A DNA stretch of 41,389 bases from Penicillus capitatus. Lineage: Eukaryota; Plantae; Chlorophyta. Below are positions 1 to 41,389 of the stretch, one piece after another. Below the pieces are notes generated by a model that worked only from the letters and a program-made list of their open reading frames with translations, was not told where the DNA came from and ran no database searches. The stretch is from the NCBI GenBank assembly GCA_965649825.1, contig OZ287694.1, positions 2,327,413 to 2,368,801 on the forward strand. The letters are read 5' to 3'. A program made the translations under genes and the position numbers. The number at the start of each line of letters is the position of its first letter. Positions within the stretch are counted from its first letter, which is position 1.

Positions 1-210
1 ACTCGGATCCTGGAATGTCGTTTTGTCCATGCGTTTGCACCATCCACACCAGTCGGTATAGACGTCTATGAAGACCTTTTTCTGATGTGTTTTGTTGAGT
101 TCAACTGCCTCCTGCCAGGTCAACCATTTGATCTCACCGCCGTTAGGTGAAGTGCTGCTCATAAGCGACAGAGACGATATGAGAGTTATGGCGATGAGTA
201 ATTTGTTCAT
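1..210 (-). CDS. Thioredoxin-fold protein (CxxC), Bacteroidota-like, 5' part only (runs off window)
   Basis: Manual translation from ATG at 210: MNKLLIAITLISSLSLMSS...IKWLTWQEAVELNKTHQKKVFIDVYTDWCGWCKRMDKTTFQDPS. Signal-peptide-like N-terminus and WCGWC motif; divergent from ubiX. Confidence 0.85.
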   Translation of the reverse strand, partial: MNKLLIAITLISSLSLMSSTSPNGGEIKWLTWQEAVELNKTHQKKVFIDVYTDWCGWCKRMDKTTFQDPS

Positions 211-249
211 TTCTAATACTTTAGGACTTAGTATCACAACTACTAAACT

Positions 250-687
250 ATGAAAAAAATTGTGCTGGGAATTGGCGGTTCGAGCGGCTCAATCTATGCC
301 CGGTTGCTTCTTGAGCGCCTCGTCACGATACCTGATCAGGTCGCAGAATGCGCCATTGTCATGAGTCCCAATGCACATATCAACTGGTCATTAGAACAGG
401 GAGATGTTCATGTCAGTTCGTACGGCTATAAAGTTTATGAAAAGGATAACTTCTTCGCACCATTCGCCTCTGGCTCCGCCAAATATGACTCAATGGTGAT
501 ATGTCCGTGCAGCATGGGTGTCCTCGGCCGAATCGCGGCAGGAGTGTCAAATGACCTCATGACCCGCGCGGCCGATGTGATGTTGAAAGAACGAAGGCAA
601 CTCATTCTCGTCCCCCGCGAAACGCCATATAATTTGATTCATATCGACAACATGCGCACTGTTACAATGGCCGGGGGAATCATCTGA
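250..687 (+). CDS. ubiX: Flavin prenyltransferase UbiX, C-terminally truncated at an apparent junction
   Basis: GIGGSSGSIY, APFASGS, CPCSMGVLGRIAAG, RAADVMLKERRQLILVPRETP motifs. Stops at MAGGII*, before the conserved P-x-x-P-x-F-Y segment. Confidence 0.9.
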   Translation: MKKIVLGIGGSSGSIYARLLLERLVTIPDQVAECAIVMSPNAHINWSLEQGDVHVSSYGYKVYEKDNFFAPFASGSAKYDSMVICPCSMGVLGRIAAGVSNDLMTRAADVMLKERRQLILVPRETPYNLIHIDNMRTVTMAGGII

Positions 688-927
688 TCAAAATCCAAGG
701 CACTCCGACAAGCCCAAATTGAATATTTGACCAATGAAACATATGGTACTCCCCGTACAAAATCACCTTTCTTCTGGAGTTCCTGGGCCATTTATGGAGA
801 CAATGCCCCTATACCAGAAATAAACGGTTCGTTATTTGCAATTGATAATAAGTGGATGTTTATTTTAATTGGTTCAGCGCTTGTTTTTCTGATATTTTTC
901 TTCAGGGTTAAACGAAAGACAAACTAG
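688..927 (+). pseudogene. C-terminal fragment of a CHAT-domain (TPR-CHAT type) protein with a C-terminal TM helix
   Basis: Frame opens right after the ubiX stop: SKSKALRQAQIEYL...KSPFFWSSWAIYGDNAP, matching the CHAT tail ALRxAQ...PxxWAxFxxxG, then hydrophobic WMFILIGSALVFLIFFF-RVKRK. No N-terminal part is present. Confidence 0.7.
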
Positions 928-1017
928 ATTCCTAAGAATTGAAATTTACAAGTTAGATTAAAGCTAGAATTTCTTAAAGTAATCCATATATTCACGCAAA
1001 ATTTTGATCAGAAATTT

Positions 1018-1971
1018 ATGAAGGTTACCGAGCATTTTAAGCGAGCAAAAGATCAAACATTAGTATCATTCGAGGTACTCCCCCCGTTGAAAGGAGGAAG
1101 TATGCAGAATATCTTTGATGCATTGGATCCACTGATGGAGTTCAAACCCCCATTCATTGATGTCACTTATCATCGTGAAGAGTTTGTTTATAATATGAAA
1201 GAAAGTGGATATTATGAAAAAACGGCAATCAGAAAAAGACCTGGTACAGTAGGGATTTGTGCATCTATTATGCATCGTTATGGAGTAGATGCGATTCCTC
1301 ACCTTATATGTGGAGGATTTACATTGGAAGAAACAGAAAACGCTCTTATTGACCTGAATTTTCTAGGCATCGATAATGTACTTGCACTCCGTGGAGATGC
1401 GCGCCAATTTGAAAGTAAATTCACACCAGAAAAAGGTGGTCATAAATACGCCAAGGATTTAATAAAACAAATAGACAGCATGAACAATGGCATCTATTTG
1501 GATTCCAATATTGAAAATGGAGCAAACACTGATTTTTGTATTGGAGTTGCTGGCTACCCAGAAAAACATTTTGAAGCTCCAAATCTTAATATGGACATCG
1601 AGTATACCCGTCAAAAGATAGAAGCAGGTGGAGACTACATTGTTACTCAAATGTTTTTTGACAATCAACATTATTTCAAGTATGTCGAAGAGTGCAGAAA
1701 AGCGGGAATCACAGTGCCGATTGTTCCAGGCCTCAAACCACTTACTAGAAAGTATCAATTGAATTCAATCCCTAGAAAATTCTTTGTGAATATGCCCGAA
1801 GAATTTGTCAAGGAAGTTGAAAAAGCAAGCGGCGATCAAATTAAAGAAGTGGGAATCGAATGGTGCATTCATCAATCCAAAGAATTAAAAGAAGCAGGTG
1901 TACCTTGTCTTCATTATTATACTATGGGAGATTCGATCACTACAAAAAAGATCATAGAAGGCTTCGCGTAA
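1018..1971 (+). CDS. metF: 5,10-methylenetetrahydrofolate reductase
   Basis: SFEVLPP, FIDVTY, PHLICGG, LALRGD, GVAGYPEKH, KIEAGGDYIVTQMFFD, LHYYTM motifs; full length 317 aa. Confidence 0.97.
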   Translation: MKVTEHFKRAKDQTLVSFEVLPPLKGGSMQNIFDALDPLMEFKPPFIDVTYHREEFVYNMKESGYYEKTAIRKRPGTVGICASIMHRYGVDAIPHLICGGFTLEETENALIDLNFLGIDNVLALRGDARQFESKFTPEKGGHKYAKDLIKQIDSMNNGIYLDSNIENGANTDFCIGVAGYPEKHFEAPNLNMDIEYTRQKIEAGGDYIVTQMFFDNQHYFKYVEECRKAGITVPIVPGLKPLTRKYQLNSIPRKFFVNMPEEFVKEVEKASGDQIKEVGIEWCIHQSKELKEAGVPCLHYYTMGDSITTKKIIEGFA

Positions 1972-2353
1972 TTGATTCTTAATCATAACATCTTTCTTGC
2001 TAATAATATAATGCTCTTCTCTAGGTTTGATTAAAGTCTAAGTCGAAAGGCTTACAGGAGGGGAATTCAGAAGTAGACTAACTTTCAAAGAAGATAGCTC
2101 CTGAAATAACCAAGAGGTAAAAGAAGCGTGGCCCTGACTGGGTTTTGGGATGACTGAACGATCTAGGAGAGTGGCGACTATAGTCGACAAGAGAAGGAAG
2201 GCGAAAGGGGCAGGTGGCTTTAAGGCAGCCTTGCGTGCTGCATTGGGTCAGTCTAGATTTTTTTGGTTCGTTTTTTGGGCAATAAGACTGATTGATCTTT
2301 TATGCAAATAAAAGTGATAATGAAATTATCAAAAGAAAGAACACGATAGTGGA

Positions 2354-2385
2354 GGGCGGAATGAACGCCCGTCCTTGCGAAGGAC
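2354..2385. repeat. Two directly adjacent GC-rich hairpins in an AT-rich intergenic tract
   Basis: GGGCG-gaatgaa-CGCCC (2354-2370) immediately followed by GTCCTT-gcg-AAGGAC (2371-2385). Confidence 0.5.
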
Positions 2386-2582
2386 TTGTCTAGGTTGAAA
2401 ATAATACCTTGAATTTAGGCAAAATATAAGAAAACCGGGGTTTTAATTTAGGAGTAAAACCTATGCAAACATAGATTTATAAAGAATATTCCTAATTGTG
2501 AATATCCCTATTGGAAAATAAAATAGGAAGCATCTTTACGACACTTCCCATTAAAACTATTAGTTCAATTACTTGGTAATAA

Positions 2583-3035
2583 TTAAATAATAATGACAGC
2601 TACCTTATAAGAAGAACATTTGTCATTAAAACCTAAAATTCCAAGGTGTGGATGACTTATATTTCCCACAATATTACTATAGAATATTTTCTGTGTGTCT
2701 TGGAAATTTTTGTCATCATAAAGCGTAACTTTCAACTGCTTATTGCTATTGAAATCAGAAAGAGTTCCTTTCAAAGAAGTCGTTTTGTCATTAAATCCTT
2801 TTTTAAATGGATTCGTACTATACGAGTTTTTTAGATCTGAATCTGAATAACTTTGACCAAAACTTCTGCTTCGGGTTAGGTACCTGTCTTGATAAAAATT
2901 ATCGTCATACAGCGTTACCGACCAGTCATCAAATCTCTTTCCGATAGTGTTTGTCCCTTGTGATTCAGTGTACTCAACATCATTGGGATACAATGGAGAA
3001 TCCTGACTTGTCAAAACAGTAATGTCAAATCCATT
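2583..3035 (-). CDS. Beta/gamma-crystallin-like two-repeat protein (bacterial type), lacking its 5' end
   Basis: Internal repeat VTLYDDNFYQD...GFNDKTTSLK / VTLYDDKNFQD...GFNDKCSSYKV, matching the crystallin Greek-key VxLY...N/D-D-x-x-S/T-S motif. Frame is open to 3035 with no ATG; AT-rich. Confidence 0.75.
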   Translation of the reverse strand, partial: NGFDITVLTSQDSPLYPNDVEYTESQGTNTIGKRFDDWSVTLYDDNFYQDRYLTRSRSFGQSYSDSDLKNSYSTNPFKKGFNDKTTSLKGTLSDFNSNKQLKVTLYDDKNFQDTQKIFYSNIVGNISHPHLGILGFNDKCSSYKVAVIII

Positions 3036-3075
3036 TTACACTAGGTAATAAGAGAGACAGCCTCAACGCACATTA

Positions 3076-5440
3076 TCACGCCCGATCATGACGATCACCA
3101 CGCAAGTCTTGGAGCTCTCCCCGAACTTTAGCAACACTCACAATCTCGTTGTCCACTACTGGCCTTACGACGACCACACTTCCTGATGTCAACTCAATCT
3201 GCATTGAATTTAGAGCACTCATCCCACTCATTATGGACCTAGACGCACTTCGTTGACTGTCTTCTGCAGTCTGCGGATCTGTGCGATGCGATCATCGGGG
3301 TGCACAACGAAGAAGGAACAATCGATGTCTCTCATTCTATTATCCAGTGAACAGATGACATCGAAACACACGGAATGCAGACTGGAGTCTGTAGCCACCG
3401 TGATACTGCCAAGGTATTTCATCTTCTTTTTTCGCGGATCCATAAAGATGCAGAAGAGAAGGACGCTGTCTTGTGGACGATTTGCATCGAGAAGCTTGTC
3501 CGTCGGTTGAAGGTAGAAAGTAACCGAACGCTTTGCACTTTTCTTTTCGTCCACACTTAAGTCCCAGAGGCGAAAGTCAAGTTCTTCCAATGCGTCCACA
3601 CACACTGCTTTTGAAAAAGAACCATCTCTCTTTGCATTAAGAAGCCAAACTGTCGATCGAGATGAATCCAATCGCGCTTCTTCCTGAATCTGTAAATCGT
3701 CCAGATCCTTTGCGCCCGGTTGCATGCTAAGAGCATACTTTGTTTTTTACATCCTTCGGCGATGTGGTCGGAAAGAAGCGGAAAATGTACCTGGTCGGAA
3801 TGCCAAAGACATCCGTCGATGCATTTAACGCGACGTTTTTTCTTATGTCTTGGTCTTTGAGGACTCGGATACCGCCTGGTGAACTGTTCGTACGATCTTT
3901 GCACTGTACGGATTTATCGTCTCTCATGAATGAAAGACGCAGTCCAAGCTTCAACCATCCGTCGAGCAAGAAAGGCCTCACATCGATTTCTCTGGATTCT
4001 TCGAACAGAAAGTTACTCGACCCACAGTCTCTTCGACTCTCTGCATTCACACATTTGTGACGAAAGATAAACGCATTGTTCTGCAGTTCCATCTCCAGGA
4101 CAAACGTTTCGTTATCTCGCGCAGTTTTTATCCTTCGCTCCAATTGAACGGCGATTGGAGGGATGCTTACTTATCTCGTAACTCGACTCAAGAGAAGATT
4201 GATCGATAAGGAGTATCCGACATTCTATCGAAAGGTCAGTAAAGAGTGAATCTTTCCTCGTGACAATAAACCCCAACTCACTGTCTTCGCCGAATGCGCA
4301 ATGCACGCAGACATTCCTGAAAACGCGACAACAGTCTCTTCAGTTGTGTTCCATACAACAGAACGGGGACATCATTAAGTACCATTCTCCAGGAAAATGC
4401 ATATATTTCGCTCTATCCGTGTAAAAGACCTCTCCGTTCGATTGCGGCTTCAACCACAACTGCCACTGCAAACAAGACCTCAATTGTGAAAAACCTATTT
4501 GCTGTTTCGATGGGGACCATACCAATTTGTGAAAAATGTGTTTGCTAAGATCATAGTAGTTGTCTTCTTCTTGGAAAAATGCGATTTCGTCTTCTTTTCG
4601 ATACAACCGCACACGGTACTCAATCAGAAGGCCATGATCGAAAACCGTCTCCACGTTTGTACGGAACACTCCATAGTCACCATTCTGTTGAAGCATGGCG
4701 CATGGACCTATACGAAATTGATGAGGTTGATAGAAGCATCGCGAACAGGCAAGAAACCCGGAATGAAATCAGGTTTCTTTATAAGCCAGCAGCATTTCTG
4801 TTGATGCGTCTCGTCGACAGGACTGCGCAAGTGCCAGGATACGTCGATGCTTGGCTCTGAGTCGGCCTTCAGATTCAGACAAACAGTCCTGCGTATCACA
4901 CCAAAGCCTCAGGGACGTGGGAGATGTCCGTAAGGTGGTCGTCTTGCCAGTCGTATCCTAAAAAGGAAATCTCTTTCGTTTCGAGCGTCCAGTCGTCGCT
5001 TTTCGTAAAACGATTCTTCACTCCGACTAAATGGACCTGTCACAGCATAGGCGAAAGCGAGAATGTTGTCCGTAACGAAGGTGATAAAGACATACGGTGA
5101 GGATTCCTTGGTCCTCAGACTCCTTGACGCTTTTCAACTCGTAGCTGATTTCCAAGTCCTCCCCGCGCACGGAAGTGTAAGTCAGAACACCGTCTTCTTT
5201 ATGGAGCTTCTTCAGAAAAGAGAGATGTTCTTGAGCGACTTACGCTGCGAAGTTCCCATCCGTGTCCGTGAAGAAACAAAGAGTGTGTGAGGTAGGACGA
5301 TTTTGCAGAGCTTCTTGAAGTCACGAACGCGACACTGTACGAATCGCGTCCGCAAAAGCAAATGACCTTGTCGCTGTCGCTGAGTTGACGCATTCTGTCG
5401 TACACTGGAATGGCCAGAAAGCCATCGATGGCGACCCGTC
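3076..5440 (-). CDS. MATH-repeat + USP7-type UBL1/2 family gene, copy A (spliced, possibly pseudogenised)
   Basis: MATH-like HSLFLHGHGWELR, LQWQLWLKPQ...FPGEWYL and FLLDGWLKLGLRL segments. UBL-like IRVLKDQDIRKNV and LLFCIFMDPRKKKMKYLGSITV. GT-AG intron 3199-3248. In-frame TGA near 4340 where copy E is open. 5' boundary approximate. Confidence 0.7.
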
Positions 5441-7405
5441 GACAGCTGAATGCAGTTCGCACGATCGTTCCACTGAACAAACAACGACTGCAGCGTCAAA
5501 TAGTCGCTATGCAACGCTCATACGTACCAGGCAGTAGAACTGCATCTTTGCAAGGCTTTCCTTAACGACGGTGTTCATCGATTCCGTAGATGCAGGGTAG
5601 CATAAAGTGTCTGTATGTCAATCAGATGTCCACTGCTGTGCCTCTTTACTTCGGAATGGTAGCACTGTCGTGATGGACTGATCCATACAGCTGAACGCAC
5701 GTTAATGTGCCTCTAGAAATGTACCATCGACGAGATTTGTGGATGCGAAACAGCAGGAGCTGCGAAAGAGATTCCAAGGCACAACGATTGAAGCAGGCAC
5801 TTGCATCTCGTCTCGTCGTCCAGGACGTCTCCTATCTCATACCCCATCAGCCAACATACCGCGTCTATCCGAACACACACAGTTAGAGCGGGATGGATCC
5901 CAGAGCAGCTTCTGCTTTACCTTCGGCATCAGTGTTACGGGACCGTCGTTGCCTTAAACCACGAGCAGTCGAGCGTCCATAGAACAGACATGCTCGACAC
6001 CATGTCCCGAGAAAGAAAAGGGGAACAAGATACTTGCGCTTCTGAAACTCGTCCGGCTTCCGGTCGATTCCATTCTGCAAACCATCCGTTGCGATCTTCT
6101 GACAAAACAGGCACGTCATCTCTGTTAATTGGACAGACGAGCGAGACAATGCGGTGTATAAACACAACGCAACGATCAAAGTTCGTCATGTGTGTTGTGC
6201 TTTGAAGCGACGTTTCGCTGACTCACCTGCTGGAGTATGAGTTCTGCTGCGACAGCGAGACGTCTATCTTCTTCGGTCCATGCAATGCCTTGTGTAAATG
6301 TCAGGTGCACGAAACAAATGAGCGTTTCTGCAAAGGACTCATGCATTTTCACGGCGGAGAGCACTTCTCTCAAACTTTTCGTTTGGTTGTAGGGTCAAAT
6401 CTTTTGCAAAGGTAAGTTTGAGCCGCCAGATTCCTTTTCATAGGTTTTCCTATTGAAGGTACTTATTCACACGGCATCTCTCGCAAAAATTTCGAACAAA
6501 ACGACGAAAGCGAATGCACATTCAACTTTTACGTTCGAAAATCTGATTTGGATGAAGCTTCGTTTCAGCAGAGAACGGACTCGATCAAGTAATAACGTAG
6601 TTAGGTGATCAAGGACGACTCTACGACGTTTCTTCAGAGAGACGTGACACGACGTCACAGACATGACGTGTAGTCGCGAACAATGCAAAACCAACGACTA
6701 GCATCCTCGTGGGATAATTGGCGAATCAGAACAGCTTTTGAAACATGGCGAAGAGCCCTCGTCCTTTCAAAAACACTAATGCTTTCTCTGAACATTAACT
6801 TTCTCGAGATTGGATCTATACTGCACGTACACTTCTTACTGGTCGTGTCACTTAATGCCGTTCGTTCTTCATTGGTTGATAATGAGGTCAGAAGTAAGCT
6901 TGCTTCGGGTGTAGCTACGGTTCGCCAACGACAGCGTTTTTCAGTAAGATCGTAAAGGACAAAGATCTGCCTGTCAGTGAGTGACTCTTTAATGGTATTA
7001 GTTTTCATGTATCGTTGAATGCGTCGAAGACCACGGTGGACAATTGCTAATCTTTCTAACACTGAAAATTGCGTCTTTTAACTTCAACAGCGTGACTTCG
7101 TCGACAGTCACTTTATCCAAAAACGAGATCAAAGCTAGAAAGTCTCTGAAATAGTTCCATAAAGGATTTGATAGGCAAGACACTTCGCAGGATTCTCTCG
7201 ATCGACACTGCAGGAGACATCTCGGCAGAAAAAAAACGACAGTCGCACACAGTGGGCCACCGACCGAGGGCGAAGATGAGGAGGAGCCTTAACACAGTTA
7301 AGCAAACGTGGGTGGATCAGTGCGGCGACACACAGTCCTGAGCATCTCAAAAACGACAACGCCGAGATAAACCAGAACGTCAACAACACAAAGATTCAAT
7401 CAAGA

Positions 7406-9650
7406 TTACACGCTCATATAGCTATTTATCGACGCCATAGCCCACATCAGATCTTCAGGAGGCGTGGAACGCAAACTTTGAAGCTCTCTGCGGAGTTTGT
7501 CAACATTCACGACCTCGTCTTCCTCGATTGGCCTGAGGATAATCACACTTCCCGATGTCATCCCACTCTGCATTGCACCCATTACTCGTTCGCATTCGGT
7601 ACGGCACAGACACACCTCTTTAACTGTCTTCTGGAATATTCGAATCTGTGTGATATGATCCTCGGGAGACACACAGAAGAATGAGCACTCCATGTCTTCC
7701 ACGCTTTCATCAAGTGCGCAGATGTCTCCGAAACAGACGGAATGCAAACTGGAATCTTCCAAGACTTCAATGCTTCCGAGGTAATCCATGTGTCTTGTCC
7801 GAGGATCCATGAAAATGCAGAACAGAAGAGTAAGATTTTTTGGAGGTCTCGCAGTCTGGTTCGTGTTTGATGATCCAACGTAGAAGGCGATCTTGTGGTT
7901 CTCTTCTGGTCCCTTCTGCACGCTCAACTCTGAGAGACGAAAGTCCAGTTCGTGTAAAGCATCCACGCACACCGCTTTCAGGATGACGCCACTTGTCCTT
8001 GCACATAGAAGCCAAAGAGGCAACTCAGATCGCGTCAAGTATGCATTTCTATCGATCTGCGGTTATCCACATTCTTTCTGCTTTCTGTTGAAAACGGAAT
8101 AGAACATACCATTTCTTTCACATCCTTCAACGGTTTGTCTGGAGGACACAAGTAAGAACATCTTCTTTGACTGGCAAAGATGTCTACTGAACGCTTAGTT
8201 CTCACATATTCGCTAATGTGATCGTCATCGAGCACTTCGATTTCGACTCCCGACATCGACGGGACAGGCTCGCATCTAGGAATTATCTTTCCAAAAAGCA
8301 AGATACGTAATCCAAGCTTCAGCCAGCCATCTTGCACAAAAGATTTCACATCCACGATTTCGGACCGTTGTAATGGAGTTGAATACTCCATCTGGGAAGA
8401 ATCTTGGAGCACTCTTCGATTCTCTGCAAACACATTCCCGTTATGAAACTCGATCTTTTGCCTTCTATTCGAATCGACAGCTATCCAATAGCTGCTTACT
8501 CACCTAATTTGAAGCTTAACTCCGGAGATGATTGGTTGATGAGAAGCATCCGGCATTCAACTGAAACCAAGTCCGGACCTGACAGGTCCATAAGAGAATA
8601 CTCTAACTTGCCATCTTCGGCATTCACACATTTCATGTAGAGTCCCCTGAAAAGCAGCAGTGGCAGTTTTCAGTCCTCCCACATCGAATAGGAAGAAACG
8701 ACGCAGACCATTCCCTCCCCCAGAGAATGAATCGATCTGACCAGAACAGAGTTTCATTTATTTCGGGTTTCAACCACAACTGCAACACAAGATTCAAGAA
8801 CGTACGTTATACTCAGGTGAGGAATCTTACCACAGAGAATACTTGTCTTCCACCTTGTTGGGTTATGAGTCTTTCGCCATTTTGATATATATGCACAAGA
8901 AGCGCAATAGAAAAGTCGTCATGAAACGTCTCCTCTTTCATCGGATAGGTCGCACCACACTGGCTATTCTTCTGAAGCTCGACGCTTGGACCTGGACGAA
9001 AATTGATGGCCGAGACGGGAGAACTTATTGACTAAGAGGAGACCGGGAACAAAATCGGGATAGGTCATCATCCAGCAGCATTGTGGTGATTGTCCTCTGT
9101 CGACATAACTGTGTAAGCGCCAGAATACGCTGATGCTGTCTGCCCGCCATTTACTCAAAGAAACAGTCCTGACGTCAAACAAAGTTATCAGCCACGTCTA
9201 GGATGTCTCTGGCAGTTTCGAACCAGTCATATCCCAGAAACGAAAATGGTTCCATCTCGCGCAGCTTCCAGTGATTTTTCATGGTTTTCTTGTTCGTTGA
9301 TATCTATCACAGTGAAAGTGTCAGTGTCGATAACGACGATGTTGGGGCATACTCGAACGATGCCTTGGTTTTCAGATTCCTCGGTAAATTTCAACTCATA
9401 CACGAAGAAATCATATTCGTTTCTCCAAAAAACTCCACCTTTTCGAAACGCGTTAGGGGGATGTACAAGGTAGGAGACGTTTCGAGCCACTTACGCTGTG
9501 AAGTTGTCATCTGTATGACTAGGAAACGAAGGGTACACGGCAGAACGGTGTTCGGCAGCGTTTTTTCGTAGCGACCTGCGTGACGCGATACGAAATCTGA
9601 TTGTTTAAAGAGATGCCGCTTTTGATGAGTCGGCGGTCCGATCGTATACA
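7406..9650 (-). pseudogene. MATH-repeat + USP7-type UBL family gene, copy B
   Basis: FVQDGWLKLGLRI, IEVLDDDHISEYV, LLFCIFMDPRTRHMDYLGSIEV and SGSVIILRP segments. Stops occur in the first MATH-like frame. Boundaries approximate. Confidence 0.7.
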
Positions 9651-10110
9651 AAAATAGCCTAGATGGTGATCCGGAGCGACCTTTCAACGGCCGGATCAAC
9701 TCGCTAGAGCGTTCCGCGTCGACTGTTACTGGATTGTGATCGATACCTGTGTCGAGATAATTCTTAGATGTCCTCGACACAGATTAGCAAACGTAGATGG
9801 GTCGTGCTGCGACATCCACCCAGTCCTAAACACTTCAAAAACGAGAACGTAAAGGAAAATCAGAGCGTCAAAAGTGTGAGGATTAATTAGGATTGGATGG
9901 ACGCTTATGAGCGTGTTATCCTTGTAATGTAAGTCACACAGTAAGCGTCACATCCGCAGAACGCATGGACTGCAAGTCTTGAAGCTTTTGGCGAACTTTG
10001 TCGACATTCACGACCTCGTCGTCCTTGATTGGCCATACGATAATCACACTTCCTGATGTAACCTCAGTCTGCATTGAATGTATCACACTCATCGCATTCA
10101 CTATGGATAG

Positions 10111-10263
10111 TGTCGTGCGCGCGGCGCGCTGCGCCGGGCGCCGTCGGCGCGCATGCGGATGCGAGGCGGCTGGAGAAACGGTGGGCGAACGCGGATTAAT
10201 GATTAATTCTATGTCTTTGATTCTGCAGACTAGTCTCTGACTTGCCGTCGTTTCAGTCCATCA
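10111..10263. mobile_element. 153-bp solo-LTR-like insertion (TG...CA) with 5-bp target-site duplication
   Basis: GATAG at 10106-10110 and 10264-10268. The insert starts TGTCG and ends CATCA. It is absent from the homologous ~50-nt intron of copy A. Confidence 0.7.
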
Positions 10264-11517
10264 GATAGACATGAACACACTTCTTTGATTGTCTTCTGAA
10301 ATTTGCGGATCCGCGTAATGCGATCCTCGGGATGCATACAGAAGAAGGAGCATTCGATGTCTCTCATTCCTTCATCCAGTGAACAGATGTCACCGAAGCA
10401 AACGGAATGCAGACTGGAATCTTCAACCACTTCGACACTGCCAAGGTAAGTCATTTTCTTCGTCCGAGGATCCATAAAGATGCAGAACAGAAGAATCCAA
10501 TCTTGTGGTCTTCGTGTGCATCGCCAGTCGTCGAGTGGCGTGTAGAAGACAATCGTATGTGTCTTGTACACACTTTCTTCCACACTCAATTCACACAAAC
10601 GAAAATCGAGTTCTTCGAATGCCTCTATACGCACTGCTTTCGAAACGACTCCATTTCGCCTTGCGTACAGTAACCACAGGGATGGGTAGCATCCAAGATA
10701 TTCCGCGTCTCTATCGATCTGCAGACGTCCAAGATGTGTTACCTCATGAAAATCTATTGGACACGCATACCATCTTCTTCACATTGTATAGCCGTGTTCT
10801 CGGAGAGCAGATGTAAACATAGCTGCTGGGAGTGGCATAGACGTTTGTCGAGCTCTCCGTCTCTACACGTTTTCTTATGTCCCCGTCGTTAAGCACTCTG
10901 ATCCCGACTCTCGGGTCCAACAAATTAAGGCCATTATAGTGTCTCCGAACTTCTTCGTCCGGCGACCCAAAGGTCACTGGCATCGTCATGACATACGGAT
11001 CTGTGATAATCGAAAAACACAGTCCTATCTTTAACCAGCCATCGCGCATGAAAGACTTCACATCCGTCTTCTTTGTTTGCCGAAGTCCACAGGAATCAAG
11101 ATTCATGGACCCATCTTCTGGACAATACTTGTCTTCTGCAAACACACGCCAGTCGAGAAGGTACTCTACTTCGTCGCGCTATCTCGCAGAATCAGCATCT
11201 CATTGTCTCGCGTTTCTTTTTCGTTATGGCCATTGGCTGAACGGCAACTAAAAGTAGGCTCACCTATCTTGCAGCTCAGCTCTGGAGAGGCCTGGTCGAT
11301 GAGGACCATCCGGCACTTGAATTTAGGATAGTCTTTGTCCTTCGTCAAGAATGTGACGCGAAATCCGAACGCGTCCTCCCCAGTCGAGCAATGCATGTAG
11401 ATATCCCTGAACGGCAGCAGGTCGCCTTCTCCAATTCTCATAAAGAATGACGAAAAGCGTACCATGACCGTGTTTCGAGGTAACTCATTCCTTCCGTCCA
11501 GAACAGCGATTCGTCTA

Positions 11518-12550
11518 TACCTTTTCCATCCCAATTTCAATAAAAGTAAGAACGTATTCAAAACAGAAAAATGGTTTTCAAAAAGTACAGAATCATTTTG
11601 AAACCCAATATTTTACTTTCACAAATGACGACTCCATTTTCAATCTCCATGACAACGATTTCCCATCCGGTAACATCAAATTGAAACTATAATTTCTCAT
11701 TTCAAAACAAGTCATTTCATTTAAAAAATATGTCGTTGGTTTACAAAAGATATCCATTCATTTTCAATGAACATTATCTCATCTTCAAAAAAGATTAAAG
11801 CAATTATAAAAATAAACTCAATTCTGTGTCCCGTCAATGGAGCTTGCAGACGTTCCAATCTGTTACATCTTCAACGTTCCAATTGGACAAGGGATTCTTC
11901 GCCCCCTTTGGAGCGTTCTCGACACGAGTACTTCGGCAACAAGTGAGTGGCGTTTGTCCCTTGGTGTTTCTTTACTTTGTTTTAGGTATGAATGAAGAAA
12001 CAACTCCATAGCCTCGAAGAAGAGGGACTAAGCCAGGATCAAAACGCGGAGTTTACAAAAAGACTCGACGTTCAGCTCGCCTCAGGGTGGTAGAAGAAGC
12101 GAGGCAAGGTAGGGACTGGAAGGACATGGCTTCCAAGAATGGCATTCCATATTCAACTGCAAGAGGATGGGTGGCAAAGAATTGTTTTGAATTGTTTTTG
12201 CTTTTTTTTGGAGTCAGTCTCATAGGTGTGATGTCACTCTTGACATCTTGAGACCGATTTCAAATCGCTTTGGCAGTAATTGAAAAAGGGTTGACAGCAA
12301 ATTAAATTGAAGTAACAGTTGATGTAATTTGTCGACAGATTTTCAAAATGAACGGTTCGCTCTTTAAAAAAGATGACGTTCTTCTAAAATGAAATCATTT
12401 TATTTGAATTCGGACATGGAGTATTTGAAAATGAATTCATTGGATTCAGAGCTGAAATTTAGTTTTTCAAATTGATAATACGCATATTGAATTTGATTTT
12501 TTCGTTTTGAATACGTTCTTACTTTTATTGAAATTGGGATGGAAAAGGTA
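11518..12550 (+). mobile_element. Non-autonomous Tc1/mariner (IS630-Tc1) DNA transposon, 1033 bp
   Basis: Perfect 47-bp TIRs (11518-11564 / 12504-12550) and TA duplication (11516-17, 12551-52). Removing the element plus one TA restores the same 21-nt spacing (TCCGT...TTGCGGC) seen in copy A. Confidence 0.92.
11837..12185 (+). pseudogene. 5' remnant of a spliced Tc1-like transposase (HTH region)
   Basis: ATG at 11837 and GTGAGT...TTTAG intron 11943-11985 that preserves frame. Premature TAG at 12009-12011, then YKKTRRSARLRVVEEARQGRDWKDMASKNGIPYSTARGWVAK (HTH-like), then deletion. Confidence 0.65.
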
Positions 12551-14680
12551 TAGTTGCGGCTTCACCCACCACTGTCGCGTGACCGAGATTCTGAAGACAC
12601 GTGTACTGGCTTGATGGGGACCGCACCACATAACAGTTCTCGTTTTCATAGCGATGGCTGATTGTGAGTTCTTTGTCCGTCTCACACAGTCGCACACGAT
12701 ACTCAAACAAGAAGGTCTTGCTATGAAGTGGCAACACGATTTTCTGGCGAACTCCATAAGTGAAACTTTGTTCCAGCGCGTAACATGTACCTGGACAGAA
12801 ATACAGGAATGGGATGGAGGCTTCCAGATAAGGAGAAAACCGGTAATGAAAACGGGTTTCGTCATCAACCAGCGACATTTCAGCGATCTGACTTTGTAGA
12901 CATGACTGCACAGGCGCCATTCTATATCGATTCTCCTGTTCGCTTCGACCTTCACACATGCCTTCCTGCACGTCACATCCAAAGTCAACAGTGGTATGTG
13001 ACGTGTCACTGTTCGACTTACCAATCGCATCCCAGGAAAGAAACCTCCTCCACACTGAATTCCTCTCCGGGGCATTCGAGAACGTAATTGTTTATCTGGA
13101 CCTGTTGCAGTTGGGATGAAAGCGACGTTGTCGAAGCCGACAATGATACGGCACACCGTAATGGCGGCCTGGTTTTCAGACTCTTTGGTAACTTGCAGTA
13201 CGTATGGGATGTTTCTCCCACGCTGGTTCCAAACGCCGTTGTCTTCAAGAAGCGCGTGTCAGTATTAACCAAATGTGTAAAGACGTTTCGAGCGACGTAC
13301 GTGTCGAGGTGGCCATCCGTTTCCAGAAGAAAACGAAGAGCTTGAGAAAGAGCGGTTTTTGAAACGTCTGTAAAGCACCGAGATGCGCGTGATGACGTGG
13401 CAAGAAATTCGTCATTTCAAAAGGACGAGGGGACATTTTCACAAAGACATCGCCTCCAGTCGCGTTCTTGACGATCCCCGAACGTGCCCGAATGCAATCT
13501 GTCAAGGGACGAACCAATTCGAAAAGCTTCCCGTCTTTGTGGCTGACTATCCTTCTGGTCGCGAATACGTATCGAGTGCGTGCACCATGGCCACATCTCA
13601 CTGGATGCGACACTTGCTACGGTTCAATTTGTTGGTTTTGCCGAATGTCCGGAGTCAGTTTACCCGCATACGAGTGTCCAGGAAGCGCTGCAGTGACCGA
13701 CGACAGAGACAGTCATCAAGTTGTTTCAGAAAAACGCGCTGTGGAGACTCAATTTGTACCTTGAAGAAGAGGACAGTCACTGTGTCGGACGACGCTACTC
13801 GTTCGTGCAAGTGTGTTTCTTCGCACCGACTGTCTCATTGCAGAGCTTTACTGTCCTAAGTGTCGTCATGGGCGGTCACATCAGATACGAGACAGATCGC
13901 TGCAAGGACGCGATGAGCTGGCTCCCGACGCCACTCTTTTATTGTCCCTTTTCCTGTCTTCCGCCGTGAACAGTGATACGGCGGATTTCTTGATACGAGC
14001 GAAAAAAACGTGAACGTGTTAAAAGGACTGGAGTCTGATACAAAAACCCCAATTTATATGCCAATCTGCACGACGCGCACCTCACGTCATGCTAACGTCG
14101 TGGGACGCCTTGCTGGCTGCTTGATGTAACTTTACTTTTCCTTCCTTCCCTTCAGTTCCATCACAACAGATTAGACGGTTCGGATCCTCGTCTCCTCGTC
14201 GAGACATCGCTGCGACAGTCGGTTTGCCGAAAACTGCACTTTCTTGTTGTTGTTGTCTTTTCTTTTCTGCTTTTAAAATTTTGCTCGTGATCTCAGCCAT
14301 TTCCAGTAAGATTACGTCTGAGACTCGAGCATGCATTTGATAGAGTGACAGCAGTTCAACCGTGTCTGTATGTCAGTCAATCAGTCCATAGTGGGTAGGG
14401 GCATAGCGACAAGTGCACGGCAGCAGTCTGAAGAGCGACTCGCTGTTCAGCAAAATTACTTCCTTTTGAGTAGTGCTCGCCAGTGTAACGCCGACGACGA
14501 ATGAAATAATGAGCACTTAAGGACGTCGGTCAGGCAGAATCTTTTGCCCTTACGATCTTGTTGAAAAAAAAACGCTGTCTCCGGCGAGTGGAAGCGAAGA
14601 CCGAAACAGCCGCATGCATGAGTGGTGCTAACGAATCGAGACGAACGCGACTACTCGTCGCATTCAATTTCTTTACCACA

Positions 14681-14800
14681 CTGTCAGTGAACAGCTGTCC
14701 ACTCCTTGCAGCTGCCACGGAGACGCGTTGATATGACGTTTGTGTACGTTTGACGCGTATATAATCCGAACTAATGTACGTTAAAAGAGTCTTTGTAACC
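14681..14800. repeat. Diverged dispersed duplicate of 32535-32650 (probable exon relic)
   Basis: Shared TGTCAGTG(A/G)ACAGCTGTCCAC...GGAGACGCGTT...TGACGCGTATATA(A/T)TCCGAACT. Minus-strand peptides TKTLLTYISSDYIRVKRTQTS vs TKTVVTFTSSEYIRVRRKQTS. Confidence 0.75.
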
Positions 14801-14899
14801 AATAAGCCTTCGTCGTAATCGCGTCGTTCGTCGACTGCGCGACACACACGGAACTCAATCTTTCCATTAAAAAGTCAACCCTGTAAGAGGTTTCGCCTT

Positions 14900-16130
14900 C
14901 ACGGTGTTTGCTCATTTATTCGGCAATTCACACATTCAGCGAGATACTGATGTGTCCGGGGCGAAGAAGTTCTCATGACAGAACGCGTTTTATATAATTA
15001 CTTCACTGGTCGGACGTTACATGACGATTAGACTGCCACAACAAGACAGACAATTCTGATGGCCAAGAAACCTCGTCCAAAAATCGCATTGCCGTGTTGA
15101 AGTGCCATGGATGCAATCGGAAGAATGTTAGCGAGGATATGACTATTCAATCGTTCTTTGCTGACTTGTCGTACAAAACGTCTCGTCCAAGAAGACTCTC
15201 GCCATTTATCGAGACGGCATAAAAATGATATACAACAATGGACATGGACACGAGAGAGACTATAAAAGCCACTGAGCTAGAGTAAGCAGTGGAATGCTCG
15301 CTGTTTTTAAAAGATTTCGTCAATCTCTCCTTGACGAGGATCTAAGGTTATTCACGTGCTCGACTTTTGAACTTCCTTTGTGCACTGTCCCATTGGATCG
15401 ATGTCGCTTCACCTTAGAGCGAATCGATCGTCCGACTTTGCCGGGATCTCAGCGTATGCACTTGAAAAATTTCTACCGTTTTGCAATCGCAATTATTAGA
15501 CCATTTCAAAAAGTTAGTTTGCTCGCGCGTCCTGTATCAAGAGATTGGACAAGAGAAATCTAGTTGTATGACGTCGGCTGGTGATATTGGGCTGAGTGCT
15601 TCGACATCTGCTGTAAATATCATTGCCTTTTGGTAGCTACCGAGACTTTCTGAATGGCCTCGAGGGTATGCGTTGTATTTAAGATTGCTGAAGATGTGAT
15701 TGTCAAAAGTGGGTACATACAGAATGCGTTCAAGTACTCTATTGCTTGCATCAAACTGAAGCCCTGTCTGTACCAACGGTCTTGAAGGATATACACCGTT
15801 CTTCTTCGTTCGTGGACTTTTAGGATGACTTATAACTTTAAATAAAGTCTTCGAGTATCACTCTTATGGATTGTTCATCACTTCCTTAGCAATGGTGCTC
15901 ACGCACTCTATGGCTTCCTTTATCATAAGATTCTTCTTTATAGTGCTTTGGTGTGTCCGCAGAATAAGATTCCATGACTGCATCACACTTATTACCAGAT
16001 TCTTTGCTTCCTCATGCGTCACAACTGAGTACATTTTAGCATCTTGCACTGTTGTCATGACCATCGCGGTGTATAGTTTCAAGTTAATTCGATAAATTCC
16101 CTGATTCTTGTCTGCAGGCTTCACAATCTA
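14900..16130 (-). mobile_element. Degenerate Penelope-like retroelement reverse transcriptase relic
   Basis: Ordered motifs across stops and frameshifts: KPADKNQGIY...Y, LKVH/KKNGVYPSRPLV, MIFTADVEAL, HILANIL, RFLDE (YxDD-like), RTHQYL. Boundaries approximate. Confidence 0.65.
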
Positions 16131-17279
16131 TTGTTCTAAATGCTAGCCTTAGGAGGCTTTGCGAACGGAATTTCTCGCTGGTAAATGCATTGTTGCTTAG
16201 ATGGCTATGGCGACCTATCACCATTCGATAGGGATAACGAAATATTTGCAAGAATCATCTTTGGTATCATTGGTGACATGAAAACATCGCAACCCGAAAA
16301 TAACAATCTCTAGAACTTTGCGGAATATGTTTAAAATGTTATGACATTAAACAAAATGATAGAGAAGATACCTTGTTGAAGGAAGTTGAAATGCCACGTA
16401 CCGTTCAAACGGTATGCAGAAAAGTCCGATTATCCGATTGCGTTCAAAAGGAAGAAAATACTAACCGAGTTCGTGACGTTTCTTAACAAATTTTGATGAC
16501 AGAATCTTAAATTCAGTTGTCAGACCGTTGTCAAAACAAAATATACACCATTAAACCCTAGCTGATCACAAAGGCCGATCGCGAAGTCTTAAGAAAGAAA
16601 GTACTTAACGCGGCTCAAAAGACATCTTGACGTCATATATATTACGTTTTCCGATATCCGCTTTTGTGCGTATCGTCGACGCAGAATACAGACAAATAGT
16701 ATGTGTATCAGAGTTTCGATTAAGAACTAGGTCCTGTTAATACTTTTCAAACAACGTTGTGGCTATGCGTTCCTTAATGGCATCGGCGTTACGGTGCCGA
16801 CAACACGGATTGCTCATATTGGACACTTGTTCAAGAAAGAACTTAGCGTTCGTAGTCTATCTTAAACTCGCTTGATCAGCAAGACAAAACTCTCCTATCA
16901 GGTGCCAAGCTACCATTATGAAGACTCTTTAGAAAATCGGCAAAACCAGCAGACGCAATTGCACTGTTAATGCGAAAAATATGTCCTATGGACACCGGAC
17001 CACCTTTCTATAGACTGTCGTTCTTGTTCATTCGGACTGTAACTGTCATTCTTTCCGTCAATTAAGATTCTATGGTAAACGTGCATGGCTCAATGGTTGA
17101 TGGTGTATATCTTATTGTTGACAACCTCTGTTGCACAACCAGGAGGTATGAAGACGGGGTTAGATGTCATAGTAGTGATGAGACATATAGTGGAACACAT
17201 GACTTAACTTCATCACGGATAACGATCATGAGTTTGTGAGATTCTGGATTAGTTAGCCACGCTGTGCAAATAGCAAAAC

Positions 17280-17360
17280 AATCCTAAGAGGGTAAGTGTA
17301 GAAAGTGAATATGATGTTTTAAGCAAAGTTGAGCAATGGATTCAAATCTAATTGTTAAGC
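17280..17360 (+). pseudogene. Possible BACK-domain (BTB-BACK) fragment
   Basis: NPKRVSVESEYDVLSKVEQWIQ* resembles the BACK motif L-x-V-x-S-E-x-x-V-F-x-A-V-x-x-W. Surrounded by stops. Confidence 0.35.
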
Positions 17361-17699
17361 GCAATTGGTTCGCAGAAGAACTCAGTACTTAACGCAATTA
17401 TTTCGAATCGATTCGATGAGTTTCTATCAGGCCTAACAGATTTCTTGAAGAAGGAAAGTGTCCCTTGTGCTAACGGATACGATTGACTCCTGCCTTTTTA
17501 CGCATAAACTAAATGGTTTTGCAATATGATTTTTGTCTATCGAAAGCTCCAAGCTTATCCTTCATATGAATGACAGCAACCGCAGTCGTTTCGCATCACA
17601 CACAAAATACGTTTCGTAGCTGAACGCTTTATTGATAGCTGAGATGAATGAGTTTACGTATTTAAGGAATGCAGAGTTGACGCACAATACAGACAAACA

Positions 17700-19690
17700 T
17701 TATCTCCATCGGAGTCTCGATTGAAGACTAGCGCCTGTTAATGTTAACATACTAAAAGTTCTACGTTTAACAGTAACGCTGTGTCGTGCGTTCCTTACAT
17801 TGAACAGACGCGAGATGAGGCGTCGTCCACACTGCAGAGAGGTGCTCTGTGGCGCATGACCTGTGTAAGAAAGACCGTTTTTTCTGGGCTCCTTAATCGC
17901 ACCTCGGCGTTCTTCGTTCAGTTTCTTCTTGAGAGTTCTGCGATCCTTCATCTCACATTCCTTCCAATTGCGAATCTCATCAATCTGCGTCCTTTCTTCG
18001 AAGGCCGAACTTCGCTGCTGTGTGCCAACGGTGCCAGACCCTTTTCTGCTCAACGGTTCTCTATTTGCTGCGCAGTCGACAATCGATGTCTTCGAAGACA
18101 ATGACACCTTCTGACAGAGATCCCTGAGCTCTCCTGACAGATGCAACAATCCAGAGAGTTTCTCGATCAGAGATGTGACTGGAGCAAAGATCTCGGGAAA
18201 GCAAATGGCCTTCCGATAGTTATCAGAGATACGACTGACACCAAGCACGCACGCGAGAATGATTCTCTGTTCAAAACCGGACGTCTCTGGACCTTCCATT
18301 AACTCTCTGAGTGTGAAGGGCACCAATCTCTTCGCTTCTGACGCCATGGCTACAGGGGTGTCTTCTGTCAGCACAGACCTCAGCTGTTCTGTGTAGAACA
18401 ACAGAGCTTCTGGGCAGTATCTATTGCCGAGTGCTTCCTCCAACAGCGATGCCGCATACAGACCCATGACTCTGACATGTCTTGACTGGCAGTACCCTTC
18501 ACAGAGATAACGGCAGAGCAGTAAGGCAACAGAGTGGGAAACGGGATGAAATTCTGGCCCGATAGGAAATGCATTGAGCAGCAGTTTGAGGCAGAGAATA
18601 TCACTCAGCGGAGGCCAAGCTCCTTGACAGTCTGCAGTTTGTCTCTTAGAGAAGTCCAGATTCATGGCTTCGATTCTGTTCTTGGCAACGATCCATGCGT
18701 CTTGCCCAAGAAGCTCAGTCAACTGAGTGATATGCCGTGTGAGGACATCCAGTCTGTCTAAGGAAACGTCTTCAGAGGCTTCATCTTTGAAGCACTCGAA
18801 CAATGTCTCGGCCAAAGCCTGGCGAGCACAAAGTTGCTCAGCTCTGAACGCCGGAGAGCGTAGGTACATACTTGTGGTCCTCCCCTCCATCGTCTGTCTT
18901 GTGTTTGTCGACTCCATTCCTGAACCGTGTAATGACTTCCTTAGATCTCAAGTCTCGGTGCAGTTCTTTGTTGACTGCCTGAATTCTACCTGCTTCGCTG
19001 GAGAGTGCTCATTGGATAGGGTAGACTGATGTTCGTTTCTGGTCATCTCAAATGACTCCTCGTCGGGCGACCGAGATCTGCGATCCTGCTCGGATGTATG
19101 GTCGAAAGGGCCAAGGATCGCCGACCTCCGTCGATCGAGCATCTTTACGATTTTATGGCTTCTTAAGTGCGGCGACGCTTCTCTACAGAGAATCCCGGGT
19201 GAACAGAACGACCCGGAAGTCTACCGTCGAGGCGTGTAATTCCGAGGGAGATCCAGGAAGATCGTCTGGCATTGGCGTCTGATGCTCGACCATCCATCCA
19301 CCCCTTGGTCAGTTGCCGTACAATGAAACCGGCAGGAAAAGCGAGACGCCATTCTCGTTGCTCGAACACGAACGTCTTCGTCCACTACCCTCCGTCGTCT
19401 TCGCCACCATCGGTCTTCAAGTTCGGCTTGACAGACCACTGCATACGGTGCGACGTGAAAACGTACACATACGAAATACTGTCTTCGTCTTGTCGTATAC
19501 ACTTCTGATCCCCTTGCAGAAATGCTTAACTCTTTGCGGCCGCTTTTCTCGAACTGCATGTGGGATTTGAAAACAGCAAACTCAGCTGGACGACTCCCAA
19601 ACGGCTCTTCTGAATCTTCCTGCCACCCGCCTTCCACGTTGGAGACCGACATTCTTGCTTTCGAACGCACAACTTACAGATTCACAACAA
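17700..19690 (-). pseudogene. NOP14: Nop14-like nucleolar (40S biogenesis) protein, degenerate copy
   Basis: WPPLSDILCLKLLLNAFP...FHPVSHSVALLLCRYL, NRYCPEALLF and LKKKLNEERRGAIKEPRK match the Nop14 C-terminal half. A frameshifted upstream AFESK...GRRV segment resembles the N-terminus. Confidence 0.7.
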
Positions 19691-21025
19691 ACCGTAGGCA
19701 GCCGAGAGCCGACACCTGCTACAGCTGATGGATCCTTAGCCCGCCAACAGCATCGAGAGGACGGAAGCGTCATTTGGTCGCGGAGGATGGAGTAAGCTTT
19801 CAGCACCTCTTCTGGCGCGGATGTAATGCAACACGTCTTGCACGTCACATCACATGGAGGTCGTCAGTGGGCTGTGGTAGCGAGAAGTTGATCATCGAAC
19901 CATGTCAGACCGAGAAACGAAATGTTCTCTGTCTGAAGCATCTCCCCTGGAGAAATTAAGAGCTCGTTCGGCGATTTTAGCTACACAGGGAGTCAGGGGA
20001 AGGGATAGAGTGAAATCTATGTGGCATACCAGAACGGAAGCCTTCTCTCCACTGAATCCCCCACTCTGAATTCATATTCTGTATCGTGCCAAGTCTCGGA
20101 GACTCGGCGTCATGGCTTTATTCGCATGTGGACGGAACGGCGTCGGCTGCTTACCTGAAGCCATCCGCCTGTCAGCGACAGGGAGTCGTACGGATCCGAC
20201 TGAAAGGTCGGTGGGATGGCGCGAGTTGTCTGAAGAGAGACGAGATGAACGAGTCGGCGGAGAGACTCCGTCGTCTAAAGCTGCCTGCCACTGGCGTGCC
20301 GAGTCCGCCCACAGGCGATCTTCACGTCGAATCTCGCCATCACTACAATCTTCTCAAAAATGAGAACCGTGAAATCGATCATCATGCTTTCCCCTTCATA
20401 GCGCGTCGGTTACGGTTTGGTCGTCGTGGCTGCTCTACACAGCAGACTCTTGTATTGCGAATCGCCTTTTCGCGTTCGAAATGCGAGTCAGAGATACGTC
20501 GTCGCCATTGCAGTACCGCCACGTCCAGGGAGGTCCAGCTGGATACAGAGGGTAATGGATTATCTGACGATCTTTGTCCAACTGTACCTCGACGCTTTTT
20601 TGAAACATCCAGCAGTCCCATCTTATACATCAATCACATGCATCCGTCGTTTATTCTAGAGCATCGACGCTGCACCCGATTCCACGTCCTTCTCTTTCTT
20701 CATTTAAACAAACATGAAAGATGATGCATCCCTGCGCTCTCCAAACAGGCTAACTGCTGCCAGGAGTCTATCAAATGTACACGATCGGTCAATACCAAGT
20801 ACAAAAGCCCGACAAAATTCAAAAAGTCAAAATGAGGCCACTGCCTCCACAGATACGACACAAGGTGTCAAATGTCTAGAAAAAACAGAACAGCGACAGG
20901 CCCGTCCGTCACTCAAACCACCATTTCGACTACAAAACAGTCGGAAGGATAAAAGCACCCTCTTAGACAGCACTGTCACCGTGGATGGCACAGTGCTTAT
21001 GAGTACATCAAACACTTAATCAGAG

Positions 21026-21266
21026 TTAGAAAATCTTGGAAACAAATCCAGTGCATGGCTCTAAACAGATCGGACATCGACGACGACCTTCTCTGTACAA
21101 TCTCCTCGCGCATTCCTCACACGCACAAATGTGGACCCTACACATGACCACCCAATGACATCACTCAAGTGATCAATACACGCTGGACGGACGTCTCGCC
21201 GTGGTAGAATCCCGATGTCTGTGGGTTTTCCAGACAGACAACGCACGTTGTGTTCGGGTCATTGAA
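21026..21266 (-). CDS. C2H2C4 (MDM2-like) RING domain exons of copy D
   Basis: GT-AG introns 21267-21325 and 21138-21192 give FNDPNTTCVVCLENPQTSGFYHGETVHICACEECARRLYREGRRRCPICLEPCTGFVSKIF*. All eight metal ligands are present. Confidence 0.88.
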
Positions 21267-23470
21267 CTGAATCGCACACGCATGGAGTGCAGACAGTACG
21301 ATTTACGAGAGAGAACTGGTTGTACGTGGCCATCATGACGGTGTGACTCGCGTGACGCGTGGTGACGCGAATGCTCTTGGCGAACGGCTTGAAGCTCTCG
21401 GAGAACGTCATCAACCGTGACAACTTCATTCTCGGCCAACGGTCGTAGCAAGACAGTGCTTCCAGACACCAAACCAAACTACGTGCATTTGGCGTCAGAT
21501 CTCGGCCACTCTTACACAAAGTACCTCTCTCGCTGTCTTCTGAAAAGCGCGGATCTGTTTTGCGTGGTTCTCGACGTCCACGATGAAGAAAGCGCACTCC
21601 ATGTCTTGCAGTTTATCGCACAGACGGTACAGGTCGTCGAAGCAGATGGAATGGAGTTTTGTATTCGCATCTGCCACGATGCTCCCACAGTACTCCACTC
21701 TGTGCTCTCGAGGATTCAAGAACATACAAAACAGCAACACCATAGAAGGCGGCGAGCATCGCACTAGCTGATCCTCTTCGCTGGTATGCTTGTAGAGCGT
21801 GACGACACGACAATTGTCGATATCTCTCTGTTCAGATAGCTCACACAGACGGAAATCGAGTTCCTCTAATGTGTCCAGAAGAACGGCTCTGGAAAAGACC
21901 CCGTTCTTCTTTCCGCATAGCAGCCAGAATGTCGTCTGGCGTGGATCCCATCTCAGCTGTTTCTGTATCTGCACCATTTCGCCATGATCTGGATCTCTGT
22001 TACTTAAGTGTACCTTCCGTTTGACCGTCTTCAGCGACTCGTGTGGTGGGAAGAGGTTGAGTTGGCTGCCCGATACGTCGAAGAGATGGACGGATCCAAA
22101 GTTTCGAACGTGGTTTTGGATGTGACTGTCCGCGATGGATACGATCACGACACGTGTTTCGAGCTGATGGAACGTATCTGCCAATCCAGACGTTGATCCG
22201 ATAAACGAAAGGCGTATTCCAAACTTCAACCAGCCGTCCAGGGCAAAGGAAGGACAGTCATTGCTCTCTCCATACGGCTCCGGAAGATCGAAAACAAACG
22301 GAATCGTCCTCTCTTGCGATCCTTGATGCTCTGCAAACAACACAACACTTCTATCGACACTATTCCCCATCTCTCCATAGAATGGTGCGAAGGCCGATCT
22401 CTCGTGGTTGAGTAAATTGCTGCTATCGATTGGATATGCTGCTCACTTTGAATAGAGCTCAGTTCCGGAAAGGATTGGTCGATAAGGACGGCTTTACTCT
22501 CGAGCAACTGGCATTCGGTGCTGGACAGATCCATGACTTCGAGCTTCATACGCCCGTGACCACCTGCGTTGTACAGAAAGAGACCCCTGAACAGCAGAAC
22601 CTTTTCTCGGAAATCCATCACAAGCGACAGTAGACCAGATCTTCCCACGGGAGAGAAATCTGCCAGCCCAGAAGAATGCCTCTCTTGAATATGGCTTCAA
22701 TCGCCACTGAACACCATCCGCCATCGAGATCTCACTTACTTCGCATTTCCTTACCACGCAATACGTTTCTGTCTGTCCTTCATGTACGTTGAGTTCCTCT
22801 TCGTCTGACGCGTACAGTTGCATGAGGAACGAGGCCACAAAGAATCCGCTCGAATTGGGCTGAGCTTCTGCAAAGGTGCCACCGTAGAGGCCGTTCTGCT
22901 GAAGAAGCGTCGATGGTCCTGTCACAGCGAAATGGGGACATACACGGACGGGTATTAACACTCGATCTGCCTGACCAGGAATGCGGACAGGTTTTATCAT
23001 CATCCAACAACAACGAAGGGGCGTTTCTGTGATGACCGAACTCCGCAAACGCCAGAGCGCCTCGACGCTTCCGTTCTCCTTGGCCGTCACACATGCTGAC
23101 CTGCACGTCACATTAACATCCTTGTCACAGTGTGCGTGCGTGCGTGCGTGCGAGATCTCGTTTGTCGAACCAGTCGTATCCCAAAGCTGAAAGCGTTTTT
23201 GTCACGAGCTGCTCTCCAGGCCTTCTTAAGAGGCTCTCGTGTACATAGACCTGCGTCGATGTGAATAGCTGACGGATCGTGAGGGGACGGGAGGGAGTCT
23301 ACGAAGAAACAGCTGGTTCGACCAAAAACGACGTGTGCGCCCTCTGCGTACGGAACGCCGTTGCACTCGCCGCGCTCTCCAACAAGAGCAACTCATTGAC
23401 ATTCATGGAACCGTGTGCGTCTTGTTGCGCACGACTGACTCACCATACGCCAACGCCATCTCTGTAGACG
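21026..23470 (-). CDS. MATH-repeat + USP7-type UBL + MDM2-type RING gene, copy D (candidate E3 ligase; intactness unresolved)
   Basis: FALDGWLKFGIRL, VVIVSIADSHIQNHV, LLFCMFLNPREHRVEYCGSIV. Terminal exons 21193-21266 and 21026-21137 splice into a RING. 5' boundary approximate. Confidence 0.75.
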
Positions 23471-23899
23471 GGTGACGAAAGAGCAAGGATACAACGCGCT
23501 TGGTCAGGTTTGTTCAGGAGACAGACGAGCACGACACCGTGCAGCCCACGGATACCCTGTCACATCAGCTCGATCATGCTCCCTGCCGTCAGCGTGGAGA
23601 TGTGCCGGTCGTTTACGACTTCACTAATGCGTCTCATGACATCGTCAACGTGATGCGTGACGTCCGACGATGACGCATCCGTGCAGTGAAGGGACGACAA
23701 TATTAGCTTTCTCAACATTCCATTCTATTTCTGTCTCTCTCTACGAGCCGGCAACGGAAACGAGTCGTCGTCTAACATGCGGTCGTCTTTCGGTAATCGA
23801 TCGATTACCATACCCCTGTCGCGTTCACACAGCGCGACAGTCAAACAGGACATAGGGTGTCGAACGGGATACAGGACGAAATCAAAGTGAACGAGTATC

Positions 23900-24140
23900 A
23901 TGTGTCGCCGGGCGATGTGACTCTGTCTTGTTTCTGAGGGTCCATGTTTCAGGGGGGTGCTGGTTGAATCATCCGAGGCCCTTTTCTCTGGTTCTGGTGC
24001 TAGGATGATTCACCTACCGAGTCACGTCGCGTCACCATGGGACTATATAATGCACAATCTGACCTTTGTTTCACCTTCTCCGAACACTGTAACAAGTCTT
24101 CCGCTGTGAATCGTTTGGTGCGGCACTTCCGCGCGACATC
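23900..24140 (-). repeat. Triplicated Cys-rich exon/intron relic (with 25120-25345 and ~28800-29045) of the multi-TM receptor-like family
   Basis: Near-identical CACAATCTGA...GTTTCACCTTCTCCGAACACTGTAACAAGTCTTCCGCTGTGAATCGTTTGGTGCGG at ~24052 and ~25261, with a diverged copy at ~28957. The minus strand has GT...AG intron-like borders. Confidence 0.65.
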
Positions 24141-24394
24141 ATGGACAGAAAAGCCTTTCTGGTACGCTAACTGTCGGGATCGCTGTAACGATGCGCTTCA
24201 CACGAATCGGCTCTCAGCGCGAACGACGACGTGAACGCACGCTCAGACCGCGAACACAGGAATACGAGTTAATTAAATGATACTGTCGCGTTTAAGTACT
24301 CGCGGTAATTGGGGATTCCCTAACCTCAAGAGCAACAGCTGTGAACTCCTGCCCACGTTCAACAACCATCAGTCTACCGTTATTGCAACAGCAG

Positions 24395-25110
24395 GTCAGA
24401 GGCGAACACCCGTCGCGACCGATGGTCAGCGCGCCAGGGTGGTTCTTCGCCGACGCAACCGTTCTGATGGCTGTGGCGGGCGACGTGACATCTGCATATC
24501 CGACACTAACTACTCTTACTTTCCTTGATTCCGTCTCTGTTGTACTGACCTATTAACGGTGCAACTGGTAGTGTCGAAGGATCTCTTGCAGTTCCCTGAG
24601 AAATCATGGAGACGGAAAAGATCTCGTTCTTGGGTTAGGCGTGGTAGGTGAAATATAGAACGACTTGTGTGACCACGACGAACGATGACACTCGGAGGCG
24701 TACTTCTCTGCGCACAGTTCCGTGAGCACGCCGCCTTAACACTGCTCCACTTCCGACCCGGCAGTCGCGAAGCGAACAGTCGTTGAAATCTTCAAAGCAA
24801 GGATTTCTTGGCGTGCTTTGCCTTGAAACCTCTCTGCACAGATCGGCATCAACTTTCTCCAAGTGATTGCGGCGGCGGCCGTCATCAATGTGGACTGGAC
24901 GACTTGGATGCTCTCCTTACTCTTCACTGCAGGTGTGGCCGTATCTTCTGAGTTTGAGAATCGTTCGCTGACGGTCTCTCGCCGTGTCAACAGACTTTCT
25001 AAGCGGGGCTGCCACTGTAGGAATAGCGCTCTCCATCGATTGCCTGTTCTATCTGGACGACGATCCTCCGAGATCGGTTCTGCGATCCATCGTCCATCTT
25101 GTCGCCGAGC
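24395..25110 (+). pseudogene. Fragment of Cys-rich multi-TM receptor-like (PMP/TRP-C-like) gene, TM region
   Basis: Spliced VVEIFK|IGINFLQVIAAAAVINVDWTTWMLSLLFTA|DFLSGAATVGIALSIDCLF, using putative introns 24797-24841 (GC-AG) and 24933-24992 (GT-AG). Truncated on both sides. Confidence 0.6.
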
Positions 25111-26379
25111 GATGTGACACTGCCTTGTTCTGTGAGGGTCAACCGTGCGAGGGGGTGCTGCCTGTCTTGTCAACTGCGTCTTGGGACGCCTTTCTCTGGC
25201 CCTGAACACGAGCTGACTCACCATTCTAGAAGGGTTACGTCAGCAGGCGACTATATAATGCACAATCTGAGCCTTGTTTCACCTTCTCCGAACACTGTAA
25301 CAAGTCTTCCGCTGTGAATCGTTTGGTGCGGCGCTTCCGCGGTGACAGTGTTACGGGCTTGTGTCGCAATGCGGCAGTGGGCATTCGGATCCGTCCAATC
25401 ATCCAGATGCCACTTCCGGTGTCTGAATCACGCCACATTCCTTCCCAAACGATGGGTTTTTTCCTTTTGATGAATCGGCAGTGTGTCTTTTGTTTTTACA
25501 TCGCACATGAACGCCTGCTAAATGAATCGCAAGCGTCCGAAAAGGTCTGCTGTTGGGAATTGGGTATCTTGTTGTTTTTCATATTGTTCCTTTGACTGGC
25601 AATCAAAGTGCCGACAGTTTTTGCCAAACCCTTCAAATGACTGACGAACCACAGCAAAGTCTTGACCTTGTCGATCGTCAGTGAGAAAGTAATGGGTGAA
25701 TGGTACGAACGAAGAATTATTGCATGACAGCATCGGACTTACGAGAATTCGCTGTCGGCATTCACACTCGTCAAGAAATAAACGAGTGGTTCGAAGAGAC
25801 CGACCTCTCAGTCGCAACAAAGAGCAGTGAACAAAGGAATCCGTCCACATAAATGTTCCGTCGATTTTGAGATTTGTATGGCATTTTGGGAAACCTGAGT
25901 CCTAAACAGCTTCTTTTTGTTGAACGTGTGATTTCGAAACCAAAAAAGTTCTGTGTCCGTTTGCAGGAACCGAGAGCAATCCGGTTGTTTTGATGGCAAT
26001 GTTGCCATTGTCGGTGTATGATGAACGTCCTTTATTTGAAGTTCGATGATACGTACTGCGATGAATCAATCAATCCTCTATCGACGACGCCCAGTCTGCG
26101 AAGATGCTGACATGGTGCACTGAAGTGCGTCCAGCTGCAGATCAGTCATCACAACATTGTCACCATTCAAAAGTGAAGAGGCACAGCCGTGGACATTTGA
26201 TTGCCATTCAAACACTCTGTGCTATCCTCCATCTACAGAATCAATGATCATCGCCAATAAGGAAAGCCCCACAAAGATGAAGACTTACTGTCTGGCTCGT
26301 ATCAGCGTGAAATAGCGACTGTTTGACGCTGTCGTCGTTGTCTGTTCAGTGGAACGCTCATGTGGACTGTATTCAGCCA

Positions 26380-28724
26380 TCGATGGGTAGCTGTCGTTTG
26401 CCATCTGGCCGTTCTAACGTACGACAGAACGCGTCAACTCAGCGACAGCGACAAGTTCATTTGCTTTTGCGGACGCGATTCGTACAGTGTCGCGTTTGTG
26501 ACTTCAAGAAGCTTTGCAAAACCGTCCTGCCTCACACTCTTTGTTTCCTCGTGGACACGGATGGGAATTTCGCAGCGTAAGTCGCCCAAACATTTCGCCT
26601 TTTCGAACAATGCCGAAACGTGTGCCTCGAAGACGACGGTGTTCTGAGTTATAGCCCCAATCGCGGGGAGGACTTGGAAATCAGATACGCCTTGAACAGC
26701 ATCGAGGAGTCTGAAAACCAAGGCGTCCTCACGGTATGTCTTATTACGTGGTTGTCGTAAACATCGCGTTCGCCTCTACTGTGACAGGTCCATTTGGTCG
26801 GGGTAAAAAACAATCTTGTGAGAAGATGTGAAAGGGTATGCGAAACAGATAAGATCTCTTTCCTGGGATACGACTGGCACGACCACGTTAGAGACGTCTC
26901 AACACTCCTGAGGCTTTTGTGTGACACACAGGACTGTCTGTCTGACTGTCGACTCTCATTACGAGACCTATGTATCCTGGCACTTGCGAAGTTCAGTCCG
27001 CGGTGGACGGTCGCAGAGAGGCTACTGGACCATACAGAAACCTCATTTTATTCCGGGTTTCTTTCCTGTTCGAGATGCCTCTAACTAATTCGTTGAATTT
27101 CGTTTAGCGCCATTCACCACGTTTCAGCAGAATGGTTACTATGGGCATTTCCATACAGACACACAGACGGTTTTTAAGCACGGCCTACTTATTGAGAACC
27201 GTGTGCTGTTAAATCAAGAAGAGGAAGAGGAACTCGCATTTCATCACAGCACATGCGATCTCAACTATGTGGTACGGTCCCGTCGAAGCAGCAGAAAAGT
27301 TTTTCGCAATCGCAGTCGTGTTTGCAGTGGTGGTTGAAACCGCAATCGGAGGAACAGGTCTTTCGAACGACTACACTCGAATCTCCTTTTTCTGATGCTC
27401 AATGGTACTTATTGATATTCGCCTTCTGTTGTACGAAGGCTAAAGAAACTGCTTACTATCGCCTTTTCAGGAAAATCTATGTGTACTGCTCATTTGGAGA
27501 AGACAGTGAGTTGGGGTTTCGTATCGAGAATGATCATGCATGCAGCTCTAACTCGATGGAATGTCGGATTCTCCTTATCGAGCAATCTTCTCCTGAGTTG
27601 AGTTATAAGATGGGTAAGTATACGTACGTCTAATTGCTGTCCAATCAAACAAAGTGAAGAATCAAATCTGTACGCGAAGAAGCGAAACGTGCATTTTGGA
27701 TATGGAACTGCAGAGCAATGGGTCGTTCGTAACAAATGTGTGTTTGTAGAGGATCGAAGACTAGACAAGGGACCTGGTTCAGATCCTGTCTTTCAATTCG
27801 AAGGATCCGGACAAATAGATTTAAACTCCTTCATGCTCGATGGATGGTTGAAGCTTGGACTGCGTCTTTCGCGTGTGAGGTCCGACGAATACGTAAAGGA
27901 CGAATACTTTTCGAAAGTGCCACAAGTCAGGATCCAAGTGCTCAAAGACCATCATATAAGAAAGAACGTCGCGTCAAATGCCTCGACGGATGTCTTCTGC
28001 ATTCCCATCGGTTGTATTTTCTTCTGTCCTCCCAACAGATCGCTGAAGGCCGTGAAAAACATGGTATGCTCTAAGCAACTTACAATGGATACAGAAGATC
28101 CTGGACAATTTTTAGATTCAGAAAGATGCTCAACTGGATTCATCTGAATCGATAGTTTGGCTTCTTAACGCAAAGAGAGATGGTTCTTTCTCGAAGGCAG
28201 TGTGTGTGGACGCATTGGAGGAACTCGACTTTCGTCTTTTAGAGTTAAGTGTGGACGGAAAGGAGAGTGCAGAGCGTACAGTTACTTTCTACTTTCGACC
28301 GACAGGCAAGCTTCTCGATGCAAATCGTCCACAAGACAGCGTCCTTCTCTTCTGCATCTTTATGGATCCGCGAAAAAAGAAGATGAAATACCTTGGGAGC
28401 GTTGTCGTCGATGAAGATGCCGGACTCTATTCCGTCTGCTTCGGCGACATCTGCTCACTGGATGAAAGAATGACACATACAGAATGTTGCTTTTTCTGTG
28501 TGGATCCCGAGGATCGCATCTCACAGATCCGTATATTCCAGAAGACACTTAAACAAGTGCGTCTCTGTCCTTAGTGGGATGAGTGGGAACATTCAATGCA
28601 GAGTGAGGTGATATCTGGAAGTGTGTTCGTCGTGAGGCCAGTAGTGGACAACGAGGTTGTGAGTGTTGCTAAAGTTCGGGGAGAACTGCAAGAATTGCGC
28701 GCCGATCGTCATGGCCAGGCGTGA
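26380..28724 (+). CDS. MATH-repeat + USP7-type UBL family gene, copy E (inverted; possibly pseudogenised)
   Basis: CLQWWLKPQ...AQWYLL, FMLDGWLKLGLRL, IQVLKDHHIRKNV and LLFCIFMDPRKKKMKYLGSVVV. Very similar to copy A including its 3' flank. 5' boundary approximate. Confidence 0.75.
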
Positions 28725-30229
28725 CGATGTGCGTTGAGGCTGTCTCTCTTTATGCCTAGTGGACGAATGTGTGTGTCGGCAAGATTGAGGTGCTGATGTG
28801 ACTGTCTTGTGTGGGAGGGGGCCACCTTGCTCTGGGACACTCGGGGTCGTGTCATTTGAGGTTTTAGGCCGAGAAGAGACCTTTTTCTATGGTCCTGGGG
28901 CAGTACTGAATCACCTGCCTAGACATGTCGCATCACAACAAGGGTATTTAAAGGGACAATCCGAACCATGTTTACCTTGCTCCAAACAGTCTGTAAAGTC
29001 TTCCGCTGTGTGAATCTTTCGTCCGGCCCGATCTCCGACAGTGTGACTGCGCAGTTCGTCCGGCGAGGCGATTCCTGCATAAGGATCGAGTCAAACCAAA
29101 AATATCCATCTTCAACCAAACCCTCCACGGAACCGGTTCCCAAAATCCTGTTACTAGTGTCGTTCGTCATTTGGTTCGAACACTTGCGGATGGAAACTCC
29201 TTCGAAGTCAACCGACAAAATCTCCAACGTAAAGAGATGGATGGTAGTTGAGCACCCTGTGCGTTGACGCATCAAGCGACGAGACAACAAGAGAGGGTGT
29301 AAAAATGCAGATTCGATCGTCAAGGAAGAACAACGAAGGGAAGCACACTCGGTGCCTGCTGAATGTTGAATTTCTCGAAACGGCAGCTGCGAGTCACACC
29401 TGCTTGGGGGAGTGTTAAACCACTTACTTGTCCATAAACTCGATGAAACCATCCATCCTTTGTTCATTTATCCAAATCGCAGATCTGTCAACGTCACGAA
29501 GAAAGACGCGAATGTCTGCTGCAGATGGGGAAACCCGAACTGGTTTTTGCTTGTCGCCGACATCATATGGCGGGAGAATCGATTCCTTTTATGCGAACCT
29601 GAAAAGACAATGCGCAGAGCAGCAAAGCAGATCTCCAAGCCTCGATTCTTAGCGTCAAATAAAAGGAGACATCCCTCTGGTTTGATCGGCACTAAAGAGA
29701 CAACTGCGTCGACGGAAGCAAAAAAACAGCGTCCAAGTAGCTGGCTTCCTGTGTCCTTCCTCGCGAGAAGTATAGTCAGTCTCTATGTGTCACGAATGTA
29801 CGACAGACACTTCCCAAAGCCCAAAGACAAAGCATAGAGAATCAAACTGTTGATATAATCAATCGCGCATGCTTAGAAAACATCAACCGATCGTTAAACG
29901 CGAGCAAAACAAGAACTCATGCGAAACGTAGAGAATGCCATTACATAACATCAGCTTTGTTCGATTTATATGAAACGATATTATGTTAATCCAGCGACAG
30001 CGCCGGTTGAGAAACAGCCAGTTCGACTTATATGCATCGAACTCATTCACGTTGACAGAGATAACAACAAGCAGCAACAGGCCTACAACACACACCGAAA
30101 ACGAAAACAGAGAGCTGGCGTGGGAAAGAAAGAACCACGTTGCCTATGAGACACTAGATGAAAAAACATGCCATAACATGTCGATTGCAATACAAGCCGC
30201 ACGCAGTCAGGGGAGGAACGCGGCTCCAC

Positions 30230-30925
30230 TCGTCTTCGGCTTGCCTAGTCTTGGTCTTCTGCCTTCACCTTCTTGGTCACTTGCTTGGTCTTCTGCCTTG
30301 CTTGGTCTTGGTCTTCTTCTTCGGCTTACCTTGTCGCCTTCGCCTTGTGCCTGGTCTTGCTTGGTCATCTTCTTATCTGGGGTTGCTTGGTCTTTGGTCT
30401 GGTCTTTGGTCTTCGGCTTGCTTCGCCTTGTGCCTTATTGGTCGCCTTCGCCTTCGCCTTCGCCTTCGCCTTGGTGCTTGGTGCTTGGTCGCCTTCGCCT
30501 TCGCCTTGGTGCTTGGTCTTGGTCTTGGTCTTGGTCGCCTTCGCCTTCGCCTTGGTGCTTGGTCTTGGTCGCCTTCGCCTGGTTGCTTAGTCTTCGCCTT
30601 CGCCTGGTTGCTTAGTCTTCGCCTTCGCCTTCGCCTGGTTGGTCGCCTTCGCCTTGTGCCTTATTGGTCGCCTTCGCCTTGTGCCTTATTGGTCGCCTTC
30701 GCCTTGTGCCTTATTGGTCGCCTTCGCCTTGTGCCTTATTGGTCGCCTTCGCCTTGTGCCTTATTGGTCGCCTTCGCCTTGTGCCTTATTGGTCGCCTTC
30801 GCCTTGTGCCTTATTGGTCGCCTTCGCCTTGTGCCTTATTGGTCGCCTTCGCCTTGTGCCTTATTGGTCGCCTTCGCCTTGTGCCCTCTGCCTTGTGCCT
30901 GGTCTTGCCTGGTCTTGGTCTTCGC
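30230..30925. repeat. Strand-biased hierarchical satellite built from 5-6 nt modules, with a homogenised 25-bp core array
   Basis: Modules TTCGCC, TTGGTC, TTGTGC, TTGGTG. Perfect GGTCGCCTTCGCCTTGTGCCTTATT x9 plus a 20-nt partial copy at 30641-30885. Confidence 0.95.
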
Positions 30926-31119
30926 CTTCTCCTTGCTCCATCAGCATCCGTCACCGAAAAACGGACACATAAGATCTCTACCCTCTTAGCTTTCCACGTC
31001 GAACGTTAAGATTATCTTCTCTCCTCGCCCGCCCGCCTCGACAAGGTACCGCCCTCCACACGAAAGGCCCATACAACCTCCGACGAAACATAGTTCACAC
31101 GCCGGGCCGCTTCAAGAGG

Positions 31120-31890
31120 TCACCTACTTGACCTCCTTTGGGATCCCTTAGATGAACTCCCGGCGCTTTTCTCGTTCGTCCGTTTTTCCTGCTCTGCTTT
31201 CAACCTCGCCATCCGCGCTTCGTGCTCCGCTCTCAACCTCGCCATCCGTTCTTCTCTGACCCGCGTTCTTCGAAGACTGTAGCGGAGCGTTGCCTCACTC
31301 GTCCTCGTCAACTCCTCTTCGTAAGACACGCCCCGTCTACGGCTTCTAGAACCGCGGCCCCTAGAAGCGGCGTCCACATCCGGCTCGGCCTGATCCGCGG
31401 CGTCCACCTCCGGCTCGGCCCGATCCGCGGCGTCCGCCGTGAACTCGAGCATGAAATCGACGAACCTTGTTGCCAGTGCGCGACTTCGTGCATGGACACT
31501 TTCCACGGTCACCCTGAGCTCTGACCACAAGTACCATGCAAACATCGCGATCCTGAAGGCCGTCGCATCGTTGTCGAATTGTGCGCCCAAGGTAGTCACC
31601 AAAGACCGCCTCAAATCTCTCGCGAAGTCGGCCCACGTGTGGGTCAGCACTCTCCTGCCTCTGATGTACGTAGAGTACATACGCTCTGGAGCCACTTCGC
31701 GGTAGATGCGCTCGACGTCGACAAGGTTTCCGCCCGTCTCGCCGCGCGCGACCGACCTTAGCAAACTGCTAATGTAGATCGCATAGACGGTGAAGAAGAT
31801 CGTGAACCTTTCAAGCTCGATTACCGCTCGGCCCAAAACGCGCATGGCCCAGGCCGTTAAAATACGAGCAGCATTTTCAAACGAACGCAT
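31120..31890 (-). CDS. Intronless orphan protein (helical N-domain, DAADxAEPxV repeats, basic/coiled-coil C-terminus)
   Basis: Open frame with first ATG at 31890. A 30-nt repeat at 31369-31435 keeps frame, and EERMARLRAEHEARMARLKAEQEKR looks like a coiled coil. No family recognised. Confidence 0.6.
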   Translation of the reverse strand: MRSFENAARILTAWAMRVLGRAVIELERFTIFFTVYAIYISSLLRSVARGETGGNLVDVERIYREVAPERMYSTYIRGRRVLTHTWADFARDLRRSLVTTLGAQFDNDATAFRIAMFAWYLWSELRVTVESVHARSRALATRFVDFMLEFTADAADRAEPEVDAADQAEPDVDAASRGRGSRSRRRGVSYEEELTRTSEATLRYSLRRTRVREERMARLRAEHEARMARLKAEQEKRTNEKSAGSSSKGSQRRSSR

Positions 31891-31969
31891 CTCGGTTATG
31901 TTTCGTGAGAATGTGGAAGCTGGGCGCAAACAGTTTTCGTGAAAAGCGATAAACGAAAAAAGGCCCGCA

Positions 31970-32082
31970 AAACCCTAATTTATATGTATGTCAAGTCTAC
32001 GGTTAAGCTTTAGATTCGCACCGCGATTGGCTGATTGCGCGTTAGTCACATCGAAACCTCCGACCTATAAGTGTATACGTCA
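31970..32082 (-). promoter_or_regulatory. Putative Pol II promoter of the orphan ORF
   Basis: On the minus strand: TATAAA 31979-31984 and CCAAT 32026-32030. Also a telo-box AAACCCTAA at 31970-31978 and ACGTCA at 32077-32082. The ATG lies ~90 nt downstream of the TATA. Confidence 0.5.
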
Positions 32083-32150
32083 CGTCGGCGACTGAGACGA
32101 TAATGATGGCCTTGTTTACGTGTCATTGCTGTCCACTTTCGTGCAGCTAG

Positions 32151-32472
32151 TGTCGCGCAGGTCGTTAGATGGAAACAATTCGAACAGCGAGCGCACTTAA
32201 ACCTTTGAAACGTGAAGTCTTACAGAACGAAAGACAAGACCTGTAGATCTACGTTTTCATAGGGTTTTGTTTAGCGATGTCACATGACGGTCGTGGGTCT
32301 ATATTAAGTAACAAAAAGGAATATTCTTCGAAGATTCCGGAATCTGTACGTGAAAGCCGCGGGTCTATTTGCGGATGGGAAGGTACAGAGAACCTACGAC
32401 CTGTCACTTGGAGATCGACACAAGTGTAGGTAGGTGAGCTCATTGTTGGGGGCGTGTTGGCTTAACACAACA
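32151..32472 (-). mobile_element. Diverged solo LTR of the same family as the 33848-40624 element
   Basis: Starts TGTCGCGCAGG and ends TTAACACAACA. Shares AAGTAACAAAAAGGAATATTCT, GCCGCGGGTCTATTTG and GAGAACCTACGACCTGTCAC-TGGAGATCGACACAAGTGTAGGTAG with the intact LTRs, plus indels. Confidence 0.9.
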
Positions 32473-32999
32473 ACGTTCGTGCACGTTTGATCCGTATGCA
32501 ATCCGAACTGAACTTATGAGACGTTCGTGTACGTTGTCAGTGGACAGCTGTCCACCTTCGTGCAGGGAGACGCGTTCACGTGACGTTTGTTTGCGTCTGA
32601 CGCGTATATATTCCGAACTCGTGAACGTTACAACAGTCTTTGTTAAACGATACGCCTGTCGGCAAGATGAGGGGATGGTGATAATGGGCCATGTGGGAGC
32701 CAGCGATGGACTGAGGGGACTGTCTGGCTGGGCAAGGGGCCACGCCGCCAAGGGGCGCTCAGGGTCTTGTCAGAAGGGAGCTTAGGCGCGGAAGGGGCCA
32801 AAATTCTCTGGCTCAGACGAGTGGGTGACTCATCGATTTCGAGCGTCACATCGTCGGGGACGGATAAAAGAGTTTTTTTCGCCGGTGAACGTTGTGCATG
32901 TTTCTGTTGTAAAGTTTTCAAGTGCGTTCCATCAGTCTGGCTGACGACGACGAACACCGCGAAGCTTCCCCTGCGACTGTTCCTTACCCACCGCTGTAC

Positions 33000-33847
33000 A
33001 CAGAGTCACCTTATCTCTCGGCCCTTGGCTTCTGGCGAGAAGGCGAACGACGGAGCGTGGACGCTTCGGACCTTTTCCAACGGGGTGCAGAGCAGGTGGT
33101 GCACAACACCGAGCTGTACGAGTCCAGACGAAACTCCTCCCACGAAGAAAGAGTTGAGAACCAGAACGGAGCGGGCCCATCTACTCACCTGAACGGAGCG
33201 ACTCAGCAAGTTCCTCCTCGGGTGGTCAACGAGCCTACGACTAGTGTCACGCGAGCATCTTCCCCAGACCGACAACGCCTTCGTCGTATTCGCATCGTTC
33301 GTCGGCGACAACTGCGATGTGACCTCCATCTGTCGATCGCGCCGTTAACGGCCTGATGGACGTTTAATTGCATAGAATGGCATGCGGCCGAGTTAGTTAG
33401 TTGGTCAGGTCGTTCATCCGACGAAGAAGGAAATTCTCAAGCCAAAATGGACGTCGCCAGGGACGTGTTGCACGAGATCTCGTGAAGACTGCCATTTTAC
33501 ACGAGACGTGCACGAAGCCTTCGTTTTCCCGGGAGTTCTCTTCGGGGGATAACAGGAGTCAAAGCAGACAACATCATCCCCGTCACAACCGGCAAAGAAC
33601 GAACGCACACTCGGGATGGTGGAGCCTTCGGGAAACCAATGCAGCGGAAGGACATGTGCTGGGAGAACGGCTGATTAACGATGCCGAAAGAGCTCTGACA
33701 TTCCACTGCTGCGAGTAGTACTCGAAGCAGTCCCTTCAAGTGACAACGACCTGATAGCGCACGAGCTGCACACGAACAGAACGGAACTCAAGCCAAAGGA
33801 ATCGTGGAACTCGAAGAAGACCAGCCAGAAAGACTTCAAACAACCGC
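33000..33847 (-). pseudogene. Possible degenerate TM-region remnants of the receptor-like gene interrupted at 40625
   Basis: Hydrophobic stretches in several frames (e.g. ARSVLVLNSFFVGGVSSGLVQLGVVHHLL) with multiple stops; no clean frame. Confidence 0.3.
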
Positions 33848-34151
33848 TGTCGCGTAGGTTTTTGGATGGAAACAATTTTAAAGGTGGGCGCACGTAGACC
33901 TGTGAAACGTAAAGTCTTACAAACGAAAGACAAGTTCTGTACATCTACAACGCTTTTATAGGGTACTTTATTTTAAGTAACAAAAAGGAATATTCTGCAA
34001 AGATCCGGAATCTACTTGGAATCTGTGACGTAGAGCCGCGGGTCTATTTGTGGATGGGAAGGTATAGAGAACCTACGACCTGTCACCTGGAGATCGACAC
34101 AAGTGTAGGTAGATGAGCGCATTATCGCGAGCGCTACGCCTTAACACGACA
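33848..34151 (-). repeat. 3' LTR
   Basis: Base-by-base match to 40321-40624. Confidence 0.97.
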
Positions 34152-34155
34152 TGGG

Positions 34156-34173
34156 CCCACCTATCTTCTGTCT
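34156..34173 (-). promoter_or_regulatory. Polypurine tract overlapping the pol stop codon
   Basis: AGACAGAAGATAGGTGGG, 4 nt upstream of the 3' LTR on the minus strand. Confidence 0.6.
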
Positions 34174-37157
34174 AATCTCCGAAGGAAGTCACGATGGACA
34201 TTGTGCAGCGTCGAACCATTGGGCATACGGATATCCCACCGGTGGTCACTATGTTCTTTCACTACCACACAAGGATAGACCCATTTGGAGTATAGTTTGG
34301 AGTCGAGGCGGTCGGCCAACTTCGAGTTGTACCACGAGACCTCGGCTCCCACTTCAATGGGACGGATCTTAACTTTCTTGTGGTGCCTTGTCTTATTTTG
34401 CTGGTGTGCCTTAATTATTCGTTGATAAGCTAGTCCTCGGTCGGTGTCCAGCTGTGGTGGACTAGTTATCGTGCCGTTCCGTTGTGTGCCAGTTAGAAGG
34501 TATTGTGGACAGAACAGAGTCGTACTATGAATCGTTCGGTTGATCTCATGCACGCTCGTGCTCACATGTGTCGTCCAATCACCCCCCTTTTCCGCCCATA
34601 TCCTCCGAAGTCGATTTACGAGGTTTCGGTTGAACGCCTCGACAGTGCCTGCACTTTTGTGGGAATAGGTTGGGGTGTGTAGCAGATCAATTCCGTGCTG
34701 TGCGCAGGTACTCTCGAAGCTCCTGGCAATGAAGGCGCTTCCGTTGTCGCACAGGATCCTCTGTGGAGCCCCAAAGTTTCGTGCCCATTCGAGTACCAGC
34801 TTAATAGCCTGTGCTGCCGAGCACGTCTTACATGGGCGCCCCATGCCAAACTTAGTGAAAGCGTCGATCCCGGTAGCGATATACCGAAACCCGTGGCTGC
34901 CACGGTTCAGCGGTCCTATGAAGTCTAGACACAGTGTGTGGTTCGGGGATGGACTGTCAATCATACCCAAGTCCACCTCAGATCGTGGGTTGCGAAACAT
35001 TTGGCACGTCTCGCAGTTATTGACGTAATCTCGCACGTCATTGAAGTCGTTCGTCCAGCGGGTACCGTCGGACCGCAGGTTCAGGAATGTCTTCTTGACC
35101 CCGAAGTGGCCTGCATGCGCCTTCTTGATGAGCTCGGTCCGTTCTTCCGGAGTATAGGATACGGAGTTCACTTGATATCCCTGTTGCTTCTTCTTGGTGT
35201 GAAATTCGACAGGTGCGTTGTCTCTCCATCGGCTGAGAAGATCCGCTATCACGTTGTCCTTCCCCTCTACAAAACAGAAGTGGAGACGATCATGGGAAAA
35301 GTGGTGCCGGAGCCAGCAATGCTGTCTCTGGATCCGGAGGTCCTTGAACTTGTGCAGGAATGTCGGCTCCTTGAGCCAATTGACCGTCGCCATGTTGTCG
35401 GAGTAAACGAATACCTCCGTCTGCTTGATCACAAAGTAACATTCCTTCAAGGCCCGTACTATTCCCATCAGTTCTCCCAGAAAGCTTCCGACCCTCTGTT
35501 TCGTCGTGAAGGAGCCAAAGAGAACAGGTTGCAAGGTCGAGTTAAGCAATACGTATCCGAACTGGTTGAGTGGGTTACCACACCAATCCGTATACAGATG
35601 GAATGGCCCCCTTCTTTCCAACGTCAGTCGGTACGTACTGATGCATAGAGATTGAACTGCGTCCTTGTAGATCTCGTCAGCTTTGGTGTAGTCATTGTGT
35701 TCGCGCTTCAGGAATGGCTTGAGTTGCGTGACGATCGCGTCGTATTTGTAACAGTACTGTGCCAGTTGCTGGCACAGACCCATGGCCTTCTGAACGTCGT
35801 GACGTGATGTGATTGTCGGCAGCTTCTGGAGTATGGCCTGGGCCCTGTGGTAGGGGTTTAGCGTCCCGGCACTGAGCTCAGTACCCAGAAAGCTCACCGA
35901 AGTCTCAAACCAGTCACACTTTTGGCAGTTGATCGTCAAGCCATATTCGTCGAAACGTTTCAATAAAAGCTTGGTCTTGTCGAGGAGTTCCTCCTCGGTT
36001 TCGCCGCCGATCAATATGTCATCGAAGTATCGTATCACATCCAACCCCTGCAGGATGTGGGTCATGCGGTTATTGAAAAGCTCCGGACTGACGTTGACGC
36101 CTTGTGGCAGTCTTCGAAAGCCGTACGTCACGCCGTTCCAATGTAGTGCAAAGAAAAGCGAAATATTGTCGTCGATGGGGATGGAGCCGTAGCCGTGAAC
36201 AATGTCCACGATGGTGTATACGGTCCACTTGGGATCCACCTTCTGGATGATGTTCGACACCGGAATGATGGTCCCCCCTTGCGTTCCTTCGAGGTACGTG
36301 TTGATGTCGCGGAAGTCAATGGTGGGCCGGATCTTGCCATTCGGTTTGCGTATAAAGTTCAAAGGTGCTACGACGGCGTGTATTGCCTCGGCAACAGACA
36401 ACGGTCGTATGACACCCTCCTTGTTTAGCGAATCGATCTCTTTTGAGATCTCTTCGTTGGTGAGACCCGAGACGTAGTTCTCCCTCCAGCATGGCTTAGG
36501 CTCGCCCATCCAACAAAGATCCCTGTTGCGTACCCTGATGTCCCACAGCCTGCTGGTCGTCGGGCGAATGGTGTCCGAAAAGACCAGGGGAAATTCTTGT
36601 CTTAGCCGAGCCACTATCGCATCCTTGTCGATTGGTGTAGTGATGCTCATGATATTGACACGTTTGGTCTTTATTCGCAGCGGGTACTCTGTCCCATCAA
36701 CATCGACGATGGATTCCACGTCACCCTTGGCACAGCACAATCGCATCTTGCTGGTGATATGCTGTGGAACATCGGATTGGTTGAAGATTACCACGCTGAT
36801 CTGACCATTCGTGTGTACCTTGACCTTGCAGAAAATGTTTTTATTGTGGGTGCAGTCAAAGAATGCAGTCCAGGTTGTTGTTTCCGAGAACTTGAAAGGT
36901 AAGATGATACGGCGACTCCGAAAGGGTCCTAACACAAAACTTCTCCCTGCCATGAAGACGATCCAGCCGTTTTGCTTGAATGGGAATAGCTCCCGGTCAA
37001 TGGATTCTGTGACTTGGAGTGGTGAAGGTGTTAGTCTTTCTTCTTGTCTATTTGGCGGTGTCTCGTCGTTCCAGTTCGATTTCACTAGTACCAGGCGTTT
37101 CACGTGCGGCTTCTGTTGTGCGTCATGCGCCTGCTGAAAAACAGGCTGGTCCCTCAG
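34161..37157 (-). CDS. pol: Pol (-1 frame): degenerate dUTPase-like domain, RT, RNase H, integrase
   Basis: RT: RKPNGKIRPTIDFRDIN, RLPQG, YFDD at 36018-36029. RNase H: LYTDW, ELMG, YSDN. Integrase: HAGH...CETC, LDFIGP, CDNGSAF, VEAFN. The frame is open upstream to the slippery site (KKLRDQPVFQQAHDAQQKPHVKRLVL). Confidence 0.95.
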   Translation of the reverse strand: MRDQPVFQQAHDAQQKPHVKRLVLVKSNWNDETPPNRQEERLTPSPLQVTESIDRELFPFKQNGWIVFMAGRSFVLGPFRSRRIILPFKFSETTTWTAFFDCTHNKNIFCKVKVHTNGQISVVIFNQSDVPQHITSKMRLCCAKGDVESIVDVDGTEYPLRIKTKRVNIMSITTPIDKDAIVARLRQEFPLVFSDTIRPTTSRLWDIRVRNRDLCWMGEPKPCWRENYVSGLTNEEISKEIDSLNKEGVIRPLSVAEAIHAVVAPLNFIRKPNGKIRPTIDFRDINTYLEGTQGGTIIPVSNIIQKVDPKWTVYTIVDIVHGYGSIPIDDNISLFFALHWNGVTYGFRRLPQGVNVSPELFNNRMTHILQGLDVIRYFDDILIGGETEEELLDKTKLLLKRFDEYGLTINCQKCDWFETSVSFLGTELSAGTLNPYHRAQAILQKLPTITSRHDVQKAMGLCQQLAQYCYKYDAIVTQLKPFLKREHNDYTKADEIYKDAVQSLCISTYRLTLERRGPFHLYTDWCGNPLNQFGYVLLNSTLQPVLFGSFTTKQRVGSFLGELMGIVRALKECYFVIKQTEVFVYSDNMATVNWLKEPTFLHKFKDLRIQRQHCWLRHHFSHDRLHFCFVEGKDNVIADLLSRWRDNAPVEFHTKKKQQGYQVNSVSYTPEERTELIKKAHAGHFGVKKTFLNLRSDGTRWTNDFNDVRDYVNNCETCQMFRNPRSEVDLGMIDSPSPNHTLCLDFIGPLNRGSHGFRYIATGIDAFTKFGMGRPCKTCSAAQAIKLVLEWARNFGAPQRILCDNGSAFIARSFESTCAQHGIDLLHTPTYSHKSAGTVEAFNRNLVNRLRRIWAEKGGDWTTHVSTSVHEINRTIHSTTLFCPQYLLTGTQRNGTITSPPQLDTDRGLAYQRIIKAHQQNKTRHHKKVKIRPIEVGAEVSWYNSKLADRLDSKLYSKWVYPCVVVKEHSDHRWDIRMPNGSTLHNVHRDFLRRLDRR

Positions 37158-37163
37158 TTTTTT
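37098..37163 (-). promoter_or_regulatory. Predicted -1 programmed ribosomal frameshift signal
   Basis: A AAA AAC heptamer (37163-37157) directly before the ORF1 TGA; -1 frame continuous with pol; downstream GCCTG/CAGGC hairpin at 37129-37146. Confidence 0.8.
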
Positions 37164-40100
37164 GAAACAGAAACGTTGTGGATGAGTATTTTGTTACCTT
37201 TGTCGTCATAGACTGCATCCTCCTCGCAGTTGAGCTGCAACTTGAATGCCTGAAGGGCCTGCATTCCCAGAATCGGGCGTTGGACACCTTCACAGACGAC
37301 AAATGGTATCTCGGCGCTCTGTTTCCCGAGGGTGCACAACAAAGAGATCTCGCCACTCGTCTTGGTCGTCTTGTTGTTAAAGCTAATCACGTCCCGAACT
37401 TTCGACGACCTTAGGACCAAGTTGTGTTTCCTCGCCAGCTTCGCTGGAAGGACATTCGTTTGCGCACCGGTATCCAGCAGGCAAGAGATCTTTCCGGCAA
37501 TGTCCTCCATGCTGAGTGGGACATTGTACTGTAACATCCTTCGAGACTCTTGGCGCTGTACCGGATTCGTCTGTGCCACGGTCCTTGATTCTGGTGCCTT
37601 TGGAGTTTTCGTGACCGTGGGGCAGTCCTTCCAGGAGTGGCCTTTCTGACCGCATCTTTCGCATGTGTGCCCGACGTCTTGACGCATGTTCTTCCGGCCA
37701 TCCGCCCTGGCGTGTCCTCGACTGTTCTGTTCCTGTTCCAGACACTCGTCGATGATCAGTTGCACACGCGGCCAATTCTCTGCATTTCCCCACGGCAACC
37801 CACGCAGGCGTGACTGGATGTGTGCATTCGCGATGTTGAAGATCCGCTCAGTCGCTGTAGCGTACTTGAGTGGGTCTTGTACCAACTCAAGTAGCTTCGA
37901 CATTCTTCGTGCGAACTGAGACAGATTCTCCTTTCGTTTGGGCAACAGCGTGTGCACGTCCTTCATGGAGGGTCCCTTCTCGTTGTGTCTTGTGGGTGCG
38001 TGACTCACTGGTGTGCGTGGGGTTGCGGCATCCTTTTCCTGACGCTTTTGTCCCTCTTGCTGTCGTCGCGTGGCCTTTTGAACGTCGGGTGACAATTCAG
38101 GGTGATGCTGCTCACAGCTAACCTGCTGAATTCGTGTCCGATCCTCGACTGCTTCTAATCGCTGTCCGATACTGGTAAAGCTCGCTTCAAGACTTGTCTC
38201 CATTCTCCCTTGTCTATTGACAAGTCTCCTTTCGAGGTCTTCGGCGCGTCTCATGAGCTCCTCTTGCATTGCCTGTATACCTTCCATCAGGGATTGTATT
38301 AAGCCTCCTTGTTCAGTGTCTCGACGGGTCTCTGATAACGGATCTGGGTGGATTTCAGTCACTATATTCTGTTGGTTTGCCCGTCGTGGCGACTGCTGAG
38401 CCGGCGGAGGCGGTGGCGACTGCTGAGCCGGCGGAGGCGGTGGCGACTGCTGAGCCGGCGGAGGCGGTGGCGACTGCTGAGCCGACTCCTGGGTGGTCTG
38501 TTCTTGAGTCGGTTGTTGCGCCTGAGCCCCTTGTCCCCGCATCAGATTCCACACGATTCTGAGTAGCCAGCAAATCCCCTGGGTTATGGCTACGATTCGC
38601 ATCACAACCTTGCGGATGTTCCTGAATACATTCAAAATCCACGCGGCGACGTTGTATAGAAGCATAGCAGCGCCTACCAACTGCCAGCCGTTCCCCGTAG
38701 CCAGGGCGCTACGAATTGCTTTGATTCCAAATTTATCCCATAGTGTGCCTAACACCCATGTAACTGCGTTATCACGGGTACCGGTTAGCCATTTTATAGA
38801 GCGGTCGTGGAATGTATCATTCCCGTGACTGCTCTCCCAACCGTTAGCCTGGCTTTCGCAGATGCAATCGTCTAGAGCCGTCTTCATGTTGCCTGTGTGT
38901 TCGTTGATCTTGTTTATTGTCTCGCGGATATTATTGAGAGTGTCATTGAGGTGCTGCCAATCGACATTAGAACTCTTAGCATGTGACTCTTGTGACGTTT
39001 CAGGTCCTTGGTTGTCTGTCGACGAACCATTTACCGTGATGTTCAGGAACTGGGTGATGCCGTCCAAGGTCTCTGCGACGTGTCGCACTTCTCCTACGAG
39101 AGAGGACTTCCTAGATGGGAAGTTGTTGATGATCGAGACTGTCGCAGTCGTCAACAAACTCGCTGGGGAGAATACGGACAACACACCTCTGTTTGTCGCC
39201 CAGTTGACGATCCCATGAGCAGTAAGACCTACGACAGCACTAGTGATCATTGCGTCAATATAGTCTGGCCAAGTGATGTCGATTCCCATTCTGAAGTCGG
39301 GGATCATGTACCAAGATTGCCCATCTTCGACAGGTAGAGCATCTCCCATCTCGTGCAAATTGAAGACATTTTCTGGAGGGAGTTCTTGTTCTGTCCATTG
39401 GTCTTCGGACTCTTCGGACTCTTCGGACTCTTCGGACTCTTCGGACTGTTCGGGATCGGATCGCGGAGCCTCCTCGTCGAATAGATCTTCCGCCAATTCT
39501 ACCGGAATCTCGTATTCGTCATACTCGAGCTTGTAAGCTTCCGCGCTGGGTTCCGAATCCATCGGCAAGTCCGTATTAGTTTGTACGTCTTCATGTTCTG
39601 CGACGGGGATAGCGAACTCAAAACGCCTGCGGAGGGCTCTGGCTGAGCCGGCTATGGTGCGTCTGTCTTCTTCGGCATTTGTGTCTGTACACACGAGGTC
39701 ATATATCTTCTGTCTAGATGCGTCCAGCACCGCTTTTGGTTCCCACGTCTGTGAATGAGGATTGCCCGGGATTAGTAGGAAGAAGGACATTCCTGTAGCC
39801 AGAATCGGCTTTCCTCCCCAATGTATCAAGGAACCCTCGCCGAGAAGCATGATCAGCATATTGGCTTCCTCGTACGTAATGCCTTCGCTTGCGTCATAGA
39901 AGATGATGCCGTTAGGGCACTTTTTGACGAAGACCGCGATCTCCCTTTGAATTATTCTAGCCTCATTCACAGATTTGGATTGCGGTTTAATATACTTGAA
40001 ACAACTGCTCTTTTGCAGACTAGGCTCATTCTTGATTCCGTTAACCAGTGAGTCGCATGTACTTGTCGTACAGTAGAGAACTGTAGACGTCGCTTTATCG

Positions 40101-40321
40101 TAAAAGTTGTTGTCTACCTTGTCGTTTATACTACGAGCAAGGTTATCGACATACTGATCTATCCAGTCTCCGCCACCGCGGATGTTTTCCTGGATGCTTG
40201 TTAGGGTTTTATTCCGTAACCCTATTATTTCATCCTTCCAGCCAAACCATGAGCCGTGCGTGACGGCGGCAAAGTGTAGAAGAACCCACAACAGTATTGG
40301 AAGCACTCGCTCCGAAACCAT
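37154..40321 (-). CDS. gag-pro: 1055-aa ORF1: signal peptide - AAA+-like (torsin/ClpB-D2-like) domain - acidic linker - Env-like/TM region - Gag (CA-like, CCHC) - aspartic protease
   Basis: MVSERVLPILLWVLLHFAAVTHG leader; IAVFVKKCPNGIIFYD...MLLGEG...GKP; TM-like WQLVGAAMLLYNVAAWILNVF; MHR-like KENLSQFARRMSKL; CERCGQKGHSWKDC at ~37620-37663; LLDTGA and ILGM protease motifs. Confidence 0.88.
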   Translation of the reverse strand: MVSERVLPILLWVLLHFAAVTHGSWFGWKDEIIGLRNKTLTSIQENIRGGGDWIDQYVDNLARSINDKVDNNFYDKATSTVLYCTTSTCDSLVNGIKNEPSLQKSSCFKYIKPQSKSVNEARIIQREIAVFVKKCPNGIIFYDASEGITYEEANMLIMLLGEGSLIHWGGKPILATGMSFFLLIPGNPHSQTWEPKAVLDASRQKIYDLVCTDTNAEEDRRTIAGSARALRRRFEFAIPVAEHEDVQTNTDLPMDSEPSAEAYKLEYDEYEIPVELAEDLFDEEAPRSDPEQSEESEESEESEESEDQWTEQELPPENVFNLHEMGDALPVEDGQSWYMIPDFRMGIDITWPDYIDAMITSAVVGLTAHGIVNWATNRGVLSVFSPASLLTTATVSIINNFPSRKSSLVGEVRHVAETLDGITQFLNITVNGSSTDNQGPETSQESHAKSSNVDWQHLNDTLNNIRETINKINEHTGNMKTALDDCICESQANGWESSHGNDTFHDRSIKWLTGTRDNAVTWVLGTLWDKFGIKAIRSALATGNGWQLVGAAMLLYNVAAWILNVFRNIRKVVMRIVAITQGICWLLRIVWNLMRGQGAQAQQPTQEQTTQESAQQSPPPPPAQQSPPPPPAQQSPPPPPAQQSPRRANQQNIVTEIHPDPLSETRRDTEQGGLIQSLMEGIQAMQEELMRRAEDLERRLVNRQGRMETSLEASFTSIGQRLEAVEDRTRIQQVSCEQHHPELSPDVQKATRRQQEGQKRQEKDAATPRTPVSHAPTRHNEKGPSMKDVHTLLPKRKENLSQFARRMSKLLELVQDPLKYATATERIFNIANAHIQSRLRGLPWGNAENWPRVQLIIDECLEQEQNSRGHARADGRKNMRQDVGHTCERCGQKGHSWKDCPTVTKTPKAPESRTVAQTNPVQRQESRRMLQYNVPLSMEDIAGKISCLLDTGAQTNVLPAKLARKHNLVLRSSKVRDVISFNNKTTKTSGEISLLCTLGKQSAEIPFVVCEGVQRPILGMQALQAFKLQLNCEEDAVYDDKGNKILIHNVSVSKN
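38391..38484 (-). repeat. 27-bp in-frame tandem repeat encoding (AQQSPPPPP) x3 plus a partial copy
   Basis: GACTGCTGAGCCGGCGGAGGCGGTGGC x3 + 13 nt. Confidence 0.95.
39402..39446 (-). repeat. 9-bp in-frame tandem repeat encoding an SEE acidic run
   Basis: TCTTCGGAC x5. Confidence 0.95.
40309..40320 (-). promoter_or_regulatory. Primer-binding site, initiator-tRNA-Met-like
   Basis: TGGTTTCGGAGC immediately after the 5' LTR, vs plant-type iMet PBS TGGTATCAGAGC (2 differences, one of them wobble-compatible). Confidence 0.7.
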
Positions 40322-40624
40322 GTCGCGTAGGTTTTTGGATGGAAACAATTTTAAAGGTGGGCGCACGTAGACCTGTGAAACGTAAAGTCTTACAAACGAA
40401 AGACAAGTTCTGTACATCTACAACGCTTTTATAGGGTACTTTATTTTAAGTAACAAAAAGGAATATTCTGCAAAGATCCGGAATCTACTTGGAATCTGTG
40501 ACGTAGAGCCGCGGGTCTATTTGTGGATGGGAAGGTATAGAGAACCTACGACCTGTCACCTGGAGATCGACACAAGTGTAGGTAGATGAGCGCATTATCG
40601 CGAGCGCTACGCCTTAACACGACA
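40321..40624 (-). repeat. 5' LTR with TATA box
   Basis: Matches 33848-34151; TATAAAA on the minus strand at 40427-40433. Confidence 0.97.
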
Positions 40625-41389
40625 GCGTCTGTATAGGAGTGACCGTAACCGTACTGGCAAGAACCGCAGAGGATGCCTTCGTATCCCTCGGCACACTGAG
40701 GGTACTCCGGGAACGTCGGCATTGGGCTTCCTCTTCGAACATATTCCTCGACCGCCTCCAGATTCTCGTCGACTCTGGATGGATTCTCGTAAAACTCGGT
40801 CAGAACCCGCTCTCTTCCAGGATAGGAGCATGCGTCGGGGTGGACGCACTTGTGGATGCAGGGTGAGAATGGCGAGGAATGCCAGTAGCCATCGGACGGC
40901 ACCAAGGCCGCCCCGCCGGCGCATTTGGCATTGTCTTCGCATCCTCGGCAATCAAGAGACGGATCGAAACCGTACTGCTCACTCGGACAGCTTTTGCAGG
41001 TTTCATCCTGCTGTCTTTCTCCTGGGCGACATTCCCTCGTCGAGAAAGACAACACCAGACGGACGCCTGGGTTGCTCTCGCTTTCGATCGTGACGTTGCT
41101 GGAGATGCCGACGCCCCACGCCATGGTGTTGTTGATGACAGCGACGCCTTCGACGGCCGTATACCTGAGATCGCCCACGATGTTGTTGGAAACTAGTGTG
41201 AGGCGGAGACTGGCATCGTCGATGCCTCGAGTGATCGTCTGATAGAAAATGTCCTGCACAATGATCCGCAGCTTTGACGAGTGACATGGATCGCTGCCTT
41301 TTTTGCACGGAAGGGCCAAAGAGTCTCCGCTGGCCACCTGCTTCAACTGAGAGCCATCCAGCCCTTTAACGGACAGATATGCGGCCTTA
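40625..41389 (-). CDS. Cys-rich ectodomain of a PMP-like multi-TM receptor-like protein, interrupted by the LTR element (partial)
   Basis: RECRPGE, CKSCPSEQYGF, CEDNAKCAGGAALVPSDGYWHSSP, QCAEGYEGILCGSCQYGYG. The frame is open from the window edge to the LTR. Confidence 0.75.

Follow-up and report, generated by a model that had tools for sequence, protein, structure and literature searches.

A RING domain split between two short exons was identified at the putative 3' end of copy D, one of five paralogs (A to E) in the window, i.e. the whole stretch of 41,389 nucleotides that was analyzed. Since four related genes elsewhere share the arrangement, these exons very probably represent a genuine gene feature and a ubiquitin-ligase architecture that is new, but of a known kind (RING E3). 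According to the model proposed here, copy D (23459-21026, minus strand) would be an 11-exon gene encoding a protein of ~618 amino acids, in which ~290 residues of uncharacterised modules are followed by UBL1-UBL2, a His/Arg-rich linker (~25 residues) and an MDM2-type RING. In this model, exons 10 and 11 encode the RING, which is C-terminal and ends in a short hydrophobic tail. If gene model and function are judged jointly, copy D is likely to function in ubiquitin ligation, as a RING E3 or as the subunit that partners with one. While RING E3 ligases are ordinary, their joining with a USP7-type UBL1-2 unit devoid of the protease is not; the combination of such a unit with a C-terminal C2H2C4 RING is not described in the literature and databases that were searchable here.

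The RING presumably binds two zinc ions and probably dimerises via its tail and the flanking strand, like the RINGs of MDM2 and the IAPs. It may then recruit E2~ubiquitin, and ubiquitination would affect the protein itself or proteins held by UBL1-2 and the N-terminal modules.

Structure and classification of the split RING

In the initial annotation, two short GT-AG introns had been proposed to join the UBL exon in frame to a RING. The introns, the frame, the motif and its spacing were found exactly as claimed, and the features of the gene model are compiled in Table 1. Exon 9, whose EVVxVDxxxxELQxxR features are kept in paralogs A, B, C and E and in the relatives, ends with a complete codon (...SHRHDGH). 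For intron 9, the acceptor at 21267 is the only one that preserves the frame, and the donor may be 21325 (59 nt) or 21316 (50 nt), both of which leave it open; the counterparts in the relatives measure 51-54 nt (L006b alternatively 57 nt). None of the other 193 possible GT-AG excisions between the two RING exons matched the MDM2 RING as well as that of intron 10, which scored 107 compared to 76 for the runner-up and 46 for the unspliced sequence. All ten introns of copy D are of the GT-AG type and 46-74 nt long, hence the RING introns are typical of this gene. Joined to each other, exons 10 and 11 give a complete RING (CVVC-x10-H-x4-H-x3-C-x2-C-x11-CPIC), and the eight zinc ligands of the 61-aa peptide (C8, C11, H22, H27, C31, C34, C46, C49) show cross-brace spacing. 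Exon 11 closes with a tail of 12 residues, LEPCTGFVSKIF (...KIF), and a TAA stop codon. From the sequence, we infer that the RING exons are spliced onto the UBL exons.

Table 1. Exons and RING introns of the copy D gene model (positions in the window)
Feature	Position	Strand	Description
Exons 1-7	22447..23459	-	hand model; ~220 residues, N-terminal modules (initially annotated as MATH)
Exon 8	21525..22372	-	end of N-terminal module (DGWLKFGIRLSF), then USP7-type UBL1 and most of UBL2
Exon 9	21326..21478	-	last strand of UBL2 (FGLVSGSTVLLRP), conserved EVVxVDxxxxELQxxR, then His/Arg-rich linker
Intron 9	21267..21325	-	59 nt, GTACAA...ATTCAG
Exon 10	21193..21266	-	74 nt; reads FNDPNTTCVVCLENPQTSGFYHGET; FNDPNTT and CVVC-x10-HGET, first half of the RING
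Intron 10	21138..21192	-	55 nt, GTCCGT...GTGTAG, phase 2, splits the Thr codon of HGET|VH
Exon 11 (terminal)	21026..21137	-	112 nt; reads VHICACEECARRLYREGRRRCPICLEPCTGFVSKIF up to the stop; second half of the RING, VH-ICAC-EEC-x11-CPIC

The RING had been said to be missing from the ORF track, and this applies, as the ORF listing contains just a 41-aa half-RING ORF at this position and the prokaryote-style public gene calls on the contig contain none there. Gene calls are absent for all five RINGs, i.e. that of copy D and those of the four relatives described below. As a practical warning, ORF-based annotation of eukaryotic metagenome contigs misses a split RING domain.

The spliced RING peptide matched the Pfam family zf-C3HC4_3 (PF13920; curated cut-off 27 bits) with 37.6 bits (E 1.9e-9, profile positions 3-47 of 49). 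Within the 618-aa full model the match reached 31.9 bits, and exon 11 alone gave 23.5 bits, which is under the cut-off (E 4.9e-5, positions 19-47 of 49). Due to these matches and the best score among the 193 excisions, the RING reading goes beyond chance. The PDB matches of the copy D RING were MDM2 (1.4e-8) and MDM4 (7e-8), followed by MUL1 (3.5e-4), and a profile of the five RINGs returned the same order, with MDM2/MDM4 ahead of MUL1. In line with the type assigned initially, the copy D RING is a complete representative of the MDM2/MDMX C2H2C4 type. Among RINGs, this arrangement has been described as occurring only in Mdm2 and Mdm4 (PMC6372010), and the tail, too, otherwise counts as a peculiarity of these two proteins. 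Word-indexed homolog searches with the full spliced model and with the RING region yielded zero matches, and the 291-aa ORF retrieved itself alone; there is consequently no characterised relative to lean on.

RING-bearing relatives and alternative readings

Judged by the comparison of five genes, the split RING is a feature of a conserved lineage-specific family and not unique to copy D. Four further members of the family, located on separate metagenome contigs, possess the same split RING just downstream and on the same strand. By tblastn, the two-exon RING was located at a distance of 50-250 nt behind family genes in L004, in L005 and, in two assemblies altogether, twice in L006/L007, where the two RING-bearing paralogs lie within 3.5 kb. 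The source is a eukaryote in ENA metagenome assemblies (ERZ25074695 and ERZ26696514), several contigs of which are longer than 1 Mb; an Rfam search gave zero matches, the MTHFR is bacterial-like, and Nop14 had no match in the PDB. The exon equivalent to exon 11 shows 67-83% protein identity to that of copy D. The five genes agree in a RING coding length of 186 nt, in a first RING exon that starts seven codons before the first Cys, and in a phase-2 RING intron after 'ET', which measures 47-49 nt in the four relatives. For the five RINGs, pN values of 0.11-0.22 and pS values of 0.42-0.90 were obtained, corresponding to dN/dS ratios of 0.08-0.32; between copy D and the others, the ratio was 0.08-0.13 where computable. 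The 61 columns comprise 27 invariant ones, among them those of the eight zinc ligands. Also invariant, in the alignment to MDM2, are the Pro of CPxC and the Val/Ile of CxVC, which we take to be E2-contact positions. The relatives read HGET, HAET or HKET with both His residues invariant, and their tails end in KIF, KIY or TVF.

It had been stated initially that the RING converts copy D into a candidate ligase. This holds inside the window, where only copy D has a RING, but not beyond it, where genes with a RING constitute a conserved sub-group. Paralogs A, B, C and E (four of the five in the window) are RING-less, as are the relatives in L002 and L003. The four paralogs share the recognition part and end 5-25 residues after the UBL2 tail, and no RING remnants were found downstream of them or in L002 and L003. 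On the tree, two changes are needed to account for the RING-bearing genes; these genes may have had a single origin (one change).

The residue following the last Cys bears on the activity of the RING. In MDM2, this residue is an Arg that contacts E2~Ub. While MDM2 reads CPVC-R, copy D reads CPIC-L, and Leu, Met or Phe takes the position in the relatives. The replacement of the Arg in all five genes may indicate that the RING, like that of MDMX, has little intrinsic ligase activity or none. It is conceivable, though on balance unlikely, that the RING serves for dimerisation without being catalytic and, similar to MDMX, pairs with a RING-bearing paralog or oligomerises the UBL1-2 scaffold. Besides the missing Arg, the presence of several RING-bearing paralogs in one genome, such as the pair in L006/L007, fits such a role, because heterodimers would be possible. 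A precedent for the non-catalytic role is MDMX itself, which is reported to lack innate E3 activity, yet to dimerise with MDM2 (PMC8459461). On the other hand, purifying selection has conserved all zinc ligands as well as the hydrophobic positions that usually contact the E2 (CxVC, ARRL/V, CPxC), and many active RINGs have a residue other than Arg after the last Cys.

The ligase reading presupposes that the RING exons belong to the UBL transcript. That they are instead part of another transcript, be it a small separate RING gene or one that begins within copy D at an alternative first exon, is very improbable. Two of the genes, L004 and copy a of L006/L007, do possess an in-frame ATG only a few codons ahead of the first Cys, as would suit a separate gene. 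By contrast, the frame of the first RING exon in the other three genes (D, L005, L006b) is closed upstream by a stop, at 21305 in copy D, and contains no ATG from there on. Moreover, an open GT-AG path leads in all five genes from the UBL2 tail exon to the RING exon, using the sole frame-keeping acceptor seven codons before the first Cys, and the position, strand and distance behind the family gene are conserved among paralogs with pS values of up to 0.9. Since exon 10 lacks a start codon, its frame is closed upstream, and the chain from UBL tail to RING exon is conserved in four genes besides copy D, the RING probably forms the 3' end of copy D.

It is highly improbable that exons 10 and 11 are what is left of a decaying RING and that copy D now stops in the manner of the RING-less paralogs. 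Retention of intron 9 would let the frame continue for ~50 codons before a stop. The lack of a RING in four paralogs of the window and in the L002 and L003 relatives fits such a loss, but the ORF is intact over both exons, no ligand is lost, the RING has the same length as in the four relatives, and its dN/dS ratio to them is low where computable.

The UBL1-UBL2 unit and the N-terminal modules

The USP7-type UBL of the initial annotation was borne out as a fold, since the AlphaFold model of exon 8 matches only USP7 UBL1-2 structures. The model (AF2) was obtained with a 44-row alignment including 42 family fragments and revealed a pLDDT of ~80 for residues 63-282; with the window paralogs alone, the pLDDT was 38.6. 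In a Foldseek search against the PDB, ranks 1-22 were all occupied by USP7 UBL1-2 (E 5.5e-9 to 1e-7), the best match having a probability of 1.0 and a target-normalised TM of 0.62. Exon 8 is therefore predicted to encode two consecutive beta-grasp domains that are superposable on USP7 UBL1-2. In the sequence, the likeness is weak but consistent, and a PDB profile search with the family gave USP7 in 13 of 14 matches. The Pfam family PF12436 (USP7_ICP0_bdg) was the only recurrent one, matched by 14 of the 44 family members (best E 4.2e-5); copy D scored 13.7 bits, under the cut-off of 27, which no family member reached. When 1.84 billion proteins were searched exhaustively with a profile, family fragments alone were returned and USP7 was not among them, and a scan of JGI metagenomes with the UBL2 alignment produced 548 pattern matches, none of which was confirmed.

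A MATH domain, which had been assigned to the N-terminal modules, found no backing at the sequence level. Pfam MATH did not match D, P0021, P0033 or P0035, a PDB profile search with the N-terminal modules gave zero matches, hhalign against the validated MATH domains of SPOP and USP7 returned a probability of 0.1, and Smith-Waterman comparisons with shuffles reached a z of at most 0.1, so that all four tests were negative. The candidate region is spread over six short exons. The introns of exons 1-7 are all GT-AG and 48-74 nt long, and A, B and D share the intron that follows a W codon. A 28-nt intron considered in this part was rejected as implausible; the comparison with A and B gives 49 nt in phase 2 after the W codon. 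A comparison of the two N-terminal modules as mutual repeats gave no signal (z -0.8). The only hint of a repeat is a same-phase intron after a G-x-D-W motif in both modules.

What the modules might do together can be stated with less confidence. An 'inverted USP7' logic, by which proteins docked on USP7-like surfaces would be degraded, is speculative and a matter of pure inference. A wider proposal holds that an MDM2-type C2H2C4 dimeric RING, hitherto described only from the MDM2/MDM4 proteins of animals, is present in an unrelated lineage-specific family, fused to USP7-derived recognition modules without the catalytic domain, that these ligases reverse the docking logic of USP7, and that the RING-less paralogs act as decoys or regulators; we regard it as unlikely in this full form. 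If the RING is active, the MDM2-type RING would be a portable module that predates the p53-MDM2 axis or extends beyond it, USP7 UBL1-2 would be able to work on its own in recognition or as a scaffold, and a multi-gene family could switch between RING-bearing and RING-less forms.

Comparison with known ubiquitin ligases and USP7

With USP7/HAUSP, copy D shares the predicted UBL1-2 fold of exon 8 at a sequence identity of only ~15%. Contrary to USP7, it has neither the USP catalytic domain (no UCH match in the full model) nor UBL3-5, and in the model of copy D an N-terminal module directly abuts UBL1. TRAFs and TRIM37 combine MATH and RING in one ligase; they would resemble copy D only if its N-terminal modules were MATH-like, and their RING is N-terminal and not of the C2H2C4 type. 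MUL1 and the IAPs, which are dimeric RING E3s, belong to the same Pfam family (zf-C3HC4_3) and possess, like copy D, a C-terminal RING with a short hydrophobic tail. As matches to copy D they score ~13 bits below MDM2, and the third ligand of their RINGs is Cys, not His.

The closest likeness is that to MDM2 and MDM4, which have the ligand set C-x2-C-x10-H-x4-H-x3-C-x2-C-x10/11-C-x2-C in common with copy D. The stretch YHGETVHICACEEC of copy D aligns without gaps to VHGKTGHLMACFTC of MDM2, the third and fourth ligands being His in both proteins. Differences are a last RING loop that is longer by one residue in copy D and the replacement of the Lys of HGKTGH in MDM2 by Glu. The SWIB/p53-binding domain and the RanBP2 zinc finger of MDM2 are absent from the full model of copy D (Pfam). 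As zf-C3HC4_3 is the sole Pfam family above threshold in the 618-aa model, copy D is not a member of the MDM family and resembles it in the RING alone; orthology with MDM genes is not implied. In both proteins the RING is located at the extreme C-terminus. The hydrophobic tail pointed out initially comprises 12 residues in copy D and 13 in MDM2 (RQPIQMIVLTYFP up to the stop), the first nine of which can be aligned, and the tail pattern xxPxxx(I/F)Vxx(Y/I)F aligns with copy D. In MDM2/MDMX-type RINGs, such a short C-terminal tail with a penultimate aromatic/hydrophobic pair is required for the activity of the dimer.

Structure of copy D and its surroundings

The window represents eukaryotic nuclear DNA. 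Besides five paralogs of one gene family (A to E), it contains a Nop14 gene and a Ty3/gypsy element, and its left end, which is low in GC, carries an MTHFR of bacterial type. The hand-built model of the RING-bearing copy D comprises 11 exons (618 aa) and ten introns, the placement of which was guided by paralog conservation. Since all ten introns are GT-AG and 46-74 nt long, the two RING introns are typical for D. A 28-nt intron of the first model was dropped after comparison with A and B. Copies A, B, C and E have in common the tail ...SGSxxxxxP...EVVxVxxxxxELQxLR, followed by a stop 5-25 residues later, and no other RING-like sequence was detected elsewhere in the window.

Translation of the minus strand of 20800-21700 piece by piece revealed the RING exons and the two GT-AG introns exactly as described in the initial annotation. 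The RING is also hidden from the ORF track as proposed there: a half-RING ORF of 41 aa is its sole trace in the mechanical ORF listing, and prokaryote-style gene calls for the same contig contain no gene at this locus. Among 193 possible GT-AG excisions between the exons, the intron within the RING was the single highest-scoring one against the MDM2 RING (score 107, compared to 76 for the next-best excision and 46 for the unspliced sequence). The first RING exon cannot start a protein because its frame is closed by a stop at 21305, 12 codons upstream, and an ATG is absent. Acceptor 21267 is the only one in frame with the upstream exon, while two donors are possible, 21325 (59 nt) or 21316 (50 nt).

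Positions of features in the window and of RING-bearing relatives
Feature	Position	Strand	Remarks
Flavoprotein ORF and intron-less MTHFR	250-1971	plus	MTHFR 317 aa
Paralog A	about 3.1-5.5 kb	minus	Trp-codon intron about 4383/4314
Paralog B	7.4-9.2 kb	minus	Trp-codon intron about 8712/8649
Paralog C	9.9-13.3 kb	minus	
Paralog D	21.0-23.5 kb	minus	Trp-codon intron 22636/22586
D, exon upstream of RING	3' end 21326	minus	translation ends ...RELQAVRQEHSRHHASRESHRHDGH
D, intron before RING	21325-21267	minus	GT...AG, 59 nt
D, first RING exon	21266-21193	minus	74 nt, encodes FNDPNTTCVVCLENPQTSGFYHGET
D, intron within RING	21192-21138	minus	GT...AG, 55 nt
D, last RING exon	21137-21026	minus	112 nt, encodes VHICACEECARRLYREGRRRCPICLEPCTGFVSKIF, then stop
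Dispersed repeat, two copies	24004-24231 and 25230-25592		
Paralog E	26.3-28.7 kb	plus	
E, intron after GYDW	26857-26935	plus	donor GC
Tandem repeat arrays	30233-30885 and 31186-31435		
Ty3/gypsy-type LTR retrotransposon	33700-40600	minus	LTRs about 33913-34113 and 40386-40586
RING-bearing relative	L004 (P0004)		tblastn
RING-bearing relative	L005 (P0015)		tblastn
RING-bearing relatives, two genes	L006/L007: P0007 and gene at 13152-13613		tblastn

A phase-2 intron directly behind a Trp codon (49-69 nt) occupies the same position in D, B and A. In copy E and in P0021, a protein match of the family profile, it keeps the frame and has no stop, so that ORF-based gene calls read through it. The donor of the conserved phase-2 intron that follows GYDW is GC rather than GT in copy E, where no GT donor brings the frame back; copy E either contains a GC-AG intron or is a pseudogene.

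The Ty3/gypsy element has two long open frames, one of 1087 aa with an aspartyl protease, the other of 980 aa with RT, RNase H-like and integrase domains. Its insertion is suggested to be recent because the translations of the LTR segments are 100% identical across 67 codons. Among solved structures, the MTHFR is closest to 1v93 and 3apt, short enzymes from bacteria (E about 2e-41), with the long eukaryotic enzymes ranking behind them, and the GC content of this stretch is 36-40% compared to about 50% in the rest of the window. A bacterial-type gene residing in a eukaryote, horizontal transfer and an assembly join are the possible explanations. The tandem repeat arrays (e.g. a 25-nt unit x13.7, 92% matches) lie within overlapping long ORFs, alongside a strong GC and AT skew at 30-32 kb. 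The dispersed repeat copies between D and E share about 83% identity across 35 codons, in both translation orientations.

Relatives with the same split RING

Word-based searches yielded no relatives of the D family. A profile search run exhaustively over 1.84 billion proteins gave 42 matches, nearly all of them short ORF fragments of this family, and USP7 was absent among them. Two matches were long: P0031 (1576 aa) is repetitive and matched the UBL1 part of the profile in 21 stretches; P0040 (846 aa, 9 stretches) translates into a low-complexity tandem repeat and is probably spurious.

The contigs carrying the fragments closest to D were searched by tblastn using the RING peptide as query, which identified the same two-exon RING directly downstream, and on the same strand, of four further family genes (assemblies ERZ25074695 and ERZ26696514). 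All five genes have an open GT-AG path leading from the exon of the UBL2 tail to the RING, a first RING exon that begins exactly 7 codons ahead of the first Cys, a RING intron (phase 2, 47-55 nt) after 'ET', and exactly 186 nt of RING coding sequence. The RING exons of the relatives are 61-72% identical to D while the intron translations are unrelated. Invariant columns amount to 27 of 61, including all eight ligands. The coding sequences show pS values of 0.42-0.90, near saturation, with pN 0.11-0.22 and dN/dS 0.08-0.32. This conservation, together with the lack of an in-frame ATG after the upstream stop in the first RING exon of three genes, makes it unlikely that the RING exons are a gene of their own, a dead remnant or a motif that arose by chance. 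The sequence comparison thus shows the RING-bearing form to be a conserved sub-group not peculiar to D. The proposal that a RING had converted copy D stands for the presence of the RING, but not for D as a one-off, since four other family genes carry the same split RING. Two of these form a tandem pair within about 4 kb (L006/L007, 10001-14038), and one assembly contains the entire 20-kb segment twice, on contigs of 74 kb and 960 kb.

A tree built on the UBL2 region places copies A, B, C and E, all lacking a RING, in a supported clade (98/95). P0012 and P0006 belong to a second group devoid of the RING, and no RING was found downstream of the family genes on their contig segments (L002 and L003, respectively). 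The RING-bearing genes are located on the unresolved backbone. The tree needs two changes of RING state; a single one is possible.

UBL exon and N-terminal modules

Copy D alone matched USP7 UBL1-2 with an E-value of about 0.1. USP7 accounted for 13 of 14 PDB matches of the 44-sequence family profile (E 0.03-0.25), and PF12436 was the only Pfam family recurrently matched (14 of 44 members, best E 4.2e-5). This sequence evidence is weak but one-sided. In the AlphaFold2 model of exon 8, predicted with the 44-row alignment, residues 63-282 have a pLDDT of about 80. In a Foldseek search of the PDB with this model, ranks 1-22 were all USP7 UBL1-2 or HUBL structures (E 5.5e-9 to 1e-7, probability 1.0, target-normalised TM up to 0.62), and nothing comparable followed beyond rank 22. 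On the predicted fold, the assignment as USP7-type UBL1-2 is settled.

The MATH domain postulated for D found no support in the sequence analysis. The N-terminal 290 residues of D comprise two modules. In both, a phase-2 intron comes after a G-x-D-W motif, and they close with DGWLKxGxRLS, similar to the final strand of a MATH domain. MATH was not detected by Pfam in D or three relatives, nor by the family profile search of the PDB. Hhalign against SPOP and USP7 MATH (both sequences confirmed as MATH by Pfam) gave a probability of 0.1 and Smith-Waterman comparisons with shuffles a z of at most 0.1. At the sequence level, a MATH identity of these modules is unsupported.

A candidate E3 ligase with an MDM2-like RING

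The conserved coding order, N-terminal modules, USP7-type UBL1-2, linker and MDM2-type RING with tail, is shown, and the reading of D as a candidate E3 ligase, in which an MDM2-type RING is joined to a USP7-like UBL gene, holds up. By analogy with established RING E3s, the RING would contain two zinc sites, dimerise through its tail and recruit E2~Ub via conserved hydrophobic positions (CxVC, Leu/Val of ARR[LV], CPxC). The protein itself, or proteins held by UBL1-2 and the N-terminal parts, might then be ubiquitinated. The 'inverted USP7', a speculative idea in which D may degrade clients that dock on surfaces resembling those of USP7, offers an appealing analogy. What is new is the domain architecture, USP7-type UBL1-2 plus MDM2-type RING, in an orphan lineage-specific family.

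The MDM2/MDMX type of the RING was corroborated. Pfam zf-C3HC4_3 was matched in its second half by the last exon alone (profile 19-47 of 49, E 4.9e-5) and over the whole domain by the joined exons (37.6 bits, curated cut-off 27, E 1.9e-9). The best relatives among all PDB chains (phmmer) were MDM2 (1.4e-8) and MDM4 (7e-8), then MUL1 (3.5e-4), and this order was unchanged with a profile of the five RINGs. According to PMC6372010, the C2H2C4 arrangement occurs only in Mdm2 and Mdm4 and is conserved among the Mdm proteins of metazoans. The pattern in D, C-x2-C-x10-H-x4-H-x3-C-x2-C-x11-C-x2-C, corresponds to that of MDM2 plus one residue in the last loop; this residue makes the only gap, one residue long, in an alignment to MDM2 that covers the RING from its first Cys and extends into the tail. 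The tail of D, LEPCTGFVSKIF, parallels that of MDM2, RQPIQMIVLTYFP, whereas the Lys of MDM2 HGKTGH is replaced by Glu. The Arg following the last Cys in MDM2 is missing; D has Leu, its relatives L, M or F. This absence would be in line with the D protein acting instead as an MDMX-like non-catalytic partner. Since no part of MDM2 other than the RING is present in D, this copy possesses an MDM2-like RING domain and is not a member of the MDM family.

Follow-up and report, generated by a model that had tools for sequence, protein, structure and literature searches.

A Ty3/gypsy-type element whose Gag-like polyprotein is predicted to be a type-I membrane protein with a degenerate AAA+ head

The window, that is the whole 41,389-nucleotide stretch of DNA that we analysed, contains a recently active 6,777-bp LTR element of Ty3/gypsy type (33848-40624, minus strand), in which Gag-like and protease regions are fused in frame behind a signal-peptide-like N-terminus, a presumably luminal part of about 520 residues and a transmembrane (TM) anchor. 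A preliminary description of this DNA had proposed such a fusion, which our analysis bears out, and had labelled its N-terminal part Env, which we do not retain. With about even confidence, we read the structural polyprotein as a type-I membrane protein that would tether nucleocapsid assembly to the ER or nuclear-envelope membrane, with a luminal pseudo-ATPase acting as an oligomerising or host-AAA+-docking module. If this reading is true, a retroelement sends its structural protein into the membrane by the secretory route, with a dead, ClpB/torsin-like ATPase domain in the lumen.

The two LTRs have TG...CA termini and are identical to each other, as had been noted, and pol is intact, with matches from RT to integrase. 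The 5' LTR carries TATAAAAG (40426-40433) and AATAAA. The LTR ends in the A of the ATG, so that the PBS-like site doubles as ORF1 codons 1-6 (MVSERV) and the first conserved AUG spans the boundary between LTR and PBS. The first 16 nt of this site are identical in five of five copies of the element and in a copy from a divergent family (L005), which shares the ATG/PBS overlap; no priming tRNA was identified for it. LTR pairs are 99.7-100% identical across the five copies, two of which have 4-bp target duplications, with none recognisable around the window copy. Segment-wise distances between copies form a mosaic, pointing to recombination between co-active lineages, and it is on LTR identity, target duplications and these distances that we call the element recently active. 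At its left end the window has a mosaic composition that includes bacterial DNA.

Pol has Ty3 Gag-Pol as its best PDB match (7q5b, E=1.2e-21), which places the element among those of Ty3/gypsy type. ORF2 encodes an unknown domain, about 190 aa long, followed by RT, an RNase H-like region, an integrase zinc-binding domain and the integrase core, and is predicted to be reached by a -1 frameshift at the heptamer A_AAA_AAC (37157-37163), with the ORF1 stop at 37154-37156 and an inverted repeat, GCCTG-N8-CAGGC, at 37129-37146. Neither the heptamer nor the 18-nt repeat varies among the five copies, and the divergent copy L005 has both unchanged. The element thus resembles Ty3/gypsy (Metaviridae) in its LTR ends, PBS-like site and polypurine tract, in the order PR-RT-RNaseH-IN, in having a CCHC knuckle ahead of the protease and in frameshifting into pol. 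It differs in that ORF1 opens with a predicted signal peptide and then some 600 luminal and TM residues, in the protease lying in the gag frame, in the extra domain before RT and in the absence of a recognisable two-domain capsid.

Features of the element, in window coordinates
Feature	Position	Strand	Residues	Details
5' LTR	40321..40624	-		304 bp, TGTCG...CGACA; 304/304 identical to 3' LTR
PBS-like site	40303..40320	-		TGGTTTCGGAGCGAGTGC; adjoins LTR directly
ORF1	37154..40321	-	1055 aa	single open frame, signal peptide through protease
Signal-peptide-like N-terminus	40253..40321	-	1-23	hydropathy; n-region MVSER, h-region VLPILLWVLLHFAAV, c-region THG
Head domain	39587..40099	-	75-245	~170-aa alpha/beta; pseudo-AAA+ of Clp/Hsp100-NBD2/torsin clade (predicted)
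Acidic linker	39317..39586	-	246-335	33 D+E in 90 residues (37%), SEESEESEESEESE
Stalk	38687..39316	-	336-545	hydrophobic small-residue segment 357-400 (conserved), then helices
TM helix and basic juxtamembrane helix	38528..38686	-	546-566; 567-598	hydropathy; AF2; both families
Pro/Gln-rich linker	38342..38527	-	599-660	27-nt repeats (AQQSPPPPP)
Long single helix	38111..38332	-	664-737	AF2 pLDDT 71-91
Small four-helix domain	37697..37924	-	800-875	AF2 pLDDT 50-75; at expected capsid position
CCHC zinc knuckle	37622..37663	-	887-900	C-x2-C-x4-H-x4-C; PF00098, E=0.013
Retropepsin	37232..37528	-	932-1030	D-T-G at 950-952; Pfam
-1 frameshift signal	37129..37163	-		heptamer, ORF1 stop, inverted repeat
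ORF2 (pol)	34161..37193	-		1010 open codons, -1 frame; overlaps ORF1 by 40 nt
Pol RT	35877-36353	-		domain match
Pol integrase core	34662-35150	-		domain match
Polypurine tract	34156..34173	-		AGACAGAAGATAGGTGGG; just 5' of 3' LTR, overlaps pol stop codon; kept in all copies
3' LTR	33848..34151	-		304 bp

ORF1 is uninterrupted, as first described (the chance of 1055 random codons without a stop is about 1e-22), and runs from signal peptide, head, acidic linker, stalk and TM through the Pro/Gln linker, long helix and small helical domain to the CCHC knuckle and protease; the globular domain, acidic run, Pro-rich linker, knuckle and protease listed in the preliminary description could each be located in the translation or by Pfam. 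The retropepsin exceeds the cut-off for PF13975 (29.9 against 28.2 bits), equals that for PF13650 (24.3 and 24.3 bits) and falls slightly under that for PF00077 (20.4 against 20.7 bits). The long helix is a probable coiled coil in the AF2 model. A capsid-CTD-like segment had also been proposed; the four-helix unit at that position gave no Foldseek match below E=1 and no profile match. With no capsid fold recognised, we use the label 'Gag' because of position, CCHC knuckle and protease.

At the N-terminus a hydrophobic core (aa 6-21) is followed by T-H-G|S, and a distant family has A-S-A|F at the equivalent place, so that by inspection a signal-peptide-like sequence is conserved among relatives. 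The acidic linker differs in length between subfamilies. The stalk, which has no match in PDB or Pfam, carries sequons at 427, 431, 459 and 501 and an invariant C486-x-C488. All five sequons (NKT37, NIT427, NGS431, NDT459 and NDT501) lie N-terminal of the TM, as had been reported; their assignment to a hydrophobic heptad region fails for NKT37, which lies close to the N-terminus, before the head domain, and only sequon 427 is retained in both families. TM-like helices had been described in the plural, of which the one at 546-566 stands. AF2 gives residues 546-598 as one continuous helix (pLDDT 62-84), which makes a basic juxtamembrane helix (R567, R570, K571, R575, R588, R595) the likelier identity of the supposed second TM. 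The AF2 modelling drew on a shallow alignment and is of low confidence as a whole, with a mean pLDDT of 42.8, against 57-77 in the head. The signal-peptide pattern, six cysteines conserved in both families, the confinement of sequons to the N-terminal side of the TM and the basic flank on its C-terminal side together support a type-I topology, in which the N-terminal half is presumably luminal and Gag cytosolic.

This orientation bears on MLV glyco-Gag (gPr80), which had been offered as a precedent. That protein is type II, with its Gag part luminal and glycosylated, and a downstream start supplies normal Gag alongside it. In both cases an in-frame N-terminal extension places Gag in the membrane, but the orientation is opposite: here the sequons precede the TM, Gag is predicted to be cytosolic, and the extension is about 650 aa long with folded domains of its own.

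The head has a beta-alpha-beta core in the AF2 model and, from sequence and fold comparisons, is assigned to the Clp/Hsp100-NBD2/torsin clade as a catalytically dead AAA+ domain. Against the PDB, Foldseek returned 37 matches at E<1e-3, all of them ClpB NBD2, Skd3, ClpC, Hsp104 or TorsinA, including human TorsinA (6oif_A), and BFVD matches were to AAA/P-loop ATPases only. A sequence profile of the head matched Skd3 in the PDB at E=1.9e-5 and ClpC and ClpB at about 1e-3, while a profile built from element sequences only gave E=0.006, with nearly all of its top 27 being Clp/Hsp100. TorsinA thus appeared in the fold search only, Skd3 and ClpB being nearest by sequence; LAP1 and LULL1 were absent from the best 50 fold matches and from the sequence search. 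The head has no Walker A and no sensor-1 polar residue, and in Walker B D143 is retained with A144 in place of the catalytic Glu. Cys 84, 89, 107 and 135 are conserved, and A-L-R-R-R at 229-233 is invariant, its Arg cluster falling, by order of secondary-structure elements and without superposition, where AAA+ proteins bear the arginine finger. A cellular homologue occurs in Chlorella ohadii (KAI7844878.1, E=4.5e-5), with a SAP domain, a TM and two copies of the head-type domain with ALRRR, an order that matches LAP1-like proteins of the inner nuclear membrane.

On the membrane-tethering reading, the ribosome would be directed to the ER and some 520 residues translocated before the TM stops transfer. 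The Gag-like, protease and Pol parts would remain on the cytosolic or nucleoplasmic face, able to bind RNA, so that nucleoprotein assembly and reverse transcription would take place tethered to the membrane of the ER or nuclear envelope. The TM anchor, with the luminal part, would bind the membrane and do some of the lattice forming that otherwise falls to matrix and capsid, and the element's protease, on the cytosolic side, could cut the linker to free the core. Flavivirus- and alphavirus-type structural polyproteins similarly combine capsid-like and membrane glycoprotein parts, with topology set by signal and stop-transfer sequences and a viral protease cutting on the cytosolic side; they differ in that here the glycoprotein-type part comes first, the element is reverse-transcribing and there is no homology.

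The weakest step concerns the head, which might either mediate oligomerisation or, much as LAP1/LULL1 do with torsin, dock onto and activate a host luminal AAA+ of torsin type, and would couple luminal events to clustering or budding of tethered cores. Torsins are the sole AAA+ proteins of the ER and nuclear-envelope lumen (PMC7175109), and LAP1 has an AAA+-like fold without nucleotide motifs and gives torsin an arginine (PMC4358337). Like LAP1/LULL1 (PMC4358337, PMC4999309), the head would be a membrane-anchored, luminal AAA+-like large domain in which the motifs for nucleotide binding have been lost and the small lid domain is absent while a conserved arginine persists, and its Chlorella relative has the order of nucleoplasmic domain, TM and luminal domain. 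Unlike them, it is part of a retroelement polyprotein, its arginine-finger role is putative, and it shows neither a sequence match nor a top-50 fold match to either protein.

All relatives found come from two metagenome assemblies. Four copies from one metagenome (P0001-P0004) have full-length ORF1s of the same layout at 61-84% amino-acid identity, three of them (P0002-P0004) covering 100% of ORF1 at 61-65%. A second family, at about 30% ORF1 identity and present in two samples, also has this layout, and its L005 copy is collinear over aa 1-1055, with the TM-to-Gag junction in one alignment and one frame. dN/dS is 0.17-0.44 for the N-terminal half, similar to Gag (0.11-0.31); by segment, the head has 0.20-0.44, the acidic linker 0.12-0.36 and the stalk 0.17-0.30 at dS of about 0.8-1.4, one near-identical pair reaching 0.56 in the stalk. 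The fusion is conserved and, by these ratios, under purifying selection in every relative found, which argues against a one-off capture. With intact frames and near-identical LTR pairs, this agrees with the preliminary judgement that the element looks functional rather than decayed.

An alternative that we consider unlikely is that the N-terminal half is a true envelope glycoprotein of a new kind, composed of an SU-like head plus a fusion subunit of TM type, made as a polyprotein with Gag and split by proteolysis, the element being an enveloped endogenous virus infectious from cell to cell. Signal peptide, C-terminal TM anchor and sequons would suit this, as would the hydrophobic segment at aa 357-400, which is rich in Gly/Ala/Ser/Thr, very conserved and leads into long helices and the invariant CxC, and the env-like pace of the N-terminal half (about 30% identity between families, against 60-70% for pol). 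However, PDB and BFVD gave no match to a viral fusion or attachment protein, though the stalk model is too poor to decide; the head domain is of AAA+ type and has a counterpart in a cellular protein of an alga; no cleavage site lies beside the hydrophobic segment, the sole multibasic site, RRR233, being about 120 residues upstream and belonging to the head motif also found in the cellular homologue; and a covalent 1:1 Env-Gag fusion is not known among retroviral Envs. An Env identity is thus not supported.

Gene order is a further point of comparison. ENV-GAG-POL elements with Env 5' of a short gag are reported from oribatid mites, apparently as separate ORFs and with Envs related to known viral envelope glycoproteins (PMC13524379). 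The present element shares with these and other env-carrying Ty3/gypsy elements a membrane glycoprotein-like gene, and with the mite elements an order that would favour an Env; it differs in having one frame, an AAA+-like head and no viral glycoprotein match. The architecture had been called unfamiliar, and while an Env 5' of gag is thus not wholly without precedent, a limited literature search found no retroelement described with the fused layout, or with a membrane-anchored Gag and luminal dead ATPase.

Less probable still is that the continuous frame is real and its products separate, a spliced or internally initiated mRNA giving ordinary cytosolic Gag-Pro(-Pol) and the N-terminal half acting as an accessory membrane protein, like sORF2 of MDG1 or the extra upstream ORFs of Tat. 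Precedents exist for accessory ORFs 5' of gag (PMC11952523, PMC4408406). The Pro/Gln linker, rich in pyrimidines and with CAG recurring, could conceivably contain cryptic acceptors, and the capsid-membrane logic is putative. Yet the halves are joined without a stop or frame change in every intact copy and in the family at about 30% identity, a constraint that separate cistrons would not face, and the first conserved AUG is that of the signal peptide, with thousands of bases and many AUGs before Gag. The FAST-like sORF2 is likewise a membrane protein 5' of gag, in sense orientation and LTR promoter-dependent, but it is a separate ORF of about 70 aa with an ectodomain of about 30 residues (PMC11952523), without the layout of signal peptide and large luminal domain.

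Finally, it is very improbable that the structure is an artefact of chimeric assembly, or a dead capture in which part of a host gene was inserted a single time into a decayed element. The bacterial mosaic at the window's left end and the missing target-site duplication would fit this. Against it, four other contigs and a second sample show the same architecture flanked by intact LTR pairs, the PBS includes the start codon, and dN/dS is well under 1 in every segment.

The minus-strand element of the window is of Ty3/gypsy type, its ORF1 having a new architecture, and at 6,777 bp in total it looks like an intact retroelement. Its LTRs are direct repeats that match at 304/304 positions and end on the coding strand in TGTCG...CGACA (TG...CA type), and between them run two long frames: ORF1, which is stop-free, and ORF2 (pol), a -1 frame of 1010 open codons that shares 40 nt with ORF1. 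The identical LTRs and intact pol claimed in the preliminary description were borne out, ORF2 containing by Pfam an RT, an RNase H-like region, an integrase zinc-binding domain and the integrase core. The resulting domain order is PR-RT-RNaseH-IN, as in Ty3/gypsy, and the Ty3 placement is based on the best PDB match of pol, which is Ty3 itself (7q5b, E=1.2e-21). The overlap of the two frames closes with a canonical slippery heptamer, A_AAA_AAC, directly followed by the ORF1 stop and, ten bases beyond, by the inverted repeat GCCTG-N8-CAGGC; neither the heptamer nor this 18-nt repeat differs among all relatives, including one with only ~45% protein identity at this place. A PBS-like sequence, TGGTTTCGGAGCGAGT, and a polypurine tract 5' of the 3' LTR, AGACAGAAGATAGGTGGG, are kept in all copies, and tRNA scans of the window and the relatives' loci found no tRNA gene matching the PBS. 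Clean 4-bp target-site duplications flank two of the four close relatives (L001 and L004), and none was seen at the window copy, L002 or L003. Between protease and RT, ORF2 opens with a domain that is, judged by its ~60% identity in a divergent second family, conserved; searches of Pfam and PDB gave it noise only, with a sub-threshold FLYWCH match at most.

Positions of features in the window and in ORF1, with pairwise dN/dS (Nei-Gojobori) for ORF1 segments
Feature	Window position (strand)	ORF1 residues	Description	dN/dS
Left 3 kb	1-3037		mosaic of bacterial DNA; eukaryote-like from 3038	
UbiX-like fragment	1-686		GC 47.5%	
Bacteroidota segment	687-3037		2,351 bp, GC 36%; 100% identical to circular 8.07-Mb Bacteroidota chromosome ctg340593_31x_c of ERZ25074695	
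MTHFR gene	1018-1971		within Bacteroidota segment	
Inverted repeat pair	3039-5700 / 26125-28761		2.7 kb, 75% identity; brackets ~25.7 kb	
Shorter copies of inverted repeat	7470-8155, 10275-10666			
Two paralogous ORF pairs	7406-8038, 21495-22370, 12467-13156, 22494-23111 (all -)		44% over 140 aa; 48% over 46 aa	
Nop14-like ORF	17700-18917 (-)		covers C-terminal 40% of Pfam model only	
Tandem repeat array	30430-30932		just outside element; 25-nt repeats, GCCTT/GGTC-rich, strong AT skew	
Solo-LTR-like sequence	32151-32472		74% identity to element LTR, same orientation; 1.4 kb past 3' LTR	
3' LTR	33848-34151 (-)		304 bp	
ORF2 (pol)	34161-37193 (-)			
Pre-RT domain	36624-37193 (-)		ORF2 residues ~1-190	
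ORF1	37154-40321 (-)	1-1055	1055 aa	
PBS, translated	40303-40321 (-)		encodes M-V-S-E-R-V	
5' LTR	40321-40624 (-)		304 bp	
Signal peptide		1-23	n-region short and charged; hydrophobic core of 15 residues; Ser preceded by T-H-G (A-S-A in distant family)	
Head		75-245	alpha/beta domain	0.20-0.44
Acidic linker		246-335	37% D+E, variable length	0.12-0.36
Stalk		336-545		0.17-0.30 at dS ~0.8-1.4; 0.56 in one near-identical pair
Hydrophobic segment		357-400	small-residue-rich; conservation strong	
Helices		406-542	sequons 427, 431, 459, 501; invariant C486-x-C488	
TM		546-566	hydrophobic helix	
Basic flank		567-598	six basic residues; AF2 gives 545-599 as single helix, pLDDT 62-84	
Pro/Gln linker		599-660	made of 27-nt repeats	
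Long helix		664-737	single helix, pLDDT 71-91	
Disordered stretch		739-795		
Four-helix unit		800-875	small; pLDDT 50-75	
Knuckle		887-900	C-x2-C-x4-H-x4-C	
Gag part				0.11-0.31
Protease		932-1030	retropepsin, D-T-G; PF13975 over cut-off	0.08-0.13

By inspection and hydropathy, the N-half of ORF1 has a signal peptide, an ectodomain and a C-terminal TM anchor, and all three are conserved. Its sequons (5/5) and six conserved Cys lie N-terminal of the TM and basic residues lie C-terminal of it. Given this arrangement, the positive-inside rule and the cleavable-type signal peptide, we infer a type-I product whose N-half is luminal or extracellular and whose Gag-like part, protease and Pol are cytosolic. 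Acidic stretches like the ORF1 linker are common in ER-resident luminal proteins, so that the linker fits an internal-membrane location. MLV glyco-Gag, previously offered as a precedent, has the opposite orientation: it is a type II protein with Gag luminal and glycosylated, made alongside a normal Gag from a downstream start, whereas the signal peptide, pre-TM sequons and post-TM basic flank of ORF1 indicate type I and thus a Gag predicted to be cytosolic.

The A of the ORF1 ATG is the final base of the 5' LTR, and the 16-18 nt that follow, TGGTTTCGGAGCGAGT(GC), begin with TGG and stand at the place of a PBS. Sixteen of these bases are the same in all five close copies and in L005, a copy of the divergent family, while the flanks vary, and their equivalents in L001-L005 encode the same residues as in the window. 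Two proteins of only ~33% identity, P0008 and P0014, have the same first five residues; the N-terminus MVSER is constant across families of ~30% identity because the PBS bases encode it. The PBS can therefore serve also as the beginning of the signal peptide. An in-frame ATG at 40417, 96 nt upstream, was not taken as the start, since no more than 2/5 copies have it and the TATA box begins a mere 16 nt before it.

Pfam has no match in the N-half, and AF2 modelled residues 1-600 poorly on the whole (mean pLDDT 42.8), giving a beta-alpha-beta core at 78-190 with pLDDT 57-77. Foldseek comparison of the head with the PDB gave 37 matches at E<1e-3, all from one clade, each being the NBD2 of ClpB, Skd3/CLPB, ClpC, ClpA or Hsp104, or human TorsinA (6oif_A). 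A head profile run against 177,635 PDB sequences found Skd3 at E=1.9e-5 and the NBD2 of ClpC and ClpB at ~1e-3, the alignment spanning the Walker-B strand to the sensor-1 strand; for a profile built from the elements only, nearly all proteins listed were Clp/Hsp100 proteins (best E=0.006). The viral structure library BFVD returned AAA/P-loop ATPases only, and no glycoproteins. Folds and profiles thus agree on what the ~200-aa N-terminal domain of the preliminary description is: an AAA+-type alpha/beta large domain of the Clp/Hsp100-NBD2/torsin clade. Mitochondrial targeting, the location of Skd3, was rejected in view of an N-terminus whose hydrophobic core spans 15 residues and which has a single Arg and a single Glu, and of a head with conserved Cys and sequons.

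The head has lost the motifs of an active enzyme. Walker A is missing (the strand-1 region reads LYCTTSTCDSL, with no G-K-[ST]), Walker B reads IIFYDA with the catalytic Glu gone, and strand 4 ends in LLIPG with no polar sensor-1; the head is therefore a pseudo-ATPase and not a working AAA+ member. The small alpha-helical lid domain is also absent, the acidic disordered linker following straight after strand 5. One motif, A-L-R-R-R (229-233), has been retained by all members of the two families; it closes the helix that precedes the final strand (strand 5). R231-R233 are shared without change by the two element families and by repeat 1 of a Chlorella protein. Going by the order of secondary structure alone, the motif would sit at the AAA+ arginine-finger place.

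That protein, Chlorella ohadii KAI7844878.1, is the sole cellular-looking relative of the head (E=4.5e-5 over the whole library). It is green-algal, is annotated 'SAP domain-containing protein' and has the order SAP, hydrophobic helix/TM and two pseudo-AAA+ domains; three N-terminal Cys are shared with the head, and ALRRR occurs in its first copy. By analogy, its layout, with a putative DNA-binding domain in the nucleoplasm, then a TM, then a pseudo-AAA+ in the lumen, is like that of LAP1; such a layout outside animals may merit attention for its own sake. The luminal domain of LAP1 has an AAA+-like fold without nucleotide motifs and supplies the arginine finger of torsin (PMC4358337), and in the lumen of the ER and nuclear envelope torsins are the sole AAA+ proteins (PMC7175109). 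Like LAP1 and LULL1, the element head is a membrane-anchored AAA+-like domain without nucleotide motifs and, judging from the signal peptide, TM, Cys and sequons, would be luminal. Neither LAP1 nor LULL1 appears among the PDB sequence matches or the best 50 fold matches of the head, and we regard the relationship as a likeness of logic, not membership.

We do not retain the label Env that the N-half carried in the preliminary description. Searches of Pfam, of PDB by sequence and by fold, and of BFVD matched no fusion-protein class, and the stalk, whose model is of low confidence, may have a novel or undetected fold; profile searches of Pfam and PDB sequences gave only noise, with no relative detected, for the stalk, and likewise only noise for the whole of ORF1. 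An SU/TM cleavage site adjoining a fusion peptide was not found in ORF1, the sole multibasic site (aa 231-233) lying ~120 aa before the hydrophobic segment. A furin-type reading of this site (RALRRR) was dropped because the motif lies within the AAA+-like domain and is conserved in the cellular Chlorella homologue. With neither a fusion-class match nor an SU/TM site to its credit, a true but novel Env made as an Env-Gag polyprotein is an unlikely description of the N-half.

The C-half is, on its position and motifs, the Gag-Pro equivalent, because it lies between the PBS and the protease and carries a knuckle and the protease. A capsid fold was not matched there by Pfam or PDB profiles, nor by Foldseek with a low-confidence AF2 model of aa 640-935, for which nothing fell below E=1 (best E=1.7). 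The only ordered parts of that model are a 74-residue helix and a ~75-residue, four-helix unit. Either the capsid domain has been reduced beyond recognition, or its role has been partly assumed by the membrane-anchored part.

Searching 5.8 billion proteins with ORF1 returned four relatives (P0001-P0004) at 61-84% identity, 3/4 of them spanning its full length. Each is flanked by its own LTR pair, with 99.7-100% identity within pairs; the four contigs that carry them belong to a single long-read metagenome assembly (ERZ25074695), and their loci adjoin ordinary eukaryotic genes. About 130 kb of host sequence was covered; long neighbouring genes of the host (Rpb1, NB-ARC-TPR) are uninterrupted ORFs, and the Rpb1 on a neighbouring contig has mammalian Pol II as its nearest solved structure. 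Among the close copies, a single frame break interrupts ORF1 in one and another has one short in-frame Gag deletion, the rest being open. The dN/dS below 1 that the preliminary description had proposed to look for in the N-half of other copies was found, at 0.12-0.44 by segment (0.56 in one near-identical pair). Distances are mosaic by segment, dS between the window and L001 being 0.23 in the head and 1.6-1.8 in Gag and protease, which is the expected product of recombination between co-replicating lineages.

With the N-half as query, exhaustive HMMER scanning of 1.84 billion representatives yielded 11 proteins only, among them fragments of the second, far more distant family. The copy L005 of this family, from a separate assembly (ERZ26696514), is collinear with ORF1 residues 1-1055 at 28-48% identity (60-72% in pol) and has the LTR/ATG/PBS arrangement of the window element. 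It is decayed, with at least two frame changes in ORF1 and at least four, plus four stops, in pol; its passage from TM through linker to Gag is nevertheless in one frame, within a single alignment. The fusion is kept in both families and is therefore older than their split. Family members without the N-half extension, which would have indicated the one-off capture raised at the outset, were not found in a search space that is limited for closer outgroups. Separate products, arising by splicing or internal initiation, are quite improbable as an explanation of ORF1. That the fusion is an artefact or a dead capture is contradicted by relatives on four other contigs, a collinear second family and dN/dS below 1, and can be given almost no weight.

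Other searches added no copies: JGI metagenome contigs held no relatives in two scans (pol; stalk alignment), and no record matched the window ORF1 exactly, either as the 1055- or as the 1087-aa version. The mixed N-half alignment A2, used as a search profile, gave hardly any matches, a probable effect of low-complexity words, acidic or rich in Pro, that crowded the candidate list. The divergent family also includes an internally deleted derivative (P0008/P0026, 515 aa), an intact ORF in which the signal peptide and head are joined in frame to the integrase; it occurs on at least three contigs (1.2-1.8 Mb), and this form may have spread as a non-autonomous element.

The sequences themselves show the order of the modules, how these are conserved and selected, the signal for frameshifting and that the head is of AAA+ type. 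A tethered type-I polyprotein, taken alone, is a likely product of ORF1. In the mechanism we propose, ORF1 would be inserted co-translationally as a type-I protein, holding cytosolic Gag-PR(-Pol) at the ER or nuclear-envelope membrane, and the core would be freed by the element's own protease through a cut in the cytosolic linker. The luminal head would be an oligomerising module or the partner of a host luminal AAA+. We put the chances of this whole explanation, membrane-tethered polyprotein and luminal head role together, at about even, and a torsin-type docking step is rather unlikely. More speculatively, and with the odds clearly against it, the lineage may have its own solution to membrane association and egress: a pseudo-AAA+ domain taken from a cellular luminal protein (of the ClpB/torsin clade and with a LAP1-like logic) and joined to Gag by a TM helix, so that cores would assemble on the ER or nuclear-envelope membrane and draw on AAA+ machinery in the host's lumen for clustering, budding or crossing that membrane. 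If true, this would be an envelope/egress module outside all known viral Env classes and the first link between a retroelement and the torsin system.

In LTR retrotransposons, Gag is regarded as cytosolic and membrane proteins are encoded apart from it, in env-like or small ORFs; env-carrying gypsy-type elements are known. For gypsy-type elements of oribatid mites one study reports the order ENV-GAG-POL (PMC13524379), small TM proteins are encoded upstream of gag in MDG1-group elements (PMC11952523), and plant Tat elements have extra ORFs upstream of gag (PMC4408406). In a non-exhaustive full-text literature search, no account came up of a single frame combining signal peptide, luminal domain, TM and Gag, nor of a retroelement protein with a Clp/torsin-type domain. 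Here the entire structural polyprotein appears, by prediction, to be an integral membrane glycoprotein, a distinct solution to the meeting of a retroelement with a membrane. Should the head engage torsin-type machinery, the element would offer a natural means to probe how the nuclear envelope and the ER lumen are remodelled and would represent a new route for retroelements to gain virus-like properties.

Elsewhere in the window, the bacterial left end suggests that the contig is chimeric there or has received a very recent insertion; this does not affect the element, because it recurs on other contigs. The 2.7-kb inverted repeats may either terminate a large mobile element or belong to a family of interspersed repeats. 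The paralogous ORFs look, from their sequences, like a duplicated gene inside the bracketed region, and the two members scanned had no Pfam match. The solo-LTR-like sequence beyond the element has no coding remains alongside. The Nop14-like host gene is either intron-split or truncated.

Follow-up and report, generated by a model that had tools for sequence, protein, structure and literature searches.

A Clp/torsin-type AAA+ domain without catalytic motifs, fused in frame to Gag in an LTR retrotransposon of Penicillus capitatus

Why should an LTR retrotransposon carry, ahead of its Gag, a domain that looks like an AAA+ ATPase deprived of its catalytic motifs? This question is raised by a stretch of 41,389 nucleotides from the green alga Penicillus capitatus (contig OZ287694.1, positions 2,327,413 to 2,368,801; hereafter the window), for which a preliminary description had proposed a pseudo-ATPase domain resembling torsins and their activators LAP1 and LULL1. 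What we observed, namely the AAA+ fold, the loss of its motifs, the conservation of the domain, the selection acting on it and its in-frame fusion, can be stated with high confidence. The complete reading, which combines the identity of the domain, its losses and its selection with a luminal, non-catalytic AAA+ role in organising Gag, is in our view somewhat probable.

The element and its first open reading frame

The element occupies positions 33848-40624 on the minus strand, on which all features discussed here are located, and it is intact. Its two LTRs of 304 bp (5' LTR, TG...CA, 40321..40624; 3' LTR, 33848..34151) are 100% identical. A PBS-like tract starting with TGG follows directly after the 5' LTR (40303..40320). 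The initial codons of ORF1 lie in this tract as well, and the N-terminus they encode is retained in relatives at only about 30% identity. At the other end, a purine-rich PPT-like tract (34152..34172) adjoins the 3' LTR. The intact pol frame (34161..37193), which lies in the -1 frame relative to ORF1 with an overlap of 37 nt, encodes reverse transcriptase (RT), RNase H and integrase (IN) (Pfam RVT_1, 2.6e-22; rve, 6.7e-15; Integrase_H2C2, 4.4e-11). No target-site duplication was seen at the element ends. With LTRs, PBS, PPT, a gag with CCHC knuckle and the order protease-RT-RNase H-IN, this is an intact, recently inserted LTR retrotransposon of the Ty3/gypsy order, and the domain is indeed carried by a retrotransposon, as had been claimed.

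ORF1 (37154..40417; 1087 aa as listed) is free of stop codons and frameshifts. Its start is likely M33, whose ATG (40319-40321) straddles the boundary between LTR and PBS; the same methionine and the residues next to it are found at or near the N-termini of the relatives P0001, P0002, P0005, P0006 and P0011. According to hydropathy and sequence, the protein begins with a signal-peptide-like leader (aa 33-55, 40253..40321) that would probably be cleaved off. In this leader a charged n-region is followed by a hydrophobic core of 15 residues, and the residues at -3/-1 are small; P0001, P0005 and P0011 have a hydrophobic leader in the equivalent position. The leader is followed by the nucleotide-free, lid-less AAA+ alpha/beta domain (aa 56-272, 39602..40252), by an acidic linker (aa 273-387, 39257..39601; 34% Asp+Glu) with a short conserved motif at 39320-39385, and by a conserved membrane region with three to four hydrophobic segments in hydropathy analysis (aa 388-626, 38540..39256). 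With four segments, the predicted topology would bring Gag out on the luminal side. Relatives of the membrane region are P0001, P0003, P0004 and P0008, and none were found in PDB and Pfam. Five N-x-S/T sequons, of which the AAA+ domain has one and the membrane region four, are located ahead of a Pro/Gln-rich repeat linker (repeat family D6; aa 627-690, 38348..38539). Further downstream are the CCHC zinc knuckle of the Gag nucleocapsid (aa 918-933, 37619..37666), whose C-C-H-C residues are visible in the sequence and whose zf-CCHC match (E 0.013) falls short of the Pfam cut-off, and a retropepsin-type aspartic protease (aa 964-1062, 37232..37528; Pfam gag-asp_proteas, 9.3e-7; RVP, 6.8e-4). The in-frame fusion of leader, domain, acidic linker, membrane region, Gag-CCHC and protease is present in at least two element lineages.

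Fold, lineage and lost motifs of the domain

The three sequence strings quoted in the preliminary description all occur in the minus-strand translation of the ORF at 37154-40417: IAVFVKKCPNG...FFLLIP corresponds to ORF1 aa 160-217, VLYCTTST to aa 113-120 and ALRRRFEFAIPV to aa 261-272. The domain had been placed at 39600-40205, approximately aa 72-273; the fold begins earlier, at aa 56, adding two N-terminal helices. An AF2 model of the domain, based on an alignment of eight sequences only, reached a pLDDT of 81.9 and a pTM of 0.83 and predicts the order a-a-b1-a1-b2-a2-b3-a3-hairpin-b4-a4-a-b5, with a five-stranded parallel alpha/beta core in the strand order of ASCE ATPases. The beta-hairpin (model residues 142-145 and 148-151) is located between a3 and b4, before the sensor-1 strand, and its strands align with the Gly-rich stretch of ClpB and CLPB. 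Foldseek comparison of the model with PDB gave 125 matches at E<=1e-3, led by CLPB, TorsinA, ClpC and ClpB (CLPB 7xbk_C, E 2.0e-6; TorsinA 6oif_A, 2.8e-6, and 5j1s_A, 3.1e-6). The LULL1 chain 5j1s_B (E 1.1e-5, TM 0.58/0.57, rmsd 5.8 over 229 columns) showed the best size-matched TM-score among the 50 matches listed, with 235 residues in the target and 230 in the query. The structural check suggested at the outset, AlphaFold followed by Foldseek, thus predicts an AAA+ alpha/beta fold with Clp and torsin AAA+ proteins as best matches.

The similarity of the domain to Clp proteins is detectable only by profile or structure model, and single-sequence searches of Pfam and PDB and a word-index protein search gave no match. 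Profiles of 8 and 12 family sequences searched against the whole PDB retrieved human CLPB/Skd3 at E 4.9e-5 and 1e-5, followed by ClpC-D2, ClpB-NBD2, Hsp104-NBD2 and ClpA-D2, and 44 of the 46 listed matches were Clp/Hsp100 D2 modules; LAP1, LULL1 and torsin did not appear in PDB with either profile at E<=10. Alignment of the family with E. coli ClpB NBD2 by hhalign yielded an E-value of 2.5e-4. The noted likeness to ClpB NBD2 and torsin is above chance by hhalign, by PDB profiles (to 1e-5) and by Foldseek (2e-6), and of the profile matches that had been envisaged in PDB and Pfam, those to Clp/Hsp100 D2 modules were obtained, those to LAP1, LULL1 and torsin were not, and single-sequence scans of Pfam remained empty. 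The domain is an AAA+ large subdomain that descended from the Clp/Hsp100-D2/torsin branch.

Its catalytic motifs are lost. The P-loop remnant, which in the AF2 secondary structure connects strand b1 with helix a1 (aa 116-121, 40055..40072), reads CTTSTC and lacks GK[ST], and the Walker A motif GxxxxGK[ST] is missing from every one of the ten family sequences that cover this position. Two cysteines flank the remnant and are both kept in 10/10 covering sequences; a lysine stands beside the second of them in three of four element lineages, the window copy not being among these. The P-loop appears to be about five residues shorter than that of ClpB in an extended alignment of low confidence. At the Walker B site (aa 171-176, 39890..39907), which reads IIFYDA, hhalign pairs D175 with ClpB D677 and A176 with ClpB E678, and the column of E678 contains glutamate in none of ten sequences, with alanine in four element sequences and arginine in six cellular domain copies. 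In addition, the sensor-1 asparagine is lost, and b5 leads directly into the acidic low-complexity linker, so that the lid is absent and sensor 2 with it. Walker A, catalytic glutamate and a helical lid with sensor 2, as expected of an active AAA+ ATPase, are thus all missing, and the earlier reading as a pseudo-ATPase, which had rested on a degenerate Walker A and a Walker B without glutamate, is borne out and extends to sensor 1.

The domain does end in a conserved Arg-rich motif, as described previously, which together with the last strand b5 comprises aa 259-272 (39602..39643; family alignment and AF2 model). R265, located in the AF2 model at the end of the helix preceding b5, is in a column that is arginine in 10/10 covering sequences, and A259, A261, L262 and P271 are also invariant in alignment A3. 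Alignment of the motif with the ClpB arginine finger was without significance, and a forced global alignment put it elsewhere with zero confidence. R265 and three cysteines are common to element copies and cellular relatives; the conserved cysteines are positioned at b1/a1 and b2, and a C-terminal cysteine is absent.

Selection, cellular relatives and possible role

Comparison of the window copy with the L001 copy gave dN/dS values of 0.20 for the domain, 0.25 for the membrane region, 0.23 for gag/protease and 0.16 for pol, and the domain is retained across element lineages with identities as low as 31%. Purifying selection acts on the domain as strongly as on gag and pol, and the domain is an integral, selected part of the element.

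The only cellular relatives found are 'SAP domain-containing proteins' of Chlorellaceae with a SAP domain, one TM and one or two copies of the domain (KAI7844878.1 of Chlorella ohadii and others from C. sorokiniana and Micractinium; E 4.5e-5 and 17-24% identity in a scan of 1.84 billion proteins). In these proteins, a few tens of residues separate the domain from the next repeat or from the C-terminus. No non-element relative was present among those ENA-derived proteins that come from the same source as the element copies. With the element, the Chlorellaceae proteins share the Arg motif and all three cysteines, the pair as well as the one in b2. They carry SAP and one TM in front of the domain, however, their Walker B site is basic where the element has Asp-Ala, and neither gag and protease nor the membrane region of the element is present in them. 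Their SAP-TM-domain order repeats the architecture of LAP1 (nucleoplasmic domain, one TM, luminal domain).

The design of the element's domain is that of the torsin activators LAP1 and LULL1. We propose that the leader directs the domain into the ER/perinuclear lumen, where it would serve as a non-catalytic AAA+ protomer that either docks onto a luminal AAA+ partner or self-assembles, R265 possibly being provided to the partner as an arginine finger. Through docking or assembly, the Gag-protease polyprotein with its membrane anchor would then be kept in place or arranged at the membrane of the ER/nuclear envelope. The domain itself would most likely have been captured from a LAP1-like cellular gene. 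Taken alone, the activator-like step of partner docking is a tentative part of this proposal.

Alternatively, the dead AAA+ domain might homo-oligomerise in the lumen and cluster the membrane-anchored Gag as a scaffold, without any host ATPase. AAA+ large subdomains generally pack side by side through the arginine-finger surface, and the tandem copies in the Chlorella relatives make contacts between domains plausible. This explanation is also in line with the reported absence of torsins outside animals (bioRxiv 10.1101/2025.11.07.687155). However, an arginine in 10/10 sequences at a finger-like position fits better with nucleotide contact in an active neighbour subunit, and LAP1, the closest structural precedent, acts with a partner (PMC4358337); we thus regard pure self-assembly as rather unlikely. 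A more far-reaching form of the docking model, in which the element mimics a LAP1-type activator of a luminal AAA+ machine that has so far escaped notice in the nuclear envelope or ER of a non-animal host, and in which the Chlorellaceae proteins are the cellular activators of this machine, is still less likely. If true, it would mean that a torsin/LAP1-like system exists outside Metazoa and that a retrotransposon has co-opted its activator in order to position or move Gag assemblies at the nuclear envelope. The crossing of the nuclear envelope and the usefulness in a multinucleate host that the preliminary description suggested find no support in the window itself.

The signal-like leader, the five N-x-S/T sequons, the several hydrophobic segments and the lack of relatives of the membrane region in PDB and Pfam would also be consistent with leader, luminal domain and membrane region forming a particle glycoprotein in the role of env. 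We consider this improbable, as the domain folds like an ATPase subunit and unlike any known fusion or receptor-binding protein, and as the module is located in frame upstream of gag and not in a separate 3' ORF. Moreover, the matches in BFVD are AAA+/Clp/Lon ATPases and replication helicases, and viral structural proteins are not prominent among them, the exception being a phage structural protein that was weakly matched at rank 37 (E 3.4e-3). That the domain is a functionless passenger, captured as a fragment of a cellular gene, is conceivable in view of its cellular relatives and of the occasional capture of host domains by LTR retrotransposons (PMC9289625), but it is very improbable given a dN/dS like that of gag and pol, the retention of position, cysteines and arginine in lineages only 31% identical, and the in-frame fusion to Gag that at least two lineages show. 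Least credible of all, and close to negligible, is ATP binding and hydrolysis through unusual motifs, for which the Walker B aspartate retained in the element copies and the lysine by the second P-loop cysteine outside the window copy could be invoked, against GxxxxGK[ST] and the catalytic glutamate in 0/10 sequences each, the apparently shortened P-loop of the low-confidence alignment and the loss of sensor-1 asparagine, lid and sensor 2.

Comparison with known systems

The proposed luminal, non-catalytic role has its model in LAP1 and LULL1, whose defining trait is a nucleotide-free AAA+ core without lid (PMC4358337), a trait that the window domain shares. Both have an AAA+ alpha/beta core of about equal size with two extra N-terminal helices, no Walker A, a degenerate Walker B, and no C-terminal lid. 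Both also conserve an arginine close to the C-terminus, and cysteines where the nucleotide pocket used to be. In contrast, sequence similarity between them is not detectable, and the published topology of LAP1 (PMC4358337) does not include the beta-hairpin before the sensor-1 strand, which suggests independent degeneration rather than orthology. A disulfide links helix a1 and the C-terminus in LAP1, while the conserved cysteines of the window domain flank the P-loop remnant. LAP1 and LULL1 are also type II proteins with the TM directly N-terminal of the domain, an arrangement found in the Chlorellaceae relatives but not in the window protein, where the domain follows a leader, precedes the membrane segments and belongs to a Gag-protease polyprotein. 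The resemblance to LAP1/LULL1 proposed earlier therefore stands for the missing lid, the LULL1-like size and the best TM-score among the 50 matches listed, and fails for sequence and membrane topology.

Clp/Hsp100 D2 modules (CLPB/Skd3, ClpB NBD2, ClpC D2, Hsp104 NBD2) are the sole families matched by sequence, with an alignment that starts at the helix preceding Walker B, includes the hairpin and extends to the sensor-1 strand, and they are among the top Foldseek matches. The window domain differs from them in having no catalytic motif and no sensor-2 lid, and while Clp/Hsp100 proteins are cytosolic or mitochondrial unfoldases, it stands alone behind a signal-like leader. Torsins, which take ranks 2, 3 and 5 in Foldseek (E about 3e-6), possess a signal sequence at the N-terminus, conserved cysteines and a residence in the lumen, which the leader would imply for the window domain as well. 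Both Walker motifs, sensors 1 and 2 and the small domain are, however, preserved in torsins, which have no arginine finger (PMC4358337). An assignment of the window domain to the torsins was rejected, its motif pattern being the converse of theirs. According to a preprint (bioRxiv 10.1101/2025.11.07.687155), torsins are a system of metazoans that plants and fungi lack. The present analysis revealed a small green-algal protein family with LAP1 architecture, and while torsins and their cofactors are regarded as metazoan, a torsin-like system outside animals can now be tested for by sequence and structure surveys.

Fixed accessory domains are rare among LTR retrotransposons, and in the literature we found no report, for any retroelement, of a dead AAA+ subunit combined with a secretory leader, a membrane region and Gag. 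Our findings suggest that a retroelement may tether its particle-forming protein to the lumen of the ER or nuclear envelope by the type of module that animals use for torsin activation. An N-terminal leader that directs Gag to the ER membrane has a precedent in IAP elements, in which Gag is ER-targeted in this way. A rare, fixed and selected accessory domain within a retrotransposon polyprotein is likewise known from Ty3/gypsy elements of orchids, which carry a fixed AlkB-type demethylase domain (PMC9289625). In contrast to both, the domain in the element of P. capitatus is a dead AAA+ subunit, and the membrane region to which it is joined has several segments.

The retrotransposon and its first reading frame

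The segment singled out in the preliminary description (39600-40205) lies within the 1087-codon ORF1 (37154-40417, minus strand), the Gag-protease frame of an LTR retrotransposon at 33848-40624. The element is bounded by two direct repeats of 304 bp with TG...CA ends and 100% identity, the 3' LTR at 33848-34151 and the 5' LTR at 40321-40624 (both minus strand); on the same strand, a PBS-like tract with TGG at its start directly follows the 5' LTR and a purine-rich tract stands just before the 3' LTR. The pol frame is uninterrupted from 37193 to 34161, lies in the -1 frame with 37 nt shared with ORF1, and encodes a reverse transcriptase, an RNase H-like region and an integrase, and both frames are intact. 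The element is thus a young, complete LTR retrotransposon of Ty3/gypsy order with a length of 6777 bp. Despite the identical LTRs, no target-site duplication was seen around it (33833-33847 and 40625-40640 inspected), and an exact look-up of ORF1 in public assemblies gave no match.

The first in-frame ATG beyond the LTR body is that of M33, whose A is the final LTR base and whose TG opens the PBS-like tract. We take M33 as the start of ORF1 because of this position and because the same methionine and the residues after it are found at, or close to, the N-terminus of P0005, P0006 and P0011, proteins of related elements with an identity of only about 30%. The likely start codon therefore spans the boundary between LTR and PBS-like tract, and the first five codons are this tract (40303-40321, minus strand), which suggests that it doubles as primer site and coding sequence.

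From M33 onwards, ORF1 comprises a signal-peptide-like leader (aa 33-55), the domain under study (aa 56-272; 39602-40252, minus strand), a linker with 34% Asp and Glu (aa 273-387), a conserved region (aa 388-626) comprising three or four hydrophobic segments and the four N-x-S/T sequons N459, N463, N491 and N533, Pro/Gln repeats (aa 627-690) and, beyond these, a coiled-coil-like Gag followed by a CCHC knuckle (aa 918-933) and a retropepsin-type protease (aa 964-1062). Another sequon is present in the domain under study, at N69. A profile search with the membrane region found no relative in PDB. As judged from the sequence, four membrane spans would place Gag on the wrong side. Within the otherwise poorly conserved acidic linker, a short conserved motif (39320-39385, minus strand) is common to P0001, P0003, P0004 and P0007, representing four further element lineages, and could serve in processing or docking.

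Several other features were recorded around the element. An LTR-like copy at 32151-32476, about 1.4 kb past the 3' LTR and 81-84% identical to the element LTR, may be a solo LTR or what is left of a related element. A cysteine-rich ORF (40546-41346, minus strand), which matches DUF7630 weakly, runs into the 5' LTR and has no clear continuation past the 3' LTR; this gene, or its immediate vicinity, may have been the insertion site of the element. Elsewhere in the window, an uninterrupted MTHFR ORF of 317 codons (1018-1971, plus strand) is of the short bacterial type with its best PDB match in Thermus, and the G+C content around it is 36-37% versus 45-55% in the remainder of the window. At 30430-30932, in a region of strong AT skew (-0.475) and inside ORFs without family match, tandem repeats of 25-nt period form a long array. 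No PDB match was obtained for Nop14, and no tRNA genes were found in the window.

Fold and catalytic state of the domain

As a single sequence, the domain yielded no usable match in Pfam, in PDB or in a word-index protein search; the best PDB match, geminin (E 0.06), was a compositional match of the acidic tail and was rejected. Pfam searches with each member of the domain alignment likewise gave chance-level matches only. A profile of eight domain sequences compared with all PDB chains matched human CLPB/Skd3 (E 4.9e-5), followed by ClpC-D2, ClpB-NBD2, Hsp104-NBD2 and ClpA-D2, and with twelve sequences the CLPB match reached E 1e-5, second modules of Clp/Hsp100 proteins accounting for 44 of 46 among the matches listed. 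The aligned part extends from the helix ahead of Walker B through a Gly-rich hairpin to the sensor-1 strand. Alignment with E. coli ClpB NBD2 by hhalign (E 2.5e-4) places D175 opposite D677 and A176 opposite the catalytic E678; a forced global alignment was unreliable beyond this Walker B to sensor-1 core.

The structural prediction points in the same direction. The single-sequence AlphaFold2 model (pLDDT 41) was left out of the fold search, and the model based on the eight-sequence alignment is confident (pLDDT 81.9, pTM 0.83), with two helices, b1, a1, b2, a2, b3, a3, a beta-hairpin, b4, two helices and b5 in this order. Foldseek returned 125 PDB matches at E<=1e-3, headed by CLPB (2.0e-6), a TorsinA filament (2.8e-6), TorsinA of the LULL1 complex (3.1e-6), ClpC and ClpB. 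LULL1 itself (5j1s_B) ranked eleventh (E 1.1e-5); among the 50 matches listed it had the best target-length TM-score (0.57), the highest query-length TM-score (0.58) and the lowest rmsd (5.8), its 235 residues comparing with 230 in the model query. The matches in a viral structure library were, with few exceptions, AAA+/Clp/Lon ATPases of the ordinary kind and replication helicases. By its sequence profile and predicted fold, the domain is a member of the Clp/Hsp100-D2/torsin branch within the AAA+ superfamily. The AAA+ reading of the preliminary description, which had been made from the sequence alone, was supported by the profile and by the AlphaFold2 and Foldseek searches it had proposed. 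The residues on which it was based are indeed present in ORF1, namely the Walker-B-like stretch (aa 160-217), VLYCTTST (aa 113-120) and ALRRRFEFAIPV (aa 261-272).

The degeneration of Walker A and the loss of the Walker B glutamate, both pointed out there, are seen in all ten family sequences. GK[ST] is missing at the P-loop in each of them, and two cysteines (C116 and C121 in the window copy) always bound the P-loop remnant. Glutamate is never found in the catalytic Walker B column (0/10), which is occupied by Ala in four element sequences and by Arg in six domain copies from cellular proteins; the Walker B Asp is present in 4/4 element sequences and 0/6 cellular copies. The sensor-1 column is devoid of Asn, and no helical lid follows b5: the element continues with its acidic linker, and the cellular proteins either enter another repeat or terminate. 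Since P-loop, Walker B Glu, sensor-1 Asn and lid have all been lost, the domain is best interpreted, from alignment and model, as a nucleotide-free AAA+ large subdomain.

The C-terminal end is conserved in a different respect. R265 is an arginine in all ten sequences covering this column, and each of two arginines ahead of it is Arg in 8/10. In the AlphaFold2 model, R265 is at the end of the helix preceding b5, and arginine fingers of AAA+ proteins lie at the end of the helix preceding this last strand. Equivalence of R265 with an arginine finger was not confirmed by alignment: a profile of the C-terminal 75 residues obtained a single chance match in PDB, and its score against ClpB NBD2 did not exceed that of shuffled sequences, 126 of 1178 scored shuffles being equal or better.

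Retention in elements and relatives in Chlorellaceae

A full HMMER scan, covering 1.84 billion cluster representatives, recovered 11 proteins. Ten of them, which all derive from ENA assemblies, represent related elements, either in part or in full length. In P0001, a relative of 1124 aa, the whole of ORF1 is represented with its parts in the same order, at BLASTP identities of 57% for the N-terminal part and 74% for gag-protease; P0005, P0010 and P0011 belong to one lineage, with a domain identity of about 31%, and P0003 and P0007 to a separate further one. Retention of the domain extends to at least three lineages of the element, with identities as low as 31%, and in two or more of these it is joined in frame to Gag. 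Through P0002, a second copy of the element was located in locus L001 (ENA ERZ25074695, contig ctg340529, 1.84 Mb); it has its own identical LTRs and 91-94% DNA identity to the window copy. Its ORF1 is broken into two reading frames, its pol is open, and the pieces compared contain no in-frame stops. A dispersed repeat common to the window (23899-24133, 25238-25347) and L001 (1402-1641) at 84-86% identity fits an origin of both from the same or closely related genomes. The sole locus from a metagenome scan with three sequences (L003) was a spurious 40-residue match on a laminin-like animal contig.

The domain might be a mere passenger of the element. Piecewise Nei-Gojobori comparison of the window and L001 copies, on the sequences as they stand, gave dN/dS values of 0.20 for the domain, 0.25 for linker and membrane region, 0.23 for gag/protease and 0.16 for pol; the domain is under purifying selection. 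This value, the retention across lineages and the in-frame fusion to Gag argue against a passenger and indicate that the domain is a working part of the element. Between the same copies (window 33848-40624, L001 9743-16534) dS varies about tenfold, from 0.06 in the membrane region through 0.20 in the domain and pol to 0.58 in gag/protease, which suggests that the two copies are mosaics from recombination between lineages.

The eleventh match (P0009, E 4.5e-5) is a non-element protein, KAI7844878.1 of Chlorella ohadii, named SAP domain-containing protein in UniRef. Its relatives were found in Chlorellaceae only (C. sorokiniana, Micractinium conductrix, M. tetrahymenae), and this family is annotated in databases solely as hypothetical or SAP-domain proteins. 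In these proteins (P0009, P0022-P0025), an N-terminal SAP domain is followed by a basic low-complexity stretch, a single hydrophobic segment and the domain itself, which is present once in Micractinium and twice in Chlorella and ends in a conserved Arg motif. Only the domain is common to them and the element, whose membrane region they lack.

Possible function and comparison with LAP1/LULL1

The ORF1 protein combines a dead, lid-less AAA+ subunit following a secretory-type leader with a conserved membrane region that tethers this subunit to Gag-protease. The domain would thus be located in the ER or perinuclear lumen, where it might dock as a non-catalytic protomer on a luminal AAA+ partner, perhaps providing R265, or on itself, and thereby fix or organize Gag at the membrane of the ER or nuclear envelope. 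A luminal disulfide may link the two conserved cysteines on either side of the former P-loop. A LAP1-type mechanism and a role at the nuclear envelope, as envisaged in the preliminary description, are plausible; its suggestion of a benefit in a multinucleate host found no support.

The luminal domain of LAP1 has been described as an atypical AAA+ fold without Walker A and C-terminal domain, with a degenerate Walker B, a conserved arginine at the expected finger position and a pocket blocked by a disulfide (PMC4358337). This description matches the catalytic state of the domain, which may be regarded as LAP1/LULL1-like in design. However, the domain shows no detectable sequence similarity to LAP1/LULL1, keeps the pre-sensor-1 hairpin and has a different cysteine pattern, and the membrane topology of the ORF1 protein differs as well; for these reasons we do not assign it to the LAP1/LULL1 family. 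The domain is at least as likely to have degenerated independently from a Clp-D2/torsin-like ancestor as to be a distant orthologue.

Torsins have been described as occurring in most metazoans but lacking in plants and fungi (bioRxiv 10.1101/2025.11.07.687155; PMC7175109), and our literature search found no report of a torsin in green algae. The layout of the Chlorellaceae proteins, which have a chromatin-binding SAP domain, a single transmembrane segment and a luminal domain, is that of the animal inner-nuclear-membrane protein LAP1, and such an architecture in green algae falls beyond the range known for the torsin system. Extra domains that have become fixed in LTR retrotransposons have been called rare (PMC9289625), and the literature search yielded no account of a torsin-, LAP1- or AAA+-like domain in any retroelement. 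Two known kinds would meet in the element described here, LTR retrotransposons that carry an accessory domain and AAA+ domains that are nucleotide-free and activator-like.
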